Source: a bacterium
Lineage (GTDB): Bacteria; Zhuqueibacterota; Zhuqueibacteria; Residuimicrobiales; Residuimicrobiaceae
Reading direction: 5' to 3'
DNA length: 64,000 nucleotides
Assembly: GCA_029565685.1 (NCBI GenBank)
Contig: JAKQNR010000022.1
Coordinates: 556,035 to 620,034 of the forward strand
Both the position numbers and the translations under genes were made by a program. Shown piece after piece: positions 1-64,000 of the stretch. The notes under the pieces are model-generated. The model was given only the letters and a program-made list of their open reading frames with translations, was not told the origin of the DNA and did not search any database. How positions within the stretch are numbered: the first letter of the stretch is position 1; each line of letters starts with the position of its first letter.

Positions 1-650
1 GCCTTGCACATCACGGCGTGCTGTTTCTGGATGAACTGCCGGAATTTAAAAAAAATGTACTTGAAGTCATGCGCCAGCCGCTGGAGGATGGCAAAGTGAC
101 CATCGCCCGGGCGATGCTGTCATTGACCTATCCGGCCGAATTCATGCTGGCGGCGGCCATGAATCCCTGTCCGTGCGGCTATCACACGGATCCCAATAAT
201 CAATGCAATTGCACGCCGTTGCTGATCCAACGGTATCTCTCCCGCATATCAGGACCACTGCTGGACCGCATTGACCTGCATGTGGAAGTGCCGGCGGTGA
301 AATATAAAGAGCTGAGCGAGCAGAGCGCTGAAGAGACATCAGAGGCCATTCGTCGCCGCGTATCCGCCGCTCGGCACAGACAGCTTGAGCGATTCAGACG
401 CCATCCGCGCCTTTTTTGCAACGCACGAATGGAATCCCGCGACATTCGCAAATACTGCCGAATCGATGATCAGGGGGATGAGCTGCTGAAAACCGCCATC
501 ACCCGCTGGGGTCTGTCGGCGCGTGCCTATGACCGGATTCTCAAAGTAGCGCGCACCATCGCAGACCTGGCAGCCAGCGAGGTGATCCGGCCCGAGCATG
601 TGGGCGAAGCGGTTCAATACCGCAGCCTGGACCGAAGCGGGATCTTTTAA
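1..650 (+). CDS. comM: Mg-chelatase-like ATPase YifB/ComM, C-terminal part (5' partial; reading frame begins at nt 3)
   Basis: In-frame upstream residues '[15 protein letters not shown]' match the ComM/YifB sensor-2 region. CPCGY...C.C zinc-finger-like motif. Stop at 650. No upstream start inside the window. Confidence 0.8.
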
Positions 651-665
651 TAGAGGGAGTGCATC

Positions 666-1019
666 ATGGCCTATGCCACCGTATCGGTTGAGCTTTGTGA
701 AGGGATCACCGTAATCCGGGTGCTGCCCCAACGGGTTTTTCTTAAAACAAGCGAGCAATTCCGTGAAGAGATCATTCACATCCTCGACAGCGCTGCGCTT
801 AAAGTGATCATTGACCTAAGTCGGGTCAATATGATGAACAGCGCAGGCTTAGGCGTATTGATTCTGGCGCGGGATAAAATTCTGAAGCGGGGAGGAATCC
901 TGGTGGTGTGCGGATTGTTAAATATGATGCGGGAGATTTTTGCACGTATGCATCTGGACAGTTATTTTATGCTGCAGCCGGATTGTGAAACCGCCCTGGC
1001 TGATCTCAGACGGGTATAA
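666..1019 (+). CDS. STAS-domain protein (anti-sigma-factor antagonist SpoIIAA-like)
   Basis: 117 aa. '...NMMNSAGLGVLILARDKILKRGGILVVCGL...' is typical of the STAS fold. GAGGGA RBS 8 nt upstream of the ATG. Confidence 0.7.
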   Translation: MAYATVSVELCEGITVIRVLPQRVFLKTSEQFREEIIHILDSAALKVIIDLSRVNMMNSAGLGVLILARDKILKRGGILVVCGLLNMMREIFARMHLDSYFMLQPDCETALADLRRV

Positions 1020-1306
1020 AAAACCCTGTATGGGACGCAAGGCGGTTATTGAACCGCTGCAAATATGATGGGTGCTGCCTTTTAATTTTTTACTTCCACT
1101 GCATTTTTCCCGAAGGAAAACGGAGGCCTGTAATACGTAAAAAGAGCTTCGCTCCCAAGTGATAGGTGTTGGTTCAAATTTGCGCGTGCGTCGACATACA
1201 GGGTTTATTGTCTGATGCCTGGTTTAATGTGTCAATTCCTGCAATAAAAGTCAAGTGAAAAATGGCAAGGGTCTTAATATTTTTTTGAAGGGAGGTGTTC
1301 CATCCG

Positions 1307-2599
1307 ATGATTTCCAAATTACGCCTGCTATTTCTGCTGGGCGCGCTCTGGGCGGCTGCGGCCCCGGCAGCGGAAAACCAGGTGCTCAAAATCACCATTG
1401 AGGGCGACATCAATCCGATTTCTGCGGCATTCATTGAAACGAACATCGACAAGGCATCGGCCGGGCAGTATGAATGTCTGCTCATCCAAATGGATACACC
1501 GGGCGGACTGCTTGAATCGACCAAGTCCATCGTTAAAAAGATGATGAGCAGCCCCGTTCCGGTGGTCGTGTACATCGCGCCGGCCGGATCGGGCGCAGTG
1601 TCCGCCGGCGTGTTCATCACGCTGGCTGCCCATATCGCTGTCATGGCGCCGGGCACAAACATCGGCGCCGCCCATCCAGTCAGCGTCGGATCCGGCCAGG
1701 CGGACACCTCAGCGGTAATGAGCCACAAGGTGACCAACTGGGCCTCGGCTTGGATCCGCGGCATCGCGGAAAAGCGCGGCCGCAACGCCGATTGGGCGGA
1801 AAAAGCGGTGCGTGAAAGTGTGGCCATTACTGAGACGGAGGCTTTGCAGAAGAACATCATCGATGGAATCTGCAGCACCCAAGACAGTCTTTTGCTCTGG
1901 CTGGAAGGACGCACCCTGACGCTGGAAAAAAAATCCCTGACGCTGCACACCCGCGGCGCCGTCGTGGTGGTGGAGGAAATGAATTGGCGCCATCGGCTGT
2001 TGTACAAGATATCCAATCCCACCATCGCCTATATCCTGATGATGCTTGGGTTTTATGGGCTTTTTTTCGAACTTTCCAATCCCGGCGCCGTTTTGCCTGG
2101 TGTGGTGGGCGGCATTTTCATTATCCTGGCCTTCTTTGCTTTGCAAACATTGCCCTTGCGCGCAGCCGGCCTGGCGTTGATACTTTTTGCCGTCATTCTG
2201 TTTATTCTGGAGGTCAAAGTGACCAGCTACGGCGTACTATCCATCGGAGGTGTGATCGCCATGTTCTTGGGTTCCATCATGCTGTTTGATGAAGCGCCCG
2301 GCTTTCCGGTCAAAGTGGACTGGCGGGTGGCCATCACCGTCACCCTGGCGACAGCCGCTTTTTTTGTCTTTGCTCTGGGCATGGCTCTCAAGGCGCGCTT
2401 GAGCAAGCCGACGACCGGGCAGGAGGGACTGGTCGGTGAAATCGGTGTCGCGCTTTCCGACATCCAGGGCCGGGGCAACGTCAAAGTGCACGGAGAGATC
2501 TGGGCGGCGTACAGCGAAGAGGCGATCCGGCGGGAGGAGCCGATTCAGGTGGTCGCTGTGGAAGGCATGATTCTCAAAGTGAGCAAACTGAAATCATAA
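1307..2599 (+). CDS. NfeD-family membrane-bound ClpP-class serine protease
   Basis: Signal peptide [22 protein letters not shown]. ClpP-like region '[15 protein letters not shown]...[16 protein letters not shown]'. Multi-TM middle and C-terminal OB-fold. GGAGG RBS 11 nt upstream of ATG 1307. The ORF-track GTG at 1295 lies inside the RBS and is rejected. Confidence 0.85.
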
Positions 2600-2616
2600 A
2601 ACATAAGGAGGCAACT

Positions 2617-3375
2617 ATGGTCATCCAGCCGTTTGTCATTCTGATCATTCTGTTGGTTCTGCTGCTGTCCAGCGCCATCAAAGTGCTGCGCGAATACGAG
2701 CGCGGCGTCGTTTTCCGCTTGGGACGTCTGGTCGGTGACCGCGGTCCCGGCATCATCTTGCTCATTCCTCTGGTCGACCGCATGGTCAAAGTAAGTTTGC
2801 GGACGCACACCATGGACGTGCCCTCCCAGGACATCATCACCAGGGACAACGTCTCTGTCAAGGTCAATGCTGTGCTCTATTTCCGCGTACTCTATCCGAG
2901 CAAAGCGGTCGTAGAGGTCGAAGACTATTTTTACGCCACCTCGCAGTTGGCGCAGACTACTCTGCGGTCGGTTTTAGGTCAGGCGGAGTTGGACGAACTG
3001 CTTTCCGCCCGCGATAAAATCAATCAGGATCTGCAAGTCATCATCGACTCGCACACTGATCCCTGGGGCATCAAGGTGAGCATGGTCGAAGTCAAACACG
3101 TGGACCTGCCGGCGGAGATGCAGCGCGCCATGGCGCGCCAGGCGGAGGCTGAACGGGAACGTCGCGCCAAAATCATTCATGCGGAAGGAGAGTTCCAGGC
3201 TTCGCAGACGCTGGCCAACGCCGCAGAGATCATCGCCACCCATCCGCAGGCCCTGCAACTGCGTTATCTGCAGACGCTCTCGGAAATCGCTACGGAAAAC
3301 AATTCCACCATCGTGTTCCCGTTGCCCATTGATCTGATAAAGCCGTTGGTCGGAACCCTGCCCGCAGGAAAATAA
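2617..3375 (+). CDS. SPFH/Band-7 (stomatin/QmcA-like) membrane protein
   Basis: N-terminal TM helix followed by '[15 protein letters not shown]...[48 protein letters not shown]'. Classic NfeD-stomatin pair. RBS AAGGAGG upstream. Confidence 0.9.
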
Positions 3376-3376
3376 A

Positions 3377-4495
3377 ATGAACCTTGATGCCCTGCGCGCG
3401 TTCTTTCCGGTCACGATCGACCATGTTTTTATGAACCACGCTGCAGAGTCGCCAAAATCCACGCTTGCTATTGACGCGGTGAATCGTTATCTCGCGGATG
3501 CGTCGTTCGGCGACTTGTATGAAGATCGATGGATCAGGCGTAAGGAGGAGGTTCGCGGCATGGCGGCCGACCTCATTCGCGCGCACGCGGATGAGGTCGC
3601 CTTCATCGACAACGTCAGCACCGGCGCCATGCTCGTCGCTCAGGGGTTGACTTGGCGACCCGGGGATAACCTGGTGACCAATGCCAATCAATTCCCAGCG
3701 AATGTGTTCCCCTGGTTGAATCTGCGCCGCAAACAGATCGATGTGCGGACGCCGATTCTGCCACGGTCGGAGCAGGCCTATTCAACTCTGTTCTCCGCTG
3801 TCGATCAACACACACGGCTTATCGCACTCAGCTTTGTCGAATACGACAACGGCTTTCGCTATGATCTGCCGCGCATAGGAGAATTTTGCCGCGAACGCGA
3901 CATCCTCTTCTTTGTCGACGCGGTGCAGGGTCTCGGCGCCATGCCGCTGGATGTACGGGCGGCCGGGATCAGTTTTTTGGCGACCTCTGGACATAAATGG
4001 CTGCTGGGGCCGAGCGGACAGGGCTTTTTATACATCCAGCGATCGCTGATGGAGCGTTTGGAGGTGCTGCCGTTAAGCTGGCTCAGTTTTGAAACGCCGT
4101 TCGATTTCAGCAACTATGAACGTCCCATGTTGAGCTCTGCCGCTCGTTTTGAGGGCGGCACTTCCAACCTCATGGGAATCGCCGCCCTAGGCGCCGGGCT
4201 CGAGCTGATCTTGCAAACAGGCGTGACCGCGATCTCGCAACGCATCCTTGCATTGACCGATCTGCTTATCGAAGGCCTGGCCAGACGGGGTTTCCTCATC
4301 GACGGCTGCCTGACTCCGACAAACCGGTCTGGAATCGTCGCCTTCCGTCATCCGGATATTCCTACGGAAAAGTGGCAGGCGCGTCTGAATGAAAACCGCG
4401 TCATCGTATCCCAGCGCAACAACCATATCCGCCTTTCTCCACATTTCTATAACAGCGAAGCGGAGGTGGAACATTTTTTATCCGTACTGGATTAA
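3377..4495 (+). CDS. Class-V aminotransferase-fold PLP enzyme (cysteine-desulfurase/epimerase-like)
   Basis: 372 aa. 'FLATSGHKWLLGPSGQGFLY' carries the PLP-lysine motif of the fold. The ATG lies 1 nt after the upstream stop. Confidence 0.8.
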   Translation: MNLDALRAFFPVTIDHVFMNHAAESPKSTLAIDAVNRYLADASFGDLYEDRWIRRKEEVRGMAADLIRAHADEVAFIDNVSTGAMLVAQGLTWRPGDNLVTNANQFPANVFPWLNLRRKQIDVRTPILPRSEQAYSTLFSAVDQHTRLIALSFVEYDNGFRYDLPRIGEFCRERDILFFVDAVQGLGAMPLDVRAAGISFLATSGHKWLLGPSGQGFLYIQRSLMERLEVLPLSWLSFETPFDFSNYERPMLSSAARFEGGTSNLMGIAALGAGLELILQTGVTAISQRILALTDLLIEGLARRGFLIDGCLTPTNRSGIVAFRHPDIPTEKWQARLNENRVIVSQRNNHIRLSPHFYNSEAEVEHFLSVLD

Positions 4496-4501
4496 TTGAC
4501 T

Positions 4502-5755
4502 ATGACTGTTTTTTATCGTAGGATGTGTCTATTTACACTGTTCTGCCTTGCCGGATCCGCGGGGGCGCAGATGGGGCTGGTTTATGATGAATTACTGCAG
4601 CCGCCTGATTGGAGCGCCCGCGCAGCCGCTATGGGCGGAGTCGGGACCGCTCTGCCCGGCTCCGCCGCCGGCGTCTACAATCCGGCTGCACTTGCCGTGG
4701 ATGCGCGTCTCGGCGTCCTGCTGTGCATGCAACACAAATCCGCTTCATCGACACTGGAGCCGTCCGCCGGTTCCCAGCTTCGTTCCTATACCCTGGACCA
4801 TGACGGACAGAACGGTTTGAATTTTGCCTCATTTTCACTGCCGGTTGCCATCGGCGAATATCCTTCCGCCGTCTCTCTCTCTCTGTACAATCTATCGAAC
4901 CTGCAGGCGGCTTATACCTGGAAGCCCGAAAAGCCGGAAGCGGGGTACACGCAGGAAACTTTTATCAAACGAAAGGGTGCGCGCTATGGACTCGCTACGG
5001 CGTTCAGTTTTTCTCCGTTCCGCGATTTTTATCTCGGCGCCAGCCTCACCCTGCAGCAGGGGGGACAAAAGATCGATACCGCCTATGTGGAACAATTGGC
5101 CTCCACCCGCCGGGTCTCGCGCACTGGCTGGGAGAACCGCTTTTCCGCAATGACGGTGGCCTGGGGCTATCTGTGGCGGCCGCATCCCCGCTGCAGCATC
5201 GGACAGCGGATGACCTTTCCCTATCGTCTGTCCCTGTCTGACATCGAGTTCGTCAGCCCCTCCAGCCGACGAGAATTCAGTGAAAAAATAAATCTCGATA
5301 TGCCCATCACCGTAAACACCGGAGCGGTTTGGCGTCCTTTTCTGAACTGGCTGCTCATCTTTGATTATCGCCGTAATCCATGGAATCAGCTGAGCGGCCG
5401 GTGGGGCGGCAACGACATGACGTTGGACTACAGCAACGCGCATTCCTATCATTTCGGCGTTGAGGGATCGCTGCCGACCGTCCTGGGGCGCGTTTCTTTG
5501 CGCGGCGGCTATCGGATCATCCCTCGACAACTCTATGAATTTGACGCGGATCATCCCGGCCAACGTGGAAAACAGATTCGCGCTGCCGGACTGACCGGCG
5601 GCATAGGATTTTCGGCTGCATCGTGGGGCATGGATCTGGCGCTGACGCGGGACAGCGTCTCTTTTCCATCTGATTGGTATTTCATCGGCAGTTCACCTGT
5701 CTCCATCCGGCAGTCGATCTTTCATCTTTTAGCCAACTTACAATATTTTTTATGA
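4502..5755 (+). CDS. PorV/PorQ-like (UPF0164-type) outer-membrane beta-barrel protein
   Basis: Signal peptide MTVFYRRMCLFTLFCLAGSAGAQ. N-terminal motif 'SARAAAMGGVGTALPGSAAGVYNPAALA' is characteristic of the PorV/PorQ/LptO family. The C-terminus ends in aromatic-rich beta-strands. ATG 4502 is preferred to the TTG at 4496. Confidence 0.6.
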   Translation: MTVFYRRMCLFTLFCLAGSAGAQMGLVYDELLQPPDWSARAAAMGGVGTALPGSAAGVYNPAALAVDARLGVLLCMQHKSASSTLEPSAGSQLRSYTLDHDGQNGLNFASFSLPVAIGEYPSAVSLSLYNLSNLQAAYTWKPEKPEAGYTQETFIKRKGARYGLATAFSFSPFRDFYLGASLTLQQGGQKIDTAYVEQLASTRRVSRTGWENRFSAMTVAWGYLWRPHPRCSIGQRMTFPYRLSLSDIEFVSPSSRREFSEKINLDMPITVNTGAVWRPFLNWLLIFDYRRNPWNQLSGRWGGNDMTLDYSNAHSYHFGVEGSLPTVLGRVSLRGGYRIIPRQLYEFDADHPGQRGKQIRAAGLTGGIGFSAASWGMDLALTRDSVSFPSDWYFIGSSPVSIRQSIFHLLANLQYFL

Positions 5756-6648
5756 ACAGCAACAAAATTTTTTGCGGCCCGGCAGGCTGGCACTATGACG
5801 ACTGGCAGGGTGTGGTCTATCCGGCGGTGAAAAATAAAAACTTTTCCGAGCTGTCTTTTCTCACCCGCTATGTAAACACAGTGGAGATAAACGTAACGTT
5901 CTATCGCATTCCGAGCCCTGAACAGGCACAAGCGTGGGTGCAGCAGAGCGCCGCACATCCTGAATTTTTATTCACGGTAAAAGCCTGGCAGGGTTTTACC
6001 CATGAACCCGCCGCTCCGGCCGCCGATCGGCTCGATGCCTTCAAACGCGTCCTCGATGCGCTGCAGACGTCAGGCCGGTTGGGCGCTGTGCTGATTCAGT
6101 ACCCCTGGCGATTCAAACGTACGGATGAAAATTGGCAGCGCGTTCAAGCGTTGGCGGCGCAGCTCAGCGGCTATGGCGCCAGCGTGGAATTCCGTCACAA
6201 CAGCTGGGACGATCCTGTGGTGTTGGCAGCGCTCACGGATCGCCAGATCGGCTGGGTGAATGTCGATCAACCGATCATCGGAGCTTCCATAGCTCCCGGT
6301 GACCACGTCACCTCATCGATCGGCTATGTCCGGCTTCATGGACGAAATTACCAGAACTGGTTCAACGAACGGGCTGGACGAGATCAACGGTATGATTACC
6401 TGTATCAGAAGGCCGAGTTGACCGAATGGGCGGAGCGCGTCCGTTCCATCGCCGGCCGCTGCGAACAAACGTTTGTTATTTTCAACAACCATTTCCGCGG
6501 TCAAGCGGTGGTAAACTGCCTGCAGCTGACTGCCGTGGTGTTGAAAAAAAAGGTGGCTGTTCCAGACTCGTTGCTCCTCCATTACCCCGGTTTGCAAGAG
6601 ATCGCCGACCGGTCTGGATCCACTGCGGCCCTGTCACTTTTTGACTGA
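5752..6648 (+). CDS. DUF72 (YecE-like) protein
   Basis: 'FCGPAGWHYDDWQGVVYP...TVEINVTFYRIPSPE...VFNNHFRGQAV' matches the DUF72 hallmark. ATGA overlap with the upstream gene (ATG 5752, upstream TGA 5753-5755). Confidence 0.8.
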   Translation: MNSNKIFCGPAGWHYDDWQGVVYPAVKNKNFSELSFLTRYVNTVEINVTFYRIPSPEQAQAWVQQSAAHPEFLFTVKAWQGFTHEPAAPAADRLDAFKRVLDALQTSGRLGAVLIQYPWRFKRTDENWQRVQALAAQLSGYGASVEFRHNSWDDPVVLAALTDRQIGWVNVDQPIIGASIAPGDHVTSSIGYVRLHGRNYQNWFNERAGRDQRYDYLYQKAELTEWAERVRSIAGRCEQTFVIFNNHFRGQAVVNCLQLTAVVLKKKVAVPDSLLLHYPGLQEIADRSGSTAALSLFD

Positions 6649-6705
6649 GCCCTGAATCCTTTTCCGCTCTGCGCCATCTATATATTACAGACAATAAGGA
6701 GGTTT

Positions 6706-6792
6706 ATGGATACATGGGGCATTGTTGCGATTCTTGCGGTCTGGTATGTACTCAACCGCTATATTTTACCGAAGCTTGGGGTTCCGACCTGA
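6706..6792 (+). CDS. 28-aa single-TM micro-protein (MDTWGIVAILAVWYVLNRYILPKLGVPT)
   Basis: Not in the ORF track because it is under 60 aa. AAGGAGG RBS at 6697-6703 with 2-nt spacing to the ATG. One hydrophobic helix. Sits immediately upstream of the fmdB-like gene. Confidence 0.4.
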   Translation: MDTWGIVAILAVWYVLNRYILPKLGVPT

Positions 6793-6862
6793 ATGTCCGG
6801 AGCCTGCGATCTTTCGGAGAAAGATCCAAATAAAGTAAAGAGCGAGAAATAGAGGGACGGAT

Positions 6863-7078
6863 ATGCCGATTTACGAATACCGTTGCACGCAGTGCGGCCA
6901 TGCTTTCGAGGCGTTTCAAAGAATGGGCGCGGACGGTCAGGATTTAACCTGTCCTAAATGCCAGGCGCCCAAACCGGAAAAAATCTTTTCCTCTTTCGCC
7001 GCATCTTCCGCCGCCGGCGGCCTGAACGCAGGCGGCGCCTCACTCTCAGGATGCGGCGGAAGCACCGGCTTTTCTTGA
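6863..7078 (+). CDS. FmdB-family zinc-ribbon protein
   Basis: 'MPIYEYRCTQCGHAFE...LTCPKCQAP' is the canonical CxxC...CxxC FmdB N-terminus, followed by a Gly/Ala/Ser-rich tail. Confidence 0.8.
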   Translation: MPIYEYRCTQCGHAFEAFQRMGADGQDLTCPKCQAPKPEKIFSSFAASSAAGGLNAGGASLSGCGGSTGFS

Positions 7079-7197
7079 GCATCCTGATAACGGATGGTCA
7101 TCCGTTGGTCTGCATGGCATTTTACAAATAGGTTTTGCCCTTGCAGCGCAGGGCGAAGCGGTAGGCGCTTCGTATCGCTGAGCGCTCCCAGGGGTCG

Positions 7198-8586
7198 TTG
7201 AAAAGGAAGGTCTGTTTGCCAGGCAAAAAAAATACGATTGTCGTTGTCGGCGGCAACGATGCAGGTCTTGCCGCAGCAGGACGCATTCGGCGGCTGGCGC
7301 CCGATATGGATGTAATGGTTATCGAAAAAGGTCCTTATCTCGCGTACGCCTCGTGTGCATTGCCGTATTATATCTCTGCGCAGGTTCCTCCGTCTGCGGT
7401 GCAAGGCATGAGTGCTGAGGAGCTGCTGAAAAAGCGTTCGCTGAAAGCCCTGACCTCGCATACGGTCGTTGAAATCAGAATGAAAGAAAGAACCATTTGG
7501 GTGCACGACGAATCCTCTGCAAGCGGCAGAGAGCTGCCATTTCATAAACTGGTCTTGGCCACCGGCGCCCGAGCGATCATGCCCGACGAGCTCGTGAGTG
7601 CGTCCAACGCCTTTACGCTGCGCAGCTTTGCCGACGCACTCAGGCTGCGAAGTTACATTGAAAGAGAAAGGCCGCGCAACGCTTTGGTGGTCGGAGGAGG
7701 ATTGGTCGGCTTGGAAGTCGCTGAAGCTTTGCAAAAGGCCGGCCTGAGCATCATGCTGGTTGAAGCCTCACCCGTTCTGGCTGGTCTGCCGCAAGCGCTG
7801 GCAGCGCCTCTGTCGGATCACATCCGCTCAGCCGGCGTTCAGTTTCATCTGAACACAACGATCGGCAAGTGGCATAAACAGGGCGACCGGATTACGGGGT
7901 ATCAAAGAAACGGCGCTAATGAGGTGCAGCCGGTGGATCTGGTTTTTATCTCCACCGGCATTCAGCCGGAAACGGAATTAGCCGTCAAAGCAGGGGTGCG
8001 GCTGGGAGCGAGCGGCGCCATCGAGGTGAACGCCTATCAACAGACCAACAAAGCCGATATTTATGCAGTGGGGGATTGTTGCGAGACGGTACATCTCGTG
8101 AGCGAAAAAAAAAGTTGGCTGCCCTTTGCCGGCGTTGCTGCGAGGCAGGGGAGGGCGGCTGGAAGCAATTTGACTGGTCATAGCGCTCGATTCCCTGGAG
8201 CGCTGGGCACGCGACTGCTGCGTTGCTTTGGCATGGAGCTGGGGCGAACGGGACTCAACCTGGCTGAAGCCCTCGCCAATGGATTTTCGCCAACAGAGAC
8301 AGTCATTCATCAGGCGGACAAGCCCGAGTATATGACAGATCATCAGCTGATTTCGCTGTCGGTGATTTGGGATAAATACAGTAAACAGCTTTTAGGCGGC
8401 GCCCTGCTGGGCGGCCTGGGAGCAGGGGTTCGTCTGAACCTGTTGGCGATCGCCCTGCAGGCAAAAATGACCATCAAGGATCTGCCGAACCTGGATCTAG
8501 GTTACACTCCGGTCATCAACCACATGATGGATCCTCTGCACATCGCAGGCAACGCTGCTATGAAATCTAAGAGAGAGAAAAGATGA
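7198..8586 (+). CDS. FAD-dependent pyridine-nucleotide-disulfide oxidoreductase (CoA-disulfide reductase / NADH oxidase family)
   Basis: 'IVVVGGNDAGLAAAGRIRRL' FAD-binding Rossmann motif. Redox-active Cys in 'ASCALPYY'. Second Rossmann 'ALVVGGGLVGLEVAEAL'. Start uncertain: TTG 7198 from the ORF track, or TTG 7216 preceded by AAGGAAGG. Confidence 0.8.
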   Translation: MKRKVCLPGKKNTIVVVGGNDAGLAAAGRIRRLAPDMDVMVIEKGPYLAYASCALPYYISAQVPPSAVQGMSAEELLKKRSLKALTSHTVVEIRMKERTIWVHDESSASGRELPFHKLVLATGARAIMPDELVSASNAFTLRSFADALRLRSYIERERPRNALVVGGGLVGLEVAEALQKAGLSIMLVEASPVLAGLPQALAAPLSDHIRSAGVQFHLNTTIGKWHKQGDRITGYQRNGANEVQPVDLVFISTGIQPETELAVKAGVRLGASGAIEVNAYQQTNKADIYAVGDCCETVHLVSEKKSWLPFAGVAARQGRAAGSNLTGHSARFPGALGTRLLRCFGMELGRTGLNLAEALANGFSPTETVIHQADKPEYMTDHQLISLSVIWDKYSKQLLGGALLGGLGAGVRLNLLAIALQAKMTIKDLPNLDLGYTPVINHMMDPLHIAGNAAMKSKREKR

Positions 8587-8759
8587 ACAGGAAAAATTGG
8601 ATCAAGCCGGCGCTCGGATTGCTTCTGGGCGGTCTGGCGGGCTTTGCTTACTATTATTTTATCGGCTGCCGCAGCGGCGCATGCCCCATCACCGGCAATC
8701 CGCTTATCAGCACCGCCTATGGCTCGCTGTTAGGCGGCCTGATGACCGTTGGCAAATGA
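8583..8759 (+). CDS. DUF6132-like small membrane protein (58 aa)
   Basis: MNRKNWIKPALGLLLGGLAGFAYYYFIGCRSGACPITGNPLISTAYGSLLGGLMTVGK. ATGA overlap with the oxidoreductase stop. The CxxxxC pattern is typical of small proteins encoded beside CoADR/rhodanese genes. Below the ORF-track size cutoff. Confidence 0.5.
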   Translation: MNRKNWIKPALGLLLGGLAGFAYYYFIGCRSGACPITGNPLISTAYGSLLGGLMTVGK

Positions 8760-8810
8760 GCAGCCGACTTTACCGCCGTCGTTCACACCAGGGGGTATCA
8801 TCACACTTTG

Positions 8811-9722
8811 TCACTTGATTTTCCCCTCTAAAAACGGCACTTCAAATACCTTTTCATGCATCACCGGTCCATGCCCGAAATAGCCGTCCTCGCCGAATAG
8901 TTCTCCATGATCTGAAGTCACGGTGATATAGGTATTGACCGGCGCCAGATCATAAAGCCGCTCAAAAAGTCCATCGAGATAGGAAATAGCCGCAACCTGC
9001 CGCTGTCGCAACTCAGCCATTTTAACCTGGTCAAAAAACGGCTCCGTTTTTTGACCGCTGGTCTCTGCATCCAGATGATCATCCAGATGTTTAAAGATAC
9101 CGTGCACCCCATGAAGTTTCGGCCATTCGTTCTCCGTTTCCTCAGGCAGCGCATAAGGATAATGGGTTTCTCCCACATTCAACAGATAAAAGTGGGGCTG
9201 GCCGCCTTCAAATGTTATCGCATCGAGCATTGCGGAAAAATCATTGTGCTTTTCCATTAAACGAAAACTGTTAAAACCCACATTAAGGGGAGTTGCAGGA
9301 TTCAACACCGGCAAAGAAACCATGGCGTGGGTTTGATAGCCCAGGTTGGTCTGCATAAAGGGCGGAAGAAAGAGTTGCGGTACCAGGCTTTTGAACTCAA
9401 AGCAATCCACCCCGAAGCGTTCATTAAATTTAATAAAGTCATTTTTATAGTAATCCGAAGCGAATACCTGTTTCGGGCTGGTATGGGGCATAAGCCCGCA
9501 CAGAAGGTTGTAATGGGAGGGAGCGGTCCACGAAGCGTAAGAGTAACGTTTCTGAACCGGAGCCAATTTTTGCATAAAAATCGGCCTGGCTTGGACAAAA
9601 GTGTCGAAGCGACAGCTGTCTAAAATAATCAGCAGATAATGGTTTGGTTTAAGCGTATTTTTTTTGATCATCGGCCTTTGTATCAACGGTTCGTTATCGG
9701 CCGTTTTTTTTCTCAATGCCAT
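8811..9722 (-). CDS. Alkaline-phosphatase-superfamily (sulfatase-like) metallohydrolase, no signal peptide
   Basis: 'LIILDSCRFDTF' near the N-terminus and sulfatase-type C-terminal 'TSDHGELFGEDGYFGHG'. No C/S-x-P-x-R formylglycine motif, so it is not a canonical sulfatase. Last gene of the iron locus. Confidence 0.6.
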   Translation of the reverse strand: MALRKKTADNEPLIQRPMIKKNTLKPNHYLLIILDSCRFDTFVQARPIFMQKLAPVQKRYSYASWTAPSHYNLLCGLMPHTSPKQVFASDYYKNDFIKFNERFGVDCFEFKSLVPQLFLPPFMQTNLGYQTHAMVSLPVLNPATPLNVGFNSFRLMEKHNDFSAMLDAITFEGGQPHFYLLNVGETHYPYALPEETENEWPKLHGVHGIFKHLDDHLDAETSGQKTEPFFDQVKMAELRQRQVAAISYLDGLFERLYDLAPVNTYITVTSDHGELFGEDGYFGHGPVMHEKVFEVPFLEGKIK

Positions 9723-9797
9723 ATGCCACTCCGTCGGCTGTTTGTCGATGGATTTGTCCGTTTTCTCTTTATACAGACAAACTCATGCTGGTGCGCA

Positions 9798-12170
9798 TCA
9801 AAATTCCATCTGATAGCGAGCGAGGAAATTCCGGCCGGGTTCGACAACGATCAGGCCCCGGTTGGTCGCCAGGTGGTTGCGAAAGGCTTTGTCGGTGACA
9901 TTCTCGATGCCGATCATAAGGCGGCCGGACAAGCCGCCAATGCATACGGGCCGGCTGTTGAAATAAAGGTCATAATATACATATCCATTCGTGGTCAATT
10001 CACCCGCAGCCACGCGTGTCTGACGATCGTAAGCGCTCGCAGCGAGCTCTAAAGTGCCGGCGCCTGTCGCCTGCCATTGAGCCGTGATGCCGCCGTGCAG
10101 AGGCGGAATCTGACTTAAAGGTTGACTCAGGCGCAGATCCTGTCCGTGCACATAAGAGGCATGCAGCCGCACGGAGATTTTTTCCCAGGGAACCACTGTT
10201 GCGCTGACTTCACCGCCGGCAAGGGCTGCTTTGCCGATATTGGCTTTCAACAGCGCGCTGCGGCCCTCATAGGAACCAGGGATCTCTGCGATCATATTCA
10301 ATAGACGATTGTAAAAAATATTAGCCCCAGCCTGCAGGGAGCCGCTGAACAGCCGCACGCCCGCATCAAAAAAATGGCCGTTTTCTGGATCGAGCTCCGG
10401 ATCGCCGACTTTGACCAGGTTGCCGGAATCGATGTACTGATAGCGTTCTTCCAGATAGGGCGAACGGAATGAGCGTGCGAGGTTGACCGTGAGATCCACG
10501 GCCGGCAGCAGACGATAAAGCAGGCCGAGATTAGCGCTCCAGGACCGGTCCGAGGCTTTTTCCGCTTGCCATAGAACGCTCTGGCCTGCAGGCGTTTCAT
10601 CGCGAACGCCGTCCGTGATCTCGTACAAAGGATTCAACCCCTCTTCGTTTTCCACTTGAATTACATCATAACGTCCGCCCAGCGTGACCTGCCATTTCGA
10701 TTGTTGCGGCGACCATTCATATTGACCGAACAACCCCATGCTGCGATAGTAGGCGTCCGGCAACGGCAGGTCGCCGAGAGTTTTATAGGTGGTTTTTTGA
10801 ACAGCGCCGGTGGTCGGATTCAGCACTTCGATTTTGCTCTCCCGACTGCGATACCCTTCATACTTTTTCTGCCACACATCCACACCCGCGATGAGATGAT
10901 GAGGAGAACCCCAGTGCCAGTTGCTCTGCATCTGCATTCCATGGATTTTATGAACCGCTCCAGGGGAAATTTTCAGAACCGACACTCGTCTGGCCGGTTG
11001 CCCGCCTGAGGCGGGCAACTGGTTAACCAGATGTGGAATATTCTCAACATCGCGGAGAATATCCTGATAGAAATATTTAATCATGGTCTTCAGGCAGTGA
11101 GAGGACAGGTCGTGGATCTGATATTCCGCACTGTAAAGCGTTCGATCCTCTTTAGGATAACGCACATCGGCGTTGACCGGAAAAATCGGATATCCACCCG
11201 GCACACCGACATCCACTGCATGGTAGCGCTGATAGTTGAAGAACAGTTCACTCTTCTGTCCCGGCCGCCAGCCCAGCCGGGCGATGGCGCTGTGGTCCTG
11301 ATACTGGCTGTTCAGGTATCCTGCCGGCGTACGGGCGTCATCGGCCTTGCGCAGCATACCCGAGGCATAGACATGCCAGCGCTGTGAACCGGCATGGAGC
11401 GACAGTTTACCCAATCCCGACTGGTTGACAGAGGCAAATCCGCCCACCACGCCGAATTTCACATAGGGCTGGTCTTGATACCAGCCGTCCTTGGTAATGA
11501 TGTTGATCACGCCGCCCATGGCGCCGGATCCATACAGCGAAGAGGCGGCGCCTTTGATGACCTCAATCCGTTCGATATCATTCACGTCGATCATAGACAA
11601 TCCGGCTGCGAGATCGTTGGCGGTGTCAATGCGATTGCCGTCCACCAGTGCCACCACATGGTTGCGAGACAGGCCGCGGACATTGGGGGTGGTGCCCCAG
11701 ATTCCATCCCGGCCAAGGCTTAAACCCGGTTCACTCTGCAGAGCATTGGTGATCGAGATGGGCGCCGAACGATCGATCTGCTCAGCGCGCACCACGGTGA
11801 TCGGCAGCGCCACATCGCGAAGTGGCCGGTCCGATTTGGTGCTGGTGACCATGACGTCGGAATAATTCAACAGCACCGGAGACAGCGTGAAAGTCAACTC
11901 CTGGATGGAATCAGGGGCAACCATGACCGACCGACGTTCCGGCTCGTAGCCGATAAAGGAGACGACGAGGGTATATTCGCCCGGCTGAAGTTGGGCAAAG
12001 GAAAACCGACCCTCTTGGTCGGTGACCACGCCGCGGTACCTGTTTGCCAGATGCACATTAGCGCCGGCCAAAGGCCGATTTTGCTGTTGGTCCAAGACCC
12101 TTCCGGAAAGTTCGCTTTCAGCATAAGCCGGAAGACAAATCATAAAAAGTAAATATATCCAATGACGCAT
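9798..12170 (-). CDS. TonB-dependent outer-membrane receptor with CarboxypepD_reg N-terminal domain
   Basis: Signal peptide, then 'LSGRVLDQQQNRPLAGANVHLANRYRGVVTDQEGRFSF' (CarboxypepD_reg). Plug region 'VVRAEQIDRSAPISITNALQSEPGL' and terminal aromatic 'ARYQMEF'. 19 nt downstream of feoB. Confidence 0.85.
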   Translation of the reverse strand: MRHWIYLLFMICLPAYAESELSGRVLDQQQNRPLAGANVHLANRYRGVVTDQEGRFSFAQLQPGEYTLVVSFIGYEPERRSVMVAPDSIQELTFTLSPVLLNYSDVMVTSTKSDRPLRDVALPITVVRAEQIDRSAPISITNALQSEPGLSLGRDGIWGTTPNVRGLSRNHVVALVDGNRIDTANDLAAGLSMIDVNDIERIEVIKGAASSLYGSGAMGGVINIITKDGWYQDQPYVKFGVVGGFASVNQSGLGKLSLHAGSQRWHVYASGMLRKADDARTPAGYLNSQYQDHSAIARLGWRPGQKSELFFNYQRYHAVDVGVPGGYPIFPVNADVRYPKEDRTLYSAEYQIHDLSSHCLKTMIKYFYQDILRDVENIPHLVNQLPASGGQPARRVSVLKISPGAVHKIHGMQMQSNWHWGSPHHLIAGVDVWQKKYEGYRSRESKIEVLNPTTGAVQKTTYKTLGDLPLPDAYYRSMGLFGQYEWSPQQSKWQVTLGGRYDVIQVENEEGLNPLYEITDGVRDETPAGQSVLWQAEKASDRSWSANLGLLYRLLPAVDLTVNLARSFRSPYLEERYQYIDSGNLVKVGDPELDPENGHFFDAGVRLFSGSLQAGANIFYNRLLNMIAEIPGSYEGRSALLKANIGKAALAGGEVSATVVPWEKISVRLHASYVHGQDLRLSQPLSQIPPLHGGITAQWQATGAGTLELAASAYDRQTRVAAGELTTNGYVYYDLYFNSRPVCIGGLSGRLMIGIENVTDKAFRNHLATNRGLIVVEPGRNFLARYQMEF

Positions 12171-12189
12171 AGCAGAACTCCTTATAAAG

Positions 12190-14133
12190 TTACAGGAAAA
12201 GCGGGGCGATGAAACGCGTGAGCCACGCCAGCCAGATGGCCAGAAACAGCGAAAGGGCCGAGGCCAGAAGAGTTTTGCGCATTCCCAATTCTCTCACCAT
12301 GATGCCAAAGGTGGCCAGGCAGGGCAGATAAAACAGAATGAAAACTGTAAACACCATGATCTGCACCGGCGTCATCACCGTCAGCACCTCAGTGGTTCCA
12401 AGGGACTGAAACAGCATGAGCATGGACAATTCTTTTCGCAGCACTCCGAAGATAATCGTCAATCCGACCTTTTCCGGCAAATCCAGCAACCGGGTAAGGG
12501 GAGAAAACATTCGGTTGATCCCCTCTTGCCAGTGCAGCCATTCGGTGATGCTGAGAAAGAGGCTGCCCAAAATCAACAACGGCCAGGCGATGACGATAAA
12601 ATCCTTGATGCGCAGCCAGGTTTTAGCCAAAACAACTTTTACGCCGGGCGCTTGAAAGGCCGGTATCTCCATGATCATGCCCGGCGTTTCTTCCGGGGAA
12701 AGGCGTGAAAGAACTAAGCCGATGCCCAGAATGATCACTATATTTAAAAGCAACAGCCAGAAGGCGTAGGCGCCGCCCAAATAAAAACCCACCAATCCAA
12801 GGATTAGGGTCATGCGCGCTGAGCAGGGTACGAACAGCGCCAGAGTGGAAGCGATGAAGCGGTCTCTTGGTCGGGTAATGATGCGAGTGGCCATGACCGC
12901 CGGAACGGTGCAGCCGTATCCCAACAAAAGAGGGATGATCGCGGTTCCATGCAATCCCAAACGGTGCATGATTCCATCGGTTAAAAATGCCATGCGCGGA
13001 AGGTAGCCGATGTCCTCGATGAGCGCCATCAGGAGCAAAAATGGAAAGAGATACGGCAGAACGATCGAAACGCCGCCGGAAAATCCTTGCAGCAGGCTGT
13101 TCAGCAAGTGATAGGTGAAGGAATCAACCGACCAGTGCAGAGCCATCTGATCACTCAACGATTGAAAAAACGCCAGAATGGGCGTTTCGAGAAACGCGCC
13201 GAGTTTAAAGACGCTGACGAACAGGAGGTACAGAACCGCCAGCATGATCACATAGCCGACGATCGGATGCATCAACAGATCGTCTATCCGGTCACGCCAA
13301 AGGCTGGAGGAGCGACTGCCCACGCGAGCCACTTCTTCGAACAGCTCCATGCTTTTGGCATGGCGCTCCGCCGAGATCACCTGATCAGAGGGTTGGCCAT
13401 GGGCCTCTTCCAGCATCTGTTGATAAACCTTGATTTTTTCTACGGCGCCGGGTAGTCGTTTTTCAGCCAGGTCCAGATAGTAGGGATCGTGTTCGAGCAA
13501 TTTGATGGCCAGAAGTCTGGGTTTGTCAAAATCCAGACCACATTGCTTCATCCAATCGACCACGGAGCGGATGGCGGTTTCTACGTGTTTACTCATGGTG
13601 ATGGGATGCATTGGAGATATGGAGCGGGCATATTTCACAGAGCGGGTGAACAGGGTCTCAACGCCGATGCCTTTGGAAGCGATGGTGGAAAAAACCGGCG
13701 CACAGAGAAGGGAGGATAGGCGTTCTCCGTCGATCTCGACGCCTTTGCGTTGGGCTTCATCGATCATGTTCAGACAGAGCACCATGGGCAGGCCCAACTC
13801 TGCCATTTGCAGGGTCAGTTCCAGACTGCGGCACAGAAGCGATGCATCGACCACATTGACAACCAGATCGATTTTTTCGAACAGCAGAAACTGCTTAGCC
13901 GCCTCGGTAGCCGGGTCGATGGCGGTGAGAGAATACAGGCCCGGAAGGTCGATCAGTTCAATGGTCTGATCGCCTATTTGAACCAGACTGCTGGTGAACG
14001 AAACCGTGGCGCCGGCAAAATTAGTCGAGATCGAGCGATAGCCGGCCACCTGATTGAATAACGTGCTCTTGCCGCAATTAGGTTGCCCGATCAGCACCAA
14101 CCGCAGACAGGGGGCGGAGGAAGAATTTTTCAT
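12190..14133 (-). CDS. feoB: Ferrous iron transporter FeoB
   Basis: G-protein domain 'LIGQPNCGKSTLFNQVAG...IELIDLPGLYSL' followed by a polytopic permease. Start ATG 14133 forms an ATGA overlap with the feoA stop. The ORF-track N-terminal extension is rejected. Confidence 0.9.
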   Translation of the reverse strand: MKNSSSAPCLRLVLIGQPNCGKSTLFNQVAGYRSISTNFAGATVSFTSSLVQIGDQTIELIDLPGLYSLTAIDPATEAAKQFLLFEKIDLVVNVVDASLLCRSLELTLQMAELGLPMVLCLNMIDEAQRKGVEIDGERLSSLLCAPVFSTIASKGIGVETLFTRSVKYARSISPMHPITMSKHVETAIRSVVDWMKQCGLDFDKPRLLAIKLLEHDPYYLDLAEKRLPGAVEKIKVYQQMLEEAHGQPSDQVISAERHAKSMELFEEVARVGSRSSSLWRDRIDDLLMHPIVGYVIMLAVLYLLFVSVFKLGAFLETPILAFFQSLSDQMALHWSVDSFTYHLLNSLLQGFSGGVSIVLPYLFPFLLLMALIEDIGYLPRMAFLTDGIMHRLGLHGTAIIPLLLGYGCTVPAVMATRIITRPRDRFIASTLALFVPCSARMTLILGLVGFYLGGAYAFWLLLLNIVIILGIGLVLSRLSPEETPGMIMEIPAFQAPGVKVVLAKTWLRIKDFIVIAWPLLILGSLFLSITEWLHWQEGINRMFSPLTRLLDLPEKVGLTIIFGVLRKELSMLMLFQSLGTTEVLTVMTPVQIMVFTVFILFYLPCLATFGIMVRELGMRKTLLASALSLFLAIWLAWLTRFIAPLFL

Positions 14134-14387
14134 GATAGCGTCGTCACTCGGACAAATATGTGGGCCGCCATGCAGCGGCTGAGGGCGATGTCCGCCTGAT
14201 TGACAGTCAACAGCAGGGGGCCGCCCAGAACCGCATTCCGCTTCAGTCGGACGATGTCGCCCACATGCAGGCCGACTTGTTGCAGCCGCTGGCGAAGCCC
14301 CCATCCTCCGGAGAATGCCACGATCGTTGCCGCTTGTCCGACTTTTAATTGGTTCAACGTCGGCAGAATCTTTTCTTCACGCATCAT
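14130..14387 (-). CDS. feoA: FeoA-domain protein
   Basis: 85 aa. 'LNQLKVGQAATIVAFSGGWGLRQRLQQVGLHVGDIVRLKRNA' is an SH3-like FeoA motif. Translationally coupled to feoB. Confidence 0.85.
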   Translation of the reverse strand: MMREEKILPTLNQLKVGQAATIVAFSGGWGLRQRLQQVGLHVGDIVRLKRNAVLGGPLLLTVNQADIALSRCMAAHIFVRVTTLS

Positions 14388-14400
14388 AAGACGAGTTCTA

Positions 14401-14874
14401 CTATTTTAGCATGCATTCCACACAGGGCGTGCCGTCGGAATACGCCCTAGCGCATTCACGAACCTCACGGATGAATTGACCATGTTTTTTAGGACACTGT
14501 CTGACCAAATAGAGAAAGCGCATCAGCGCCGAATAGGTCTCAGCGCTGATTAAATGTTCGATCTTGCAAGCATCCTGTTCTGCGATCGCTTTATCAAGTC
14601 CAAGAATGTCCGTCAATAAATCTTCAACCGCCTGATGCCTGAGCGTCAAATGGTGCGCCAGTCGACGCCCCTTGACAGTGAGTACGATATGTCCATAGGC
14701 TTCATGGGCAATGAGATCTTTTTTAGCCAGTTGACTCAGAGCGATGGATACGCTGGAACGGGTCACCCCGCGGCGTTCAGCGATATCTTTGACGCGAGCC
14801 ACCTTGTTTTCATCTTCCAGAGCCGCGATGATCTCGATGTACTCCTGGGTGACGGTGTCATGAGGTAAATTCAT
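14401..14874 (-). CDS. DtxR/MntR-family metal-dependent transcriptional repressor
   Basis: 'TQEYIEIIAALEDENKVARVKDIAERRGVTRSSVSIALSQLAKKDLI' is the DtxR wHTH. Start taken at the MNLPHD ATG (14874), where family N-termini align. The longer ORF-track start is rejected. Confidence 0.8.
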   Translation of the reverse strand: MNLPHDTVTQEYIEIIAALEDENKVARVKDIAERRGVTRSSVSIALSQLAKKDLIAHEAYGHIVLTVKGRRLAHHLTLRHQAVEDLLTDILGLDKAIAEQDACKIEHLISAETYSALMRFLYLVRQCPKKHGQFIREVRECARAYSDGTPCVECMLK

Positions 14875-15077
14875 GAACGACCTCGAGTTTGATGCATAAA
14901 ACATTGTTAGAGATATAAACTTAATCACTTTTCGGCAGAAAAACAAGCCTAATTTTTCCAATCACACAACCTGCTTGACTAAATCCTCGCTTCTGACTAT
15001 ATTAGCCTGCGTTTTCGCTGCTCCTTTGCGGCCGAAACCGCACCACTGTTCATGATTATGATGGTGTCAACTACAGC

Positions 15078-17468
15078 ATGAATCCCTACTCCAGACCTAT
15101 GCTTTTTCACCCGACCCTGCGACTTGTCCTTGCCTGTTCTCTTGTATTCATTTTTCCCCGCGCCGGTTTAACCCTTGTCGACATCGCCTCGCTGCATCAT
15201 AACGACGCGTCAGGAGCGCCGCTAGCGCCCTATCGAATCGGCCAGAGGGTGGAGGTGGCCGGTGTGGTGACGGCGGGAACCAACCTGTTCACCACCACCT
15301 ATTGCGATGTTTACATTCAGGACGCCACGGGCGGCATCAATCTCTACGCAGACTCGCCTTGGTCCACAGCGCTTCAGATCGGCGACAGCGTTCGCGTCGA
15401 CGGCGTGATCCGCCATTTTCGCGGACTGACGGAGATCAGCATGCCGATGACCATCGATGTCCTTGGCAAAGCTAAAATCATTCCAGCGCCACTGCTGCTG
15501 ACTTGTGATCAGGCGGCAAATAGTTTTTCCCAAGATTCGACTGAACCGAATGAAAGCCGGCTGATCCGCCTCAACCGGGCCCGAGTAACCGCTGGTTCGG
15601 CTCCCACCTTGACCATCAGCGATCAGACCGGTCAGTGTCTGCTTTACCTCGATGCGGATACGAAGCTGCAGGTCCCACAAGGTACGTTCGATGTCATTGG
15701 CATCCTGAAACAGTACGACACAACAATGCCCTATACTGATGGTTATGAGATCGTACCCCGCTTTGCCGGTGATCTGATCCTTCATTCAGGCCCTGTTTTT
15801 GCAAGTGAACCGGAGGAAGTCGCCATCACGCCGCAAACCGTCGATTTTTACTGGCAGACCGCCGATGCGGCCAGCGCCTCGATTAAATACAAAAACCGCA
15901 CCTCCTGGGAGTGGCAAAGTTATGGTGATTCCTCATCTGTGCAGGAGCATCATCTGTCGCTGTCCAACCTGCTGCCGGCCACCATCTATGACGCCTACAT
16001 GGTCTGCAGCGATGCTGCGGGATCCAGTTCGAGCCGCCGCTTCGCCTTTTGCACTGCCTCAGCCCGCTCCAGCGGCACTATTGAGGTTTGGTTCAATCAA
16101 TCAGTCAACCCAACCTTAGCCCATCCGGACACGGCGAACGGGTCAGTGGATCTGGCGGCTAAATTGATCGAACGGATCGATCAAGCCCGACACAGTTTGG
16201 ATGTGTGTTTCTATAATTTAAGCCATTCGGAGCTCACCGAGGCCATCGGCCGGGCGAAAAACAGAGGGGTTTCTGTTCGTCTGATTTACGATTACGATCC
16301 AGATAAGCCGAACGAGGAAAAGCCTTCCATCAGCCGGCTGCAACAGGTATACCATGTTCCCGTGATCAGCGACCGGTTTGGCCAGAACAGCGGCACTGGC
16401 TTAATGCACAACAAGTTTGTCATCATCGATCATCGCGATCATGACAACGCTTTGGACGATTACCTGTGGGTCGCCTCTGCCAATGGCACCCTCCACGGGG
16501 CTGTTCTCAACGCTGAAAACGGCCTATGCATTCAGGATGAGGCGCTTTGTGCCGCCTATACCGCCGAGTTTGACGAGATGTGGGGGGACGGAGATGAAAT
16601 GGCGGACGCAACCCGCAGCCGGTTCGGCGAGCGTAAGACCGATAACACGCCGCATCGGTTCTGCGTCAACGGCGTGTGGATCGAACAATATATGAGTCCA
16701 TCGGATCAAACCGAAGCGGCCATTGTCCAATCCATCCGATCCGCTCAGCAGTCTCTCTACTTTTGTATTTACTCCTTTACCAGCATGCCGATTCTATATG
16801 CTTTGGAAGAGCGTTTCCGCCGGTCTCCAGGTTTCGGCCTGGCCGGCGTTTTTGACGCAGAGGCAAACGAAGATAGATACAGCGTGTATTCCCGCATGGC
16901 CGGCATCGGCGCCTCGGCTTGGTCGCCTCCTGCGGATGTCTGGCTGGAACAGTCGCCCTACCTTTTGCACCACAAGTATTTGATTGTGGATGCAGGCGGA
17001 GAAAATCCAAAGGTGATCACCGGCAGTCATAACTGGAGCTATAGCGCGGAGCATGGCAACGATGAGAATGTGCTGATCTTTCACAGCCGTACGTTGGCCA
17101 ATCAATACCTCCAAGAATTTTCCATGCGCTATCAGGAAGCAGGGGGGCAGGCGGCGTTGCTGACGCCTGTGGCAGCCAAGGAAATCGCCGCTGGGCCGGC
17201 AACCTGGAGGTTGATAGGCAATTATCCCAATCCTTTCAACAGTTCCACCCGGATCCTCTACCATCGACCGGAGCAGGATCGCACTGACCGTACTGCGTTT
17301 CTGTACGATGTTGCGGGACGGCTTGTTCGCACCCTGGAGCTTTCGCCTCAGGGAAATGAGGTCGCCTGGAATGGCGCCGATGATTCGGGCCGGTCCGTCG
17401 CCTCCGGCGTGTACATGGTCCGCATCGCAGGCCACCCGGGCGTAGTAAAAATGTTGCTCATACGATGA
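15078..17468 (+). CDS. Secreted phospholipase-D/HKD-family protein (nuclease-like) with OB-fold, FN3-like domain and T9SS C-terminal sorting domain
   Basis: Signal peptide. Two HKD motifs ('[11 protein letters not shown]', '[30 protein letters not shown]'). C-terminus '[14 protein letters not shown]...[20 protein letters not shown]' is a Por_Secre_tail-type CTD. Consensus sigma70-like promoter TTGACT-N17-TATATT at 14975-15003. Confidence 0.8.
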
Positions 17469-17478
17469 GGAAAAAAGT

Positions 17479-18507
17479 ATGAAGATGAAAGCCTTGGTCA
17501 AAAAGAGCCGGGAGCCTGGATTGTGGATGGAAGAAGTCCCGGCGCCGATTTGCGGCAACAACGATCTATTGATCAAAATCACCCACACCGCCATCTGCGG
17601 CACTGACCTACACATCTATAAATGGGATGAATGGTCGCAGCGCACCATTAAGCCTCCGCTGGTGATCGGCCACGAGTTTGTCGGTGTGGTGGTTGAAAAG
17701 GGAATCAATGTCTCCGGATATGAGGTCGGCGAGCGGGTGTCCGGCGAGGGACATATCGTCTGCGGAGTCTGTCGCAGCTGCCGCGCCGGCCGCAGGCATC
17801 TGTGCACCAATACCATAGGCATCGGGGTAAACCGGGACGGCTGTTTTGCCGAGTATCTGGCCCTGCCGGCGACCAACGCCTGGCACGTACATCCTGCGAT
17901 CCCGTCAGAAATCGCCGCCTTCTTTGATCCTTTCGGAAATGCCACGCATTCCGCCCTCTCCTTTGACATCGTGGGTGAAGATGTTCTCATCACCGGGGCG
18001 GGACCCATCGGCCTGATGGCCGTGGCCATCTGCCGTCATGTCGGCGCACGCAATATCGTCCTCACCGACGTCAACGACTACCGGTTGAGCCTGGGGAAAA
18101 AGATGGGCGCCACGCGCGTGGTCAATGTGGCTGAAGGATCCATTGAGCAGTGTCGAAAAGATCTGGCTATGGTCGGATTCGATATCGGGCTGGAGATGTC
18201 CGGCAATCCACGTGCATTTGAATCCATGCTGGAAAACATGTATCATGGCGGCCGCATCGCTCTGCTGGGCATTTTACCGGCGAGCACTCAGATCAACTGG
18301 GATCAGGTTATTTTCAAAGGGCTGCACATCAAAGGCATTTACGGACGGGAAATTTTTGAAACCTGGTACAAGATGCAAACCATGCTGCAAAGCGGGCTGA
18401 ACATATCGCCGGTGCTGACCCATCAACTCAAATTCGCTGATTTTCAAAAGGGCTTTGACGCCATGCTCTCCGGCAAGTGTGGCAAAGTGGTGCTAACCAT
18501 GGAGTGA
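17479..18507 (+). CDS. tdh: L-threonine 3-dehydrogenase
   Basis: Zn-ADH fold. '[45 protein letters not shown]' is almost invariant in Tdh. Followed by kbl. Confidence 0.9.
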
Positions 18508-18510
18508 ATC

Positions 18511-19701
18511 ATGTACGGACAAATCAAACAGGACCTCATCGCCGCGCTGGACGAGATTCGTCAATCAGGCCTGTATAAGCACGAACGCGTTCTCTCTTCC
18601 AGCCAGGGCGCAATGATCAGCGTGCAGGGCGGCGCAGCGGTGCTGAACTTTTGCGCCAACAACTATCTGGGACTTGCCAGCCATCCCACGGTGATTGACG
18701 CGGCGCAGAAGGCGATGCAGCGATGGGGATATGGACTTTCATCAGTACGCTTTATCTGCGGCACGCAGGAAGGACACAAACAATTGGAGGAAAAGATGTC
18801 CCGATTCCTGCAGACCGAGGATACGATTCTTTATGCCGCCTGCTTTGACGCCAACGGCGGTGTGTTTGAACCGTTCATGGGCGCCGACACCTGTATTCTC
18901 ACCGATGCACTCAACCATGCCTCCATCATAGACGGCATTCGTCTGGCCAAAGCTCAGCGGCTGATCTATCAGCATGCGGATATGGCGGATCTGGAAAAGA
19001 AATTACAGGAAAGCAAGAGCTCGCGTTACCGACTGATCGCCACAGACGGTGTTTTCAGCATGGATGGAGACATCGCCCCCTTGCAGGCCATCTGCGATCT
19101 GGCTGATCGCTATGATGCACTGGTCATGGTGGACGACAGCCATGCCACAGGATTTTTAGGCAGAACCGGCCGCGGCAGCATCGAGCATTGTCGCGTGATG
19201 GGCCGCGTCGACTTGATCACCACCACCTTTGGCAAAGCCTTGGGAGGCGCCATGGGCGGGTGCGTGTCCGGACGCAAAGAGATGATCGAATATCTCAGAC
19301 AAAAAAGCAGACCCTATCTGTTCTCCAACAGCCTTTCACCGATGGTGGTCGGCGCCACGCTGGCGGTCTTGGAGCTTCTGTCCGCCAATACGGAATTGCG
19401 CGACCGTCTGGAGAGCAATACGCTTTACTTCCGCCAACGAATGACCGCTATGGGATTTGATATCAAGCCCGGGATTCATCCCATTGTTCCCATCATGCTG
19501 TACGACGAAAAGTTGGCGCACACCATGGCGGACGAGATGCTGAAAAAGGGCGTCTACGTGATCGGATTCAGCTATCCGGTTGTGCCGAAAGGAATGGCGC
19601 GCATTCGCGTGCAGGTCTCTGCAGCGCACAGCAAAGAGCATCTGGATACGGCTGTGGACGCATTTCAGTCTGTGGGCAAGCAGCTAGGCGTAATCAGGTA
19701 A
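18511..19701 (+). CDS. kbl: 2-amino-3-ketobutyrate CoA ligase (glycine C-acetyltransferase)
   Basis: 'MYGQIKQDLIAALDEIRQSGLYKHERV...' N-terminus typical of Kbl. PLP-Lys in 'TFGKALGGAMGG'. Forms the tdh-kbl operon. Confidence 0.9.
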   Translation: MYGQIKQDLIAALDEIRQSGLYKHERVLSSSQGAMISVQGGAAVLNFCANNYLGLASHPTVIDAAQKAMQRWGYGLSSVRFICGTQEGHKQLEEKMSRFLQTEDTILYAACFDANGGVFEPFMGADTCILTDALNHASIIDGIRLAKAQRLIYQHADMADLEKKLQESKSSRYRLIATDGVFSMDGDIAPLQAICDLADRYDALVMVDDSHATGFLGRTGRGSIEHCRVMGRVDLITTTFGKALGGAMGGCVSGRKEMIEYLRQKSRPYLFSNSLSPMVVGATLAVLELLSANTELRDRLESNTLYFRQRMTAMGFDIKPGIHPIVPIMLYDEKLAHTMADEMLKKGVYVIGFSYPVVPKGMARIRVQVSAAHSKEHLDTAVDAFQSVGKQLGVIR

Positions 19702-19922
19702 GTGGGGCTTACGAATCTGTAATCCGGATTTCCATTGTTGGATTCCTTCGTGCAGCACTCTGTGCGAATGCAAAATGGCTATTGAAAAATATGAAATAAA
19801 GCGTCCAAGCATAAAACAGATCTGGCATGCCTCTTGCATGGTTTCAAGCAGGGCGGAAGGCAGCGGGAATAAAGCTCCTAAAAAGCAGCCCAGCGTTGAG
19901 GAAACCAACCAAGGAGGCGAAG

Positions 19923-20360
19923 ATGCGCCGGATCCAGATAATCGGGTTCAGCTTAATGCTTTTCAGCCAATTCTGTGCAGCAGATACGTTGATCAAAATC
20001 GATCGCAGTAGGACGCACGGAAAATTGTCTCTGATCGCCGACACCTATATTGAATTCGTTATCAATAAAAAGGACGGACAGCAACAGTGGATCAAGGTGG
20101 ATAAAAAAGAGATCCTGGATATCGTTGGCAGTAAAGGCAAGCTGATATACCCCAGAGATAAATACGATGAAATGGCGCTCAACTACGGCAAGGTCAAGCT
20201 ACGTACGGCGCAGGATGTCGTTAAATACAAACAGCGCAAATCGGAGTCTATCCTTGCACAGGAACAGCACGAACAGGCGGAGAAAAACCGATTTAAAATA
20301 GCCGCCATGATCGGAGGTGTTGGCGGGTTGATGGCCTGGGCTTTCTTTCAAGCCGATTGA
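19923..20360 (+). CDS. Hypothetical exported protein (signal peptide and C-terminal TM anchor)
   Basis: Start placed at the MRRIQIIGFSLMLFSQFCAAD ATG after AAGGAGG. C-terminal 'AAMIGGVGGLMAWAFF' is a TM helix. No recognisable domain. Confidence 0.5.
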   Translation: MRRIQIIGFSLMLFSQFCAADTLIKIDRSRTHGKLSLIADTYIEFVINKKDGQQQWIKVDKKEILDIVGSKGKLIYPRDKYDEMALNYGKVKLRTAQDVVKYKQRKSESILAQEQHEQAEKNRFKIAAMIGGVGGLMAWAFFQAD

Positions 20361-20500
20361 GATCGTCGATTCTTCTCTCCTTTGTCCTGCCGACCCCTCT
20401 CTTATCCGCCTATTAGACCAGACCGCTCTTTACACCTCACAGAAAAGTATTGATTTTGTGAGGCAAAATGGGTAACATGATGTTCAAACCTGAACCACCT

Positions 20501-21574
20501 ATGAGAAGAAAAACCAGAAAGGTTTTGGTCGGCGGCGTTGCTCTGGGCAGCGGCTCCCCTGTGGTCGTTCAATCCATGACCAACACCAAAACCACCGATA
20601 TCCCCGCGACATTAAGCCAGATCCAACAGCTGGTTGATGCAGGCTGTGAGCTGGTACGGCTGGCTGTGCCCAATCAAGAGGCGGTTTCCGCGTTCGCTGC
20701 CATCCGCAAGCAGACGCGGGTCCCGCTTATCGCTGACATCCATTTCGATTACCGGCTGGCGCTGGCTTCCATGGATGCCGGCGCAGATAAAATCCGCATC
20801 AATCCCGGCAACATCGGCGGCGAGGAAAAGCTGGCTCAGGTCATCCGTAGAGCGGCTCGAGACCATGTGCCAGTTCGAATCGGCGTTAATTCAGGCTCTC
20901 TGGAGAAGGAGCTGCTAAGCACCGAAAAGGGCGTAACCGTGAACGGATTGGTCCGTTCAGCCTTGCGCTGGACTGAACGCTGTCGGGAATACGGCGCCGA
21001 GCAGTTGGTGGTATCTCTGAAATCATCGGACGTCTTGCAAACCATTGAAGCTTATCAAGCCTTTGCCCAACAGAGCGATGTACCGCTTCATATCGGCGTA
21101 ACAGAAGCGGGCACTGCGCGCAGCGGCAGCATCAAATCAGCCGTAGCCATGGGTATTCTGCTCCACCAGGGCATTGGCGACACGCTGCGCGTCTCTCTGA
21201 GCGGGGATCCGGTTGAAGAGATCTTTGTTGCCCGCCAAATACTGCAATGCCTTGGACTGCAACAGCCTGGCGTGACCGTCATCGCCTGTCCGACCTGCGG
21301 CCGCACCGAGGTTGACATGGCGCCCATTGCCGAAGAGGTAGAGAAGCGTCTGGCCGGGCTCAAGCATCCCATCACGGTGGCGGTCATGGGTTGCGAGGTC
21401 AATGGACCTGGAGAGGCCCGCCACGCCGATATCGGCGTAGCCTGCGGTAAAAATGCAGCGGTTCTATTTCGTCATGGTAAAATCTTGCGCAAGATCAAAG
21501 CGGACGAAATCGCTGATGAATTGGTCAATGAAGCCTTGCATCTGCATGATAAGGCGGAAAAGGTCGGCGAATGA
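20501..21574 (+). CDS. ispG: 4-hydroxy-3-methylbut-2-enyl diphosphate synthase IspG (GcpE)
   Basis: 'RRKTRKVLVGGVALGSGSPVVVQSMTNTKTTD' is the family N-terminus. C-terminal 4Fe-4S ligands in 'ACPTCGRT...GCEVNGPGE'. The family usually starts at M-RRKTR, so ATG 20501 is preferred over 20468. Confidence 0.9.
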   Translation: MRRKTRKVLVGGVALGSGSPVVVQSMTNTKTTDIPATLSQIQQLVDAGCELVRLAVPNQEAVSAFAAIRKQTRVPLIADIHFDYRLALASMDAGADKIRINPGNIGGEEKLAQVIRRAARDHVPVRIGVNSGSLEKELLSTEKGVTVNGLVRSALRWTERCREYGAEQLVVSLKSSDVLQTIEAYQAFAQQSDVPLHIGVTEAGTARSGSIKSAVAMGILLHQGIGDTLRVSLSGDPVEEIFVARQILQCLGLQQPGVTVIACPTCGRTEVDMAPIAEEVEKRLAGLKHPITVAVMGCEVNGPGEARHADIGVACGKNAAVLFRHGKILRKIKADEIADELVNEALHLHDKAEKVGE

Positions 21575-22491
21575 CTTACGACTGCGTGGGGATGGGCATC
21601 ACGGTTTTAGATGAGCTGGTGGTGCTGGACGCTTATCCTCAGCCCAACAGCAAAGGCCGCGCCAAAACCATCATTCGGCAGGGCGGAGGGCCGGTGCCCA
21701 CAGCCCTGGCTACGCTATCCCGGTTGGGCAAACGTTGTGCCTTGGTAACGGCTCTTGGCATGGACTCTCACGGCCGTTTTTTATGCCAGGAACTGGAACA
21801 ATTCGGGGTTGAAACCCGTTATGTACATTATTTACCATCTGTTACCACGCCCAGAGCGATCATTCTGATCGATCAAAGCAAGGGGGAGCGGACTGTGCTG
21901 TTGGCGCAGGATTCGGCCTGCACCCTCAAACAACTCGAGCCGGTTCAGCCCTTTGACCAATGCCGCCTGCTTCACGTTGATGGCCATTATCCAGAAGCAG
22001 ACATTCAGGCGGCAGAGAGAGTGCATCATCAGGGCGGACTGGTGTCTCTGGACATTGGCAGCAACCGACTCGTGCCGGAGGCTCTTTTGAAAAAAGTCGA
22101 CATTCTGGTGGTGAGCGAATCCTATCAACAGAAAGGAATCATTCAAAGCGATCCGGTCAAAAGCCTGGAGCACCTTGCAAAACAGCACTTTAAATTGATA
22201 GGCATAACTTGCGGAACTATAGGGAGTTATCTTTATTTTAACAACAAAATACATTATGAACCGGCGTTCAAAGTAACAACCATAGACAGCACCGGCGCTG
22301 GAGATGTCTATCATGGCGCTCTGCTGTACGGATTTCTGCAGGGATTTACATTAGAGCAAATGGCTCGATTTGCTGCTGCGGCTGCTGCGAGAAAATGCGG
22401 ACATGTGGGGGGCAAGGCCGGCATACCTGATCTTCAGCAAATCAAGCAATTTCTTCAGGACCATAACTCGGACACTGACTTTATATCATGA
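21571..22491 (+). CDS. PfkB-family carbohydrate kinase
   Basis: Ribokinase-like fold. C-terminal 'DSTGAGDVYHGALLYGF' anion-hole/GAGD motif. ATGA overlap with ispG. Confidence 0.8.
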   Translation: MTYDCVGMGITVLDELVVLDAYPQPNSKGRAKTIIRQGGGPVPTALATLSRLGKRCALVTALGMDSHGRFLCQELEQFGVETRYVHYLPSVTTPRAIILIDQSKGERTVLLAQDSACTLKQLEPVQPFDQCRLLHVDGHYPEADIQAAERVHHQGGLVSLDIGSNRLVPEALLKKVDILVVSESYQQKGIIQSDPVKSLEHLAKQHFKLIGITCGTIGSYLYFNNKIHYEPAFKVTTIDSTGAGDVYHGALLYGFLQGFTLEQMARFAAAAAARKCGHVGGKAGIPDLQQIKQFLQDHNSDTDFIS

Positions 22492-22510
22492 TTCACACAA
22501 GGAGCCTGCT

Positions 22511-23029
22511 ATGAGGGTGAAACGGATGGCCGTGGCGGCCATTTTACTTTTAGGTTCAATCTGCGTGCTGCTAGGTCAAACGGACCAGGCGAAAAAATAT
22601 ATAAAAAACGATCAGGCTATGATCGCCAATGCATCCAAAGATGGGCAGACCATTGGTGTACTCGGCAAGGGCACGGAGCTGGTGGTATTGGAAGAGACGC
22701 CGACTATGGCCAAAATTCAGGTGACCGCCTGGGTGCTCAAATCAGAGATCACGCCGCTGCGTCCGTTGCGCGCGTTGCACCTGGCGGTTAAGACCAGAGC
22801 TGAGGCTGATTCTATTATGGCAGTGCTGAGAGCAGGTGGAGACTTTATCCAGCTGGCGCAAAGAAAATCCATCCTTGCCAATGCCGCCAAAGGGGGGGAT
22901 CTCGGTTACTTTAACACCGGCGACTTTGATCCCAAGATCGAAGCAGCCATTTCCAGCCTCGAGATCAACGAGCTCAGCGGCATCATCGAAACCTCGTTCG
23001 GCTACAATATCTTTAAAAGAATCCAGTGA
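22511..23029 (+). CDS. PpiC-type (parvulin) peptidyl-prolyl isomerase, exported
   Basis: Signal peptide 'MRVKRMAVAAILLLGSICVLLGQ'. Parvulin motif 'GGDLGYFNTGDFDPKIEAAISSLEINELSGIIETSFGYNIF'. AGGAG RBS. The ORF-track upstream extension overlapping pfkB is rejected. Confidence 0.75.
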   Translation: MRVKRMAVAAILLLGSICVLLGQTDQAKKYIKNDQAMIANASKDGQTIGVLGKGTELVVLEETPTMAKIQVTAWVLKSEITPLRPLRALHLAVKTRAEADSIMAVLRAGGDFIQLAQRKSILANAAKGGDLGYFNTGDFDPKIEAAISSLEINELSGIIETSFGYNIFKRIQ

Positions 23030-23052
23030 TCGTCTGACCCAGGCGTATTCCC

Positions 23053-23730
23053 ATGGCCGGACGCATTCTGCTCGCCATACCCGTGTACAACGAAGCAGGT
23101 CATCTGCCGCGGGTGTTGGCAGGCGTTCTGCAGCTTATGGACTCCCAGGACGTCCTGATTATTGACGACGGATCCACGGATGGAACTCTGGCTGAGATCG
23201 AGCATTTGGGACTGAATACGCTGCGTCATCCGCAGAATGAAGGCAAAGGCTTTTCTCTTTTGCAAGCCTGGCGATACGCCAAGGAGAGGGAATACGATTG
23301 GCTGTTGTGCATGGATGGGGACGGTCAGCACGATCCCGCGGATATACCGCTTTTTATTCAGCACATCGCCCGGGATCAAGCCGACGTGTTTCTAGGCGAC
23401 CGTATGCAGAGAGCAGGACACATGCCTTTGCAGCGGCAATGGAGCAACCGGCTCTCCTCTCTGATCCTGTCGTTGTTGATCAACAACGGTCAGCGCCTCA
23501 CCGACACCCAGTGCGGTTTCAGAGCCCTGCGCGTCTCCATGCTGCAGAACGCCTGGTTCCGTGAAAAAGGCTTTCAGTTTGAATCTGAAGTGCTGCTGGT
23601 GCTGGGACGCAGGGGCCGCCGGATCCGCCAGATCCCCATTCAGACCCGCTACGCCCAGGAAAAGAGCAGCATCAACCCCCTGACCGATACTCTGCGTTTT
23701 CTCAAGCTGGTTTTTAGAAGCCTGTGGTAG
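23053..23730 (+). CDS. Family-2 glycosyltransferase (Dpm1/polyprenyl-phosphate sugar transferase-like)
   Basis: 'ILLAIPVYNEAGHLPRVL...IIDDGSTDGT...CMDGDGQHDP' carries the DXD/GT-A signatures. Confidence 0.8.
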   Translation: MAGRILLAIPVYNEAGHLPRVLAGVLQLMDSQDVLIIDDGSTDGTLAEIEHLGLNTLRHPQNEGKGFSLLQAWRYAKEREYDWLLCMDGDGQHDPADIPLFIQHIARDQADVFLGDRMQRAGHMPLQRQWSNRLSSLILSLLINNGQRLTDTQCGFRALRVSMLQNAWFREKGFQFESEVLLVLGRRGRRIRQIPIQTRYAQEKSSINPLTDTLRFLKLVFRSLW

Positions 23731-23791
23731 GATCGGTTTACAATTTTTTTCTTGTTTTCATTCATCGAATTGTGTACATTAATGTTTCAAA

Positions 23792-23867
23792 CGGGGCGTA
23801 GCGCAGTCCGGCTTAGCGCGCCTGCTTCGGGAGCAGGAGGTCGGTGGTTCGAATCCACTCGCCCCGA
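23792..23867 (+). tRNA. tRNA-Pro (anticodon CGG)
   Basis: Hand-folded cloverleaf. Acceptor CGGGGCG/CGCCCCG. Anticodon loop TTCGGGA. T-loop TTCGAAT. CCA is not encoded. Confidence 0.8.
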
Positions 23868-23881
23868 CATGCAGTCAGAAA

Positions 23882-23912
23882 GGTTGACAGAAATTTTCTG
23901 TCAGCCTTTTTT
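23882..23912 (+). terminator. Rho-independent terminator after tRNA-Pro
   Basis: 9-bp stem GGTTGACAG/CTGTCAGCC (one G-U pair), 7-nt loop, then TTTTTT. Confidence 0.6.
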
Positions 23913-24130
23913 CATTTCAGCCTCCTTGGAGCCGCTGTCTGAGCGGGATTTTCCACACTGCGAGGGGCATGAGCAGCCGGCGGGCGAGCGGCAGATCCAC
24001 TTACCTCGCTGAACGAGCAAAAGATAAACCTCCTTCTGCGCTGCCGACGCAGCCGATGATGTTGCTTTTTTGCAATTTCTTTTGTACATTAGAACTTATA
24101 GCTATGGAACGATTAAAGTAGGATGGATTT

Positions 24131-26587
24131 ATGGCCCCTGAATACGATTCTAGCGTGATTGAAAAGAAATGGCAGCAGCGTTGGGAAACGACCAAGCTGT
24201 ACAAAACCGATCTAGATAAAATCGACAAAAAACTTTATTGTCTGGTGATGTTCATCTACCCGTCCGGAGACCGGATGCACATCGGCCACTGGTACAATTA
24301 TGCTCCCACGGACAGCTGGGCGCGCTTTAAACGGATGCAGGGCTATCAGGTTTTCGAGCCCATCGGCTATGATGCTTTTGGCCTTCCAGCGGAAAATTAT
24401 GCGATTAAAAAAGGCGTTCATCCAGCGGTCAGCACCAATCACAATATCCGGCTGATCCGTGAACAGCTCAAAGCCATGGGCGCCATGTATGACTGGGATT
24501 GTGAGATCAACACCAGCGATCCAAGCTATTATAAATGGACGCAGTGGCTTTTTCTGCAATTGTATAAAAAAGGGTTAGCCTACCGTAAAAAGGCCTCGGC
24601 CAACTGGTGCCCGAGCTGTAAAACCGTACTGGCCAATGAGCAGGTTATCGACGGTTGCTGCGAACGGTGCGATTCAGAGGTGTTGACCAGAGACCTGGAA
24701 CAGTGGTTTTTCAAGATCACCGAATATGCGGAACGGCTGCTGGAAGGACATCAGCGCATTCATTGGCCGGAAAAGACCATCGCCATGCAAAAGAACTGGA
24801 TCGGCAAAAGCGTCGGCGCACGTATCTGTTTCCCGGTGCAGGGCGGGGAGGAGGTCATCGAGGTGTTCACCACTCGTCCGGACACGCTCTGGGGCGTGAC
24901 CTATATGGTGCTGGCGCCGGAGCATCCTCTGGTCGGTCGCTTGACAAAACCAGAGCAGCAAAAGGCGGTGAAAGAGTATGTCTTGCAGGCGCGCAAGCAA
25001 AAAGAGATTGATCGCATGTCCACCGAAAAAGAAAAAACCGGCGTTTTTCTCGGCAGCTATTGCATCAATCCGGTCAATCAGGAGGCCGTGCCCATATGGA
25101 TTGCGGATTATGTGCTGGTGACTTATGGCACCGGGGCGGTGATGGCTGTGCCGGCGCACGATCAGCGCGACTTTGAATTTGCCAGCAAATATCAGCTGCC
25201 GATCCGTGAGGTTGTTTCGCCTGTTGGATCGCCGGCCGCTCAACCGCTGGACCACGCCTTTGAAGCGCCGGGGATCATGATCAACTCCGGTCCCTTTTCC
25301 GGCACGCCCTCCAGCGAGGGTTTGGCGCAAGTTATCGATTATCTGCAAGAGAAAAAATGGGGCGGGAAAAAGATCAATTACAAGCTTCGCGACTGGCTGA
25401 TTTCCCGTCAACGCTACTGGGGCGCTCCGATTCCGATCCTTTACTGCGAAAAGTGCGGCGAAGTGCCGGTGCCTGAAGCCGACCTGCCGGTGCTGTTGCC
25501 GGAGGACGTGCAGTTCAGCGGCAAAGGCGAATCACCGCTCTCCACCTCAGCCACTTTTATGCAGGCTGTATGCCCGCAATGCGGCGGCCCTGCCAGACGG
25601 GAGATAGACACGATGGATACCTTTGTCTGCTCCTCCTGGTATTTTCTCCGTTATCCCAATTCAACCCTGCAGGACCGTCCCTTTGATCCCAAACGGGTTG
25701 CTGATTGGTTGCCGGTGGATCAGTATGTGGGTGGAGCGGAGCATGCCGTCATGCATCTGCTCTATGCGCGTTTCTTTACCAAGGCGCTCTACGATCTGGG
25801 GTTGATCAACTTTGACGAGCCGTTCAGTCGATTGGTTCATCAGGGCATCATCACCGCCAAGGGCGCCAAGATGAGCAAATCCAAAGGCAATGTGGTCAAC
25901 CCGGACAAATTCGTGCAAGAGTTCGGCAGCGACACCTTTCGTTTGTATATGATGTTTATGGGCTCCTATGAGGAGGGGGGCGATTGGTCTGATGAGGGCA
26001 TCATCGGCATTCATCGCTTTCTTAAAAGGGTCTGGCGCGTGGTCTGGACCTGTGTCGAGAACCCACCCCAGGGAAGTGAAAATGAACGATTCATCAAAGT
26101 TGTCCAGCAGATGCACTATGCCATCAAACAGGTCACCCAAGATTTGGAACGTTTCCATTTCAACACCGCGGTAAGCCGCATCATGGAATTAGTGAATGAA
26201 ATTTCATTATATCTGCAGGACGTGCCGGTTCTGAACCAGAACCGGGAACTTTTGCAGACCGTCATCCCCACCTTGATACAGCTTTTGGCGCCGTTCGCAC
26301 CGCATTTCAGCGAGGAGCTCTGGGAAGTCATCGGCCGGCCGTACAGTGTTTTCAACACCACATGGCCGGAGCACGATGAATCCTGGCTGGTGCAGCGCAC
26401 GATTCAACTGGGAGTGCAGATCAATGGTAAAATACGCGGCCAGGTCGAAGTGTCGGCTGACATGGCGGACCAGCAGATTCTTGCCGAGGCGCTGAAAGAC
26501 GCAAAGATTAAAACCTATGTGGATGGAAAAACCATTGTCAAATCGTTTGTGGTGCCTAAAAAGCTGGTCAGTCTAGTGGTCAAATAG
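24131..26587 (+). CDS. leuS: Leucyl-tRNA synthetase
   Basis: 818 aa. HIGH-type motif 'PSGDRMHIGHWYNYAPTD' and 'KMSKS'. Typical LeuS N-terminus 'EKKWQQRWE'. Confidence 0.95.
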   Translation: MAPEYDSSVIEKKWQQRWETTKLYKTDLDKIDKKLYCLVMFIYPSGDRMHIGHWYNYAPTDSWARFKRMQGYQVFEPIGYDAFGLPAENYAIKKGVHPAVSTNHNIRLIREQLKAMGAMYDWDCEINTSDPSYYKWTQWLFLQLYKKGLAYRKKASANWCPSCKTVLANEQVIDGCCERCDSEVLTRDLEQWFFKITEYAERLLEGHQRIHWPEKTIAMQKNWIGKSVGARICFPVQGGEEVIEVFTTRPDTLWGVTYMVLAPEHPLVGRLTKPEQQKAVKEYVLQARKQKEIDRMSTEKEKTGVFLGSYCINPVNQEAVPIWIADYVLVTYGTGAVMAVPAHDQRDFEFASKYQLPIREVVSPVGSPAAQPLDHAFEAPGIMINSGPFSGTPSSEGLAQVIDYLQEKKWGGKKINYKLRDWLISRQRYWGAPIPILYCEKCGEVPVPEADLPVLLPEDVQFSGKGESPLSTSATFMQAVCPQCGGPARREIDTMDTFVCSSWYFLRYPNSTLQDRPFDPKRVADWLPVDQYVGGAEHAVMHLLYARFFTKALYDLGLINFDEPFSRLVHQGIITAKGAKMSKSKGNVVNPDKFVQEFGSDTFRLYMMFMGSYEEGGDWSDEGIIGIHRFLKRVWRVVWTCVENPPQGSENERFIKVVQQMHYAIKQVTQDLERFHFNTAVSRIMELVNEISLYLQDVPVLNQNRELLQTVIPTLIQLLAPFAPHFSEELWEVIGRPYSVFNTTWPEHDESWLVQRTIQLGVQINGKIRGQVEVSADMADQQILAEALKDAKIKTYVDGKTIVKSFVVPKKLVSLVVK

Positions 26588-26616
26588 ACAGGCGGGGGCC
26601 ATTTTAGCTCAAAGCC

Positions 26617-26648
26617 AAGCCTGGATCAATGATGATTCAGGCTTTTTT
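26617..26648 (+). terminator. Rho-independent terminator after leuS
   Basis: AAGCCTG...CAGGCTT 7-bp stem followed by TTTTTT. Confidence 0.55.
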
Positions 26649-26728
26649 ATATTTAAAGGGGGGATCCGTCGCTGTAAACTTGACATAACTAATATTATGC
26701 AGAAATGGCTCTGCTTACAGAGCAGCTC

Positions 26729-28132
26729 TTAGGGTATCTGCAACTCCTGCTTGGCTTTTTCCTTAAGCGGCGATTCTGTCTTGACCCATAAAATCTCCTC
26801 CAGCTGTTGCCGTGCGGTGTCGCTTTGTCCCAACGCCTTTAAGGACAGCGCATAATGAAATCGCGCATTTATGTTGCTGGGATTGAGCTTGATGGCCTCT
26901 TGAAGGAATTTCACAGCCTCTTGATGTTTTCCCTCCAACGTATGACTCTTGCCCAATAGGGTCAGCGTTACACTGTCATCTTTGCCAAGGTCAATGGCCT
27001 TTTGCGCCGCTTCTGCTGTTTCAGCCGGCATCTGCGAAGCATCATAGATGATCGCCGCTTGCTTGAACAGCGCCGCCTTATTGGGCGCTATGGCTATGGC
27101 ACGGCGAATGGAATCCGCTGCTTCCTTGATGCGGCCGCTGCGCAGCTGACACGATGCCAGAGATGCCCAGACATCGTACTCTGCCGGTTTGATCCCAAGA
27201 TATTTCTTGTAAGCAAGTATGGCAGCGTTGTAGTCGCCTTTTATAAATGACTGAAAACCCTCAGCATACAATTCTTCTACGTTCTCGTCGTTCATTTCGG
27301 CCGCTGCGGACACATTGCGGTTTTCAGCGCTGTGCTGCTCTGCAGGCGTAAACGCCCGTAAAGATTTTCGCGCAATTTCCCCCAAATTGCCGCTGGGGTC
27401 GAGTTTGATCACCGCTTTGAAGCATCTACTGGCATTATCCGCATCGTTCTGCGCCAGGTACACTTTGCCCAGCCCCAAATAGGCTCGCGGCTCCTTGGGC
27501 GACAACGAAATCACGCGTTCAAAAATGCGTATGGCCTCAGGATAGTTCTTTTCAATACTGTATACAGCCGCTAAATTGACCAAAGCTAATATATTGCTGT
27601 TCTGTAACAGCAATCCTTCACGTAAAAAATGAATGGATTGCTGGAACTGTCTTATTTTTGAATAGATACTTCCCAGAACGAAATAAGCGCGGACATAGAC
27701 CGGACAGACGCGGAGCGTATCAAGACATAGCTCCAACCCCTGATTCAAATTCTTCATCTCCAGATTCACCAACGCCAGATTATAGTAAAAATCCGGTTCA
27801 TTCGGATTCATTTCAAGAGCCTTGCGCCAGAGCACGATGGCTTTATCATACGCCCTGCTGCGGGCCAAAGATAAGGCTTCCTTGTTAAGGGCTTCAGCCT
27901 CGGCGCCGGGGCGCTGTTGACTCCAGGTCAATACGATCTTTTGCCCTTCCGCTTCCTTGATGTCGATGCGATAAGCCTGTCCACGATATTTTTCTTTGAG
28001 CAGTTGAAACAGATCTGTGAGGTTTTGGCCGGTCTTGAGGTTGAGTTGGGGATAGCTTTTCGCCAATTCGGCGGTATCGAAAGTCACAGTGTAGGTCTTT
28101 AATGACTCTGAAGCTGTCATACTGTCCAACAT
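26729..28132 (-). CDS. TPR-repeat protein
   Basis: Multiple 34-aa TPR units (e.g. 'AYFVLGSIYSKIRQFQQSIHFLREGLLLQNSN'). Confidence 0.7.
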   Translation of the reverse strand: MLDSMTASESLKTYTVTFDTAELAKSYPQLNLKTGQNLTDLFQLLKEKYRGQAYRIDIKEAEGQKIVLTWSQQRPGAEAEALNKEALSLARSRAYDKAIVLWRKALEMNPNEPDFYYNLALVNLEMKNLNQGLELCLDTLRVCPVYVRAYFVLGSIYSKIRQFQQSIHFLREGLLLQNSNILALVNLAAVYSIEKNYPEAIRIFERVISLSPKEPRAYLGLGKVYLAQNDADNASRCFKAVIKLDPSGNLGEIARKSLRAFTPAEQHSAENRNVSAAAEMNDENVEELYAEGFQSFIKGDYNAAILAYKKYLGIKPAEYDVWASLASCQLRSGRIKEAADSIRRAIAIAPNKAALFKQAAIIYDASQMPAETAEAAQKAIDLGKDDSVTLTLLGKSHTLEGKHQEAVKFLQEAIKLNPSNINARFHYALSLKALGQSDTARQQLEEILWVKTESPLKEKAKQELQIP

Positions 28133-28175
28133 CAGTTGCGTAAAGGTGACTATTTCAGGGCTTTAAAGAATCTTG

Positions 28176-28249
28176 TACGCCAGACGGGAGTCGAACCCAT
28201 AACCTTTGGCTCCGGAGGCCAACGCTCTGTCCAGTTGAGCTACTGGCGC
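28176..28249 (-). tRNA. tRNA-Arg (anticodon CCG)
   Basis: Reverse-strand cloverleaf GCGCCAGTAGCTCAACTGGACAGAGC... Anticodon loop CTCCGGA. T-loop TTCGACT. Confidence 0.75.
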
Positions 28250-28259
28250 ATGGTGTAAA

Positions 28260-29147
28260 TCAAGAAACGCCTGCTGACTGCTTTCGTGCCGCCTGCAGCG
28301 TATTTTTCATCAGCATAGCGATGGTCATCGGTCCCACACCGCCGGGAACCGGTGAAATTGCTGCGGCTTTCTTCTCGACAGCGGCAAAATCAACGTCGCC
28401 GACGAGTCGATACCCCTTGGGATGAGTTGAATCAACAATCCGGTTAACGCCGACATCGATGACCACGCATCCCTCCTGCACCATCTCACCCGTGATCGTG
28501 CCGGCTCTGCCTGATGCGACGATCAGGATCTCCGCCTGTCGCGTGTGGTAGCTGAGATCTCGAGTGCCGGTATGACACAAAGTAACGGTAGCGTTGGCGC
28601 CTGGCTTTTTTTGCGCCAGCATGACCGCCAGCGGCATGCCAACAATGCCGCTGCGCCCGACAATGACCACATGCTTGCCCGCGATGTCGATTTTTTCGCG
28701 GATCAGCATCTCCTGTATGCCGGCGGGGGTGCAGGGCGCATAACATTCCTCCCCGGCGGCCAGTTTGCCGCGATTCACAGGATGGAATCCATCTACGTCC
28801 TTTTCCGGCGCGATGGCTTGGATCACCCGTGAGGACGAAAGTGAATGGGGCAAAGGAAGCTGCACCAAGATGCCATGCACGGATGAATCAGAATTCAATT
28901 CACCAATCAATTGCAGCAGCTCGTGCTCGGAAAAATCCGCCCCATAGCGCAAAGTACGCGAAGCGATGCCGAACTGCTCACAGGCTTTTTGTTTCCGCCC
29001 CACATAAACCAGCGACGCAGGATCTTCGCCCACCAGAATAACCGCCAAGCAGGGCTGCACCCCTTGCGTCCGCAGGGCACGAACCTGTTCCTCGATCTCT
29101 TGATGAATCTGCTGGGCTATCCGATTGCCGTCGATGATCTTCGCCAT
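28260..29147 (-). CDS. folD: Bifunctional methylene-THF dehydrogenase/methenyl-THF cyclohydrolase
   Basis: 'ILVGEDPASLVYVGRKQKACEQFGI...GILVQLPLP' are FolD hallmarks. Confidence 0.9.
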   Translation of the reverse strand: MAKIIDGNRIAQQIHQEIEEQVRALRTQGVQPCLAVILVGEDPASLVYVGRKQKACEQFGIASRTLRYGADFSEHELLQLIGELNSDSSVHGILVQLPLPHSLSSSRVIQAIAPEKDVDGFHPVNRGKLAAGEECYAPCTPAGIQEMLIREKIDIAGKHVVIVGRSGIVGMPLAVMLAQKKPGANATVTLCHTGTRDLSYHTRQAEILIVASGRAGTITGEMVQEGCVVIDVGVNRIVDSTHPKGYRLVGDVDFAAVEKKAAAISPVPGGVGPMTIAMLMKNTLQAARKQSAGVS

Positions 29148-29207
29148 ATTCGCTTCTCTGCTGCAACTCCGAATGTCCCGTGCTGCCTATGAAAGCAGCG
29201 CGCCGGA

Positions 29208-30002
29208 CTAGGGTAGGTTCACCCTGCTGATCTTGATCGCTCTTCCACTGGCAGCGTCGATCTCCAGCAGCACACCGTTGAGTCGGTTGTTGCTGGTCGC
29301 CGGGCGGTATTTTTCAGGAATTTGGCGGATGAATCGTTTGAGCGCAACCTGGGTGTCCATGCCGATGACTGAATCAAAAGGACCGGTCATTCCGGCATCA
29401 GTGATGTATGCGGTGCCCAGGGGCAGAATGCGTTCATCCGCGGTCTGTACATGGGTGTGGGTGCCGATCACGGCGCTGACCTGTCCATCGAGATGCCAAG
29501 CCAAAGCCTGCTTTTCCGCAGTGGCTTCCGCATGCAGGTCAAGGATCAGCACTTTGGTTTTTTCCCGTAACCGCGCCACCTCTTCGCTGCACCGTTTAAA
29601 CGGGCAGTCGATCGGGAACATGAACGTCCGGCCTTGCGCGTTAAGAATGCCGACCAGCGCCTGGGTATCGGTTTGGATCACCGTAGAACCCCGTCCCGGG
29701 GCTTCAGAGGGATAATTGAGCGGTCGCAGCACCCGCGGGCTGGTGTCCAGATAGTGGCGAAAAGCACTGTTGCTCCACGTATGATTGCCGCCGGTGATGA
29801 CGTCCACACCCAGGGAGAAAAGCTGCTTGGCCAGGCTTTCAGTGAGCCCATTCCCTGCATCCATGTTTTCGCCATTGGCGATGCAGACGTCCACCTGATG
29901 GGATTTCTTGAGGCCCGGGAGCAGACCCGCTACCAGGTCCAATCCGGATTTTCCCACGATGTCGGCGATGAACAACACGGTGATCGGTTTGCGCTCAGCC
30001 AA
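29208..30002 (-). CDS. ymdB: YmdB-like TIGR00282-family metallophosphoesterase
   Basis: 'ITVLFIADIVGKSGLDLV...VCIANGENMDAGNGLT...GGNHTWSN'. Conserved position immediately downstream of rny. Confidence 0.85.
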   Translation of the reverse strand: MAERKPITVLFIADIVGKSGLDLVAGLLPGLKKSHQVDVCIANGENMDAGNGLTESLAKQLFSLGVDVITGGNHTWSNSAFRHYLDTSPRVLRPLNYPSEAPGRGSTVIQTDTQALVGILNAQGRTFMFPIDCPFKRCSEEVARLREKTKVLILDLHAEATAEKQALAWHLDGQVSAVIGTHTHVQTADERILPLGTAYITDAGMTGPFDSVIGMDTQVALKRFIRQIPEKYRPATSNNRLNGVLLEIDAASGRAIKISRVNLP

Positions 30003-30100
30003 TCGGCACCTTTAATATAAATGTTTTGTTGTAAGGATCAAAGATTTTTTTTAATCTTGCGGGCGTAGGTCACTGCGCTCCGGCCCAGGTCCCTCTGGGC

Positions 30101-31660
30101 CTATTTGGCATAGTTCACCGCTCGGTATTCACGGATGACGGTCACTTTAATTTGGCCGGGGTATTCCATTTCACTCTGGATTTTTTCTGCGATATCCGCC
30201 GCCAGTTGTTCGGACAGGGCGTCATCGATTTTGTCATGTTCGGCGATGACGCGGATTTCACGGCCTGCTTGAATGGCGTAGGCCTTGCCGACGCCGGCGA
30301 AGGATTTGGCCAATCCTTCGAGGTTATCCAGGCGCTTGATATAGGATTCCAGAGTTTCCCGGCGTGCGCCAGGACGCGATCCGCTGATCGCGTCGGCTGC
30401 CATCACCAGCACAGAGATCGGTGAGGTGATCTCGACATCCTCGTGATGGGATGCAATGGCATTCTGCACCACCGGGCCTTCGCCGTACTTGCGTGCGATC
30501 TCTACGCCGATTTGCGTATGGGTGCCGTCCGTATAACGATCAATGGCTTTGCCGATATCATGCAGCAAAGCCGCACGTTTCGCCAGATTGCCGTCAAGAT
30601 CGAGACTGGCTGCCATCAAGCCGCAGAGATAGGACACCTCAATAGAGTGCTGCAGCACGTTTTGTCCGTAGCTGGTGCGGAATTTCAGCTTGCCCAGCAG
30701 TTTGACCAGCTCCGGATGCATGCTGGTGATGCCGCATTCAAGCAGGGCCTGCTCGCCGTCGGCCACCAGGTTCTCCTCCATCTCCTGTTTGACTTTTTCC
30801 ACCAGCTCCTCGATGCGGGTGGGGTGAATGCGGCCATCCGCCACCAGCCGTTCCAAAGCCACGCGGGCGATCTCCCGCCGAAAAGGATCGAATCCGGACA
30901 AGACCACCGCCTCCGGCGTGTCGTCGACGATCACCTCGACGCCGGTCGCCTGTTCAAAGGAGCGGATGTTGCGGCCTTCACGGCCGATGATCCTGCCCTT
31001 CATTTCATCGCTGGGCAGATTGACCACCGACACCGTGGTTTCAGTCGAATGGTCGGCCGCGGTGCGCTGGATCGCTTGAATGATGATCTCTTTAGCCTCG
31101 CGATTGGCCGTCTGCCGGGCGCGGTCCTTGATCTCTTTGACCAGTTGCGCCGCCTCCTGCTTGGCCTTTTCGCTCATGTTTTGAATCAATATTTTTTTCG
31201 CTTCTTCCTGTGAGATGCCGCTGATCTTTTCCAAACGCCGGGACTGTTCTTCGATGATCAATGCCACTTCGCCTTCGCGTTTGTCCAGCTCTTCGGACTT
31301 TTTCTTCAACTCGCCCTCACGATCGTCGAGATCTTTTTCTTTTTTGGTCAACAGATCGTGCCGTCGGTCGAGGTTGAGCTCCCGGGCGTTCAGCTTGTTT
31401 TCAATTTTGGCAAGCTCGTTGCGCCGCGCTTTGGTCTCATTTTCAAAGTTTTGTTTCAGCCGCAGCCACTCGTCCTTGGCCTCCAGCTGTTTTTCTTTTT
31501 TTAGATTCTCCGCATCCTTTTTGGCATCAGCAAGGATCCGTTGGGCCGTTGTTTCGGCGTCCTTGAGCCGATTCTGCCCGAGATGCCTTGAGGTCAGCCA
31601 GCCCGCCAATCCTGCCGCCACGGCAACGACCAGCGCTATCAGCATCATGGTTAGGCTCAT
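30101..31660 (-). CDS. rny: Ribonuclease Y
   Basis: N-terminal TM helix, coiled coil, KH domain and HD domain ('[10 protein letters not shown]'). GGAGGGGAG RBS. Confidence 0.9.
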
Positions 31661-31824
31661 CTCCCCTCCAAACTAAAAAACCCAGTGCACGTACAAGTCC
31701 ATGGTTTCATATCAAGACACTCTTTCATTTTTACCCAATGAGGTATTTGCGCGTCTTGACAGAGAGGTCTGGCCTCGACGACTGGGTTGCTGATAACACG
31801 ATCTCGTTCAGGCAGGATTGCGGA

Positions 31825-32148
31825 TTAAAGCCCTCCCGACCCCGGATCATCCTTAATGCCAAATTCCAATTTATCAGTGAGCAATTTTACTTTTTCTTCA
31901 AAGTTAATATGACGTTTCTTCTGCACCTCTTTCTGGTGCAGCAGCTCATCGGTAATGTTGAGTGCGGCCAGGATAGCGATCTGATGCACCGGACGATTCG
32001 GCTTCGCCGCTTGGACTTCCCTCATTTTACTGTCAACATACTCCGCAATCCGTTTGACATATTCCACATTGGCGTTCACCCGTAACGGATATTCGGTCCC
32101 GAAAATATTAACTTTGATGTTATTTTCGCTGCTCATAGTAACCGGCAT
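31825..32148 (-). CDS. zapA: Cell-division protein ZapA
   Basis: 'VNIFGTEYPLRVNANVEYVKRIAEYVDSKMREV' is the ZapA core. The start may be the internal ATG at 32136. Confidence 0.75.
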   Translation of the reverse strand: MPVTMSSENNIKVNIFGTEYPLRVNANVEYVKRIAEYVDSKMREVQAAKPNRPVHQIAILAALNITDELLHQKEVQKKRHINFEEKVKLLTDKLEFGIKDDPGSGGL

Positions 32149-32206
32149 CGTTGGTCATGCAACACATTTAACGGTCAGACTCTTTCTGTCTGTACGACGC
32201 GATGGA

Positions 32207-32500
32207 TTAGCGTCCTTCCAGCACCTTGAGCTCGTCTAACTTGGCGAGCATGGATTGAATGCGGACGCGTAATTTATCCTCGGTTTCTTTGTATTTCAGA
32301 AGAATGGCTTCATCCGACTTTATCTTCTGCTCCTCCAGAGTGCGTTGCAGCGATTCCACTCTCAAGTCCGATTCCGCCAGTTTGGTCTTTAACTCTTTAT
32401 TTTCTTCCTGCAGGGAACGGTTGCGCCGATTCAGTTCACTGATCACGGCCAGCGCTTCATCGATGCGTGTTTCCAAAACATCCAATATATTTCGTTCCAC
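32207..32500 (-). CDS. ZapB-like coiled-coil protein
   Basis: 97 aa, entirely heptad coiled coil. Sits between pheT and zapA. Confidence 0.5.
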   Translation of the reverse strand: MERNILDVLETRIDEALAVISELNRRNRSLQEENKELKTKLAESDLRVESLQRTLEEQKIKSDEAILLKYKETEDKLRVRIQSMLAKLDELKVLEGR

Positions 32501-32509
32501 TTGGCCCTC

Positions 32510-34900
32510 TTAACGTGGTCGAAGTTCTGCATGCAAAGTGCTTTTCAGGCGATCCAGGATCGCTCTGACCCACCCTTCTATCTCACTTTCGCCTAATGTA
32601 CGTTCTTTTGAAGTAAAGGTCAAGGAAAAAGCGAGACTTTTGCGTCCGACCGGCACCTGTTCTCCTTTATAAAAATCAAATAGATGCACTGAGCTGAGGT
32701 AGGGGCCGCCGGCGCTGCGGATCACGGCTTCGATCTCCGCCACCGGTGTGTTCACATCTGCCAAAATGGCCAAGTCGAACGGCGCAGACGGAAAGCGCGG
32801 CACCGGCGTGAACAAGCGTCGCCGAGAGGCGGCCTGAGCCAGGCTTTCCATGTCAAAAACAAACGCAAAGACGTCATGAGTCTTAATCTTGAACTCTTCA
32901 CAGATCGAACGCTGAATTTGGCCGAACACACCGAGTTCCTGGCCGCCGATCTGCAGGGAGACGCTCTCCACATCCCAGATGGAGGAAGCGACCGGTTGTA
33001 GAGCATAGCCGTTCAAGGCCAATTTTTCCAGCATTGACAGAGCAATGCCCTTGATGTCGTAAAAGTCAAAGGCATGGGCCTGACTGTGCCAGGCCTGCTC
33101 TTGCCGGTCTCCAGCCAGTATCACCACGCCCTGCTTTTTTTCCACATACTCCCCTTGCTTTTTCCAGGCGGCGTTGCCGATTTCAAAAAAGCGCAGCGTG
33201 GAAATCTGGCGGTTGCGGTTGTAGGCGACATTAGCCAACGCCGAGATGAGCAGACTGGGACGAAAGGTCGACAGTTCGGCGCTCAAGGGATTGAGCAGCT
33301 CCACCCTTTCGCCGCCCGTGGGCAAAAACCTGTCAGCGAGTTGAGGTGTGACCAGGCTCAGGGATACCGTTTCGCGCAGACCGAATCCGCTCAACAAAAT
33401 ACGCAGACGATCGAGAAAAGCCACCTGTGTGTTGCTCGTCTGCCTCTGATCGATGCGGGCGGTGGTGTATTGGGGAATACGATCATATCCGTACAGCCGA
33501 CCGACCTCCTCGACGATGTCTATCTCCCGCGTAAGATCGTGACGAAAAGTGGGAATGGAAAGCTGAAGCCGGTCGCCCGCTGATCCGGAAAGCGAAATTT
33601 CCAACGGCGCCAAAATCGCACCCATCTTGTTTTTGGATATTTTCGCGCCTAAAAGCCGGTTGATGTTTTTTACCGATACCGTCACTTTGCCCGGTTTGAC
33701 CTTGTGGCTGACGACGTCATCGGCTTCGCCGCGCAGCTGCGCACCCGCCACCAGCATCAGCAGCTGCGCAGCGCGGTTCAAAGCGTACAGCGTGCCATTG
33801 GGATCCGTGCCGCGTTCAAACCGGCGGGACGATTCGGTGGAGAGATCCAGTTTTTTTGAAGTGCGGCGAATGCCCGTGGGCTCAAAGCACGCGCTCTCCA
33901 GGTACACGGTGCGGGTATCAGCCAGGACCTCGGAATTGATTCCCCCCATGACGCCGGCCAGCGCAACCGGCTTGACGCCGTCGCAGATCAAGCACATCGA
34001 TTCGTCGAGCATACGCTCCTGACCGTCCAAAGTGACGAAAGGCTCGCCCGCCTGTGCCGCGCGCACACGGATTTCATGTTTTTCCAACATGCGATGATCG
34101 AACGCGTGCAACGGCTGTCCACTTTCCAACATGACATAGTTGGTGACATCCACCACATTGTTGATGGCCCGCATGCCGCAGGCATACAGGCGGGAGGCCA
34201 TCCAGTAGGGCGACGGTTGAATGGCGATGTGTTCCAACATGCGGCCCGAGTATCTATAACAGTGTTCCGGACTCTGGATCTTGATCTTCATGCCGGATCG
34301 ATGTGGACCTTTTACTTTCGGCAAAACAGCTCTGGGCCGGCGCAGGCGCATTCCGGTGATCGCACTGATCTCTCTCGCCAGGCCGATGATGCTCAGGCAG
34401 TCCGGCCGGTTCGGCGTAATAAAGACATCGAACACATAGTCCTGATCGCCCACCACTTTTTTCAGATCGGTGCCTGGCCGCACGTCGGCGGATAAGACCA
34501 TTAGTTCCTCGCCGCGCTCCGTCAGTCCCAATTCCGCTTCAGAACAGAGCATGCCGGCGCTGGCGAATCCATGCAAGTGACGAATTCCTACGCTGGTCCC
34601 ATCGGCCAGCGTGGCGCCCGGTTGCGCCAGGGGCACTACGATTCCTTCGGCGGTGTTCGGCGCCGCACAAATCACTTGCACCGGCGCTGCCCCGGCGTCC
34701 ACCTGGCACAGCCATCGCCCCTCTGCGTTCGCCAACGGCACGCAGGACAGCACCTTGGCAGCCACCACTTGGCTGAAGCGGCGTTCCACAGGTTCCCAGC
34801 TCTCCACCTCCAGGCCGGCCATGGTCAAGGCGTCCGCCAACTGCTGGGGAGGCATGATGATGTCAACAAATTCTTGTAGCCAGCTGAGCGTAGCTTTCAA
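32510..34900 (-). CDS. pheT: Phenylalanyl-tRNA synthetase beta subunit
   Basis: 796 aa. N-terminus 'MKATLSWLQEFVDI'. B3/B4, B5 and anticodon-binding domains. Confidence 0.9.
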   Translation of the reverse strand: MKATLSWLQEFVDIIMPPQQLADALTMAGLEVESWEPVERRFSQVVAAKVLSCVPLANAEGRWLCQVDAGAAPVQVICAAPNTAEGIVVPLAQPGATLADGTSVGIRHLHGFASAGMLCSEAELGLTERGEELMVLSADVRPGTDLKKVVGDQDYVFDVFITPNRPDCLSIIGLAREISAITGMRLRRPRAVLPKVKGPHRSGMKIKIQSPEHCYRYSGRMLEHIAIQPSPYWMASRLYACGMRAINNVVDVTNYVMLESGQPLHAFDHRMLEKHEIRVRAAQAGEPFVTLDGQERMLDESMCLICDGVKPVALAGVMGGINSEVLADTRTVYLESACFEPTGIRRTSKKLDLSTESSRRFERGTDPNGTLYALNRAAQLLMLVAGAQLRGEADDVVSHKVKPGKVTVSVKNINRLLGAKISKNKMGAILAPLEISLSGSAGDRLQLSIPTFRHDLTREIDIVEEVGRLYGYDRIPQYTTARIDQRQTSNTQVAFLDRLRILLSGFGLRETVSLSLVTPQLADRFLPTGGERVELLNPLSAELSTFRPSLLISALANVAYNRNRQISTLRFFEIGNAAWKKQGEYVEKKQGVVILAGDRQEQAWHSQAHAFDFYDIKGIALSMLEKLALNGYALQPVASSIWDVESVSLQIGGQELGVFGQIQRSICEEFKIKTHDVFAFVFDMESLAQAASRRRLFTPVPRFPSAPFDLAILADVNTPVAEIEAVIRSAGGPYLSSVHLFDFYKGEQVPVGRKSLAFSLTFTSKERTLGESEIEGWVRAILDRLKSTLHAELRPR

Positions 34901-34913
34901 AATTCAAGTCCGG

Positions 34914-35942
34914 TTAGAATTGTTCCAAGAATCTCAGGTCATTATCGAAGAAATAGCGAATATCATTAATTTGATACTTGAGCATGGCGATGCGTTCTAC
35001 GCCCATGCCGAAAGCATAGCCGGAATACACGTTTGGATCATAATCGACGAAACCGAACACCGCTGGATCCACCATTCCGGCGCCGGAGATTTCGATCCAG
35101 CCAGTTCCTTTGCACACTCGGCATCCTTTTCCTTGGCAGACAAAGCAAGAAAAATCATATTCTGCACTGGGCTCGGTGAAGGGGAAAAAGCTGGGCCGGA
35201 AACGAACGCGGACATCCTGGCCGAACATTTTTTGTGCAAACACCTGCACCACACCTTTCAAGTCGGCGAAGGAGATGTCACGATCCACACACAAGCCCTC
35301 CACCTGATGAAATGTGGGAGAATGGGTGGCGTCTGGTGTGTCTTTGCGAAAGCAGCGTCCCGGAGCGATCATGCGCACCGGCGGTTTTTGCCGCTCCATG
35401 GTACGGATCTGCACCGGCGAGGTGTGAGTGCGCAGCACGTATTTGCCGTCGAGATAAAATGTGTCCTGCATGTCGCGCGACGGGTGATACGGCGGGATAT
35501 TGAGCGCTTCAAAATTATAATAGTCCAGCTCAATTTCCGGTCCCTCTTCGATGCGAAAGCCCATGGAAGTGAAAATGCTTTTGATTTCATCCAGCACCTG
35601 CATCAGCGGATGCAGGCCGCCCGAGGCGGGCGAACGTCCGGGCAGGCTATAATCGAATTGCTCGATCGTTTTGGCTGATTGGGCGGCTTTTGAAAGCTTG
35701 GCGGTCAGTTTCTCTTCAAATTCCTTTTTCAGTCGATTCAGTTCCTGCCCGATCATCGGCCGCTCGGCCGGATCCAGCTGAGCCAGGCTGCTGAACAGCG
35801 CCTGCACTCGGCCCTTGCGACCGAGATAGAGAATGCGGAGTTGCTCCAACTGCTGGCGGTCTTGAACCGTCAGCAGTTGAGCGACAAACTCCTGTTCCGT
35901 GTTGTGAATCAGCGCTTGTATTTTTGCGAATGCGTCCGTCAT
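34914..35942 (-). CDS. pheS: Phenylalanyl-tRNA synthetase alpha subunit
   Basis: Class-II motifs 'FRKDTPDATHSPTFHQVEG' and 'GAGMVDPAV'. Start placed at the MTDAFAKIQ ATG (35942). Confidence 0.9.
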   Translation of the reverse strand: MTDAFAKIQALIHNTEQEFVAQLLTVQDRQQLEQLRILYLGRKGRVQALFSSLAQLDPAERPMIGQELNRLKKEFEEKLTAKLSKAAQSAKTIEQFDYSLPGRSPASGGLHPLMQVLDEIKSIFTSMGFRIEEGPEIELDYYNFEALNIPPYHPSRDMQDTFYLDGKYVLRTHTSPVQIRTMERQKPPVRMIAPGRCFRKDTPDATHSPTFHQVEGLCVDRDISFADLKGVVQVFAQKMFGQDVRVRFRPSFFPFTEPSAEYDFSCFVCQGKGCRVCKGTGWIEISGAGMVDPAVFGFVDYDPNVYSGYAFGMGVERIAMLKYQINDIRYFFDNDLRFLEQF

Positions 35943-35952
35943 GGCGTCCGTT

Positions 35953-36300
35953 TCAGGATTTGGCCGTCTTGACCAGCGCCTCGAAAGCCGGCAGGTCATG
36001 AACCGCCAGGTCGGCCAGAACCTTGCGGTTGATTTCGATATTGTGCTTTTTCAGCCCGTCAATCAACATAGAATAGCTCGAATCAAACATTCGGGCTGCC
36101 GCGTTAATGCGCACAATCCACAAACTACGAAATTCGCGTCTTCTGACTCGGCGATCGCGGTAGGCGTACTGAAGCCCCTTGTCGACCTGCTCTTTGGCAG
36201 ATCGCCAGAGACGGCTTTTCCCGCCCCAATAGCCTTTAGCGGCTTTTAAATATTTGTTTCGACGGTGACGCGTTACGACCGGCGAATGGGATCTTGGCAT
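35953..36300 (-). CDS. rplT: 50S ribosomal protein L20
   Basis: 'MPRSHSPVVTRHRRNKYLKAAKGYWGGKSRLWRSAKEQV'. Confidence 0.95.
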   Translation of the reverse strand: MPRSHSPVVTRHRRNKYLKAAKGYWGGKSRLWRSAKEQVDKGLQYAYRDRRVRRREFRSLWIVRINAAARMFDSSYSMLIDGLKKHNIEINRKVLADLAVHDLPAFEALVKTAKS

Positions 36301-36330
36301 AACTCCTCCAAAAGATTAAGGTCTGCCCGA

Positions 36331-36525
36331 TCAGGCAGAGATCATTTTTTTGACGCGTGCCTCATCGACCGGATGGATGATGTCGGCACGCCGCAGCGCA
36401 CGTTTGCGCTTGCGCGTTTTCTTGGTTAAAATGTGGCGTTTGCACGAATGGTTGCTGCGCACTTTACCCGTTCCCGTCAACCGAAAACGTTTTTTAGCCG
36501 CCCGGTTTGACTTTTGTTTCGGCAT
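36331..36525 (-). CDS. rpmI: 50S ribosomal protein L35
   Basis: 'MPKQKSNRAAKKRFRLTGTGKV'. Confidence 0.95.
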   Translation of the reverse strand: MPKQKSNRAAKKRFRLTGTGKVRSNHSCKRHILTKKTRKRKRALRRADIIHPVDEARVKKMISA

Positions 36526-36552
36526 TGTGTCCCTCTCATGAAAAATGGATGA

Positions 36553-37062
36553 TTATTTTTTCGTATAGACGACCACCAGAGTTCCGCCTTCCATCGCCGG
36601 TTCCTTGTCGTATTTGGCGATGTCTTCGAGCGCTTTGGTGAAATTTTCCATCACGCGCTTACCGAACTCCTGGTGAATCATCTCACGTCCTTTGAACACC
36701 ACCGAGGCCTTGACGCGGTTGCCCTCCTCAAGAAATTTGCGGGCGTGTTTGACCTTGAAATCGAAATCATGTTCTTCGATCTTGGGTCGCAGCCGTATCT
36801 CCTTGGTCAGGATGATGTGTTGTTTTTTTCTGGTTTCTTTTTCTTTTTTGGCCAGTTCGTACTTGTACTTGCCAAAATCCATGATTTTGCACACAGGCGG
36901 ATCGGAGTTGGGCGAAACTTCAACCAGGTCGAATCCCGCCGATTCCGCTCTTCTGAGCGCCTCACTGATCTTGATCAGGCCTAGCTGCTCACCGGCCTCG
37001 CCGATCAGGCGCACCACCGGAACATCAATCTGTTCATTGATGCGAATGGCTTTTTTCTTGAT
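36553..37062 (-). CDS. infC: Translation initiation factor IF-3, inferred non-AUG (ATC) start
   Basis: IF-3 core 'VRLIGEAGEQLGLI...'. In-frame upstream 'IKKKAIRINEQIDVP' matches the IF-3 N-terminus. Its ATC sits 7 nt after an AGGAG RBS and there is no in-frame ATG. Confidence 0.8.
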   Translation of the reverse strand: MKKKAIRINEQIDVPVVRLIGEAGEQLGLIKISEALRRAESAGFDLVEVSPNSDPPVCKIMDFGKYKYELAKKEKETRKKQHIILTKEIRLRPKIEEHDFDFKVKHARKFLEEGNRVKASVVFKGREMIHQEFGKRVMENFTKALEDIAKYDKEPAMEGGTLVVVYTKK

Positions 37063-37120
37063 GGGATATCTCCTTATATTAGTCCTTAAAAAGGCTCGAA
37101 TCCGCCAAAGCGAACCGAGA

Positions 37121-39034
37121 TTAACCTTTGGTTCTCTCCTTCTCTTTGATCTCGTCTACAACGGATTGGACGGAATGAACGCCGCAATCCCCTTCTTTAT
37201 GCTTACGCAGGGAGACTGTGTTGGTATCAACCTCTTTTTGTCCAAGGACCAGCATATAGGGTATCTTTTGAGTTTCCGCTTCACGAATCTTGTAGCCGAC
37301 TTTTTCGCTGCGATCATCCAATTGGACGCGAAGGCCCTGCTGGTGCAGCGTTTCGAAAACTGTTCGTCCATACTCAGCCTGCTTTTCCGTGATCGGCAGC
37401 ACGATGGCTTGCACCGGCGCCAGCCAGAGGGGAAAGGCGCCTGCGTAGTGTTCGATCAAGACGCCGAAAAACCGCTCCAGGGAGCCGAGCAGGGCACGAT
37501 GGAGCATAATCGGACGGTGGCGGTTGCCGTCCTGACCGATATAGGTGATGTCGAACCGCTCGGGTTCGTTGAAATCGACCTGAATGGTTGAACACTGCCA
37601 GGTTCGTCCCAGGCGGTCCCGTATCTTGATGTCGATCTTGGGCCCGTAGAACACACCCTCTCCCGGATCCACCTGGTACTCCACCTGAGCCCGTTCCAAG
37701 GCGTTCTTGAGCGCTTCTGTGGCGATCTGCCAGTTCTCCACGGTGCCGACCGCATTGGCGGGACGGGTGGACAGATAGACGTCGTAGGATTCGAATCCAA
37801 AGGAGCGCAGCATGTACAGGCAAAAATCCAGCACGCGGGAGATCTCAGCGTCCAGTTGATCCGGACGACAGATCAAATGCGCATCGTCCTGCGTAAAGCC
37901 GCGCACGCGTAAAAGACCGTGCAACACACCGGATCGCTCGTAACGATAAACCGTGCCGAGCTCGGCCCAGCGCAACGGCAGATCCCGATAACTGCGCATG
38001 CTGTTTTTGTAAATCTGCAGATGAAACGGACAGTTCATCGGCTTGATCAGGTATTCGACCTCATCCACCACCATGGGGGAAAACATGTTTTCATGAAAAA
38101 AATCCAGATGGCCGCTGGTGCTCCATAGATTCGCCCGTGCAATATGAGGCGTATTGACAAACTCATAGCCCGCTTTCAGGTGCTCCTGTTTCCAGAACTC
38201 TTCGATTTTGTAACGGATAAAGGCGCCCTTGGGGTGCCACAGTATCAATCCGGCGCCGATCTCTTCGTTGATGCTGTAGAGATCAAGCTCTTTGCCCAGG
38301 CGACGATGGTCGCGCTTTTTGGCTTCTTCCAAACGCAGCAGATACTCATCCAACTGCGCCTTTTTACTGAAAGCGACGCCGTAAACGCGCTGCAGCATGG
38401 GATTTTTTTCATCGCCCAGCCAATAGGCGCCCGCCACGCTCAACAGCTTGAAGTATTTGACGGCGCCGGTGGATGGAAGATGGGGCCCGCGGCAGAGATC
38501 GACAAAATCACCTTCTCGATAAATGCTCGGCGGTTCGTTCAGCCGTTCAATCTGCTCCAGCTTGTAGGTCTCGCCCAGACTTTTAAAAAGTTTCAACGCC
38601 TCTGCTTTGTCCAGATCCTCCCGAACAAAGGGGAGATCCGCCTTGACGATCTCCGCCATCTTTTTTTCAATCGCTTGCAGATCTTCCGGGGTCAGCGGCC
38701 GGGCGATGTCGACATCATAATAAAAACCATCCTCCACCGGCGGGCCGAAAGCGAATTTGGCCTGAGGGAAAAGTGATTTAATGGCATGCGCCATCACATG
38801 GGCGGAGGAATGCCAAAAGATATTCATGCCCTCTGCAGAGTCCGCGGTGATGAAAACCAGCTTGCCGTCGCTGGTCAAAGGCGCCGATAGATCCAACCAG
38901 CGCTCATCATATTTGGCCGCGATCGCTTCCCGGCTGATACGACCATTGATCTCGGATAAGATATCCCGCACGCGTACGCCGGCCGGATACTGTTTTGTTT
39001 TCCCGTCCGGAAAAGTGACTGTGATCTCAGCCAT
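37121..39034 (-). CDS. thrS: Threonyl-tRNA synthetase
   Basis: 637 aa. TGS domain 'MAEITVTFPDGKTKQY'. Class-II core and anticodon-binding domain. Confidence 0.95.
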   Translation of the reverse strand: MAEITVTFPDGKTKQYPAGVRVRDILSEINGRISREAIAAKYDERWLDLSAPLTSDGKLVFITADSAEGMNIFWHSSAHVMAHAIKSLFPQAKFAFGPPVEDGFYYDVDIARPLTPEDLQAIEKKMAEIVKADLPFVREDLDKAEALKLFKSLGETYKLEQIERLNEPPSIYREGDFVDLCRGPHLPSTGAVKYFKLLSVAGAYWLGDEKNPMLQRVYGVAFSKKAQLDEYLLRLEEAKKRDHRRLGKELDLYSINEEIGAGLILWHPKGAFIRYKIEEFWKQEHLKAGYEFVNTPHIARANLWSTSGHLDFFHENMFSPMVVDEVEYLIKPMNCPFHLQIYKNSMRSYRDLPLRWAELGTVYRYERSGVLHGLLRVRGFTQDDAHLICRPDQLDAEISRVLDFCLYMLRSFGFESYDVYLSTRPANAVGTVENWQIATEALKNALERAQVEYQVDPGEGVFYGPKIDIKIRDRLGRTWQCSTIQVDFNEPERFDITYIGQDGNRHRPIMLHRALLGSLERFFGVLIEHYAGAFPLWLAPVQAIVLPITEKQAEYGRTVFETLHQQGLRVQLDDRSEKVGYKIREAETQKIPYMLVLGQKEVDTNTVSLRKHKEGDCGVHSVQSVVDEIKEKERTKG

Positions 39035-39109
39035 CCCGCTCTCATACTAGTTAAGGAATGAGTGCGCCGTGACTATGGCGCCGTTCGCCGGAAGGTCCGG
39101 CCTTCTATC

Positions 39110-39141
39110 GATAAAACAAGAAACCGCCCCGGAAGGCGGCT
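39110..39141 (-). terminator. Rho-independent terminator after tRNA-Val, upstream of thrS
   Basis: Minus strand reads CCGCC-TTCCGG-GGCGG followed by TTTCTTGTTTT. Confidence 0.45.
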
Positions 39142-39162
39142 GTGACAATGGGTGATACGGTG

Positions 39163-39236
39163 TGGGCGGTACTGGAATTGAACCAGTGACCCCTTGCATG
39201 TCAAGCAAGTACTCTAACCAGCTGAGCTAACCGCCC
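39163..39236 (-). tRNA. tRNA-Val (anticodon GAC)
   Basis: GGGCGGTTAGCTCAGCTGGTTAGAG... Anticodon loop TTGACAT. T-loop TTCAATT. Confidence 0.8.
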
Positions 39237-39319
39237 CAGTGTTGCTTACACCTCCATGATGGTCATTTAAAAAAAAAGCGTTCCTGGCGGTAACGCTCTT
39301 CTTGATCAACCATCCCTTG

Positions 39320-39405
39320 TGCCGAGGGCCGGAATCGAACCGGCACGGACTTTGCAATCCGAGGGATTTTAAGTCCCTTGCGTCTACCATTTCCGCCACC
39401 CCGGC
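39320..39405 (-). tRNA. tRNA-Leu (anticodon TAA)
   Basis: GCCGGGGTGGCGGAAATGGTAGACGC... with a long variable arm. Anticodon loop CTTAAAA. Confidence 0.8.
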
Positions 39406-39424
39406 TCCTGCGGCCTCACAAGTA

Positions 39425-39500
39425 TGGAGGCGGCGATCGGAATCGAACCGATGCATAGAGGTTTTGCAGACCTCCGCCTTAGCCACTTGGCTACGCCGCC
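39425..39500 (-). tRNA. tRNA-Cys (anticodon GCA), CCA encoded
   Basis: GGCGGCGTAGCCAAGTGG... Anticodon loop CTGCAAA. 3' terminal CCA present. Confidence 0.8.
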
Positions 39501-39513
39501 GCACGATTCTTTG

Positions 39514-39585
39514 AGCGGGAGACGGGACTTGAACCCGCGACCCCAACCTTGGCAAGGTTATGTTCTACCACTGAACTACTCCCGC
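39514..39585 (-). tRNA. tRNA-Gly (anticodon GCC)
   Basis: GCGGGAGTAGTTCAGTGGTAGAACA... Anticodon loop TTGCCAA. Confidence 0.85.
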
Positions 39586-39748
39586 TTGCAAGGTTTAATA
39601 TAAATATATTTTGATCTTTATGCAAGTATTTTTTTAAAAAACGTCGATTTTCTGCCATTCTGTTGTGCATTTTTTATTTTACGCACTCCTGAACGTTTGA
39701 GGGTATGTCCAAGCGTCTATCATGAGTGGGGAAAAACGTTAAGATTCT

Positions 39749-39985
39749 GTGGTGTGGAGGTGCGTTACGTCCTATTCAACCGCTAAAACGATGCTGACAC
39801 TGATTATAACCTGTGAGGCATGCGGGCTCGTCGATCGGTATCAGGCAGAGGATGAGTCGGAAATTGCCAGGCTTGTTCAGGCCTATAGCTGTCCCAACCA
39901 TTGCGACAAAAAATATTGCAGCTACATCAGTGTGGGGCAAATTATACTTTCAAACCAGCGACCTGCCTTTCCCCGTGTGGCGTAA
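39749..39985 (+). CDS. Hypothetical Cys-rich small protein (78 aa; possible zinc ribbon)
   Basis: 'CEACGLVDRY...CPNHCDKKYC'. Antisense to the tRNA cluster. Stop is followed directly by the bidirectional terminator. No clear RBS. Coding status uncertain. Confidence 0.3.
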   Translation: MVWRCVTSYSTAKTMLTLIITCEACGLVDRYQAEDESEIARLVQAYSCPNHCDKKYCSYISVGQIILSNQRPAFPRVA

Positions 39986-39990
39986 ACACA

Positions 39991-40030
39991 GAAAAAGGCT
40001 GATGAAATATATTCATCAGCCTTTTTCTTG
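39991..40030. terminator. Bidirectional rho-independent terminator
   Basis: A-run, then GGCTGATGAA-ATATA-TTCATCAGCC perfect 10-bp stem, then T-run. Lies between the small-ORF stop (+) and the tRNA-Ala 3' end (-). Confidence 0.7.
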
Positions 40031-40104
<74 letters not shown>

Positions 40105-40166
40105 TATAGATTATATTTTAACCATTTTTATGATCAATGTCAACAAAAATATATCATGCATCGGCG

Positions 40167-41366
40167 CTAACATTCGGCCGACAGCTCTCGTGCCTGACGT
40201 ACAAGCTGCGCCGCTCTCTCCAGGGCCAGCTCCAGCGCTTCGCGACCCGGCCCTCCCCCTTGCACCAGAGTGGCCTCCCCTCCTCCCCTGCCGTCGATCA
40301 TGGGCAGCACGGCTTTAAAAACCGGACGAAGATCGAGTTGATCCCTGGAATTGGCAAAGACCAGATAGCCCTGCTCCCTCGCTGCGGCCAGCAGATAGAT
40401 TCCGGGCTGTTTTTTGCACGCAGCCACCGCTATTCGGCGAAGGTCTTCCATGGAAAGCTCCGGAAACAACTGCACGACCACATCCGTCTGAGCAGCCCGT
40501 TCGCAGAGTTCGGCCATCGCCTGATCGGCCTGCGCACGACTGTGCTGCTGCAAGACTTTGCGCATCTCTTTGTTCTCAGCGAGTATTTTTTCGACCTGGA
40601 ACGTCAGTTGATCCGCTCCGGTAGTCAATGTGTCGCTCAACGTTCTGATGATCTGATGCTCTCTGCAGAATTCCTGCCAGCTCCGCCGACCGGCGACAAA
40701 GTTCACCCGCCAATGACCGCGAATGCGCTCAGCAGCCAGCATTTTGATCAGTCCCACCTGGGCTGTACTGCGGACATGTGTGCCGCCGCAGGGATCCACG
40801 TCCAGTCCGGCTATTTCCACCAATCGAACCGATTCATCCAACGCGATCTTTTTACGCACCGCCCGATCGTTCGCCTGCTCCGGGGTGACGAAAAAAGAAT
40901 CCACTGCGCGATTCTCCCAGACCACCTGGTTGGCTTTCTCTTCAACCTGCCGAATGATCTCCTGGGTGAGATCGGGAACGTCGATCTCGATGGTAGAAAC
41001 CTCTTCGCCTAGATGAGAGGCCAGTGTGGAGATTTTAAACAACGCACTGAAACAGCCGGCCAAAATATGAAAGGCCGTATGCTGCTGCATAAAATCAAAG
41101 CGCCGTTGCCAGTCGATGCATCCTTCGACCGCGCCATCCTGCAGAGGTGAAGATAACAGATGCCAGATTTCGCCATCCTGATATTGGACATTGTGCACAG
41201 CGATCCCGTTCAGCCAGCCGGTGTCGTGCATTTGTCCGCCTGAAGTAGGATAAAAACAGGTTTGATCCAGCACCACCGCGGGGCGCCCGTCTATCACGCC
41301 GGACTGCATCACACGAGCAGAAAAGTGGGTTTGATAAGCATCTCTAAAATACAATCGTTCCGTCAC
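40167..41366 (-). CDS. AlaX-type alanyl-tRNA editing protein (AlaRS editing-domain homolog)
   Basis: 'HTAFHILAG...' and 'DVDPCGGTHV' are the HxxxH / CxxxH zinc motifs of the AlaRS second-additional (editing) domain. GTGA overlap with the upstream exonuclease gene. Confidence 0.75.
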   Translation of the reverse strand: MTERLYFRDAYQTHFSARVMQSGVIDGRPAVVLDQTCFYPTSGGQMHDTGWLNGIAVHNVQYQDGEIWHLLSSPLQDGAVEGCIDWQRRFDFMQQHTAFHILAGCFSALFKISTLASHLGEEVSTIEIDVPDLTQEIIRQVEEKANQVVWENRAVDSFFVTPEQANDRAVRKKIALDESVRLVEIAGLDVDPCGGTHVRSTAQVGLIKMLAAERIRGHWRVNFVAGRRSWQEFCREHQIIRTLSDTLTTGADQLTFQVEKILAENKEMRKVLQQHSRAQADQAMAELCERAAQTDVVVQLFPELSMEDLRRIAVAACKKQPGIYLLAAAREQGYLVFANSRDQLDLRPVFKAVLPMIDGRGGGEATLVQGGGPGREALELALERAAQLVRQARELSAEC

Positions 41367-42604
41367 AAGGACTCCTTCGCCACAGATGAGATCTTGGCCT
41401 GCTTGTGCAGAATGCGGGTTTCCCGTTTACGCAGATCATGGAGAAAATACAGATAGTTTTTTTCCGGCTGCAGCTCCATCAGGGTCTCTGCATGCGTCCT
41501 GGCCCTGCGGATAACCGAAAGCGCTGCCGAATAATCCCTGCACCGGTGCTCATAGTATTTGATCAACTCTAGACAGGGATCGGTCGAGAAAGAGCCGCTT
41601 GTGTTCAGCAGCGACAGCCAGATCTGTTCCGCCTCTTGATACCGCTTCAGCCGTTTCAGATTCCAAGCCTTGCGCAGTTGCATTTGTCGGTGTTCAGCCC
41701 CTGAACTGCCGTCCTCTGCCTCACACGCCTCGCTGGCCTGTTCATACAAGCCCAAATGCTCATAGGTTCGAGCGACGCCCATTCGATGATATGGAACAGC
41801 GCCGCCGCTGCGACGGAAAACCTGTGCAGCTCGAACCAGCAGGCGCAGCAGAGAGATCAGATCCAGGGCGTTGTGCTGAAACACCGCCTTGAGCGGGGTT
41901 AAATCCCGAGTCTGCAGGCTGTCGAAATAGAGAGAGGGGATCCGCTCACCGGGCACATCCGAGGTGCGTCGAAAGCCGAGCACCACCTGCTCCATGCTGC
42001 TTAGCCGGCCGTCAGGGACAAACGGACGCCACAACCGCCTGCTGGTGTGCAACAGGTCCAGATGCAAAAACCGGTTCCAGTCCAAAGAAACCCGATTTAA
42101 TATACATCGATTGTGCAACAGTGGAAGATCAAAGGTTTTGCCGTTGTAGGTCATCAGGCCGGTTACGTCCTCCAGCCATTCAACCAAGCCGGTGAGCATC
42201 GCACGCTCCTGAAAAAAATCGTGCATAAAGAACTGCCGCACCAGCACAGAGGTCTGCTGCAAGCGGGCCACGCCGATCAAAAAAGCGCAAGTTCCGGCGC
42301 CGCCGGCCAAGCCGGTGGTTTCGGTGTCGATCCATGCAGTATGTAAGAGGTTGAATTGGTTTAAAATCCGGTTTTTGCCGATGCAGGCGAAATCATGCGG
42401 TTGCAGATCCAGAATGGCCCGCAGTTCCGGCCAATCTTGAAAAGAGAATGTTTTCTCCCGCAGCCAATAATCGCCTGCGCAGGTGCTTCTGCGTTCCAGC
42501 CCCAGCGCCTCGATTCCGACTAACCCATCCCTGCCAGCCGGTTGCTCTCTATTCGATGGCGCTGTTTGCTGCAGCGTGCGCAGTTTTTCGATAACAGATG
42601 TCAT
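41363..42604 (-). CDS. MrfB/YprB-like RNase-H-fold (DnaQ-like) 3'-5' exonuclease with TPR-like C-terminus
   Basis: 'AWIDTETTGLAGGAGTCAFLIG' is a DEDD exo-I motif. Downstream partner of a DUF1998 helicase, as in B. subtilis yprA-yprB (mrfAB). Confidence 0.65.
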   Translation of the reverse strand: MTSVIEKLRTLQQTAPSNREQPAGRDGLVGIEALGLERRSTCAGDYWLREKTFSFQDWPELRAILDLQPHDFACIGKNRILNQFNLLHTAWIDTETTGLAGGAGTCAFLIGVARLQQTSVLVRQFFMHDFFQERAMLTGLVEWLEDVTGLMTYNGKTFDLPLLHNRCILNRVSLDWNRFLHLDLLHTSRRLWRPFVPDGRLSSMEQVVLGFRRTSDVPGERIPSLYFDSLQTRDLTPLKAVFQHNALDLISLLRLLVRAAQVFRRSGGAVPYHRMGVARTYEHLGLYEQASEACEAEDGSSGAEHRQMQLRKAWNLKRLKRYQEAEQIWLSLLNTSGSFSTDPCLELIKYYEHRCRDYSAALSVIRRARTHAETLMELQPEKNYLYFLHDLRKRETRILHKQAKISSVAKESL

Positions 42605-42628
42605 GGGGCTTTACCGATCCGTCCGGAT

Positions 42629-44938
42629 TTAGGTGAGCTGAGCCATAAAGGACAACAATAAAAGTCCGCCGGCCTTGCCGGTCTCTCCCACTTCAAGGGC
42701 CGGCCCGACGCAGGATGGACAGCCGTTTTTACACGAACAGGCTTGAACGAGATCATAACCCGCCTTTGCGACCTCTTGATGGATCTGATACAGCTTTTTG
42801 CAATATCCCACTCCTCCGGGATACACCTCCCAGATAAAAATGGTGGGCAATTGAGAATGCGCAGCGCGCATCATGGGCATGACCGACAGATCGCGGGGAT
42901 CCGTCATCAGATACAGCGGCGCCACGTTCGCCAGCACGTTGGCCGCGGCTTTGAGCGCATCACCAAACTCCTGCTGCGGCATGTTCAGCTCTTCGTAGAG
43001 ATGATCCGGAAATCCAAACCAGAATCCCTGCGTGTGCATGGTCAGTTCCGGAAGAGCGATTTTAGCCCAGCCCACGTTCTCGTGAGTATGAAATTTTATT
43101 TTTTTATACATCGTGGCAATGCTGGTCACCGCCACCTCTCCCCAACCGGCGCGGCCGGCACCGATCTGCCGCTCTTCGCTTATCTCAAGAAGCTTCAAAT
43201 CCGATTTGAGCTGGGCGTCGGTGTAGTAATCCACGCTGACCTGATGTACGTAGGCTTTTCGCCGCGGCCAGTCCAAATGGTCTACATGATATTGCCGGCT
43301 CTCATGCATATAGATAGCGCCGTCATGCAGCATGAGCGGCGCGGCAAACAGGTCCAGTTCTCCGATCACCTTTTCTTCCGTCGTGGTTTTGTCGATGATC
43401 ACCACATTTTCTTCAGCAGCGCTGCGCAACGACACGGCTTCAGCCGGATAGACTTCAGCCATCCAATGCCAACGATCTTCAGAGAGGTGAAGAACACGGT
43501 TCTCCTGTAAAAAGCTCAGGATTTCCTGAGTGCTGTCAACGCCGCCAGTTTGCCTCCAGCTTTCGCCGAAACGCTCAGCCGTAGTGAACGGCAGTTCAAA
43601 TGCAGCGCACTTGATGTGGCTGAGCAGAATCAGCAGATTGTCCGGATTCAGCAGACCAGCCTCCGGCGATTGACTGAACAGATACTCCGGATTGCTCATC
43701 AGATACTGCTCCAGCGGAGCCGATGAGCCGATGAGAATCGCCACCGAGGTCTCGTTGCGCCGGCCTGCCCGGCCGGCCTGCTGCCAGGTGCTGGCGATCG
43801 TCCCGGGATATCCAGCCAGAATGCAGGTCTGCAATTGGCCGATATCGATGCCGAGCTCCAGCGCATTGGTGCCGACCACCCCGAGAATGGTCCCCTCGCG
43901 CAATCCCTTTTCAATCTCCCTGCGTTGCAGCGGCAGATAGCCGCCGCGATAGCCGCGCACCAACTGGGGAGACTTTTTGAGACGGCGCATGATCTCTTTC
44001 AAATAGGTCACCAGAATTTCCACCCGCAACCGGCTTCTCGCGAACACGATGGTGGGAATATCCTGGGCGAGAAAACGGGCGGCGAGGCTCTGCGCCTCCT
44101 TGATGTAAGACCGCCGGATGCCCAGCTCCTTGTTCACCACCGGCGGATTGTACAGAATAAAATGCTTGACGCCGCTGGGCGCTCCGTTGCTATCGATGAG
44201 ATGCATGGGTTCTCCGGTAACATGTTCGGCAAATTCCAGCGGATTGGCGATAGTCGCTGAACAGCAGATGAACAGCGGCCGGCTGCCGTAAAATCGGCAA
44301 ATGCGTTTCAGGCGCCGAATCACGTTCGCCAGGTGACTGCCGAAAACGCCGCGGTAGTTGTGAATTTCATCGATGACAATATAGCGCAGGTTTTCGAACA
44401 GCTTGACCCAAAGCGTATGGTGGGGCAGTATGCCGGTGTGCAGCATGTCCGGATTGGTGACCACAATATGGCCGGAAGTGCGGATGGCCTTGCGCGCTGT
44501 GACCGGGGTATCTCCATCAAAAGTATAACTCCTGATGTCAAAAGAGAGTTGCGGCGACAACAGGGCGACGACGCTGTGCAATTCAGCCACCTGGTCCTGC
44601 GACAGCGCTTTCGTGGGAAACAGATAAAGGGCCCGACTGTCTGGCTGCTTTAAAACCGCATTCAAAACCGGCACGTTATAGCAGATGGTTTTACCGGATG
44701 CCGTGGGTGTGACGATCACCGTATTGCGCTCTTGCAGGATTGCCTCGATGGCCGCAGCCTGATGAGAGTAGAGCGATCGAATGCCATGAGCCTGCAAAGC
44801 GTTCTTGAGCCGACAGTCGAGTGCTTCTGGATATTCAGCCCATACCGGCGGCCTTGCCGGGAGCTCTTTCCACAACGAGACCTTTTCCATGAAGCTCTGG
44901 TCCCGCTTCAGGTAATCCAGCAATTGATCGATGGTCAT
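42629..44938 (-). CDS. MrfA/YprA-like DEAD/DEAH-box helicase with C-terminal DUF1998 zinc finger
   Basis: Walker A 'TPTASGKT'. 'DEIH' box. Motif VI 'QQAGRAGRR'. C-terminal 'ACSCKNGCPSC' four-Cys DUF1998. Start at the MTIDQLLDYL ATG (44938) gives an ATGA overlap with the upstream gene. The ORF-track start 45136 would overlap that gene by 200 nt. Confidence 0.8.
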   Translation of the reverse strand: MTIDQLLDYLKRDQSFMEKVSLWKELPARPPVWAEYPEALDCRLKNALQAHGIRSLYSHQAAAIEAILQERNTVIVTPTASGKTICYNVPVLNAVLKQPDSRALYLFPTKALSQDQVAELHSVVALLSPQLSFDIRSYTFDGDTPVTARKAIRTSGHIVVTNPDMLHTGILPHHTLWVKLFENLRYIVIDEIHNYRGVFGSHLANVIRRLKRICRFYGSRPLFICCSATIANPLEFAEHVTGEPMHLIDSNGAPSGVKHFILYNPPVVNKELGIRRSYIKEAQSLAARFLAQDIPTIVFARSRLRVEILVTYLKEIMRRLKKSPQLVRGYRGGYLPLQRREIEKGLREGTILGVVGTNALELGIDIGQLQTCILAGYPGTIASTWQQAGRAGRRNETSVAILIGSSAPLEQYLMSNPEYLFSQSPEAGLLNPDNLLILLSHIKCAAFELPFTTAERFGESWRQTGGVDSTQEILSFLQENRVLHLSEDRWHWMAEVYPAEAVSLRSAAEENVVIIDKTTTEEKVIGELDLFAAPLMLHDGAIYMHESRQYHVDHLDWPRRKAYVHQVSVDYYTDAQLKSDLKLLEISEERQIGAGRAGWGEVAVTSIATMYKKIKFHTHENVGWAKIALPELTMHTQGFWFGFPDHLYEELNMPQQEFGDALKAAANVLANVAPLYLMTDPRDLSVMPMMRAAHSQLPTIFIWEVYPGGVGYCKKLYQIHQEVAKAGYDLVQACSCKNGCPSCVGPALEVGETGKAGGLLLLSFMAQLT

Positions 44939-47322
44939 ACAGTCTCTTTTAAAAGATAAATGGTTCCCGAGCCGCCGTCCACTTTGACCATGTCGCCTGG
45001 CTTGATCAGAGCGGTGGCTTGGGCCACGCTGGTGACACTGGGAACGCCGAATTCCCGAGCCAAAATAGAAGCATGGGACAGAACACCGCCAACCTCTAGA
45101 ACCAGAGCGGAAATCTGGTGAAATACCGGTGTCCACGCCGGATCAATAGAGCGGGCGATGAGAACGCTGTCCTTTGGAGCAGCAAAAGCCTGGTCACAGG
45201 TGAACGCGATGTAGGCAGGCCCCAAAGCGATCCCCCTGGAAACAGGGACACCCTTAAAAATCTTTTGAGATGAAAGAGAGCGATGATTACTGGCGGCAGT
45301 GATCCATTGGTTTAAAAAAGCCTTCCTTTGTTGAATGATGGAAGCATAGATTTGTGCAGAGTTTGCGATGGTTGCGTCAGCCAGTTCATTTTTAGTTAGA
45401 TAAAAAACATCTTGTGCTGCCTTCAGCAGACCTTGCTGCTGAAGTTGCTCAGCCATGTGCAGAACCACCCGTCTACTCTGCGCTAAAATACGCTGCCATA
45501 GATCCCGTTGATTTTCCCGCAGGAGCGTAAAAATTTGTGCACGGCTCAAAAGATAAGAGAAAACTTTGGAATATATCCATCGGGAAAGGAAATGATGCGA
45601 GGCGGCGATTTGCTTGGCGCACTCCAGCTCAGCTTCTTTTCTCTCCTGAATGGCGTTGAGCAGAGATTTGCCGTTGTTCGATTCTTCCTGCGCAGTGCGC
45701 AGACGCTTACCGAAATCAACGATTCGGCTTTTCTTTTCAGCCCAGGTCGGATAGCTTATGTCCAAACTTTCGGAGCGATGGCCATATAGACGGAAATATT
45801 CATCCCAATTCTCCGGCCTATTGTATCGGCTATTCTGCAATCTGATCAGATGAAGGTTGGCAAGAACTGTTTGATTGTTTTCCAGGCCGGAGAGCAGCTT
45901 TTGAGTCAAGCCCAAACGGTCACGAGAGGGCAGCGCCAGTCCGATCATCTTGGAAAGCAATTCATAATAGAGATCAGCAAATGTAATGCTCCAGCGGTGA
46001 ATCGATAAAAATTGATCACTTAAATCTATGGTTTTATAAAGATAATTTATCAGCCCAGAATATGTGAGTTTTTTAAAATCCATCTCATGCATTACTTTAA
46101 GTGTCAGCAGGCAAGTACGGTTAAAGGTACCCCATTTGTGCAGATGAAAAAACGGCAGCCAATCTAAATTTTTCCCTAAAAGTCTGGTGAGGAGATAAGG
46201 GGCGGATTTAACCAGAGCTACCCACCATACCTGAGACCGATGCATCAGGCCTAGGCTGTTCTTTTTGTCCTCAGATATAAAACGCAATGGAATAATGGAA
46301 TACAAGGATTGGAGCACGCGCAATTGACTGAAAGGAATGCCTGAGCTTATTTTGGTAAGGTGCTTTGTTTTCGCCAGATTATCAAATCCAAGAAACCAGA
46401 GAGGATCGCGGAACGCATTCTTTTCCAGAATATCGCGGATAAGACTCCAACCCAGCACCGAAACAGGGCCGCTGAATCGTTCGACAAAGAAATAATTGAC
46501 ATACTCTACTCGGTTTTCGTCCCACAAGCGCTGTCCATGCGTAAACGATGCCGTAATCGGTCTTGCCTGCAAAATCCACAGTTGGTTTTGTGAATCGATG
46601 GCCCACTCGATATCCTGAGGGCCGCCTAGCAGTTTTTCAATTTCCATACCGATGCAAAAAAGAGAGCGCAACAGTCCGGTAAAATCCGCATTCGACAAAC
46701 GCCCCTTCAACTCATGCGTCGAAGGATGTCCAGACGATCGATCAAATTCGACGCGATATGGCTCCTCCTTCCCCTCCATCAAGCGCTCCCCGGTCTGATG
46801 AACATATTCAACCAGCATCTGGTCGTCGGCGGAACTGGGATTTTGCGTAAATAAAACGCCTGCAAACTGCGCGGCGATCATAGGCTGCAGGATCACCGCC
46901 ATCGCTGGATCGACGTGCCGGACCCTGCCTGGATAAGCGTTCTTGACCGACGCAAATCCGGATTGAAGAACGATGTAAATGGCATCGAGGATCTGCTGAT
47001 GCTCTTTCAGATGAAGCATTGATTTAAATTGCCCGGCAAAAGAGTAACGGGCCGCATCTTCGGCCAGCGCAGAGGATCGTACGGCATAGCCTGGTTCTGA
47101 GGGGTGTTTGCTGCAAAACTGAGCGATGATCTCCAGGAGGCGGCGTTCTGCGGCGGCTGTACGGGAGGTTAAGGTGGAATAGATATAGGTCGGCAAGACC
47201 ACAAAGTCAGGCACCTGGATGCCGTGGTGTTTGAGTAGGGCCAGGCGCGATGCTTTTCGTCCTGTCCAGTCAGTGCGGAGTGCGGCTTTTGTGTGTGAGC
47301 CAATTCTCCAGGACCTAGCCAT
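44935..47322 (-). CDS. PEP-utilising three-domain kinase (rifampicin-phosphotransferase/PEP-synthase-like: PPDK_N ATP-grasp + central domain + phospho-His swivel domain)
   Basis: N-terminus 'GRKASRLALLKHHGIQVPDFVV' is PPDK_N-like. C-terminus 'ALVLEVGGVLSHASILAREFGVPSVTSV...GDMVKVDGGSGTIY' is a PEP-utilisers mobile domain with the catalytic His. The length and domain order match the RPH architecture. Start placed at the MARSW ATG (47322), 4 nt after the upstream stop. Confidence 0.7.
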   Translation of the reverse strand: MARSWRIGSHTKAALRTDWTGRKASRLALLKHHGIQVPDFVVLPTYIYSTLTSRTAAAERRLLEIIAQFCSKHPSEPGYAVRSSALAEDAARYSFAGQFKSMLHLKEHQQILDAIYIVLQSGFASVKNAYPGRVRHVDPAMAVILQPMIAAQFAGVLFTQNPSSADDQMLVEYVHQTGERLMEGKEEPYRVEFDRSSGHPSTHELKGRLSNADFTGLLRSLFCIGMEIEKLLGGPQDIEWAIDSQNQLWILQARPITASFTHGQRLWDENRVEYVNYFFVERFSGPVSVLGWSLIRDILEKNAFRDPLWFLGFDNLAKTKHLTKISSGIPFSQLRVLQSLYSIIPLRFISEDKKNSLGLMHRSQVWWVALVKSAPYLLTRLLGKNLDWLPFFHLHKWGTFNRTCLLTLKVMHEMDFKKLTYSGLINYLYKTIDLSDQFLSIHRWSITFADLYYELLSKMIGLALPSRDRLGLTQKLLSGLENNQTVLANLHLIRLQNSRYNRPENWDEYFRLYGHRSESLDISYPTWAEKKSRIVDFGKRLRTAQEESNNGKSLLNAIQERKEAELECAKQIAASHHFLSRWIYSKVFSYLLSRAQIFTLLRENQRDLWQRILAQSRRVVLHMAEQLQQQGLLKAAQDVFYLTKNELADATIANSAQIYASIIQQRKAFLNQWITAASNHRSLSSQKIFKGVPVSRGIALGPAYIAFTCDQAFAAPKDSVLIARSIDPAWTPVFHQISALVLEVGGVLSHASILAREFGVPSVTSVAQATALIKPGDMVKVDGGSGTIYLLKETV

Positions 47323-48295
47323 TTTGCTGCAGCAACTCGCTGATATAAAAAACGTTCTCCTTGGGCGTTTCATAGGGAAGAACGCCGGTGCCGATGCAGA
47401 CTTTTTCCCGCTGTGCAGCCAATGCAAGCATACGCCGGACTTCTCCGGCGATCTCCTCACGCGTGCCCTCGGATACAATGCGCGAGATCATATTGATTCG
47501 AATCATCACTTCAGGGTGCGCCTTGGCTTTATCTAGAAACTGCTGTTGGTCGGTCTCAGCCGGACAGATCAGATAGGTGGCGCCGGTGGAACAGAGTTCA
47601 TTCACCAGCAAAGCCGTATCGCCGCCGATGATCAACGCCGGCGTGAATCCCTGAATGCGGCCGGCCAAGGCAACCAGTTGAGAAAGCGCAGGCAACTCTA
47701 TCTGCGTAAAGATATCCGGCGAAATGAGCGGCGGAGTGGCCGCTGATTCAAATAGAGTGACTTTGAGTCCAGCATCTTGAATGGCCTGCAAGAATCCACG
47801 CTGATAGACCGCCAATCGTTGCAGACCCTGTGCCAACAGATCCGCCTTTACCAGCGCGGCATAAAGCAGGGTTTCAAAACCAAGCAGGACCGAGGCCATG
47901 GAAAACGGTCCGCTGACCGGTATGCGCACATCGGCTTCCGGGAAACGGGCTTTCAGGCGTTGCCCTACGCGGATCAGCATACCGATGCGGCCGGCCGTGT
48001 TCGGATCAAACGGTTCGAGTTCCAACAGCTGCGTGGGATCGTGAAACAGCGGTACGGTGATAGTCGGGATGCCGAATCCTTCCGTCGGGGTCACCTGGGC
48101 GCCATAGGCCTCCGCCTCTGGATTATAGATATCGATGCCCACCGTGACCGGAGTGTGATGGTAGAGCTCATAGGCCGCGGCATGAGCCTGATAAAGCAGA
48201 TCCTCGTTTCGCGAAACCTCCCAGGGCGTGCGATGAATGACAGCAGCCGCATGTTCATAGACCGCTGGCTGAAAAAAAAGTGCGGGGTCTCGCAT
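47315..48295 (-). CDS. Uroporphyrinogen-decarboxylase (URO-D) family protein, paralog 1
   Basis: URO-D/MtaA-like TIM-barrel signature with a C-terminal GxG-rich region ('IGTGVLPYETPKENV'). ATG 48295 gives an ATGA overlap with paralog 2. Confidence 0.65.
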   Translation of the reverse strand: MRDPALFFQPAVYEHAAAVIHRTPWEVSRNEDLLYQAHAAAYELYHHTPVTVGIDIYNPEAEAYGAQVTPTEGFGIPTITVPLFHDPTQLLELEPFDPNTAGRIGMLIRVGQRLKARFPEADVRIPVSGPFSMASVLLGFETLLYAALVKADLLAQGLQRLAVYQRGFLQAIQDAGLKVTLFESAATPPLISPDIFTQIELPALSQLVALAGRIQGFTPALIIGGDTALLVNELCSTGATYLICPAETDQQQFLDKAKAHPEVMIRINMISRIVSEGTREEIAGEVRRMLALAAQREKVCIGTGVLPYETPKENVFYISELLQQNG

Positions 48296-49440
48296 CAATA
48301 GTCCCTTGTTTTGTGATATTCATCGAGCATGGCCATATAATTGTCGTATTGGCTGCCCACAGCGATGGAATGGCTGGCGCCAAGGATAAAGCGTCCCCCT
48401 TCTTTGGCGTAGGCCATGGCGGAGCGAACGTCGCGGCGCACATCCTCCGGCGTGCCGCTGATCAAATGTTCGACGGCAACGCCGCCCCAGAGGGTGATCT
48501 TGTCGCCATAGCGCTGTTTCACTCGAGCCAAATCCATGTCAGCGGTCGGCTGAATGGACTGATAGGCGTCATAACCGATCTCGATAAAATAGTCCAGCAG
48601 ACGCCAGACATTGCCGCAGCAATGTTTCATGATTCTTTGACCATAGGTCGATTTGATATGGCGGACCCGCTCCTTGTTGGCGTCAAGATAAAAATCGCGA
48701 AACATGGCAGGACTGATAAAAGGTCCGGTCTTGTACGCGAAATCGTGTCCCCAGAGTACGGCGTCGGCCTTGGGGTGGACCCATCGTTCATCCGCTCGTT
48801 TATACTGGTTGGCGTAGAATTGAACCGCCTTGCGGATCAGCTCCGGGTCTTCCATTAAAGTGATCATGCCCTTTTCCATGCCGCCCGGCAATACAATGCC
48901 GATCTCGCCTCCAGAGGGGCCGCAGATGAACTTTTCACCATGAAAGGTCTCGATCACGGTGTTCAGAATATGCCAGGAACGTTCATCGAGCTGCGGCAAA
49001 GGCGGCTCGCCTTCAAACTCCTCATGGCGAAAAACCTTTTCCTGCATGACCGGATCATGAATGCAGGTGATATCGGCGGTAAAATCAGAATATTTGTAGA
49101 TTCGCCCTTGCCGGTCCTGCCAGGTGTTTTCATCCAATCGCTGCGGCGGATCCTCGATGGGCAGAGGGATCTCCCAAGTAGCCATGGGAAAGGTAATGAT
49201 GTCGAGATCCAGTTTGCGATGCAGGGCGATATGATCTTCCAGGTAGCTTTGCACCACTTCATCCTGACGCCCCTCCCAAAAGGCGATCTGCGATTTGGCT
49301 TTGGCCCGCAAATAGGTTTCATGACCGAGAATCTTTTCCACAGTATCGAAATCGACGGCGAATTCGCCGATGGGAACCCGGTCAGGAAGACGGCCGGAGA
49401 GCACGGCATGTACCCGCTCTTTCGCAGTCATCGATACCAC
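48295..49440 (-). CDS. URO-D family protein, paralog 2
   Basis: 381 aa. Similar fold signature ('KHCCGNVWRLLDYFIEIGYDAYQSIQP'). Overlaps paralog 3 by 13 nt. Confidence 0.65.
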   Translation of the reverse strand: MVSMTAKERVHAVLSGRLPDRVPIGEFAVDFDTVEKILGHETYLRAKAKSQIAFWEGRQDEVVQSYLEDHIALHRKLDLDIITFPMATWEIPLPIEDPPQRLDENTWQDRQGRIYKYSDFTADITCIHDPVMQEKVFRHEEFEGEPPLPQLDERSWHILNTVIETFHGEKFICGPSGGEIGIVLPGGMEKGMITLMEDPELIRKAVQFYANQYKRADERWVHPKADAVLWGHDFAYKTGPFISPAMFRDFYLDANKERVRHIKSTYGQRIMKHCCGNVWRLLDYFIEIGYDAYQSIQPTADMDLARVKQRYGDKITLWGGVAVEHLISGTPEDVRRDVRSAMAYAKEGGRFILGASHSIAVGSQYDNYMAMLDEYHKTRDY

Positions 49441-50495
49441 CCCTCTTGCATCGCCGTCTCGTACATGGCCAGCACATTTTCAGTGGGGGAGTTGTCCTGG
49501 ATTTCATGCGTAGGCGCCAGAGCGTAACCGCCGCCCGGCATCATAATCTCCAGCGTGGATTGGACGATTTTGCGGACCTGGTCCACAGTGCCAAAGGCCA
49601 ATTCGCCGGCGGTGGAAATCATGCCATGGAAAGCCAGTTTGGCGCCGTAGCTCTTTTTAAGAAAGGCCGGCGCCATGTCTTGAGCCTCAGGTTGCAGGGT
49701 GTCGACTACAGAGACGCCCATTTCGATAAAGTCATTGAACGCCCAGCTGCTGGAGCCGCATGAATGTATCATCACCGGCAGGTTGTAAGACTTGGCCAGA
49801 TCGATGAATTTCTGATGTCTGGGACGAATATGCTTGCGATAGAGGTTGAGGCTGATCGTCGGACCGCGCTGAGTGCCCAGGTCTTCGCCCATCCAAAAGA
49901 GATCGACGGCGCCCTTGCCGGCCTCCAGGATGCGTTCCATGATCTGCAGCCACAGGTTGGTGCAGCGATCGATCAGCAGCAAACCAGCCGGTTCATCCAG
50001 CATAAGATCGACCAGCACCTGTTCCATGGTGCGCAGCATGCCTATGGAATTGATAATGTCGCCGACACCAGGGTGCCCGACGACAACGCAATAGTCTTTG
50101 TATTGACGGCTTAAATGGGCGATGGCGGAATAGTCGAAATCGTCCGGATTCGGCAGCTTCCAATTGGCGACGGTTTCGATGTCGGCGTTTTGCAGCGGCC
50201 AGGTGCAATAGTCCCAATAGCCGCCCCAGTCGTGTTGAACCCAGCGTCGATGGCGGCCAAAGTTATCGACGGTGATGCCCGGCAGATCCTGGTAGAGTTT
50301 TTGCCCGATGTAAGGCGCATCGATGGCACGAAAGTCAACGCCCAATCGTTGCCGCAAGGCCTCATCGTCGTTCTGGTTAAGGCCGAAATGATCTTTGAGC
50401 CGGGCATCGATAGCCGGATTGTAGAGATAATTAATCGGCACACGATCCGGAATCGCATGGCCGAATGCGGTTAACACACGGTCTTTGGATTTCAT
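49428..50495 (-). CDS. URO-D family protein, paralog 3
   Basis: 355 aa. 'MIHSCGSSSWAFNDFIEMGVSVVDTLQPE' parallels the other two paralogs. First gene of the operon, preceded by a 342-bp intergenic region. Confidence 0.65.
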   Translation of the reverse strand: MKSKDRVLTAFGHAIPDRVPINYLYNPAIDARLKDHFGLNQNDDEALRQRLGVDFRAIDAPYIGQKLYQDLPGITVDNFGRHRRWVQHDWGGYWDYCTWPLQNADIETVANWKLPNPDDFDYSAIAHLSRQYKDYCVVVGHPGVGDIINSIGMLRTMEQVLVDLMLDEPAGLLLIDRCTNLWLQIMERILEAGKGAVDLFWMGEDLGTQRGPTISLNLYRKHIRPRHQKFIDLAKSYNLPVMIHSCGSSSWAFNDFIEMGVSVVDTLQPEAQDMAPAFLKKSYGAKLAFHGMISTAGELAFGTVDQVRKIVQSTLEIMMPGGGYALAPTHEIQDNSPTENVLAMYETAMQEGWYR

Positions 50496-50837
50496 ATTCT
50501 AACTTACAAAAAAAATAGAGAAAAAGAAAAGAATTTATTTTGACGATACGAGGAAGGAATTAAAAAATGCACCGAGGCGTTGGTGAGCAGCATAGATCAT
50601 CGTGGGCATCGACCGCACCTCATCCCATCGACGCTGCTTCGATTAGTGGAGGCAGCGGAATCAAAAAGTCGGCGCCATGTTCTGCTGTTGGATAGATCCG
50701 TGGATGATCGGCGATGCATTTGACGCCGCCGGCCAACCATTTAGAATCAATCCATTTTGGGCAAGAGCTTTTGCAGAACAGTAAAAATTGTTTCAGCCCA
50801 AGGATGCAAAAAGGGTATCACAAAAGGATCAAAAAGG

Positions 50838-52328
50838 TTATGGCTTTTTTGCTTCATTGATCGCCCGCGCGCGCAACCTTCCTAGAAAACCCTTAATCTC
50901 TGGATTGAGATCGCTTAACATCTTGATGTAGCTTTGTTCCGCGAAATCGACCTCCACCTGGCGGATGTTGACCGGATCGATTCTTAGGGCCTTTTGGCAT
51001 TCCTCATAAGCAGGATAGGTTATGGCGGTGACGCCAGGGAAAACCCCATTATCGATCAGGGTCTTGGCGAGCAGCAACGCGATATAATAGTTTCCCAGAT
51101 CATTGGGATGAACATGGTCGATGAACAAGGATGGCTCAGGATAGGTTCGCTGCGAATGTTGGACAAAATAGGATTCCACATCCGCCAGCATTACAGAATG
51201 CCGGGAGGCCAGATCGCGGCAGATCATAGGAAAATAAGTGCGTGCGCGGAACGGCAAAAGGTCGTAATCTTTAGCCTGCAGCAACGAAAGGCCGGCGCTT
51301 TCATAATCTTTCTGCCGCACGAACGCCATACCGGCATGATAACTGACGCTGGCGTTGGTGGAATCCAATTGGTAGAGACGCTGCCAAATTTCCAGGGCCT
51401 TTACCATATCGCCCGAATTAAACGCGGTTTTGGCTTGTGCGTCGAGCGAGTCCCAGTTGACGATGGTGCGTTTATCGCCAACAAACTGATTTTTTGAAAT
51501 AAAAGGCGGAAAAGTCCAATTGGAAACCGGAGTGCACAGCATGACCTGAATATCATGTTTGCGTGCCAGCCGGATCAGGTCTTCTAGATTGCGGCGATAA
51601 TTATCGGCTACCACCTGATTCAAAGGATCCTGAAACGCCACCGTATTGCGCTGGCTCCATTGCAGGTCGTTCGCCGTCCGGATGCTGCTGCGGGGGGTGA
51701 TCCAGCGTATCGCTTTCAGCATTCCCTGATAGAGAAAAGTCCGGCGCAGGCCCATAAACAGGGCGTACAAAGTCCGATTCTGATACAGCGCGGTTTTTTC
51801 CTTGGCAATGACAAATTCGTTGGGGCCGAAAAATTCATTATGACCGGAATAGACGATCACCAGATCCGGCTGATGCTTGATCAATGAAGAAAACACGTCC
51901 AAGACGTTCAGGCTGTTGAGGGCGTTGCAGCTGGCGTTGAGCAACTCGATTTCAGGCAGCGACCGGTTATACTGCAAAACTGCACGCAGATAATTCGGGA
52001 AAGAGGTCGGACACTCGAATTGGGGAAAGGTGTTGTAGGGATAGCCCGCCGGGGTGGATTCGCCGACGACAAAAATGCGGAAGCGTCCTCCCTTTTCCGC
52101 ATGAATGGCCCGATTGCTCGCCGAGGTCGGGAATAGGTCTTTTTTTTCAAAGAGAAAAAAATCGTTGAAATAGGATTGATTGAGATAAAAAGTGCCCTTA
52201 TTGCGATCCCGCTTCAACGGCTCAAAACGCTGGGTTGCCCGGTTGGCTAGAGACTCCAGGCCCAACCACAGTGCCAACGGTAGAATGAACAGGATCGAAT
52301 AAAAGAGTATTTTTTTTGATCGCTTCAC
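50838..52328 (-). CDS. SGNH/GDSL-type hydrolase-fold membrane protein with TPR region
   Basis: N-terminal TM. 'IFVVGESTPAGYP' (block I Ser). 'VIVYSGHNEF' (block II/III). 'IDHVHPN' (block V Asp/His). TPR-like C-terminus. GTGA overlap with the lipoprotein gene. Confidence 0.65.
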   Translation of the reverse strand: MKRSKKILFYSILFILPLALWLGLESLANRATQRFEPLKRDRNKGTFYLNQSYFNDFFLFEKKDLFPTSASNRAIHAEKGGRFRIFVVGESTPAGYPYNTFPQFECPTSFPNYLRAVLQYNRSLPEIELLNASCNALNSLNVLDVFSSLIKHQPDLVIVYSGHNEFFGPNEFVIAKEKTALYQNRTLYALFMGLRRTFLYQGMLKAIRWITPRSSIRTANDLQWSQRNTVAFQDPLNQVVADNYRRNLEDLIRLARKHDIQVMLCTPVSNWTFPPFISKNQFVGDKRTIVNWDSLDAQAKTAFNSGDMVKALEIWQRLYQLDSTNASVSYHAGMAFVRQKDYESAGLSLLQAKDYDLLPFRARTYFPMICRDLASRHSVMLADVESYFVQHSQRTYPEPSLFIDHVHPNDLGNYYIALLLAKTLIDNGVFPGVTAITYPAYEECQKALRIDPVNIRQVEVDFAEQSYIKMLSDLNPEIKGFLGRLRARAINEAKKP

Positions 52329-53320
52329 GAATTGGCCGCAGACGATGAGGTGACGGGTTCAAAAACTTTTAAATGTTCCAGGGGATGCGAGACCATCAGG
52401 TAAAAGCGGTCGCCCGCGACGACGAATTTATGATACCAGGGCGCCCAGGGCTCGGCATCGATGCCGATGGTGACGGCCTGAGGAAGTACAAAGGACTTGA
52501 TCCGGTTGAATTTGAAATCATACTGGTCTATGGTTTGGCAAAAAATCGTTTCGTTGGTGAGCTCCGGATTGACTCGCAGAATAAAGATCCCCTGCTCATT
52601 CACATACATGTCTTCCATATGGAAAACAAAGGTCGTGGTCTCTGAATTGCGTATCGGCTCCAGTTTCTTTTTCAACAGCAGCTTTCCAGAGCGATCATAA
52701 AGAAATGCAGAGTCTAAAAGTGTTGGAACATAGGCGATATCGCCCGTGGGCGTGAAGGCGGCAAAAGCGAAATCCACACCGGCTAACTGGTAAAAAGCGC
52801 TGCGCGGCGAACGAAAGGTGTTCAGGAGCGCGCCGGAATCATCGTAGATTTCCAGGCAATAGCCGAATTGGGCTTTATCGCCCATACGGTTGACGAGGAT
52901 CAGCCCATCCGGAGATACCGTGACAGCGCCGCGTCCACCGATAGGGATGCTTTTGCGGAATTGTCCGTCCAGCGAGTAAAACTGCAACGAACCGAGATTG
53001 TGCAGGATCAGGGTGGTGTCGATAATTTGCACAGTGGATGGACGGTTGACATAACCATCCCCCGAGCCATAGGCGATCAGCTCTTTGATAAAAGCTCCGG
53101 TGGCGTCGAATTTGCTCACAGTGGATTTGTCCACATCGAGAATGTAGAAATTTCCGGTCCGGTCCATGGCCAGGTGTTTGACTCTGCTGAAAAATTCCTC
53201 CGTAGCGGCGGCTGGTATTTGCAGATGAAAATCGGTTTGATTTAATGGGATGCTCGGCGTTTTGCCGCATGAAGCGAATAAAGCCGCGAAGAGGATGAGG
53301 AGCGGTATTTTTTTCAACAT
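52325..53320 (-). CDS. Lipoprotein, predicted beta-propeller (NHL/TolB-like repeats)
   Basis: Lipobox 'LFASCGK'. Repeated 'G..Y.LD' beta-strand units. No catalytic motif recognised. Confidence 0.55.
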   Translation of the reverse strand: MLKKIPLLILFAALFASCGKTPSIPLNQTDFHLQIPAAATEEFFSRVKHLAMDRTGNFYILDVDKSTVSKFDATGAFIKELIAYGSGDGYVNRPSTVQIIDTTLILHNLGSLQFYSLDGQFRKSIPIGGRGAVTVSPDGLILVNRMGDKAQFGYCLEIYDDSGALLNTFRSPRSAFYQLAGVDFAFAAFTPTGDIAYVPTLLDSAFLYDRSGKLLLKKKLEPIRNSETTTFVFHMEDMYVNEQGIFILRVNPELTNETIFCQTIDQYDFKFNRIKSFVLPQAVTIGIDAEPWAPWYHKFVVAGDRFYLMVSHPLEHLKVFEPVTSSSAANS

Positions 53321-53444
53321 AAGGCCTATCTCATCAATACGGGTATAAAAAACGGGAGATTCGCAAGCGAAGATCGGTTGCGAATCCCCCGCCGTTTATA
53401 TAGGCTTCTGCGAGCAATGAAATCCTCGCAGAAGCCATTATACC

Positions 53445-54497
53445 TTAGAACTTGAACGAAACCGACAGACGATTCACATCATCCATCAGGTCGAATTGCG
53501 ACCAGCTGTAATCGACGACCAGATCGTGGCCGCTGTAAGGCAGCACGATGCCGGCGCCCAGAGACAGGCCTTCGTCGGTGCGAGCATAGGTCTTTTGATC
53601 GTACCAGTGATCGCGAGTGACTTTTTCAACAATCTGGTAAGAGGAGCGGGGACCAAACTCGTCCTTCATGCCCATATAGTTGAATTTGTAGCCGGCGCGA
53701 AAACTGATGTTTTTCAGCAAGGTGGCTTCTAGACCGCCAAGAATCATCTGATCGGCGTCCAACGGTTTGGTGGCGTCCACATAACCTTTGAACGAGAAAT
53801 CGTCGGATTGGATCATGCTCATGGAAACACCAAAGCTGAACACCATCGGCAGGCTGAACGGCACGTAATAGTACTCGAGATCGCCGCCCAGATTCTGGAT
53901 GCGGGCGCCGATGGCCAGATCGCGGTAGCCGAGCATATAGATGGCGCCGAAATCGAAAGCCAAAGTTCCAACGGTTTCCACATCGATTTTCTCGCTGTAG
54001 TACTTAACCGTGGCGCCCATCGACAGTTTGTCGGTGAATTGTCTGGCATAGCTCAAGCCGATGACGGCGGAATTGTAATCGAACATGGCTGCGTCCGAAT
54101 ATTCCACTCCTTCCAGACCAGGCTGAACGTCGCGGTTGGCTTCGATATCATTGATGCCGGACATCAAGCCGCCCAGGGCCAGAGTTCCCCAGCTGCCAAA
54201 AGAGTGCGACACCGCAAACGCGTTGTGGTTGATGTCCGCAATCCATTTGTTGTAGGAAAAAGTAACCTGGGTTTCTCCTTCCGGCATAGAGATGCCGGCT
54301 GGGTTCCAAAATAACTGATTGACGTCGTTGGTCACAGTCGTGATGGCCGAACCGATACCGACCGCTTTGGCGCCGACGCCTACTTTCAGAATCGACGCGC
54401 CCGAGATTCCCGTTTTTTTCATAGTCTGCGGGAAGGCGGCAACGGCAAGCACCAGCAGAAAGACGACCAACAGCGTGGAGATTGATTTATGTCTCAT
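53445..54497 (-). CDS. PorV/PorQ-like outer-membrane beta-barrel (T9SS-associated shuttle-like)
   Basis: Signal peptide. 'GISGASILKVGVGAKAVGIGSAITTVTNDVNQLFWNPAGIS' is the family N-terminal signature. Terminal aromatic 'VSFKF'. Confidence 0.65.
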   Translation of the reverse strand: MRHKSISTLLVVFLLVLAVAAFPQTMKKTGISGASILKVGVGAKAVGIGSAITTVTNDVNQLFWNPAGISMPEGETQVTFSYNKWIADINHNAFAVSHSFGSWGTLALGGLMSGINDIEANRDVQPGLEGVEYSDAAMFDYNSAVIGLSYARQFTDKLSMGATVKYYSEKIDVETVGTLAFDFGAIYMLGYRDLAIGARIQNLGGDLEYYYVPFSLPMVFSFGVSMSMIQSDDFSFKGYVDATKPLDADQMILGGLEATLLKNISFRAGYKFNYMGMKDEFGPRSSYQIVEKVTRDHWYDQKTYARTDEGLSLGAGIVLPYSGHDLVVDYSWSQFDLMDDVNRLSVSFKF

Positions 54498-54538
54498 AGA
54501 GCATCTTCTCCTTCAAATAATAGGCTGTTTCATTAGAC

Positions 54539-57052
54539 TTAGCGTTGAATGGCCAAATAGCCCTTTTGTTGGCCGCCGGGATACTCCGCTAGCCAAATGT
54601 ACAAACCGCTGGCAACTTCGGGACCGTCTTTGGTGAACATATCCCAGAACAGAGCGCCGTTGGTCGGGTCTGTACCTTCGTACTCGAGCACTTGCATAAT
54701 CTGGCCGGACAGATCCAGAATGGTAATACGGGTGTCGGAGGTCAGGTTGTAGAACTGGATTTTGTGCTCAAGGCCGACATCATGAGGAGCCTGCACTTTG
54801 TAAGGATTCGGTTTGACCATGATTTTCTTTTCGCCCTTGACCAATGTGGAAGCAGCGACGCGGGGCGGCTGCAGCACAAAGTTGGCGCCAAGGTATTTCT
54901 TGCCAGCCAGATCGGTCGTGGGATACTGGGCGGCGCCGGAGGCGAAATGATAGGTGCCGTACCAACGGCCGTCACGGCCGTTCCAGTTGTCTTTGTGCGT
55001 TTCCAGGCTGGTGAAGGGTACGCCGGCCACCGTGCCGGATTCATTGTCAAAAGCCGCTACATAGTACCAATAGGTATAGCCGGTTTTAACCTGCTCATCC
55101 ATATCTACGAACTGATAAGGATAAGTGGCCTTTTCGCTGCCGGTATTCTGATATTCCGCCTTGGCCAAATCCGCCTTAGGAATATAGGCGATGATCTTCC
55201 ACGGCCCGGAGGGATTGGCATCCCAGTCGATGCGGAAGCTGGCCGGGCGGCTGTAGTTGGGGTTAATGGGTTTGCTGTATCGGGATTCCAACTGATCATC
55301 GGTGGCGCCGATGTCGGCAGCGGTCTGATGATGATAGTTATCCAGATAGCGGATGCCGAACTTTTCGTAATTGACTTTCGGATAAGCCGTGGTGCGATAG
55401 ATCTTGTAGCCGGCGAAATCCGGCGCCGTTTCGGCAACCTTGTTCCAAATGACCTGAGTCTTATAACCGCCTTGAGCTTCCACCGCGTTCAGCTTCATAT
55501 CCGGCATCGGTGGAGGCACCGGCAGATTCCAGCCGTTTGCATAAGCGTAACGGGCGGTTTTCAGCGATTGACGCATACCGGCCAGACGATAACCGGCGTA
55601 TTCAACCCAGACAATGGTCATGGTTTCGCCGACCTTCAACGCAAAGGGGCCGACGCCGTTGTTGCAGTTGCCGTCAAAGTTGTAATAGGTCGGCGGCATA
55701 CCGCCGTCGGTCCAGGTGTCTGCATCCGGGATTGGCGGGTTGGTTTTGCCAGGAAAGTTCTTCTCCCAGTTCTGCAGCCACTTGCGGGTGTATTTCATAT
55801 CGCCCATGGGCTGACCGCGTTCCGCCTCGGGTTTCACAATGCTGACGAAAGAGAGCGGATCGCCGGGGGTGTAGGGTTTGGTAACGTCGAAATAATTGGG
55901 ATCAGGTTTCACTTCACTCAAGGCTGAAACCTGCCAGCTTTTTCCGCCGTCTTCATACCAGGTGCCGGAGGCCAACAGGAACGCCAGATAGGGTTTGCTG
56001 CACCCGCCGCTGGGGAACTCGCGAGTGACCGAGGTGTACCAGCCGCGCTGAGCGCCCTCACCGATGGGGTGGCTGTCGAAGATGGTCTTTTTATCCGGCG
56101 CCGCAATGCCCAGATCCATGGGCCCTTGCTTGACCGCCAGATAGCTGGAACCGTCCCACAGATCACGGTTCACGCCGCGTCCGTCGCGATAACCGATTTT
56201 GCGTTCGCCGTCCGGCGCCCACAGATCAGCGCCGACGAGCGACTGAGTAACATTGGTATCGAATTCAAAGGTGGCATCCCAGGGATTGCCATCCGGATCC
56301 GGGCTGGCGTCATAGCCGGACATTCTTGAAGTCGCCCAGGATTGATTCCACCGGTTGCCGGCGGTGTTGTTGAACATGGAGCCGATGATCTCTTTGCTTT
56401 CAATCACCGTAAGAGCTTCGATGTCATGATTGGTGCGTTCATAGACGCCGTCGCCGTTGGTGTCCTGGTTGCCGGTGTTGGTCAGCTGCAGTTCCATGGC
56501 AATCCAGTCGTTCATGTTGGCTTCATTGCAGTTGAAAGCACGCACGCGCATCTTGACGTCCACGCCGATGTTGGTCGGGAAAGCGCACTCGTAGACCATC
56601 TGATTGCGATCTGTGGCGCTCTTCCAGGGAACGCCGCCCTTGGCATCGGCGTTGGTGGACACGCCGCCCAGGACCGTGAGCCACGAAGCGTTGATGAACT
56701 GCTTCGCGCGCGGATCGGTATCCGTGGTGAAATTGTTGAAATTAGGGATTTTGCTGTATTCGGTCATGACGAAATTATGACCCCAGGGAATGTTGACTTC
56801 GGAACCGCTGGGATACATTTTGGTCGGCGTTGTCCATTGACGTTCCAAGCAACCCAATTTCATCAAATTGGTGTTTTTTGAAGGATCCGTATTAGACTCG
56901 CCGGAGTATTTAAAGACCGCGGTGGGGGCAAAGCTGTCCCAGAGGTCGCCACAGGTCATTACACCGACCCCAGGATACTCTGCGGCAAAAACCGACCCGG
57001 CTAATACCCATGTAAAGATTAGAAAGCCAAGGAATCGTTTTGTCTTGTTCAT
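54539..57052 (-). CDS. Large secreted protein of unknown function with T9SS type-A C-terminal sorting domain
   Basis: Signal peptide 'MNKTKRFLGFLIFTWVLAGSVFA'. 837 aa rich in Trp/Tyr/Asn/Gly with no recognisable catalytic motif. C-terminus 'ITILDLSGQIMQVLEYEG...ASGLYIWLAEYPGGQQKGYLAIQR' is Por_Secre_tail-like. Confidence 0.7.
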   Translation of the reverse strand: MNKTKRFLGFLIFTWVLAGSVFAAEYPGVGVMTCGDLWDSFAPTAVFKYSGESNTDPSKNTNLMKLGCLERQWTTPTKMYPSGSEVNIPWGHNFVMTEYSKIPNFNNFTTDTDPRAKQFINASWLTVLGGVSTNADAKGGVPWKSATDRNQMVYECAFPTNIGVDVKMRVRAFNCNEANMNDWIAMELQLTNTGNQDTNGDGVYERTNHDIEALTVIESKEIIGSMFNNTAGNRWNQSWATSRMSGYDASPDPDGNPWDATFEFDTNVTQSLVGADLWAPDGERKIGYRDGRGVNRDLWDGSSYLAVKQGPMDLGIAAPDKKTIFDSHPIGEGAQRGWYTSVTREFPSGGCSKPYLAFLLASGTWYEDGGKSWQVSALSEVKPDPNYFDVTKPYTPGDPLSFVSIVKPEAERGQPMGDMKYTRKWLQNWEKNFPGKTNPPIPDADTWTDGGMPPTYYNFDGNCNNGVGPFALKVGETMTIVWVEYAGYRLAGMRQSLKTARYAYANGWNLPVPPPMPDMKLNAVEAQGGYKTQVIWNKVAETAPDFAGYKIYRTTAYPKVNYEKFGIRYLDNYHHQTAADIGATDDQLESRYSKPINPNYSRPASFRIDWDANPSGPWKIIAYIPKADLAKAEYQNTGSEKATYPYQFVDMDEQVKTGYTYWYYVAAFDNESGTVAGVPFTSLETHKDNWNGRDGRWYGTYHFASGAAQYPTTDLAGKKYLGANFVLQPPRVAASTLVKGEKKIMVKPNPYKVQAPHDVGLEHKIQFYNLTSDTRITILDLSGQIMQVLEYEGTDPTNGALFWDMFTKDGPEVASGLYIWLAEYPGGQQKGYLAIQR

Positions 57053-57098
57053 CCTATTTCTCCTCTTATTGGCAATTTTTTAATTAGCCTGTTGCCGG

Positions 57099-60059
57099 TT
57101 AAAACTGGAACTCGAAACCTGCGTACAGTTCGCGCGCGATGCCGAGGTACGGGTTGCCGTACTGATCCACAGCACGATAGTAGGGACCGTAAGGATCTCC
57201 GCCCAATTCGTACCGGGTGTCATAGTTGGTGGCATCGAAATTGAGGATGTTTTCGCGATCGAGAACGTTCAAGGCCTCGGCAAAGATACCGACCTTGGTG
57301 CCGCCGATCTTGAAATACTTGGTCAAACGCAGATCAGCCTGCAGGAAATAATCGCCGTTGAGTTTCTCTTCGTACCGCTGGTTGGTGATGCCCACGGTTT
57401 TGTTGAAGCGCCATGGGCTCTTGTAGGTGGTCATGGAAGAGAGCCTGAGGTCCAGCGGCAGATCGAACAGCAACGTCAATTTGCCCTTCCAGTCGTTGTA
57501 GCCGCGGGCGTAGCTGGGCCAAATATAAGCGAGGTCCCAGTCGTAGGCATCATCCTGGGTGTTGTAGTACAGGGTGTTGCGAGCGTTTTTATTATCGGGC
57601 GCCAGGCTCAGCGCAGCAGTGGATCCCTTATCATAGGCATAGGAAACACTCAGGTTGCCGGAAACGCCCAGGAAGCCAAAATACTTTTCGGCGGACGGAC
57701 GTTTCCACAGGTTCAACTCGATGCCGCGGCTGTCGCGATAACCCCAGGCTTTGTAATAGGTCGAGCTGCTGAAAGCGATCTTGTTGACATTCAGCGTATA
57801 GCCGGCAGTGCCGGAATTCCTCGTATCACGATAGTAAGCGGTGATGTCGAAATTCCAGTCTTTGGCAAAAGATACGTTCATGCCGATTTCGTAAGCGGTC
57901 GCGGTTTCCGGATCCGGATCATACAGATACCATTCCGGAAGCGACGGGTTGCTAAAGTACCCGTAATTTTTCAGCGTAGTGCCAAGGTAGGGGCGGGTGG
58001 TGTAGATGCCCCAGCTGTAGTGCATGGCGGCGTTTTCGGTGATGGGATGAGAGATGCCCAAACGGGGGCTGAAATAGATGCGGGTTTCCGCATCCACCTC
58101 TTTTTTCATGCCCAACACCACCTGGCTGTTGGCCAGCGTATCAATCACAACCGGATCCAGTGCATTTTTGGGCATCTGGGTGTCCATGTTGTAGGCATCG
58201 ATACGCATACCGGCGTTGACGATGATGCCCTGGTATTCGATGCGATCCTGAATGTAACCGCCTGCATTCCACGGATTGAGTTTGTAGATAACCGTCTCAT
58301 AGGGGAAGAATTTGTCGTAACCAGTCACCGACGAGGCCAGTTCGTACCAATCAATGGTGTTGTAATCGTACTGCACGCCGGCTTTAAGCTGGTGATTGAA
58401 ATTGATCTGTTTGGTGAAGTTGCTCTGGAACGTAGCCGTGTTCGATTTGACGTCTTCATAGAGATAGCCCGGCAGACCGACGCGGATCTGGTTGCCCCAG
58501 TCATCGATCTGATAATTCTGATCGTTGCCAGGGGTTACGTTGAAAATACGGGTGGTGGTGTTGACAAAGTACTTATCGACCAGCTCTTTGGTGTCAAGGA
58601 TCATCCAGTCGCCGTAGTTGTTATACTGCAGCTTGCCATCCACCGGGCAATAGCCGTAGGTGCGATGGTTGTTGACGTAGCTGACCGTAGTCTCCAAAAA
58701 GGTGGAAGCGTTGAAGAATTTATTCCAGCGCAGATAACCCATGGCGCCTAGGCGATCGTTGACCGGCTGACCTTCCAGGAAGAACTGGTACATGTAGGTG
58801 TACTGACGGTTTTTCCAACCGAACAGCTTGCCGCCGTCATCCAGTTTGCCCATCAGGGTGAGCTTGTTGGTCGGGGTCAGGTCATAGTTCAATTTAAGCG
58901 AGGTGCCGACATTGCGCTGAAATTCTCCGGGGAAACGGCCGTGATCGTTAAGCAGATTGCCGGTCAAGAAAAAATTGCCCTTGGAGGTCAACGGACCGCC
59001 GAAGAACATTTCCGCATTGATGCGCGGATCGTCGCCGTATTCGTACTTGTCCGGAGTCCAGTCAAAGTACGCGGCCTTGGCCTGATCCTTGGCGCTGGTG
59101 GAGTTCAACAGCTTTTGTTTGTAATCGTTGTACACTGTCGCGGCGGAACGACCGCCCATACGGGAATCCGGAGGAACTCCGTCATAGACGTTCGGGCCGG
59201 CATGATCCAATCCACCCATGCTGGAACGGACGAACACTTTGCCTGAATATTTATCGCCGCCGCTGCGGGAGGCCAGGTTGACGATACCGCCGGAGGCGGA
59301 ATATTCGGCGTTCAGCGTGCCGGCGATGACGTTGACTTCCTGAACCTGGCTTTGGGCTACATTCACCGAAGTCTGCACCATGCTGGCGGTACGGCCGCTC
59401 TGGTTTTCAGAGGTTTCCCATTCGCCGGTGGTGCTCATACCGCTGTTGTCGGTGTGACGCACATTGGTGTACGCGGTGCTTCTCATACCAACCGCGAACA
59501 TCGGATCCGTGACGTTGACGCCGTCCACCAGGTAGCCGACGCCGACTTTATTGGCGCCGCGCATGGCCTGGGTGGTCACCGAGCTCTGCAGCACTTCGTT
59601 GAGACTGGCGACAGGCAGGGTGTTGTCAATGATTTCATCGGAAAAGGTCACTTTGGTGGCCGTCATGGTTTTATCAATGGGGGGGCGTACAGCCACAACG
59701 GTCATGGTTTCGCCCGCGATCACCGTCTGTTTCAGTTTGGCGGATAGTTCCGTGGTGCGGTCCAAGTTGACTACCACACCCTGCACATCCTGACCAGTGT
59801 AGCCCATGAAGGAAAACTTGACCGTGTAGGTGCCCGGAGGAACGTTCAGGATAAAGTATTGACCCTGAATGTTAGTCACCGCGCCCATTTGGGTTCCGGC
59901 AATCTGCACGTTCACGCCGGGAAGGGGTTCGCCGGTAGCGGCATCCGTCACCGTTCCCGAAACTTTGCCCAAAGCGGCAAAAGCCGGAGATCCAAATAAA
60001 ACGACGCACAGCAGACTTGCAACGAATGTCACAAGCAGCTTTTTCGAGATTTTCCTCAT
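57099..60059 (-). CDS. SusC-like TonB-dependent receptor with CarboxypepD_reg domain
   Basis: Start at the MRKISKK ATG (60059) with GGAGGA RBS. Signal peptide. 'VSGTVTDAATGEPLPGVNVQIAGTQMGAVTNIQGQYFILNVPPGTYTVKFSFMGY'. ~1000-aa barrel ending 'AGFEFQF'. Confidence 0.85.
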   Translation of the reverse strand: MRKISKKLLVTFVASLLCVVLFGSPAFAALGKVSGTVTDAATGEPLPGVNVQIAGTQMGAVTNIQGQYFILNVPPGTYTVKFSFMGYTGQDVQGVVVNLDRTTELSAKLKQTVIAGETMTVVAVRPPIDKTMTATKVTFSDEIIDNTLPVASLNEVLQSSVTTQAMRGANKVGVGYLVDGVNVTDPMFAVGMRSTAYTNVRHTDNSGMSTTGEWETSENQSGRTASMVQTSVNVAQSQVQEVNVIAGTLNAEYSASGGIVNLASRSGGDKYSGKVFVRSSMGGLDHAGPNVYDGVPPDSRMGGRSAATVYNDYKQKLLNSTSAKDQAKAAYFDWTPDKYEYGDDPRINAEMFFGGPLTSKGNFFLTGNLLNDHGRFPGEFQRNVGTSLKLNYDLTPTNKLTLMGKLDDGGKLFGWKNRQYTYMYQFFLEGQPVNDRLGAMGYLRWNKFFNASTFLETTVSYVNNHRTYGYCPVDGKLQYNNYGDWMILDTKELVDKYFVNTTTRIFNVTPGNDQNYQIDDWGNQIRVGLPGYLYEDVKSNTATFQSNFTKQINFNHQLKAGVQYDYNTIDWYELASSVTGYDKFFPYETVIYKLNPWNAGGYIQDRIEYQGIIVNAGMRIDAYNMDTQMPKNALDPVVIDTLANSQVVLGMKKEVDAETRIYFSPRLGISHPITENAAMHYSWGIYTTRPYLGTTLKNYGYFSNPSLPEWYLYDPDPETATAYEIGMNVSFAKDWNFDITAYYRDTRNSGTAGYTLNVNKIAFSSSTYYKAWGYRDSRGIELNLWKRPSAEKYFGFLGVSGNLSVSYAYDKGSTAALSLAPDNKNARNTLYYNTQDDAYDWDLAYIWPSYARGYNDWKGKLTLLFDLPLDLRLSSMTTYKSPWRFNKTVGITNQRYEEKLNGDYFLQADLRLTKYFKIGGTKVGIFAEALNVLDRENILNFDATNYDTRYELGGDPYGPYYRAVDQYGNPYLGIARELYAGFEFQF

Positions 60060-60267
60060 ACTTTGAGTCCTCCAAATTTTTTGTTTTTGACTCGTTGGTA
60101 CTCTGTTTGAAAGAGTCACGTCCTGTACCGATTCGCCTGGTTGCCGGGCGCTGTGCGTCCCGGTAGTTCCAGCTCACTCTTTCTGCCTGTTGTACTCTCC
60201 TTTTCCTTCTCCTCCTTATGGTTTAGCTGATTAAGTTGATTAAATGAGTCTATTAACAGATATATGG

Positions 60268-60315
60268 CTAAAAAAATAAAAAGGCGAATGAGAGAAAAGT
60301 GTGCTCTCATCCGCC
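60268..60315 (-). terminator. Rho-independent terminator (minus strand) in the 400-bp spacer
   Basis: Minus strand reads GGCGGATGAGAG-loop-CTCTCATTCGCC (one mismatch), then TTTTTATTTTTTT. Separates the pfkB/GT operon from the TonB-receptor operon promoter region. Confidence 0.5.
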
Positions 60316-60518
60316 TGGGATCAATTGCCCGTTTTGAATATAAATTTCGTATGGCCAGCGTCTCATGGTACTTCTCATCTTCTTGGATGATTCCTTGTTG
60401 AAAAGTACGTTTGCTTGAATATTAGATAAATGTTAGGTAATTTATTTTAATAAATCAAGACTTTTTTTATTTGCTCACGTGCGCAGAAAAAACGGACGAA
60501 TTTATATCAAATTGTTTT

Positions 60519-61556
60519 TTAATGAGTTGGCCTATTGTTCATATAAAGAACTATCTCCCGCTCCTGTTTCATGGCGCCTGTGGCAGATACATCCGCCAAA
60601 CTGATAGCGGCGGCGGCGGCCGCGAAGCGCAGGCAGTCCGCCAGAGGCCAAGATTGGTGAAGACCATGCAGAATGGCCGCGGAAAAAGCATCCCCTGCAC
60701 CGGTATTTCCCATGTACTCTTGCTCCGGAACGACAAAGTTGGGCTGGACGATCAATCCGGTTTCTCGGCTATAAGCATAATTAGGTCCCCTGCTGCCGCA
60801 GTGTACGACCGCGCAACCTACCTGAAAGGTACGCACCAGGCTTTGGCAGGCCTCGGCTGGATCCGTTCGCCCAGTGAGGGTGCAAGCCTGATCGTCGTTG
60901 ATGCAACAAATATCCAAAAAGTGCAGTGCATCACGATAGCGCAAAAATTTCCAAAGGTTGTCGGCGGTGGGCGTGACAAAATCCAGCGCGGTCCACAATC
61001 CCATCGCCTGCGCTTTCGCCAGGCTGCGCCCCATCACGGCGCCATAGTCCGTATCAGCAAGATCGAACTGAGGCATTAAAAGTCCGTAACCGAACTGGAC
61101 GATCTTGTGACCTTGCAAAACGTTAAAATCGATATCCTTTTCCGAAAAAGAGCCCATTGCGCCGAGAGTATGACGGAAGATGCGTTCGATTGATCCATCC
61201 GGCATCCTGATGTGCACCACCTCGGTGCAGGAGGTCACGTTCTGCATATCCACTATCAGATGTGAATCCGAAATGCCGTTTTCCACCAACTGCCGGCGGA
61301 CAAGCTCCGCCCGATGATCGGTCCCGATTTTGCCTATGACGGTGATTGGATATCCGCCGCCGATTTTGGCCAGATCCAAGCCGACATTCAAGGCCATGCC
61401 GCCGGTGCTGTAAACAAGTTCTTCACCCGCCAATTCCTGCGCATCGACGAATCGGCCGGCGTCGACGTAGGAGAGCTGGCCCGGTGCGATCGCCGGCGTT
61501 AATTCATCCACCACGCAACTTCCGATAAGGGCGATGCCGTTTCTTTTCGCAACCAT
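60519..61556 (-). CDS. PfkB-family carbohydrate kinase
   Basis: 'MGNTGAGDAFSAAILHGL' GAGD motif. Ribokinase-like fold. ATGA overlap with the upstream glycosyltransferase gene. Confidence 0.8.
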   Translation of the reverse strand: MVAKRNGIALIGSCVVDELTPAIAPGQLSYVDAGRFVDAQELAGEELVYSTGGMALNVGLDLAKIGGGYPITVIGKIGTDHRAELVRRQLVENGISDSHLIVDMQNVTSCTEVVHIRMPDGSIERIFRHTLGAMGSFSEKDIDFNVLQGHKIVQFGYGLLMPQFDLADTDYGAVMGRSLAKAQAMGLWTALDFVTPTADNLWKFLRYRDALHFLDICCINDDQACTLTGRTDPAEACQSLVRTFQVGCAVVHCGSRGPNYAYSRETGLIVQPNFVVPEQEYMGNTGAGDAFSAAILHGLHQSWPLADCLRFAAAAAAISLADVSATGAMKQEREIVLYMNNRPTH

Positions 61557-63319
61557 CACTGTACACCTTTCTCAGAGTGGAAATCGGATGAAAAAGGAGC
61601 GACCTGCCGGACTAGGGAGGCGTACGATTCAGCGGTTTTGCTCCAGCTGAATCGGCTTGCCTGGAGAAAACCCTGTTGCACCATGGCATAGTAACGATCC
61701 GGCTGATTCCGGTAGAGCGCGCTTGCCTGGATGAGACAGTCGGCCAAAGAGTCGGCCATCGCATTGAACCAGGCATTTTGTTTGCGCAGTGCTGCGATGG
61801 GGGTGGACATAAAAGCTTTGATCCCTTCGGGGCTTGCTGCGTCAACCGGCTCGCGATAAAGCAGTCCGCTTACATTTGCTTCTATTTGATCGATCAGCCC
61901 TCCGGTCGCGCGGGCAATGGTAACCGTGCCGTTGGCCATGTACTCGATGGCGGCGCCGAACGGCTCATAGATCGACGGCATCAGCCCAAAAGTGCTTCCC
62001 GCCTGCAATTCCGCATAGCCCTCTTTCATGCGCATGGGAAATACGGTGAGATTGCCACGGCATTTGCAGGCGACTTGATAAAAATAATCTAAATCCGCTG
62101 CGCGCACCGGCATAGGCGTCAAGACCGCTTTGATCTCGTCTTGGCTGAATTTCTCCAGCGCAGACAACAGCACATCAAATCCTTTTTGCATCAGGTCAAG
62201 ACGGCCGCTCATCACCAAAATCGGCACGTCGTCGGGCAAATCGGCCAACGGTCCTCTCCGCCAGCTGAGTTCGCCGAAACGCTCAGTCGGTTGATAGGCG
62301 TCCAAAATCTGCAACAGCTGATGACGGTTTTTTAACTTGATCTCTCGTAGTTCGTGAAGAGTATGGTTTTCCTTTTTGGGGAACTGGTTGGAAAAGGAAA
62401 TGAACGGTCCGTTATTGACGCCTCGCACTCCATTCTTGAGGAAATAAGACTGCAAATGCGGAGTGAAATGGACGGTCTGCAGAGCATCTTGAGTGAACTC
62501 TTGGGCGAAGGTGTCGCTCACCGTGGTGATGGGCGCATCGATTAGGGAGAGACCGATCTGGTAGGCAGTGGCGCCGGAATAGAGAAACCGACTGACATGA
62601 TCCGCTTTTTCCCGCGGCACCACCTTTTGCAGGGCGGCACAGCTGAGAAACGCGTCATAGGGATTGTGCAGGGTGATCATGGACAGACAGGATTTGACTA
62701 TTCCAGACAGCATCGCCTGTTTGCCGGTAAGCGCCAGCAATGCTGTTTGCCACTCCTGCAAATGCAGGACGCTTCCCTCCTCTAATCCGAGCGCCTGCAA
62801 GGCGTAAGGAACCGCCTGGCAGAAGAAAAGCGAATTTTCCACCAAAGCTTTCTGATTCTCCACCGGCTGGCCAGGATAATAGAGATAGGGATCGCCGATG
62901 GCATTTTGGGCGTTGAAGTAGCCATCCGCTTTGATATAGTACTCTTTCATGCCGTTCTGCGCAGACGCCTGGTTCGGCGGAATAAATTGATACAGCTCAG
63001 TTTGAATCAGGCTGTCGGCAAATGGCACCAACCATTCGTGGCCGGTCTTTTGCAGACGATCGGCGTCCATCAGATGGGGATAATACGGCGTGAACAGCTG
63101 CACCGACTGATACAGACCGAGCGCCTGCGTGTAAGGAAGGATATTGACCGTGACTGCAGCCAGGCCGCCACTTTTGGCGAATCGGTTTTCAAAGGAACAG
63201 TAGCAATAATGGCGGGCGCGAAAATGTCGATAAATTTGGCGAAGTTGTTCCGCCTCTACACCGGTAAAATACAGGCCCAAGCTGCTCCAATCGCGCTCAA
63301 AACCGGAAGGATTATGCAT
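61556..63319 (-). CDS. Glycosyltransferase, glycogen/starch-synthase-like (GT-B, GT5/GT4-related)
   Basis: N-terminal 'FAKSGGLAAVTVNILP' (compare KTGGL of glycogen synthases). C-terminal 'GLMPSIYEPFGAAIEYMANGTVTIARATGGL'. Confidence 0.7.
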   Translation of the reverse strand: MHNPSGFERDWSSLGLYFTGVEAEQLRQIYRHFRARHYCYCSFENRFAKSGGLAAVTVNILPYTQALGLYQSVQLFTPYYPHLMDADRLQKTGHEWLVPFADSLIQTELYQFIPPNQASAQNGMKEYYIKADGYFNAQNAIGDPYLYYPGQPVENQKALVENSLFFCQAVPYALQALGLEEGSVLHLQEWQTALLALTGKQAMLSGIVKSCLSMITLHNPYDAFLSCAALQKVVPREKADHVSRFLYSGATAYQIGLSLIDAPITTVSDTFAQEFTQDALQTVHFTPHLQSYFLKNGVRGVNNGPFISFSNQFPKKENHTLHELREIKLKNRHQLLQILDAYQPTERFGELSWRRGPLADLPDDVPILVMSGRLDLMQKGFDVLLSALEKFSQDEIKAVLTPMPVRAADLDYFYQVACKCRGNLTVFPMRMKEGYAELQAGSTFGLMPSIYEPFGAAIEYMANGTVTIARATGGLIDQIEANVSGLLYREPVDAASPEGIKAFMSTPIAALRKQNAWFNAMADSLADCLIQASALYRNQPDRYYAMVQQGFLQASRFSWSKTAESYASLVRQVAPFSSDFHSEKGVQ

Positions 63320-63505
63320 GCTTACTCCGATGAATTTATTTAAATAGTTTAATCATTTAACGATTGTAATTCAAGATAATTTTTCCAGGCCGAGATTGCC
63401 GCTGGATCGCAACCCCAGCGATAATTGTCTTGATCTTTTGTCAGGGAAATTTTAGCTTATGACAATGTGGTTTGATTCATTTTTAAAAAATGGCCGGAGG
63501 ACGCT

Positions 63506-64000
63506 ATGTTGATTCGTTCCCTGTTTTACCTCATCCTCACCTTGACGGTTGCCTTCGCCGCAGGCCCGACCATCGTCTTTGAGGAATATTTCAAAGATCA
63601 GTCCCTGCGCATTGATTATTTTCATATCGGCGACGCCCGGGAGGAAACCATCACTATCGACCAGATATACGTTGAGCCGAAATGGCCGGGCAGCACCGTT
63701 CATCTCATTTATCCGTTCGGTTATGGCCGCTATGGCGTCAAAGTGTATAATATATCCAGCAACCAGCTGATCTACTCAAAAGGATTTGATTGCATGTTCG
63801 GCGAGTATAAAACCACCACGCCGGCGCTCGACGGAGTCCAGCGGACGTTTCAACGCTCGTTGCGCATCCCCATGCCTTTACGCCCTATCCTGCTGGTGAT
63901 CGAGCTGCGGGATAAAGACAATATCCCTAAACCGATTTTCAAACAGAGGATCGATCCGAATGATTATCATATCCTACGTGAAACCGCATCTGCGGGGGAG
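63506..64000 (+). CDS. Peptidase-M64 (IgA-peptidase-like) N-terminal-domain protein, 3' partial
   Basis: Signal peptide. 'TIVFEEYFKDQSLRIDYFHIGDAREETITIDQIYVEPKWPGS...RYGVKVYNISS' resembles the Peptidase_M64 N-terminal domain. GGAGG RBS. Runs off the window end, so it is absent from the ORF track. Confidence 0.5.
   Translation, partial: MLIRSLFYLILTLTVAFAAGPTIVFEEYFKDQSLRIDYFHIGDAREETITIDQIYVEPKWPGSTVHLIYPFGYGRYGVKVYNISSNQLIYSKGFDCMFGEYKTTTPALDGVQRTFQRSLRIPMPLRPILLVIELRDKDNIPKPIFKQRIDPNDYHILRETASAGE

Follow-up and report, generated by a model that had tools for sequence, protein, structure and literature searches.

A probable composite operon around the mrfA-mrfB pair of candidate division KSB1, with an Rph-like dikinase gene directly upstream

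The stretch of DNA analysed here (the window, 64,000 nucleotides from an uncultured member of candidate division KSB1) carries a block of seven genes that is very probably a composite operon, built in layers around the ancestral KSB1 mrfA-mrfB pair. The pair forms a stable unit, in most cases with a translationally coupled alaX gene and then tRNA-Ala(GGC) on its 3' side; a kinase gene lies 5' of mrfA and has been vertically inherited with it through three KSB1 clades, with some clean deletions; and the sub-lineage of the window has gained three translationally coupled URO-D genes 5' of the kinase. What is new is an Rph-like kinase gene inherited beside MrfAB in about 20 related species, the MrfAB pair itself being known. 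Taken as a whole, and weighted towards its observed parts, the layered operon together with the mechanism proposed below for the kinase and MrfAB is on balance probable.

Genes and junctions of the locus

The seven genes, all on the minus strand, were recovered both as open reading frames and in an independent gene call on the identical ENA contig, in agreement with an earlier sequence-only reading of this DNA. From 5' to 3' they encode three URO-D family paralogues (URO-D1, 355 aa, 49428..50495, Pfam URO-D 50.7 bits; URO-D2, 378 aa from an ATG start, 48295..49431, 73.6 bits; URO-D3, 326 aa, 47315..48295, 76.7 bits with the profile nearly fully covered), an ATP-dependent dikinase of Rph architecture (795 aa, 44935..47322; PPDK_N 126.5 bits, PEP-utilizers 73.3 bits, weak Rph_4th), a MrfA/YprA-type DEXH helicase with a C-terminal MZB (DUF1998) zinc domain (769 aa, 42629..44938; DEAD, Helicase_C, WHD_HRQ1, MZB), a MrfB/YprB-type DnaQ-like 3'-5' exonuclease (413 aa, 41363..42604; RNase_H_2 107.8 bits) and an AlaX-L type alanyl-tRNA trans-editing protein (399 aa, 40167..41366; tRNA_SAD, tRNA-synt_2c, DHHA1). 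These profile matches bear out the identifications made from the sequence.

The kinase and mrfA genes overlap by 4 nt (ATGA, 44935-44938), as do mrfB and alaX (GTGA, 41363-41366), and 24 nt separate mrfA from mrfB; all three junctions are as first read. Between URO-D3 and the kinase, where a 4-nt gap had been proposed, there is instead an 8-nt overlap (ATGGCTAG), with the kinase ATG at 47322 and the URO-D3 stop at 47315-47317. The 13-nt overlap first given for URO-D1 and URO-D2 corresponds to an alternative GTG start; an overlap of 4 nt (ATGA, with the ATG at 49431) is most likely, since the orthologues are 378-379 aa long and the gene caller made the same choice. At the URO-D2/URO-D3 junction (TTGATG) the overlap is 4 nt with a TTG start or 1 nt with an ATG start. 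The helicase start, on which coupling to the kinase depends, is upheld at ATG 44938 by orthologues of 767-773 aa and by an alignment to YprA that begins at residue 13.

The single long non-coding gap between 40167 and 50837 is an AT-rich spacer of 342 nt 5' of URO-D1 (50496..50837, read from the sequence and placed there by the earlier reading also), which probably holds the promoter of the composite operon. No site for damage-inducible regulation was found. The tRNA-Ala(GGC) gene (40030..40104, minus strand; ARAGORN and Rfam) lies 62 nt 3' of alaX, and a minus-strand cluster of tRNA-Gly(GCC), Cys(GCA), Leu(TAA) and Val(GAC) genes (39162..39585) occupies the interval between tRNA-Ala and thrS. 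After this cluster comes a terminator-like hairpin at 39122-39141, and near tRNA-Ala there is a promoter-like TTGACA-17-TAAAAT at 40143-40115; the surroundings are of housekeeping type (tRNAs and thrS-infC-rpmI-rplT-pheST).

Conservation of the gene order in KSB1

The locus was compared with about 25 related loci in a scan of GTDB species representatives, and the kinase-MrfA junction was scored in the KSB1-type loci where both the kinase and the mrfA start were scorable (n=20; L001, L003-L012, L014-L019, L022, L081 and L082). The kinase gene is directly 5' of mrfA, on the same strand, in 20/20 of these, at a spacing of -17 to +31 nt, and MrfB comes next wherever the contig extends that far; the same kinase-to-MrfA order is seen in L002 and L021. 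None of about 57 loci with kinase paralogues from other phyla shows this adjacency. The kinase-MrfA-MrfB order is conserved and not due to chance. The URO-D part of the arrangement fared differently in this survey: among the related loci the trio occurs only in L004 and L021, the nearest relatives of the window, and it is missing from 17 of the 20 kinase-MrfAB loci.

Neighbour-joining trees of the kinase, MrfA, MrfB and AlaX resolve the same three clades, and the kinases are about 35% identical across the loci. The 5' neighbour of the kinase varies: the window and L004 have the URO-D trio in this place, L019 has a GT5 glycosyltransferase gene and clades B and C have a metallophosphoesterase-like (MPE) gene; the kinase-MrfA adjacency has thus outlived at least two swaps of upstream neighbour. 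The kinase gene is also cleanly missing from three otherwise syntenic loci, with GT5-MrfA in L083 and L091 against GT5-kinase-MrfA in L019, and MPE-MrfA in L084 against MPE-kinase-MrfA in L081. Therefore, the kinase is an ancestral but dispensable accessory of mrfAB, and MrfAB-AlaX is kept without it in at least three lineages. Synteny in clades B and C is region-wide (Ack-Pta-NHL-OmpA-MPE-...-tRNA-Ala) and extends to AlaX and an exported lipoprotein, neither of which is known to be connected with DNA repair; in this lineage, therefore, neither adjacency nor even translational coupling guarantees a shared function.

AlaX accompanies MrfAB and tRNA-Ala(GGC) whether the kinase is present or absent, and in the majority of related loci its gene has a 4-nt overlap with mrfB. 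Its translation, with HTAFH and CGGTH motifs, scores 172.7 bits against the AlaXM model and 204.7 bits against the C-terminal half of archaeal AlaRS. The operon has a conserved 3' anchor in the tRNA-Ala(GGC) gene, which follows AlaX in L004, L019, L021, L083, L084 and L007 and MrfB in L082; the five-tRNA array of the window recurs in L004, L019 and L083.

The encoded proteins

The identification of the helicase and exonuclease as MrfAB holds. MrfA aligns over its full length with B. subtilis YprA (6ZNP; 870 bits, residues 13-751), and MrfB matches the MrfB exonuclease core (8UN9, 114 bits) and retains the DEDDh residues as well as DTETTGL, YNGKxFD and HNxxD. In B. subtilis MrfAB is an excision-repair pair for mitomycin C (bioRxiv 10.1101/426304).

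The kinase consists of an ATP-grasp domain, a helical central substrate domain and a C-terminal swivel domain with the phospho-histidine (His750). The three-domain layout of rifampicin phosphotransferase that had been read from its sequence was recovered in its AF2 model (pLDDT 82.5), whose top fold match is full-length Listeria rifampin phosphotransferase Rph (5HV1, E 8e-31), at only 17-19% identity in the structural alignment. An ordinary PEP synthase, the identity that would have undone the original proposal, was rejected: in the Pfam domain search the protein has neither PEP-utilizers_C nor a PEP/pyruvate TIM-barrel domain. Nor is the term "PEP-dependent" right for this architecture, ATP being the phosphate donor of Rph-type enzymes (PMC4844700). 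His750, K23 and the D237-E239 block do not vary among 27 kinase orthologues. All NCBIfam equivalogs score far under their cut-offs, with Rph, PigC and RedH 5- to 8-fold below, and the central domain gave no sequence alignment with the rifampin-binding domain of Rph. With a median pI of 9.6 in the 27 orthologues, this domain is strongly basic, a feature that is not specific, since 61% of non-KSB1 paralogues without MrfA neighbours share it. According to PMC4844700 and PMC12167813, dikinases of this family take small-molecule substrates, the characterised members of Rph architecture all acting on small hydroxylated molecules, and in the latter source HpeHI-type and phenylphosphate-type enzymes phosphorylate phenols.

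None of the three URO-D proteins reaches any curated equivalog or subfamily cut-off. An H-x-C motif is present in two of the three (URO-D1, as H-S-C, and URO-D2) and absent from URO-D3; MtaA/CmuA-type models match URO-D1 and URO-D2 weakly, those for MtaA/CmuA and hemE falling far under their cut-offs with URO-D1, and URO-D3 weakly matches MtaA (4AY7). URO-D1, which had no match among PDB sequences, is a lineage-specific add-on. Acidobacteria, Aminicenantes and other KSB1 have orthologues of URO-D2 (64-70% identity) that adjoin GH38, GFO_IDH_MocA, PfkB and SSF genes, and a URO-D3 homologue (35-36% identity) lies about 6 kb from a URO-D2 orthologue in L087 and L088. Because the orthologues elsewhere sit in carbohydrate-utilisation loci, the trio is probably a separate metabolic unit that shares the promoter.

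Alternative explanations, proposed role and known systems

The sequence-only reading took all seven genes for one module, in which the URO-D proteins and kinase modify a natural product, MrfAB repairs and AlaX takes part. Every junction is indeed an overlap or short gap in both the window and L004, and the two share the arrangement although the genes further upstream differ. Comparative data have largely refuted this reading, which we now consider very unlikely: the trio is so restricted, AlaX and MrfAB stay together independently of the kinase, which is lost in L083, L091 and L084, and in other phyla URO-D2 orthologues of about 65% identity are found among sugar-catabolic genes, with neither the kinase nor MrfA in the vicinity. 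Similarly improbable is an aromatic cassette in which O-demethylation by MtaA-type URO-D proteins would precede phosphorylation of the phenol by the dikinase, with MrfAB and AlaX as unrelated downstream genes; phenol or hydroxyacetophenone catabolism is the model for this. It would account for the H-x-C motifs, the weak MtaA/CmuA-type matches and the phenol-phosphorylating relatives, but the constant partner of the kinase is MrfA and not URO-D, no corrinoid protein is among the genes called in the locus, and the URO-D2 orthologues lie beside glycoside hydrolases and sugar oxidoreductases rather than aromatic pathways. The least credible alternative, and a most improbable one, is an anti-phage defence system with a YprA-type helicase, akin to DISARM, Druantia, Dpd or ARMADA. 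PADLOC models SngC, BrxHI, DruE, DpdF and DrmA do match MrfA, but only in the generic helicase core, and 0/6 of the other proteins match any PADLOC model; the locus is housekeeping and vertically inherited, and the helicase is orthologous over its full length to MrfA of the repair branch and has its MrfB partner, MrfB-associated helicases being assigned to that branch in the 2025 YprA-family survey.

The kinase could instead act on a macromolecule, phosphorylating a DNA lesion or end, or regulating MrfA or MrfB by phosphorylation, and so serve as a third enzymatic subunit in repair. Its tight, vertically inherited coupling to mrfA and its basic central domain are consistent with this, and there are swivel-histidine enzymes with polymer or protein substrates, such as glucan water dikinase and PTS enzyme I. 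Set against these points are the breadth of the basic charge among paralogues, the small hydroxylated substrates of the characterised relatives and the dispensability of the kinase, and we think such a role very unlikely. A far more serious contender, if short of an even chance, is hitch-hiking: the kinase would have a function unrelated to repair (for example phosphorylation of an aromatic or xenobiotic compound in catabolism or resistance), its place being due to ancestral order and slow rearrangement in KSB1. The unrelated genes in the extended synteny of clades B and C, the coupling of AlaX to MrfB, the three clean kinase losses with MrfAB retained and the lack of MrfA linkage for any kinase paralogue outside KSB1 all favour it. 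Persistence of the adjacency through upstream replacements, and operon-type spacing in every scored locus despite the low kinase identity, argue against it.

A genuine functional link between the kinase and MrfAB, whose sole basis is gene order in one phylum with broadly conserved synteny, is put forward tentatively. From what is known of the family, the ATP-grasp domain would bind ATP, whose beta-phosphate would pass to the swivel-domain His750 and from there to a hydroxyl of a small molecule in the helical central domain; the net reaction would be that of Rph and HpeHI, ATP -> AMP + Pi + phospho-substrate. The 3'->5' helicase MrfA and 3'->5' exonuclease MrfB would remove bulky adducts, as with mitomycin C in B. 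subtilis. The linkage, if functional, would most likely serve a response on two levels to a natural product that bears a hydroxyl group and is DNA-reactive or toxic in some other way, the kinase inactivating the compound and MrfAB excising existing lesions. AlaX most likely deacylates mischarged tRNA-Ala, its usual task, and would be carried along by its synteny with the tRNA-Ala gene. The original idea that a small molecule is modified and its lesions repaired is thus a reasonable hypothesis for the kinase-MrfAB part and not beyond it; a "detoxify and repair" pairing of this sort is plausible and has apparently not been described.

A conceptual parallel exists in the rifamycin resistance regulon of actinomycetes, where drug-inactivating rph is deployed with the helicase-like HelR, which counters the effect of the drug on its target. 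HelR is a UvrD/HelD-like protein that protects RNA polymerase, whereas the KSB1 partner is a YprA-family DNA helicase; furthermore, the actinomycete genes are co-regulated and not translationally coupled, and have no exonuclease partner. With Rph (Listeria 5HV1/5FBS), HpeHI and PigC/RedH the KSB1 kinase has in common the order ATP-grasp, helical substrate domain, C-terminal His-swivel, and it keeps the catalytic His and ATP-grasp residues; no characterised member is tied to a DNA-repair operon. All three URO-D proteins have the Pfam URO-D fold of HemE and the corrinoid methyltransferases MtaA/MtbA/CmuA, URO-D2 differing in that its 379-aa family, which is uncharacterised and strongly conserved between phyla, neighbours genes for glycoside hydrolases and GFO/IDH/MocA oxidoreductases. 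AlaX shares with the free-standing AlaX-L editing proteins an editing domain with the zinc motifs HxxxH and CxxxH, followed by tRNA_SAD and a DHHA1/C-Ala-like tail. It differs in gene context, with translational coupling to the gene of a DNA exonuclease and a tRNA-Ala gene directly 3' of it. Partners such as a dikinase, alaX or tRNA-Ala are unmentioned in the MrfAB papers and the 2025 survey. As in B. subtilis, the KSB1 pair forms one operon of helicase then exonuclease, the former a full-length orthologue and the latter with its DEDDh core kept; what sets it apart is the Rph-like dikinase on its 5' side and the coupled alaX and tRNA-Ala(GGC) on its 3' side.

A layered operon around a kinase-mrfAB core

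The seven minus-strand genes form a layered composite operon, the conserved core of which is kinase-mrfA-mrfB(-alaX)-tRNA-Ala. They lie as head-to-tail ORFs at 40167-50495 of the window, and an independent gene call on the identical ENA contig gave the same seven genes, which bears out the gene content proposed in the sequence-only reading. Its domain assignments for all seven proteins likewise agree with the profile searches: URO-D family (URO-D1, URO-D2 and URO-D3); PPDK_N ATP-grasp at the N-terminus, PEP-utilizers swivel at the C-terminus and a weak match to Rph_4th (the 795-aa kinase, 44935..47322); DEAD, Helicase_C, WHD_HRQ1 and MZB (the helicase); RNase_H_2 (the exonuclease); and tRNA_SAD with DHHA1 (the AlaX-type protein). 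The tight coupling claimed for the junctions stood up on reading the sequence, but two of them needed correcting. The supposed 4-nt gap between URO-D3 and the kinase is actually an 8-nt overlap of the kinase ATG at 47322 with the URO-D3 stop (ATGGCTAG), and in place of a 13-nt URO-D1/URO-D2 overlap, URO-D2 most likely starts from ATG 49431, in an ATGA overlap, since this start fits orthologues of 378-379 aa. The sole long gap is indeed the 342 nt upstream of URO-D1. A search for terminator-like sites returned 19 where 13.1 +/- 4.2 would be expected; those within the block are unconvincing, and the sole strong intrinsic terminator lies 3' of the tRNA cluster.

One genome per GTDB species was scanned with a kinase profile and the window proteins were mapped onto the resulting 79 loci. 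Twenty loci of the type found in KSB1, the candidate division of the source organism as judged by the source names of its best homologues, were scorable, with a kinase at least 35% identical and an mrfA start both assessable. All 20 have the kinase followed by MrfA on the same strand, at a spacing of -17 to +31 nt, and MrfB comes next wherever the contig extends; the same kinase-MrfA order is found at the related loci L002 and L021. Of the neighbours whose recurrence beside MrfA had been proposed as a check, the kinase recurs; the URO-D trio is present, among the mapped kinase loci, in the window, L004 and L021 only. The apparent pseudogenes of URO-D3 and the kinase at L021 are an artefact of two 100-nt runs of N (9322-9421 and 10763-10862), which imitate pseudogenes in the tblastn output for this MAG. 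No MrfA was found within 10 kb of the kinase paralogues at some 57 loci (Planctomycetota, Poribacteria, Chloroflexota, archaea and others). The same three clades (A, B and C) emerge when the kinase, MrfA, MrfB and AlaX are each placed in a neighbour-joining tree, which indicates that the four were vertically co-inherited from a common ancestor. The earlier interpretation thus holds in so far as the kinase and MrfAB are truly linked and were so ancestrally, but a single functional module of all seven genes is unsupported, given the restricted occurrence of the URO-D trio.

Six further MrfA homologues (60-73% identity) were inspected. L083 and L091 have the order GT5-MrfA-MrfB-AlaX-tRNAs-thrS (GT5, a glycosyltransferase gene), and their sister L019 has GT5-kinase-MrfA-MrfB-AlaX; similarly, L084 has MPE-MrfA-MrfB-AlaX (MPE, a metallophosphoesterase-like gene) and L081 has MPE-kinase-MrfA-MrfB-AlaX. 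The remaining three (L085, L086 and L090) are solitary MrfA genes. The kinase absences are clean, with 20-30 nt between the flanking genes, and from these differences it is clear that the kinase is dispensable and was lost at least once within clade A.

The MPE gene of clades B and C is lipoprotein-like, lies just 5' of the kinase (of MrfA in L084) and is split in two by gene callers. In L081 (8904-9929) it carries an in-frame TGA at 9084-9086, and such a TGA is present in 16 of 16 MPE-like genes (L081, L005-L009, L012, L014-L018, L022, L023, L082 and L084). It follows a conserved H(T/S)NDxxGYxxPCG, the conserved protein resumes directly past it, and a small conserved hairpin with compensatory changes in two pairs lies around 20 nt 3' of it. 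The TGA is a candidate selenocysteine codon (C-G-U motif); the TGA-containing gene is not in the window.

Identity of the repair pair and the kinase

The helicase matches B. subtilis MrfA/YprA (6ZNP) with 870 bits over residues 13-751 and is a full-length orthologue. It has the features of a repair-branch MrfA: a DEXH SF2 core, an MZB/DUF1998 domain with four Cys (C-x-C...C-x-x-C is readable in ACSCKNGCPSC) and an adjoining MrfB gene. A repair-branch MrfA would also be expected to confer mitomycin C tolerance independently of UvrABC. The gene for the RNase_H_2 protein lies 24 nt downstream of mrfA, and in comparison with the MrfB core (8UN9) its DEDDh motifs (DTETTGL, YNGKxFD and HNxxD) are intact; its C-terminus reads as helical and repeat-like, with no Pfam TPR match. 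These two matches confirm the MrfAB (YprA/YprB) identity claimed for the pair. A defence-system identity was rejected, as a PADLOC scan of the seven proteins matched the generic helicase core only (residues ~40-400), gave no matches for the six neighbours, and found neither the partner proteins nor a full-length helicase match of DISARM, Druantia, Dpd or ARMADA.

The domain order of the kinase is that of rifampin phosphotransferase (Rph), with an ATP-grasp domain, a central substrate domain and a C-terminal His-swivel, and without the PEP/pyruvate TIM barrel. The top PDB match (Foldseek) of an AlphaFold model made with 27 orthologues as input (mean pLDDT 82.5) was the full-length Listeria rifampin phosphotransferase 5HV1 (E 8e-31, ~900 aligned columns). 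The swivel His750 in GGVLSHASILAREFG aligns to the Rph swivel motif and, like the ATP-grasp residues, is invariant in the 27 orthologues. When compared with 5FBS by phmmer, only the terminal domains align (residues 76-275 and 619-791); the centre is unaligned, and a rifampin-binding domain was not recognisable by sequence. The exact Rph layout that had been claimed is retained in the three-domain order and the full-length fold match, but not in the sequence of the central domain. The Rph equivalog cut-offs are not reached either (NF041857, 186.6 bits, cut-off 999; NF000283, 127.5 bits, cut-off 1700).

An ordinary PEP synthase or PPDK, named earlier as one outcome that would refute the combined-module reading, is ruled out; there is no PEP-utilizers_C match, and TIGR01418 gives 159.6 bits against a cut-off of 739.75. 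Scores of 160-219 bits were obtained against models with cut-offs of 740-999. The missing TIM barrel, the low PEP synthase scores and the fold match to Rph together identify it as an Rph-architecture ATP-dependent dikinase. The earlier label "PEP-dependent" is a misnomer, because Rph takes ATP (PMC4844700).

Several possible clues to the role of the kinase were discarded. A basic pI of the central domain does not discriminate in favour of nucleic-acid binding: the MrfA-linked clade has a median of 9.6, and values above 9 are also found in 61% of the unlinked paralogues. The kinase does not evolve unusually fast, as it might in an arms race; its identity (35-39%) is like that of MrfB at the same loci (32-40%). 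The ~57 paralogues in other phyla share no neighbourhood theme that could suggest a substrate. Their neighbours are lineage-specific, for example a beta-propeller membrane protein in Planctomycetes or several genes confined to Poribacteria.

Layers flanking the core

The AlaX-type protein keeps the HxxxH/CxxxH zinc motifs (HTAFH and CGGTH in translation) and scores 40.9 bits for tRNA_SAD and 204.7 bits for the archaeal AlaRS C-terminal half, in agreement with the editing protein proposed. It does not reach the AlaXM equivalog cut-off (172.7 bits against 300) and is an AlaX-L protein, the longer type, ending in a DHHA1 tail; no equivalog model matched the AlaX-L type. Clades A and B have AlaX 3' of MrfB, in most cases overlapping it by 4 nt, and clade C lacks AlaX. 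Five minus-strand tRNA genes (Ala-GGC, Gly-GCC, Cys-GCA, Leu-TAA and Val-GAC; 39162-40104) occupy the apparent 1.1-kb gap that separates alaX from thrS-infC-rpmI-rplT-pheS. The first of the array, tRNA-Ala(GGC), is 62 nt past the alaX stop and is preceded by a promoter-like TTGACA-17-TAAAAT. It also follows AlaX in L004, L019, L021, L083, L084 and L007, and in L082, which lacks AlaX, it is directly 3' of MrfB. The simplest reading is that AlaX is an ordinary trans-editing factor retained beside its own tRNA gene, and therefore translational coupling alone is no proof of a shared pathway. In L084, a phage-type integrase gene (12821-14067) and then a Sipho_Gp157-like gene stand directly 3' of the operon-ending tRNA-Ala(GGC), which appears to be an integration site in that genome.

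The URO-D trio belongs to the Pfam URO-D superfamily (50.7, 73.6 and 76.7 bits, cut-off 23.9), and reaches neither the HemE cut-off (302.95; maximum 15.8 bits) nor that of MtaA/CmuA (235.4; maximum 38.5). The three proteins are remote from all characterised proteins, and no called gene within 10 kb encodes a corrinoid (B12-binding) protein. The 379-aa URO-D2 family is unusually conserved across phyla, with 64-70% identity across KSB1, Acidobacteria, Aminicenantes and others. At three sampled loci (L087, L088 and L089, each with the orthologue at 8001-9140) its neighbours include GH38 alpha-mannosidase, GFO/IDH/MocA oxidoreductase, PfkB kinase, SSF transporter, 3-keto-disaccharide hydrolase or RhaA genes; a URO-D3-like gene lies ~6 kb away in two of the three, and neither kinase nor MrfA is nearby in any. 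In L004 a GH109/GFO_IDH protein and an AXE1 esterase are found upstream of the trio, and in the window a GDSL esterase. From the carbohydrate-type neighbours elsewhere and in L004, the trio has the look of a carbohydrate-related unit; a single sub-lineage would have acquired it in front of the repair operon, to which it became translationally coupled. URO-D2 probably represents an uncharacterised, sugar-related URO-D subfamily.

Further upstream in the window, minus-strand genes at 50838-60119 encode the GDSL-like esterase with its TPR (496 aa), two products of 331 and 837 aa that match no Pfam family, a 350-aa outer-membrane protein weakly resembling PorV/DUF5723 and a CarboxypepD_reg-domain protein (1006 aa). 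They may serve the cell surface or glycan processing as one cluster, with no relation to the repair genes.

Possible meaning of the kinase-MrfAB linkage

The most economical account of the linkage, which we rate as less likely than not, is a combined response in which the kinase would inactivate a compound and MrfAB would excise the lesions. As in its family, the kinase would pass the beta-phosphate of ATP to His750 and on to a small-molecule hydroxyl; the characterised Rph-architecture enzymes all do so, with rifampin, hydroxyphenylethanones, phenol or prodiginine precursors (PMC4844700, PMC12167813). MrfA and MrfB would unwind and degrade the adduct-bearing strand, as described for this pair (bioRxiv 10.1101/426304; PMC7797055; PMC11194089). 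A closer relationship, in which the kinase is a true, vertically inherited third component of MrfAB in KSB1, seems rather unlikely; it would either inactivate, through phosphorylation, the hydroxylated genotoxic natural product that forms the adducts removed by MrfAB, in a hard-wired "detoxify and repair" operon, or act directly on adducted DNA. The chief alternative to the combined response is inherited synteny with no function in common. In its favour, synteny extends over the wider region in clades B and C, linkage is just as good for AlaX and an exported lipoprotein, and the kinase can be dispensed with. We consider inherited synteny a serious contender, if somewhat short of an even chance.

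The 2025 YprA-family survey divides the repair branch into "YprA only" and MrfB-associated, and makes no mention of kinase, phosphotransferase, PEP or pyruvate; a literature search for YprA/DUF1998 linked with Rph or PEPS-type proteins found none. The linkage therefore appears undescribed, as had been claimed. A small-molecule dikinase kept with the mrfAB operon through deep divergence is a concrete handle: its substrate, once identified, could show which environmental genotoxin MrfAB evolved against, and would provide a further instance in which one transcript encodes both the inactivation of a drug and the repair of lesions. The MrfAB pathway, whose function is apparently lineage-specific, has been recognised only recently and works independently of nucleotide excision repair. 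A caution is also provided, as translational coupling alone linked three functionally distinct layers here (sugar-type URO-D, kinase-repair core and tRNA-editing gene). Compared with the known MrfAB operon, the kinase is an accessory variation, known only through gene neighbourhoods within a single uncultured phylum.

Follow-up and report, generated by a model that had tools for sequence, protein, structure and literature searches.

Several described systems come close to the locus analysed here. In the T9SS attachment complex of P. gingivalis, PorZ and PorU retain their C-terminal beta-sandwich (CTD), which is held at the surface by a 14-strand barrel of the PorV/PorQ family, PorQ for PorZ and PorV for PorU (PMC10202324, PMC11285876). 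In type B systems (SprB-SprF, PG1035-PorP), the cargo is anchored by a cognate PorP-like barrel encoded next to it; this barrel is required for secretion/anchorage, and the tail of the cargo carries secretion and targeting signals (PMC9143113, PMC12618676). SusC/SusD pairs (RagA/RagB) and utilisomes combine a TonB-dependent transporter (TBDT) bearing a CarboxypepD_reg extension with a following gene for a large surface protein, which varies between paralogous loci. Finally, the Myxococcus TBDT Oar, made of an N-terminal extension (NTE, PF13620), a plug and a barrel (PMC6434023), is tied to the export of the protease PopC and has neither a CTD-protein nor a PorV-like neighbour.

The locus studied here, in a window of 64,000 nucleotides (the whole stretch of DNA that was analysed), shares features with each of these systems. 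Its TBDT has the domain order of Oar and is followed, as in SusC/SusD loci, by the adjoining gene of a large, putative surface protein that differs between paralogous loci. The tail of this 837-aa protein, which we call CTD*, resembles the CTD of PorZ, and a barrel of the PorV/PorQ family is encoded beside its putative cargo, as in type B systems. Yet, unlike PorZ-PorQ and PorU-PorV, the cargo and barrel genes are adjacent and lie behind a TBDT gene, there are several paralogues of the pair that differ in the head, and their hosts are mostly FCB phyla other than Bacteroidota. Type B systems involve no TBDT, and their barrels are of another family. Relative to SusC/SusD, the partner has no SusD fold or family and is a Sec/CTD protein instead of a lipoprotein, and a third, obligatory gene encodes a barrel. 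We found no published description of this three-gene module in the literature. Hundreds of uncultured bacteria carry it instead of the SusC/SusD pair known from Bacteroidota.

A three-gene unit within a five-gene locus

The first-pass annotation had described an operon of five minus-strand genes with spacers of 46, 41 and 124 nt and one GTGA overlap. The ORF coordinates agree with this layout (Table 1), the overlap being of 4 nt (52325-52328) between the lipoprotein and hydrolase genes. As a conserved system, only the first three genes recur, those of the TBDT, the 837-aa protein and the barrel. The TBDT reading frame is open back to a GTG at 60119 (57099-60119, 1006 aa); read from the ATG, the protein begins with MRKISKK and has a signal peptide.

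Table 1. Features of the locus (positions in the window).
Feature	Position	Strand	Basis
TBDT, 986 aa	57099..60059	-	start ATG 60059
TBDT N-terminal extension (CarboxypepD_reg-like), residues ~33-119	59703..59963	-	PF13715, PF13620
Putative TonB box (ETMTVVAV) and plug, residues ~116/130-284, approximate bounds	59208..59672	-	hhalign, PDB profiles
837-aa secreted protein	54539..57052	-	ORF; signal peptide residues 1-23
CTD*, residues 744-837, 7-strand beta-sandwich, T9SS-like	54542..54823	-	AF2 model, Foldseek, profiles
350-aa PorV/PorQ-family outer-membrane barrel	53445..54497	-	NF033709
331-aa lipoprotein, clade-specific accessory	52325..53320	-	lipobox LFAS|C
496-aa membrane-anchored GDSL/SGNH hydrolase, weak TPR-like insert, clade-specific accessory	50838..52328	-	PF13472

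Families and predicted folds of the three proteins

The AF2 model of the receptor (pLDDT 86.8) establishes a predicted TBDT fold: Foldseek returned 278 matches at E<=1e-3, the best 50 of the 278 were all TBDTs, led by YddB (1e-28) and FusA, and the SusC structures 8aa4 and 5fq6 were among the good matches. From the fold match, a barrel of 22 strands is expected, and the C-terminal residue is Phe. The N-terminal extension was recovered by Pfam (PF13715, 69.7 bits; PF13620, 67.7 bits) and forms strands at residues 31-109 of the model. The plug aligned to that of the window's own bona fide TBDT (hhalign 98.7%, columns 20-269), and its PDB profile matches were the plugs of PfeA/FepA/YncD. The position of ETMTVVAV and a modelled beta-strand at 118-122 suggest that it is the TonB box. 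Orthologues match PF00593/PF07715/PF14905 and are named 'TonB-dependent receptor' at NCBI. The receptor had been annotated as SusC-like, and this label has to be dropped: with the SusC-family model TIGR04056 it scored 49 bits (cut-off 368), and the match covered the N-terminal extension alone. Judged by HMM, it is best described as a generic NTE-bearing TBDT of Oar-type architecture.

This architecture (PMC6434023) raises the possibility that the transporter works outward, as Oar does for PopC, and secretes or helps to assemble the 837-aa protein without a T9SS, the barrel being its docking site. Distant homologues do match the Oar-like barrel model PF25183, although the window TBDT itself does not, and the T9SS of these genomes is putative. 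However, a folded protein of several domains would have to pass the narrow lumen of a plugged TBDT, and PopC lacks both a CTD and a PorV-like partner. Homology links the tail to T9SS signals, members of the family with generic T9SS tails occur without any TBDT, and the window and the loci also encode canonical T9SS cargo. We consider such export very unlikely.

The 837-aa protein, which has 106 homologues, matched no Pfam family at E<10. Its AF2 model (pLDDT 88.9, pTM 0.88) comprises, after the signal peptide, a family-specific beta-rich head (~24-450), a helix and Fn3-like module (~450-700), a linker and CTD*; residues 450-670 are common to sister families. Foldseek gave the head no good PDB match and no recognisable binding or catalytic fold, and the model showed no clear glycoside-hydrolase fold against the PDB (best TM ~0.2). 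The model is beta-rich, not helical, and no SusD-family Pfam matched the five proteins or their neighbours. No SusD was overlooked, in agreement with the first-pass annotation.

CTD* is 94 aa long and contains the motifs PNPYK, HD.G.EHK, F.NL, ITI.D.SGQ, FWDMF.KDG.EV.SGLYI and GG.Q.GY..I.R; its model has seven strands. Its designation as a T9SS CTD finds support in structure and comparison (Foldseek match to the PorZ CTD 5m11, prob 1.0; PorZ-CTD HMM, E 2e-5) but not in the type A model TIGR04183, where it scored 13.2 bits against a cut-off of 23. The type B model did not match the protein, and CTD* differs from type B tails by its type A-like PNP...GxY layout. The beta7 lysine conserved in P. 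gingivalis CTDs (PMC11285876) is absent from CTD* in the focal family; sister families keep GKF. CTD* is the best-conserved region of the protein, with 63% identity versus 45% for the head and a mean distance of 0.27 versus 0.47-0.53. In 131 of the 141 further representatives matched by the tail profile, the tail lies at most 12 aa from the C-terminus. The two loops modelled with the lowest confidence (752-761, pLDDT <50; 801-810, pLDDT 66) hold near-invariant residues (K752, A755 and D758; W803, D809 and G810), a pattern that would fit a partner-binding surface.

The 350-aa barrel scored 153.1 bits with the PorV/PorQ family model NF033709 (cut-off 90), and an identical protein (100%) is named 'PorV/PorQ family protein' at NCBI. 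All further barrels scanned (10-14) also exceeded this cut-off. The family was thus rightly recognised at first, the PorV-like qualifier less so: the equivalog scores place the barrel nearer PorQ (75, cut-off 220) than PorV (50, cut-off 250), both below threshold. PorP/SprF gave no match and FadL-type signal stayed below threshold. The alleged second PorV-like copy at 4502-5755 could not be retained, as it fell short of the PorV family (25 bits, cut-off 90), BamG (43, cut-off 250) and Toluene_X (14.9, cut-off 29.7) models. Its product looks like a FadL-superfamily barrel of uncertain subfamily.

By HMM and by fold, the tail is closest to the PorZ CTD, as the barrel is to PorQ, so that one might see in the pair these phyla's equivalent of PorZ and PorQ, core machinery of the T9SS attachment complex and not a nutrient system. 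Yet, only the tail matches PorZ, not the rest of the model, and an unrelated nuclease of the window with a generic CTD matches the PorZ tail equally well. Genomes hold several paralogous copies with different heads, and a TBDT is attached throughout, also to CTD* proteins with other heads. This makes the reading extremely improbable.

Gene order across the FCB group

The comparison covered 79 distinct loci related to this one, spread over several phyla of the FCB group and labelled by their submitters as KSB1/Zhuqueibacterota, Calditrichota, Latescibacterota, Gemmatimonadota, Kryptoniota and Bacteroidota. Relatives occur in 265 species-level genomes. The TBDT gene lies directly upstream of the homologue in 65 of the 66 testable loci (median spacer 31 nt) and the barrel gene directly downstream in 77 of 78 (median spacer 28 nt). 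This order, kept across several phyla, is far beyond chance. The three genes evolve together, their distances correlating with one another (r 0.88-0.98). A partial-correlation test found no covariation of CTD* and barrel beyond phylogeny (partial r 0.09, -0.20).

The same layout surrounds CTD* when it is borne by proteins with other heads. Among looked-up cases, an NF033709 barrel was present in 4/4 and a TBDT in 3/3 testable; among 80 metagenome loci, a barrel stood beside 67/70 and a TBDT beside 34/38. Homologues with a generic Por_Secre_tail (P0105, P0101 and P0104) serve as natural controls and have no TBDT in operon position and no barrel. Nor does a barrel adjoin the generic-CTD nuclease of the window (15078-17468). 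In L028, the one orphan copy that lacks a barrel, the FWDMFSKDG motif is degraded. It is the tail subtype that the barrel follows, rather than the head or any accessory enzyme. Some genomes carry tandem or second copies (L082, L004, L015/L028), and these resemble paralogous uptake systems more than core machinery. The conservation across phyla and the recurrence around other CTD* proteins strengthen the core of the initial proposal, a TBDT with a CTD cargo and a dedicated barrel but no SusD, unlike known PULs. None of the three observations named beforehand as telling against it was made, be it an overlooked SusD, a PorP/SprF or FadL barrel, or a glycoside-hydrolase fold.

A possible path from export to uptake, and the accessory genes

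We propose, with about an even chance of being right, that the 837-aa protein is exported by the T9SS and that its CTD*, left uncleaved, then anchors it non-covalently to the private barrel beside the TBDT. Against this proposal stand the TIGR04183 score of the tail, which is below the cut-off, the beta7 lysine missing in the focal family, and the outcome of the partial-correlation test. The signal peptides suggest that all three proteins would leave the cytoplasm by Sec. The 837-aa protein would then cross the outer membrane through the T9SS with its C-terminal beta-sandwich as signal; such a system in the host is suggested by canonical Por_Secre_tail proteins, which are encoded in the window and by neighbouring genes. 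CTD* would be neither passed to the general PorV nor cleaved by PorU. Instead, the co-encoded barrel, probably its dedicated carrier and anchor, would take it and stay bound, much as PorQ does with the uncleaved PorZ CTD and PorP-like barrels with type B cargo. The grounds for this step are the protein families involved, the extremely conserved tail and its strict co-occurrence with the barrel. Tethered at the cell surface beside the co-expressed TBDT, the protein would capture or process a substrate with its variable head, for import with TonB energy, as suggested by the operon structure and by heads that vary while transporter and barrel stay constant. Capture by the head is proposed by analogy with SusD or the surface glycan-binding lipoproteins of Bacteroidota, and the substrate probably differs between lineages.

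The barrel could also be a transient shuttle, replacing PorV only as carrier at the T9SS translocon. The tail would then be cleaved and the protein released or attached to LPS, the TBDT importing its product without a stable ternary complex. Type B CTDs have established cognate shuttles encoded beside the cargo (PMC12618676), and a barrel so tightly linked to one tail subtype suits a shuttle no less than an anchor. However, the slowest evolution within a protein is not what one expects of a transient secretion signal, and an operon coupling to a TBDT as strict as this one, which looks stoichiometric and spans several phyla, is more typical of partners in a complex. Moreover, the known partners of dedicated PorV/PorQ-family barrels, PorZ and PorU, keep their CTD (PMC10202324). 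We therefore regard the shuttle as unlikely and favour the anchor.

In another scenario, the barrel is a second channel, FadL-like, through which hydrophobic products of the surface protein diffuse, helped in this clade by the SGNH esterase encoded downstream, while the general PorV handles the tail as an ordinary secretion signal. The FadL superfamily includes the PorV/PorQ proteins (PMC12578637), and some orthologues faintly match Toluene_X/UPF0164. The wide margin by which the barrel passes the curated PorV/PorQ model but not those of FadL type, its association with the tail subtype, and the lack of the esterase in most lineages render this highly improbable.

In this KSB1-type organism, two genes have been added downstream, one for a lipoprotein facing the periplasm and one for an SGNH esterase anchored in the membrane. 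The lipoprotein has no acidic residues after the lipobox Cys. It had been presented as a beta-propeller, which goes beyond its faint NHL/ScyF matches (NHL E 0.18 and 0.0013); it is possibly an NHL-type propeller. For the putative SGNH/TPR hydrolase, the GDSL part is well supported (PF13472, 42.2, cut-off 32.9; PF00657, 31.7, cut-off 23.6) and the TPR part weak (TPR_2, 19.2, cut-off 27). The lipoprotein gene is restricted to the KSB1 subclade with >50% identity and occurs together with the hydrolase gene in 13 loci; both are additions specific to the closest KSB1 clade.

Organization and conservation of the gene cluster

The cluster comprises five successive genes on the minus strand. Their spacers of 46, 41, and 124 nt and the 4-nt overlap of the last two genes, reported in the first-pass annotation, agree with the ORF coordinates. 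Consensus scans for promoters and terminators over positions 50300-60700 returned counts at the level of the shuffled expectation (9 vs. 9.5 and 13 vs. 12, respectively), and are thus uninformative on transcription units.

Coordinates of the cluster and of other features mentioned in the text (positions in the window unless another contig or locus is named)
Feature	Positions	Strand	Remarks
TonB-dependent transporter	57099-60119	minus	six-frame ORF list
837-aa tailed protein	54539-57052	minus	six-frame ORF list
350-aa barrel	53445-54497	minus	six-frame ORF list
331-aa lipoprotein	52325-53320	minus	six-frame ORF list
496-aa GDSL/SGNH hydrolase	50838-52328	minus	six-frame ORF list
Three tandem URO-D / MtaA-CmuA methyltransferase-family paralogues	47315-50495	minus	327, 381, 355 aa; directly downstream of the operon
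pfkB-family sugar kinase and 587-aa glycogen-synthase-like GT5/GT1 glycosyltransferase	60519-63319	minus	upstream of the receptor, after a gap of 459 nt
Second barrel, 419 aa	4496-5755	plus	FadL superfamily
Conventional 790-aa transporter adjoining FeoB	9798-14304 (transporter 9798-12170)	minus	CarboxypepD_reg extension
796-aa tandem PLD/NucT-like nuclease	15078-17468	plus	canonical type A tail
Orphan copy, locus L028	JAKQNP010000010.1, 761-6960		about 900 nt non-coding between transporter and family member
UPF0175/DUF3368 toxin-antitoxin-like pair	locus L090, 5216-5943		between transporter and tailed protein

We identified 106 homologues of the 837-aa protein, with identities decreasing from 90% to 31%, in metagenome-assembled genomes (MAGs) labeled KSB1, Latescibacterota, Gemmatimonadetes, and Bacteroidota. 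With one genome scanned per species, 265 genomes proved to encode relatives, and the best 80 loci, a few of which bear labels resembling binning errors, also bring in Calditrichota, Zhuqueibacterota, and Kryptoniota. Across 79 distinct loci, the transporter lies immediately upstream in 65 of the 66 testable cases (median spacer 31 nt) and the barrel immediately downstream in 77 of 78 (28 nt). The lipoprotein and GDSL genes were only found in the KSB1 subclade with more than 50% identity to the window. Hence, the conserved unit is a trio of transporter, tailed protein, and barrel with clade-specific additions. Its carriers include complete chromosomes of Latescibacterota (e.g., OZ242361.1 and OZ220089.1). 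Pairwise distances are correlated between the three proteins (r = 0.88-0.98), so that the trio is inherited together. Some genomes carry two copies, in tandem (L082) or as two loci of one MAG (L015 and L028), and resemble in this genomes with paralogous uptake loci. Among the loci closest to the window, L012 encodes proteins that are 95-97% identical, and these loci point to a bacterium of the KSB1/Zhuqueibacterota type. Several close relatives of the window carry the label "uncultured Cytophagia", and one 56,302-bp contig was deposited under two MAGs whose phylum labels are KSB1 and Phycisphaerae (L083 and L084). The submitter taxonomy of these loci is unreliable.

The first gene product is a TonB-dependent transporter (TBDT). 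A GTG at 60119 opens its ORF, and a start at the ATG at 60059, the end coordinate given in the first-pass annotation, yields a normal signal peptide (MRKISKKLLVTFVASLLCVVLFGSPAFA) and a protein of 986 aa. The only Pfam matches were CarboxypepD_reg domains, in the N-terminal extension. The C-terminal 833 aa gave no match at E<10, and the single sequence did not match the Pfam plug, which was found in homologues (PF07715). A profile of 18 orthologues matched the plugs of PfeA, FepA, and YncD (E about 1e-4), and hhalign gave 98.7% across extension and plug with the window's bona fide TBDT. PF00593, PF07715, PF14905, and PF25183 were found among orthologues and remoter homologues, which NCBI names TonB-dependent receptors. 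The AF2 model (pLDDT 86.8) has the TBDT beta-barrel fold, which counts 22 strands in solved members. Its Foldseek matches include YddB (E 1e-28) and FusA (1e-27), with a TM to target of 0.5-0.74, and extend to PqqU, ButC, and several SusC structures, with E-values of 1e-28 to 1e-22 for the whole set; the 50 matches listed are TBDTs without exception. The strand ETMTVVAV between extension and plug is a candidate TonB box, judging from sequence and model. The other TBDT of the window, a conventional one, scores well on heme/siderophore receptor models and offers a comparison, within the window, for the focal receptor with its divergent barrel.

The receptor had been called SusC-like. This must be abandoned, as TIGR04056 gave 49.2 bits for a cut-off of 368.25, in a match covering residues 52-181 only. 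The reported absence of a SusD-like gene was confirmed, since neither the operon nor the neighboring proteins had a SusD match in Pfam. The gene product downstream of the transporter, in the place of a SusD/RagB lipoprotein, is beta-rich and not a lipoprotein. With its N-terminal extension, plug, and barrel, the transporter has the architecture of the Oar subclass (PMC6434023). This would fit an Oar-type export via the transporter, which we find improbable for a protein ending in a tail like that of PorZ (see below).

The tailed protein and its barrel

The 837-aa protein has no match in Pfam. In its AF2 model (pLDDT 88.9, pTM 0.88), a beta-rich head (residues about 24-450) is followed by a helix, an Fn3-like module, and, at the end, a sandwich of seven strands. 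The best matches of the head in the PDB have a TM of about 0.2 only, i.e., it has neither a glycoside-hydrolase nor a SusD fold. An ordinary PUL was rejected for want of both a SusD and a CAZyme fold.

The first-pass annotation had seen a type IX secretion system (T9SS) C-terminal domain (CTD) in this protein. This stands at the level of the fold. The type A CTD is defined as an Ig-like 3+4 seven-strand beta-sandwich (PMC11285876), and seven strands are present at residues 745-835 of the model. The tail matches the CTD of PorZ (5m11; Foldseek probability 1.0, 107 columns, 21% identity) and a PorZ tail HMM (E 2e-5). It does not stand at the level of the family models: TIGR04183 reached 13.2 bits, below its threshold of 23, and PF18962 was unmatched at E<10. 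Nor did the 96-aa tail match a type B/CHU_C model at E<10.

Within the family alignment, this specialized tail (residues 744-837) is the most conserved part: 26 of its 94 columns are conserved at 90% or more, and its mean identity to the window is 63%, compared with 45% in the head. Its mean pairwise distance is 0.27, vs. 0.47-0.53 for the head, the transporter, and the barrel. This is the opposite of what we would expect from a disposable secretion signal. The least confident stretches of the tail in the model (752-761, pLDDT <50; 801-810, pLDDT 66) hold near-invariant residues (K752, A755, and D758; W803, D809, and G810), which we read as a surface that may become ordered on a partner.

The 350-aa barrel passes the PorV/PorQ family model NF033709 (153.1 bits for a cut-off of 90), as do ten orthologous or analogous barrels (110-250 bits), and an identical protein (HPN33275) is named "PorV/PorQ family protein" at NCBI. 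It falls below the equivalog cut-offs of PorQ (NF033711, 75.2 <220), PorV (NF033710, 49.9 <250), and PorV2 (62.2 <325), and matched no PorP/SprF model of Pfam or NCBIfam at E<=0.01. One might also think of a FadL-like channel, but the family score and the linkage of the barrel to the tail subtype (see below) make this hardly credible. PorQ is the nearest equivalog, though sub-threshold, and the tail resembles that of PorZ. Yet we think it most improbable that the two proteins are simply the PorZ/PorQ equivalent, as the match to PorZ is confined to the tail. The gene at 4496-5755 had been taken for a second PorV, a view we could not maintain: its product is below all cut-offs (PorV_fam 25/90, BamG 43/250, Toluene_X 14.9/29.7). 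The best match is BamG, and from its sequence it could be a BAM-associated barrel such as the one recently described in Bacteroidota (PMC12578637).

Linkage of tail, barrel, and transporter

We searched the 94-aa tail in 1.84 billion representative sequences and found 611 proteins at E<=1e-3 and 40 at E<=1e-10, the latter being mostly members of the 837-aa family. The tail profile matched 141 of 145 further representatives, and in 131 of the 141, proteins of 408-3624 aa, the domain ended at most 12 residues from the C-terminus. Pfam scans of eight such proteins gave no Por_Secre_tail and essentially nothing else, and the heads of the sister families, i.e., other proteins with this tail, matched almost nothing. 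The tails of these further proteins share the consensus (CTD*) VVPNPY.V.A.W....I.FT.LP..C.I.IF..AG.LV..L.H.D...G...WDL.T...Q.VASGLYIYVVETP.G..K.GKF.IIR. One very large protein with this tail (P0422) narrowly misses the cut-offs of Por_Secre_tail and FlgD_ig and narrowly exceeds the CHU_C cut-off, which ties the specialized tail to recognized T9SS signals.

The barrel strictly co-occurs with this tail subtype. In four tailed proteins that we looked up (1206, 1081, 1325, and 683 aa), a barrel is the next gene in all cases (NF033709, 110-250 bits), and a CarboxypepD_reg transporter precedes the three with upstream sequence. We then scanned metagenomes with the tail motif, using a narrow alignment (A5), as the locus search could not cope with the divergence of a first one (A4). 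This gave at least 584 confirmed stretches. Among the 80 loci kept, the barrel profile matched just downstream in 67 of 70 and the transporter profile just upstream in 34 of 38; these statistics chiefly describe one sister family, which A5 mostly retrieved (40 of 43 complete heads). That family is similar to the window protein only in residues about 450-670 (helix and Fn3-like module) and in the tail, and the heads differ. In all loci examined, the barrel is present when the tail profile scores at least 87 bits and absent when it scores at most 26. Locus L090 is a typical trio except for an inserted toxin-antitoxin-like pair.

Three natural controls agree with the linkage between the tail and its partners. 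First, three distant homologues (P0105, P0101, and P0104) end in a generic Por_Secre_tail (PF18962) and have no adjoining barrel and no transporter in operon position. Second, L028 is the sole locus with the specialized tail but without a barrel; its motif FWDMFSKDG is degraded to FWDLCNGAG and its transporter is displaced and lacks the N-terminal extension. The same MAG holds the complete locus L015. This orphan copy may be a decaying paralogue or a user of the other locus's barrel. Third, the window's nuclease has a canonical type A tail (TIGR04183, 25.0 >23) followed by a threonine dehydrogenase gene, with no adjoining PorV-like barrel. This indicates that ordinary T9SS cargo exists in the organism, and is an indirect sign of T9SS core components in its genome. 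A mirror-tree analysis of CTD and barrel showed no clear covariation once phylogeny was taken out (partial correlations of 0.09 and -0.20).

PorV-family barrels bind CTDs; PorQ holds PorZ and PorV holds PorU, both of which retain their CTD (PMC10202324, PMC11285876). For type B cargo, a cognate PorP/SprF-like barrel encoded alongside serves as carrier and anchor, whereas the general PorV is said to serve type A tails (PMC9143113, PMC12618676). FCB phyla other than Bacteroidota may have T9SS components, too (PMC11285876). We propose that the T9SS would export the 837-aa protein and that the private barrel would capture and retain its tail. This would turn the protein into a fixed partner, at the surface, of the transporter expressed with it; the common helix/Fn3/tail part would act as a stalk and the variable head would decide what is captured. 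Gene identities, folds, conservation, and the joint occurrence of tail, barrel, and transporter are what the data show, while the secretion route, tail retention, physical contacts, surface exposure, and substrate are inferred. We give this reading as a whole about even chances. The barrel could instead be a transient shuttle, like the cognate ones of type B cargo. This seems unlikely for a tail that is more conserved than the protein it would deliver.

The proposed arrangement resembles known pairs without matching them. Like SusC/SusD, it has a transporter followed by a variable surface partner, but the SusC model and the SusD partner are lacking. A tail held by a cognate barrel, as proposed here, would recall PorZ-PorQ and type B/PorP, except that the PorQ/PorV equivalogs and the PorP/SprF and type B tail models, respectively, are not matched. 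The transporter belongs to the TBDT superfamily and the barrel to the PorV/PorQ family, and the tail lies outside the type A model. We found no description of the trio in the full-text literature searched. The trio is widespread and, as judged from this literature, uncharacterized.

Bacteroidota are the main basis of work on the T9SS and on nutrient uptake in FCB bacteria. Their TBDTs are served by surface lipoproteins (SusD and relatives), and their T9SS cargo is released, linked to LPS, or held by PorP-like barrels. The trio, present in 265 species-level genomes for the focal family and hundreds more metagenomic loci for the sister family, suggests that in Latescibacterota, Gemmatimonadota, KSB1, Kryptoniota, and relatives the secretion system mounts the surface partner of the transporter. 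More tentatively, and with some doubt, tail and private barrel might form a third T9SS branch beside type A/PorV and type B/PorP. It would supply TBDTs with fixed surface partners, a functional counterpart of the SusCD "utilisome" in SusD-less FCB phyla, with heads exchanged between paralogous loci to set substrate specificity. If the secretion system does mount these partners, uptake loci of phyla that are mostly uncultured would gain a genomic marker, and T9SS research a new class of tail/carrier specificity. It would also bring to light a set of large surface proteins, so far unannotated, with heads that probably set the substrate range.

Accessory and neighboring genes

The last gene of the cluster had been described as an SGNH/TPR hydrolase. 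The hydrolase part is sound (PF13472, 42.2 vs. 32.9; PF00657, 31.7 vs. 23.6), while the TPR match is weak. The lipoprotein had been given a beta-propeller, for which we only found faint NHL signals.

The genes around the trio vary. In KSB1 they include GH38-like, SSS transporter, pfkB kinase, and URO-D genes. The Kryptoniota and Bacteroidota loci have a Meth_synt_2 gene after the barrel instead, from a family that we take to be in the same Pfam clan as URO-D, which makes for a recurrent neighbor. In Latescibacterota and Gemmatimonadota, the neighbors are a DUF6785/6784 membrane protein, an M28-FtsX protein, and a class V aminotransferase. The substrate hints from these neighborhoods are lineage-specific and mutually inconsistent.

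In the Latescibacterota/Gemmatimonadota loci (L001, L002, L023, L033, L047, L085, and L089), the trio is often flanked by recurrent neighbors: a polytopic DUF6785/DUF6784 membrane protein (30 loci), a 478-aa membrane protein (21 loci), a GFO/IDH/MocA oxidoreductase (17 loci), and a 1470-aa M28 peptidase-FtsX fusion (12 loci). They may act as partners in the inner membrane and periplasm, and give a hint of a substrate of peptide or protein nature in these lineages. The pfkB kinase upstream of the receptor is kept at that position only in the nearest relatives of the window (L007, L012, and L066).
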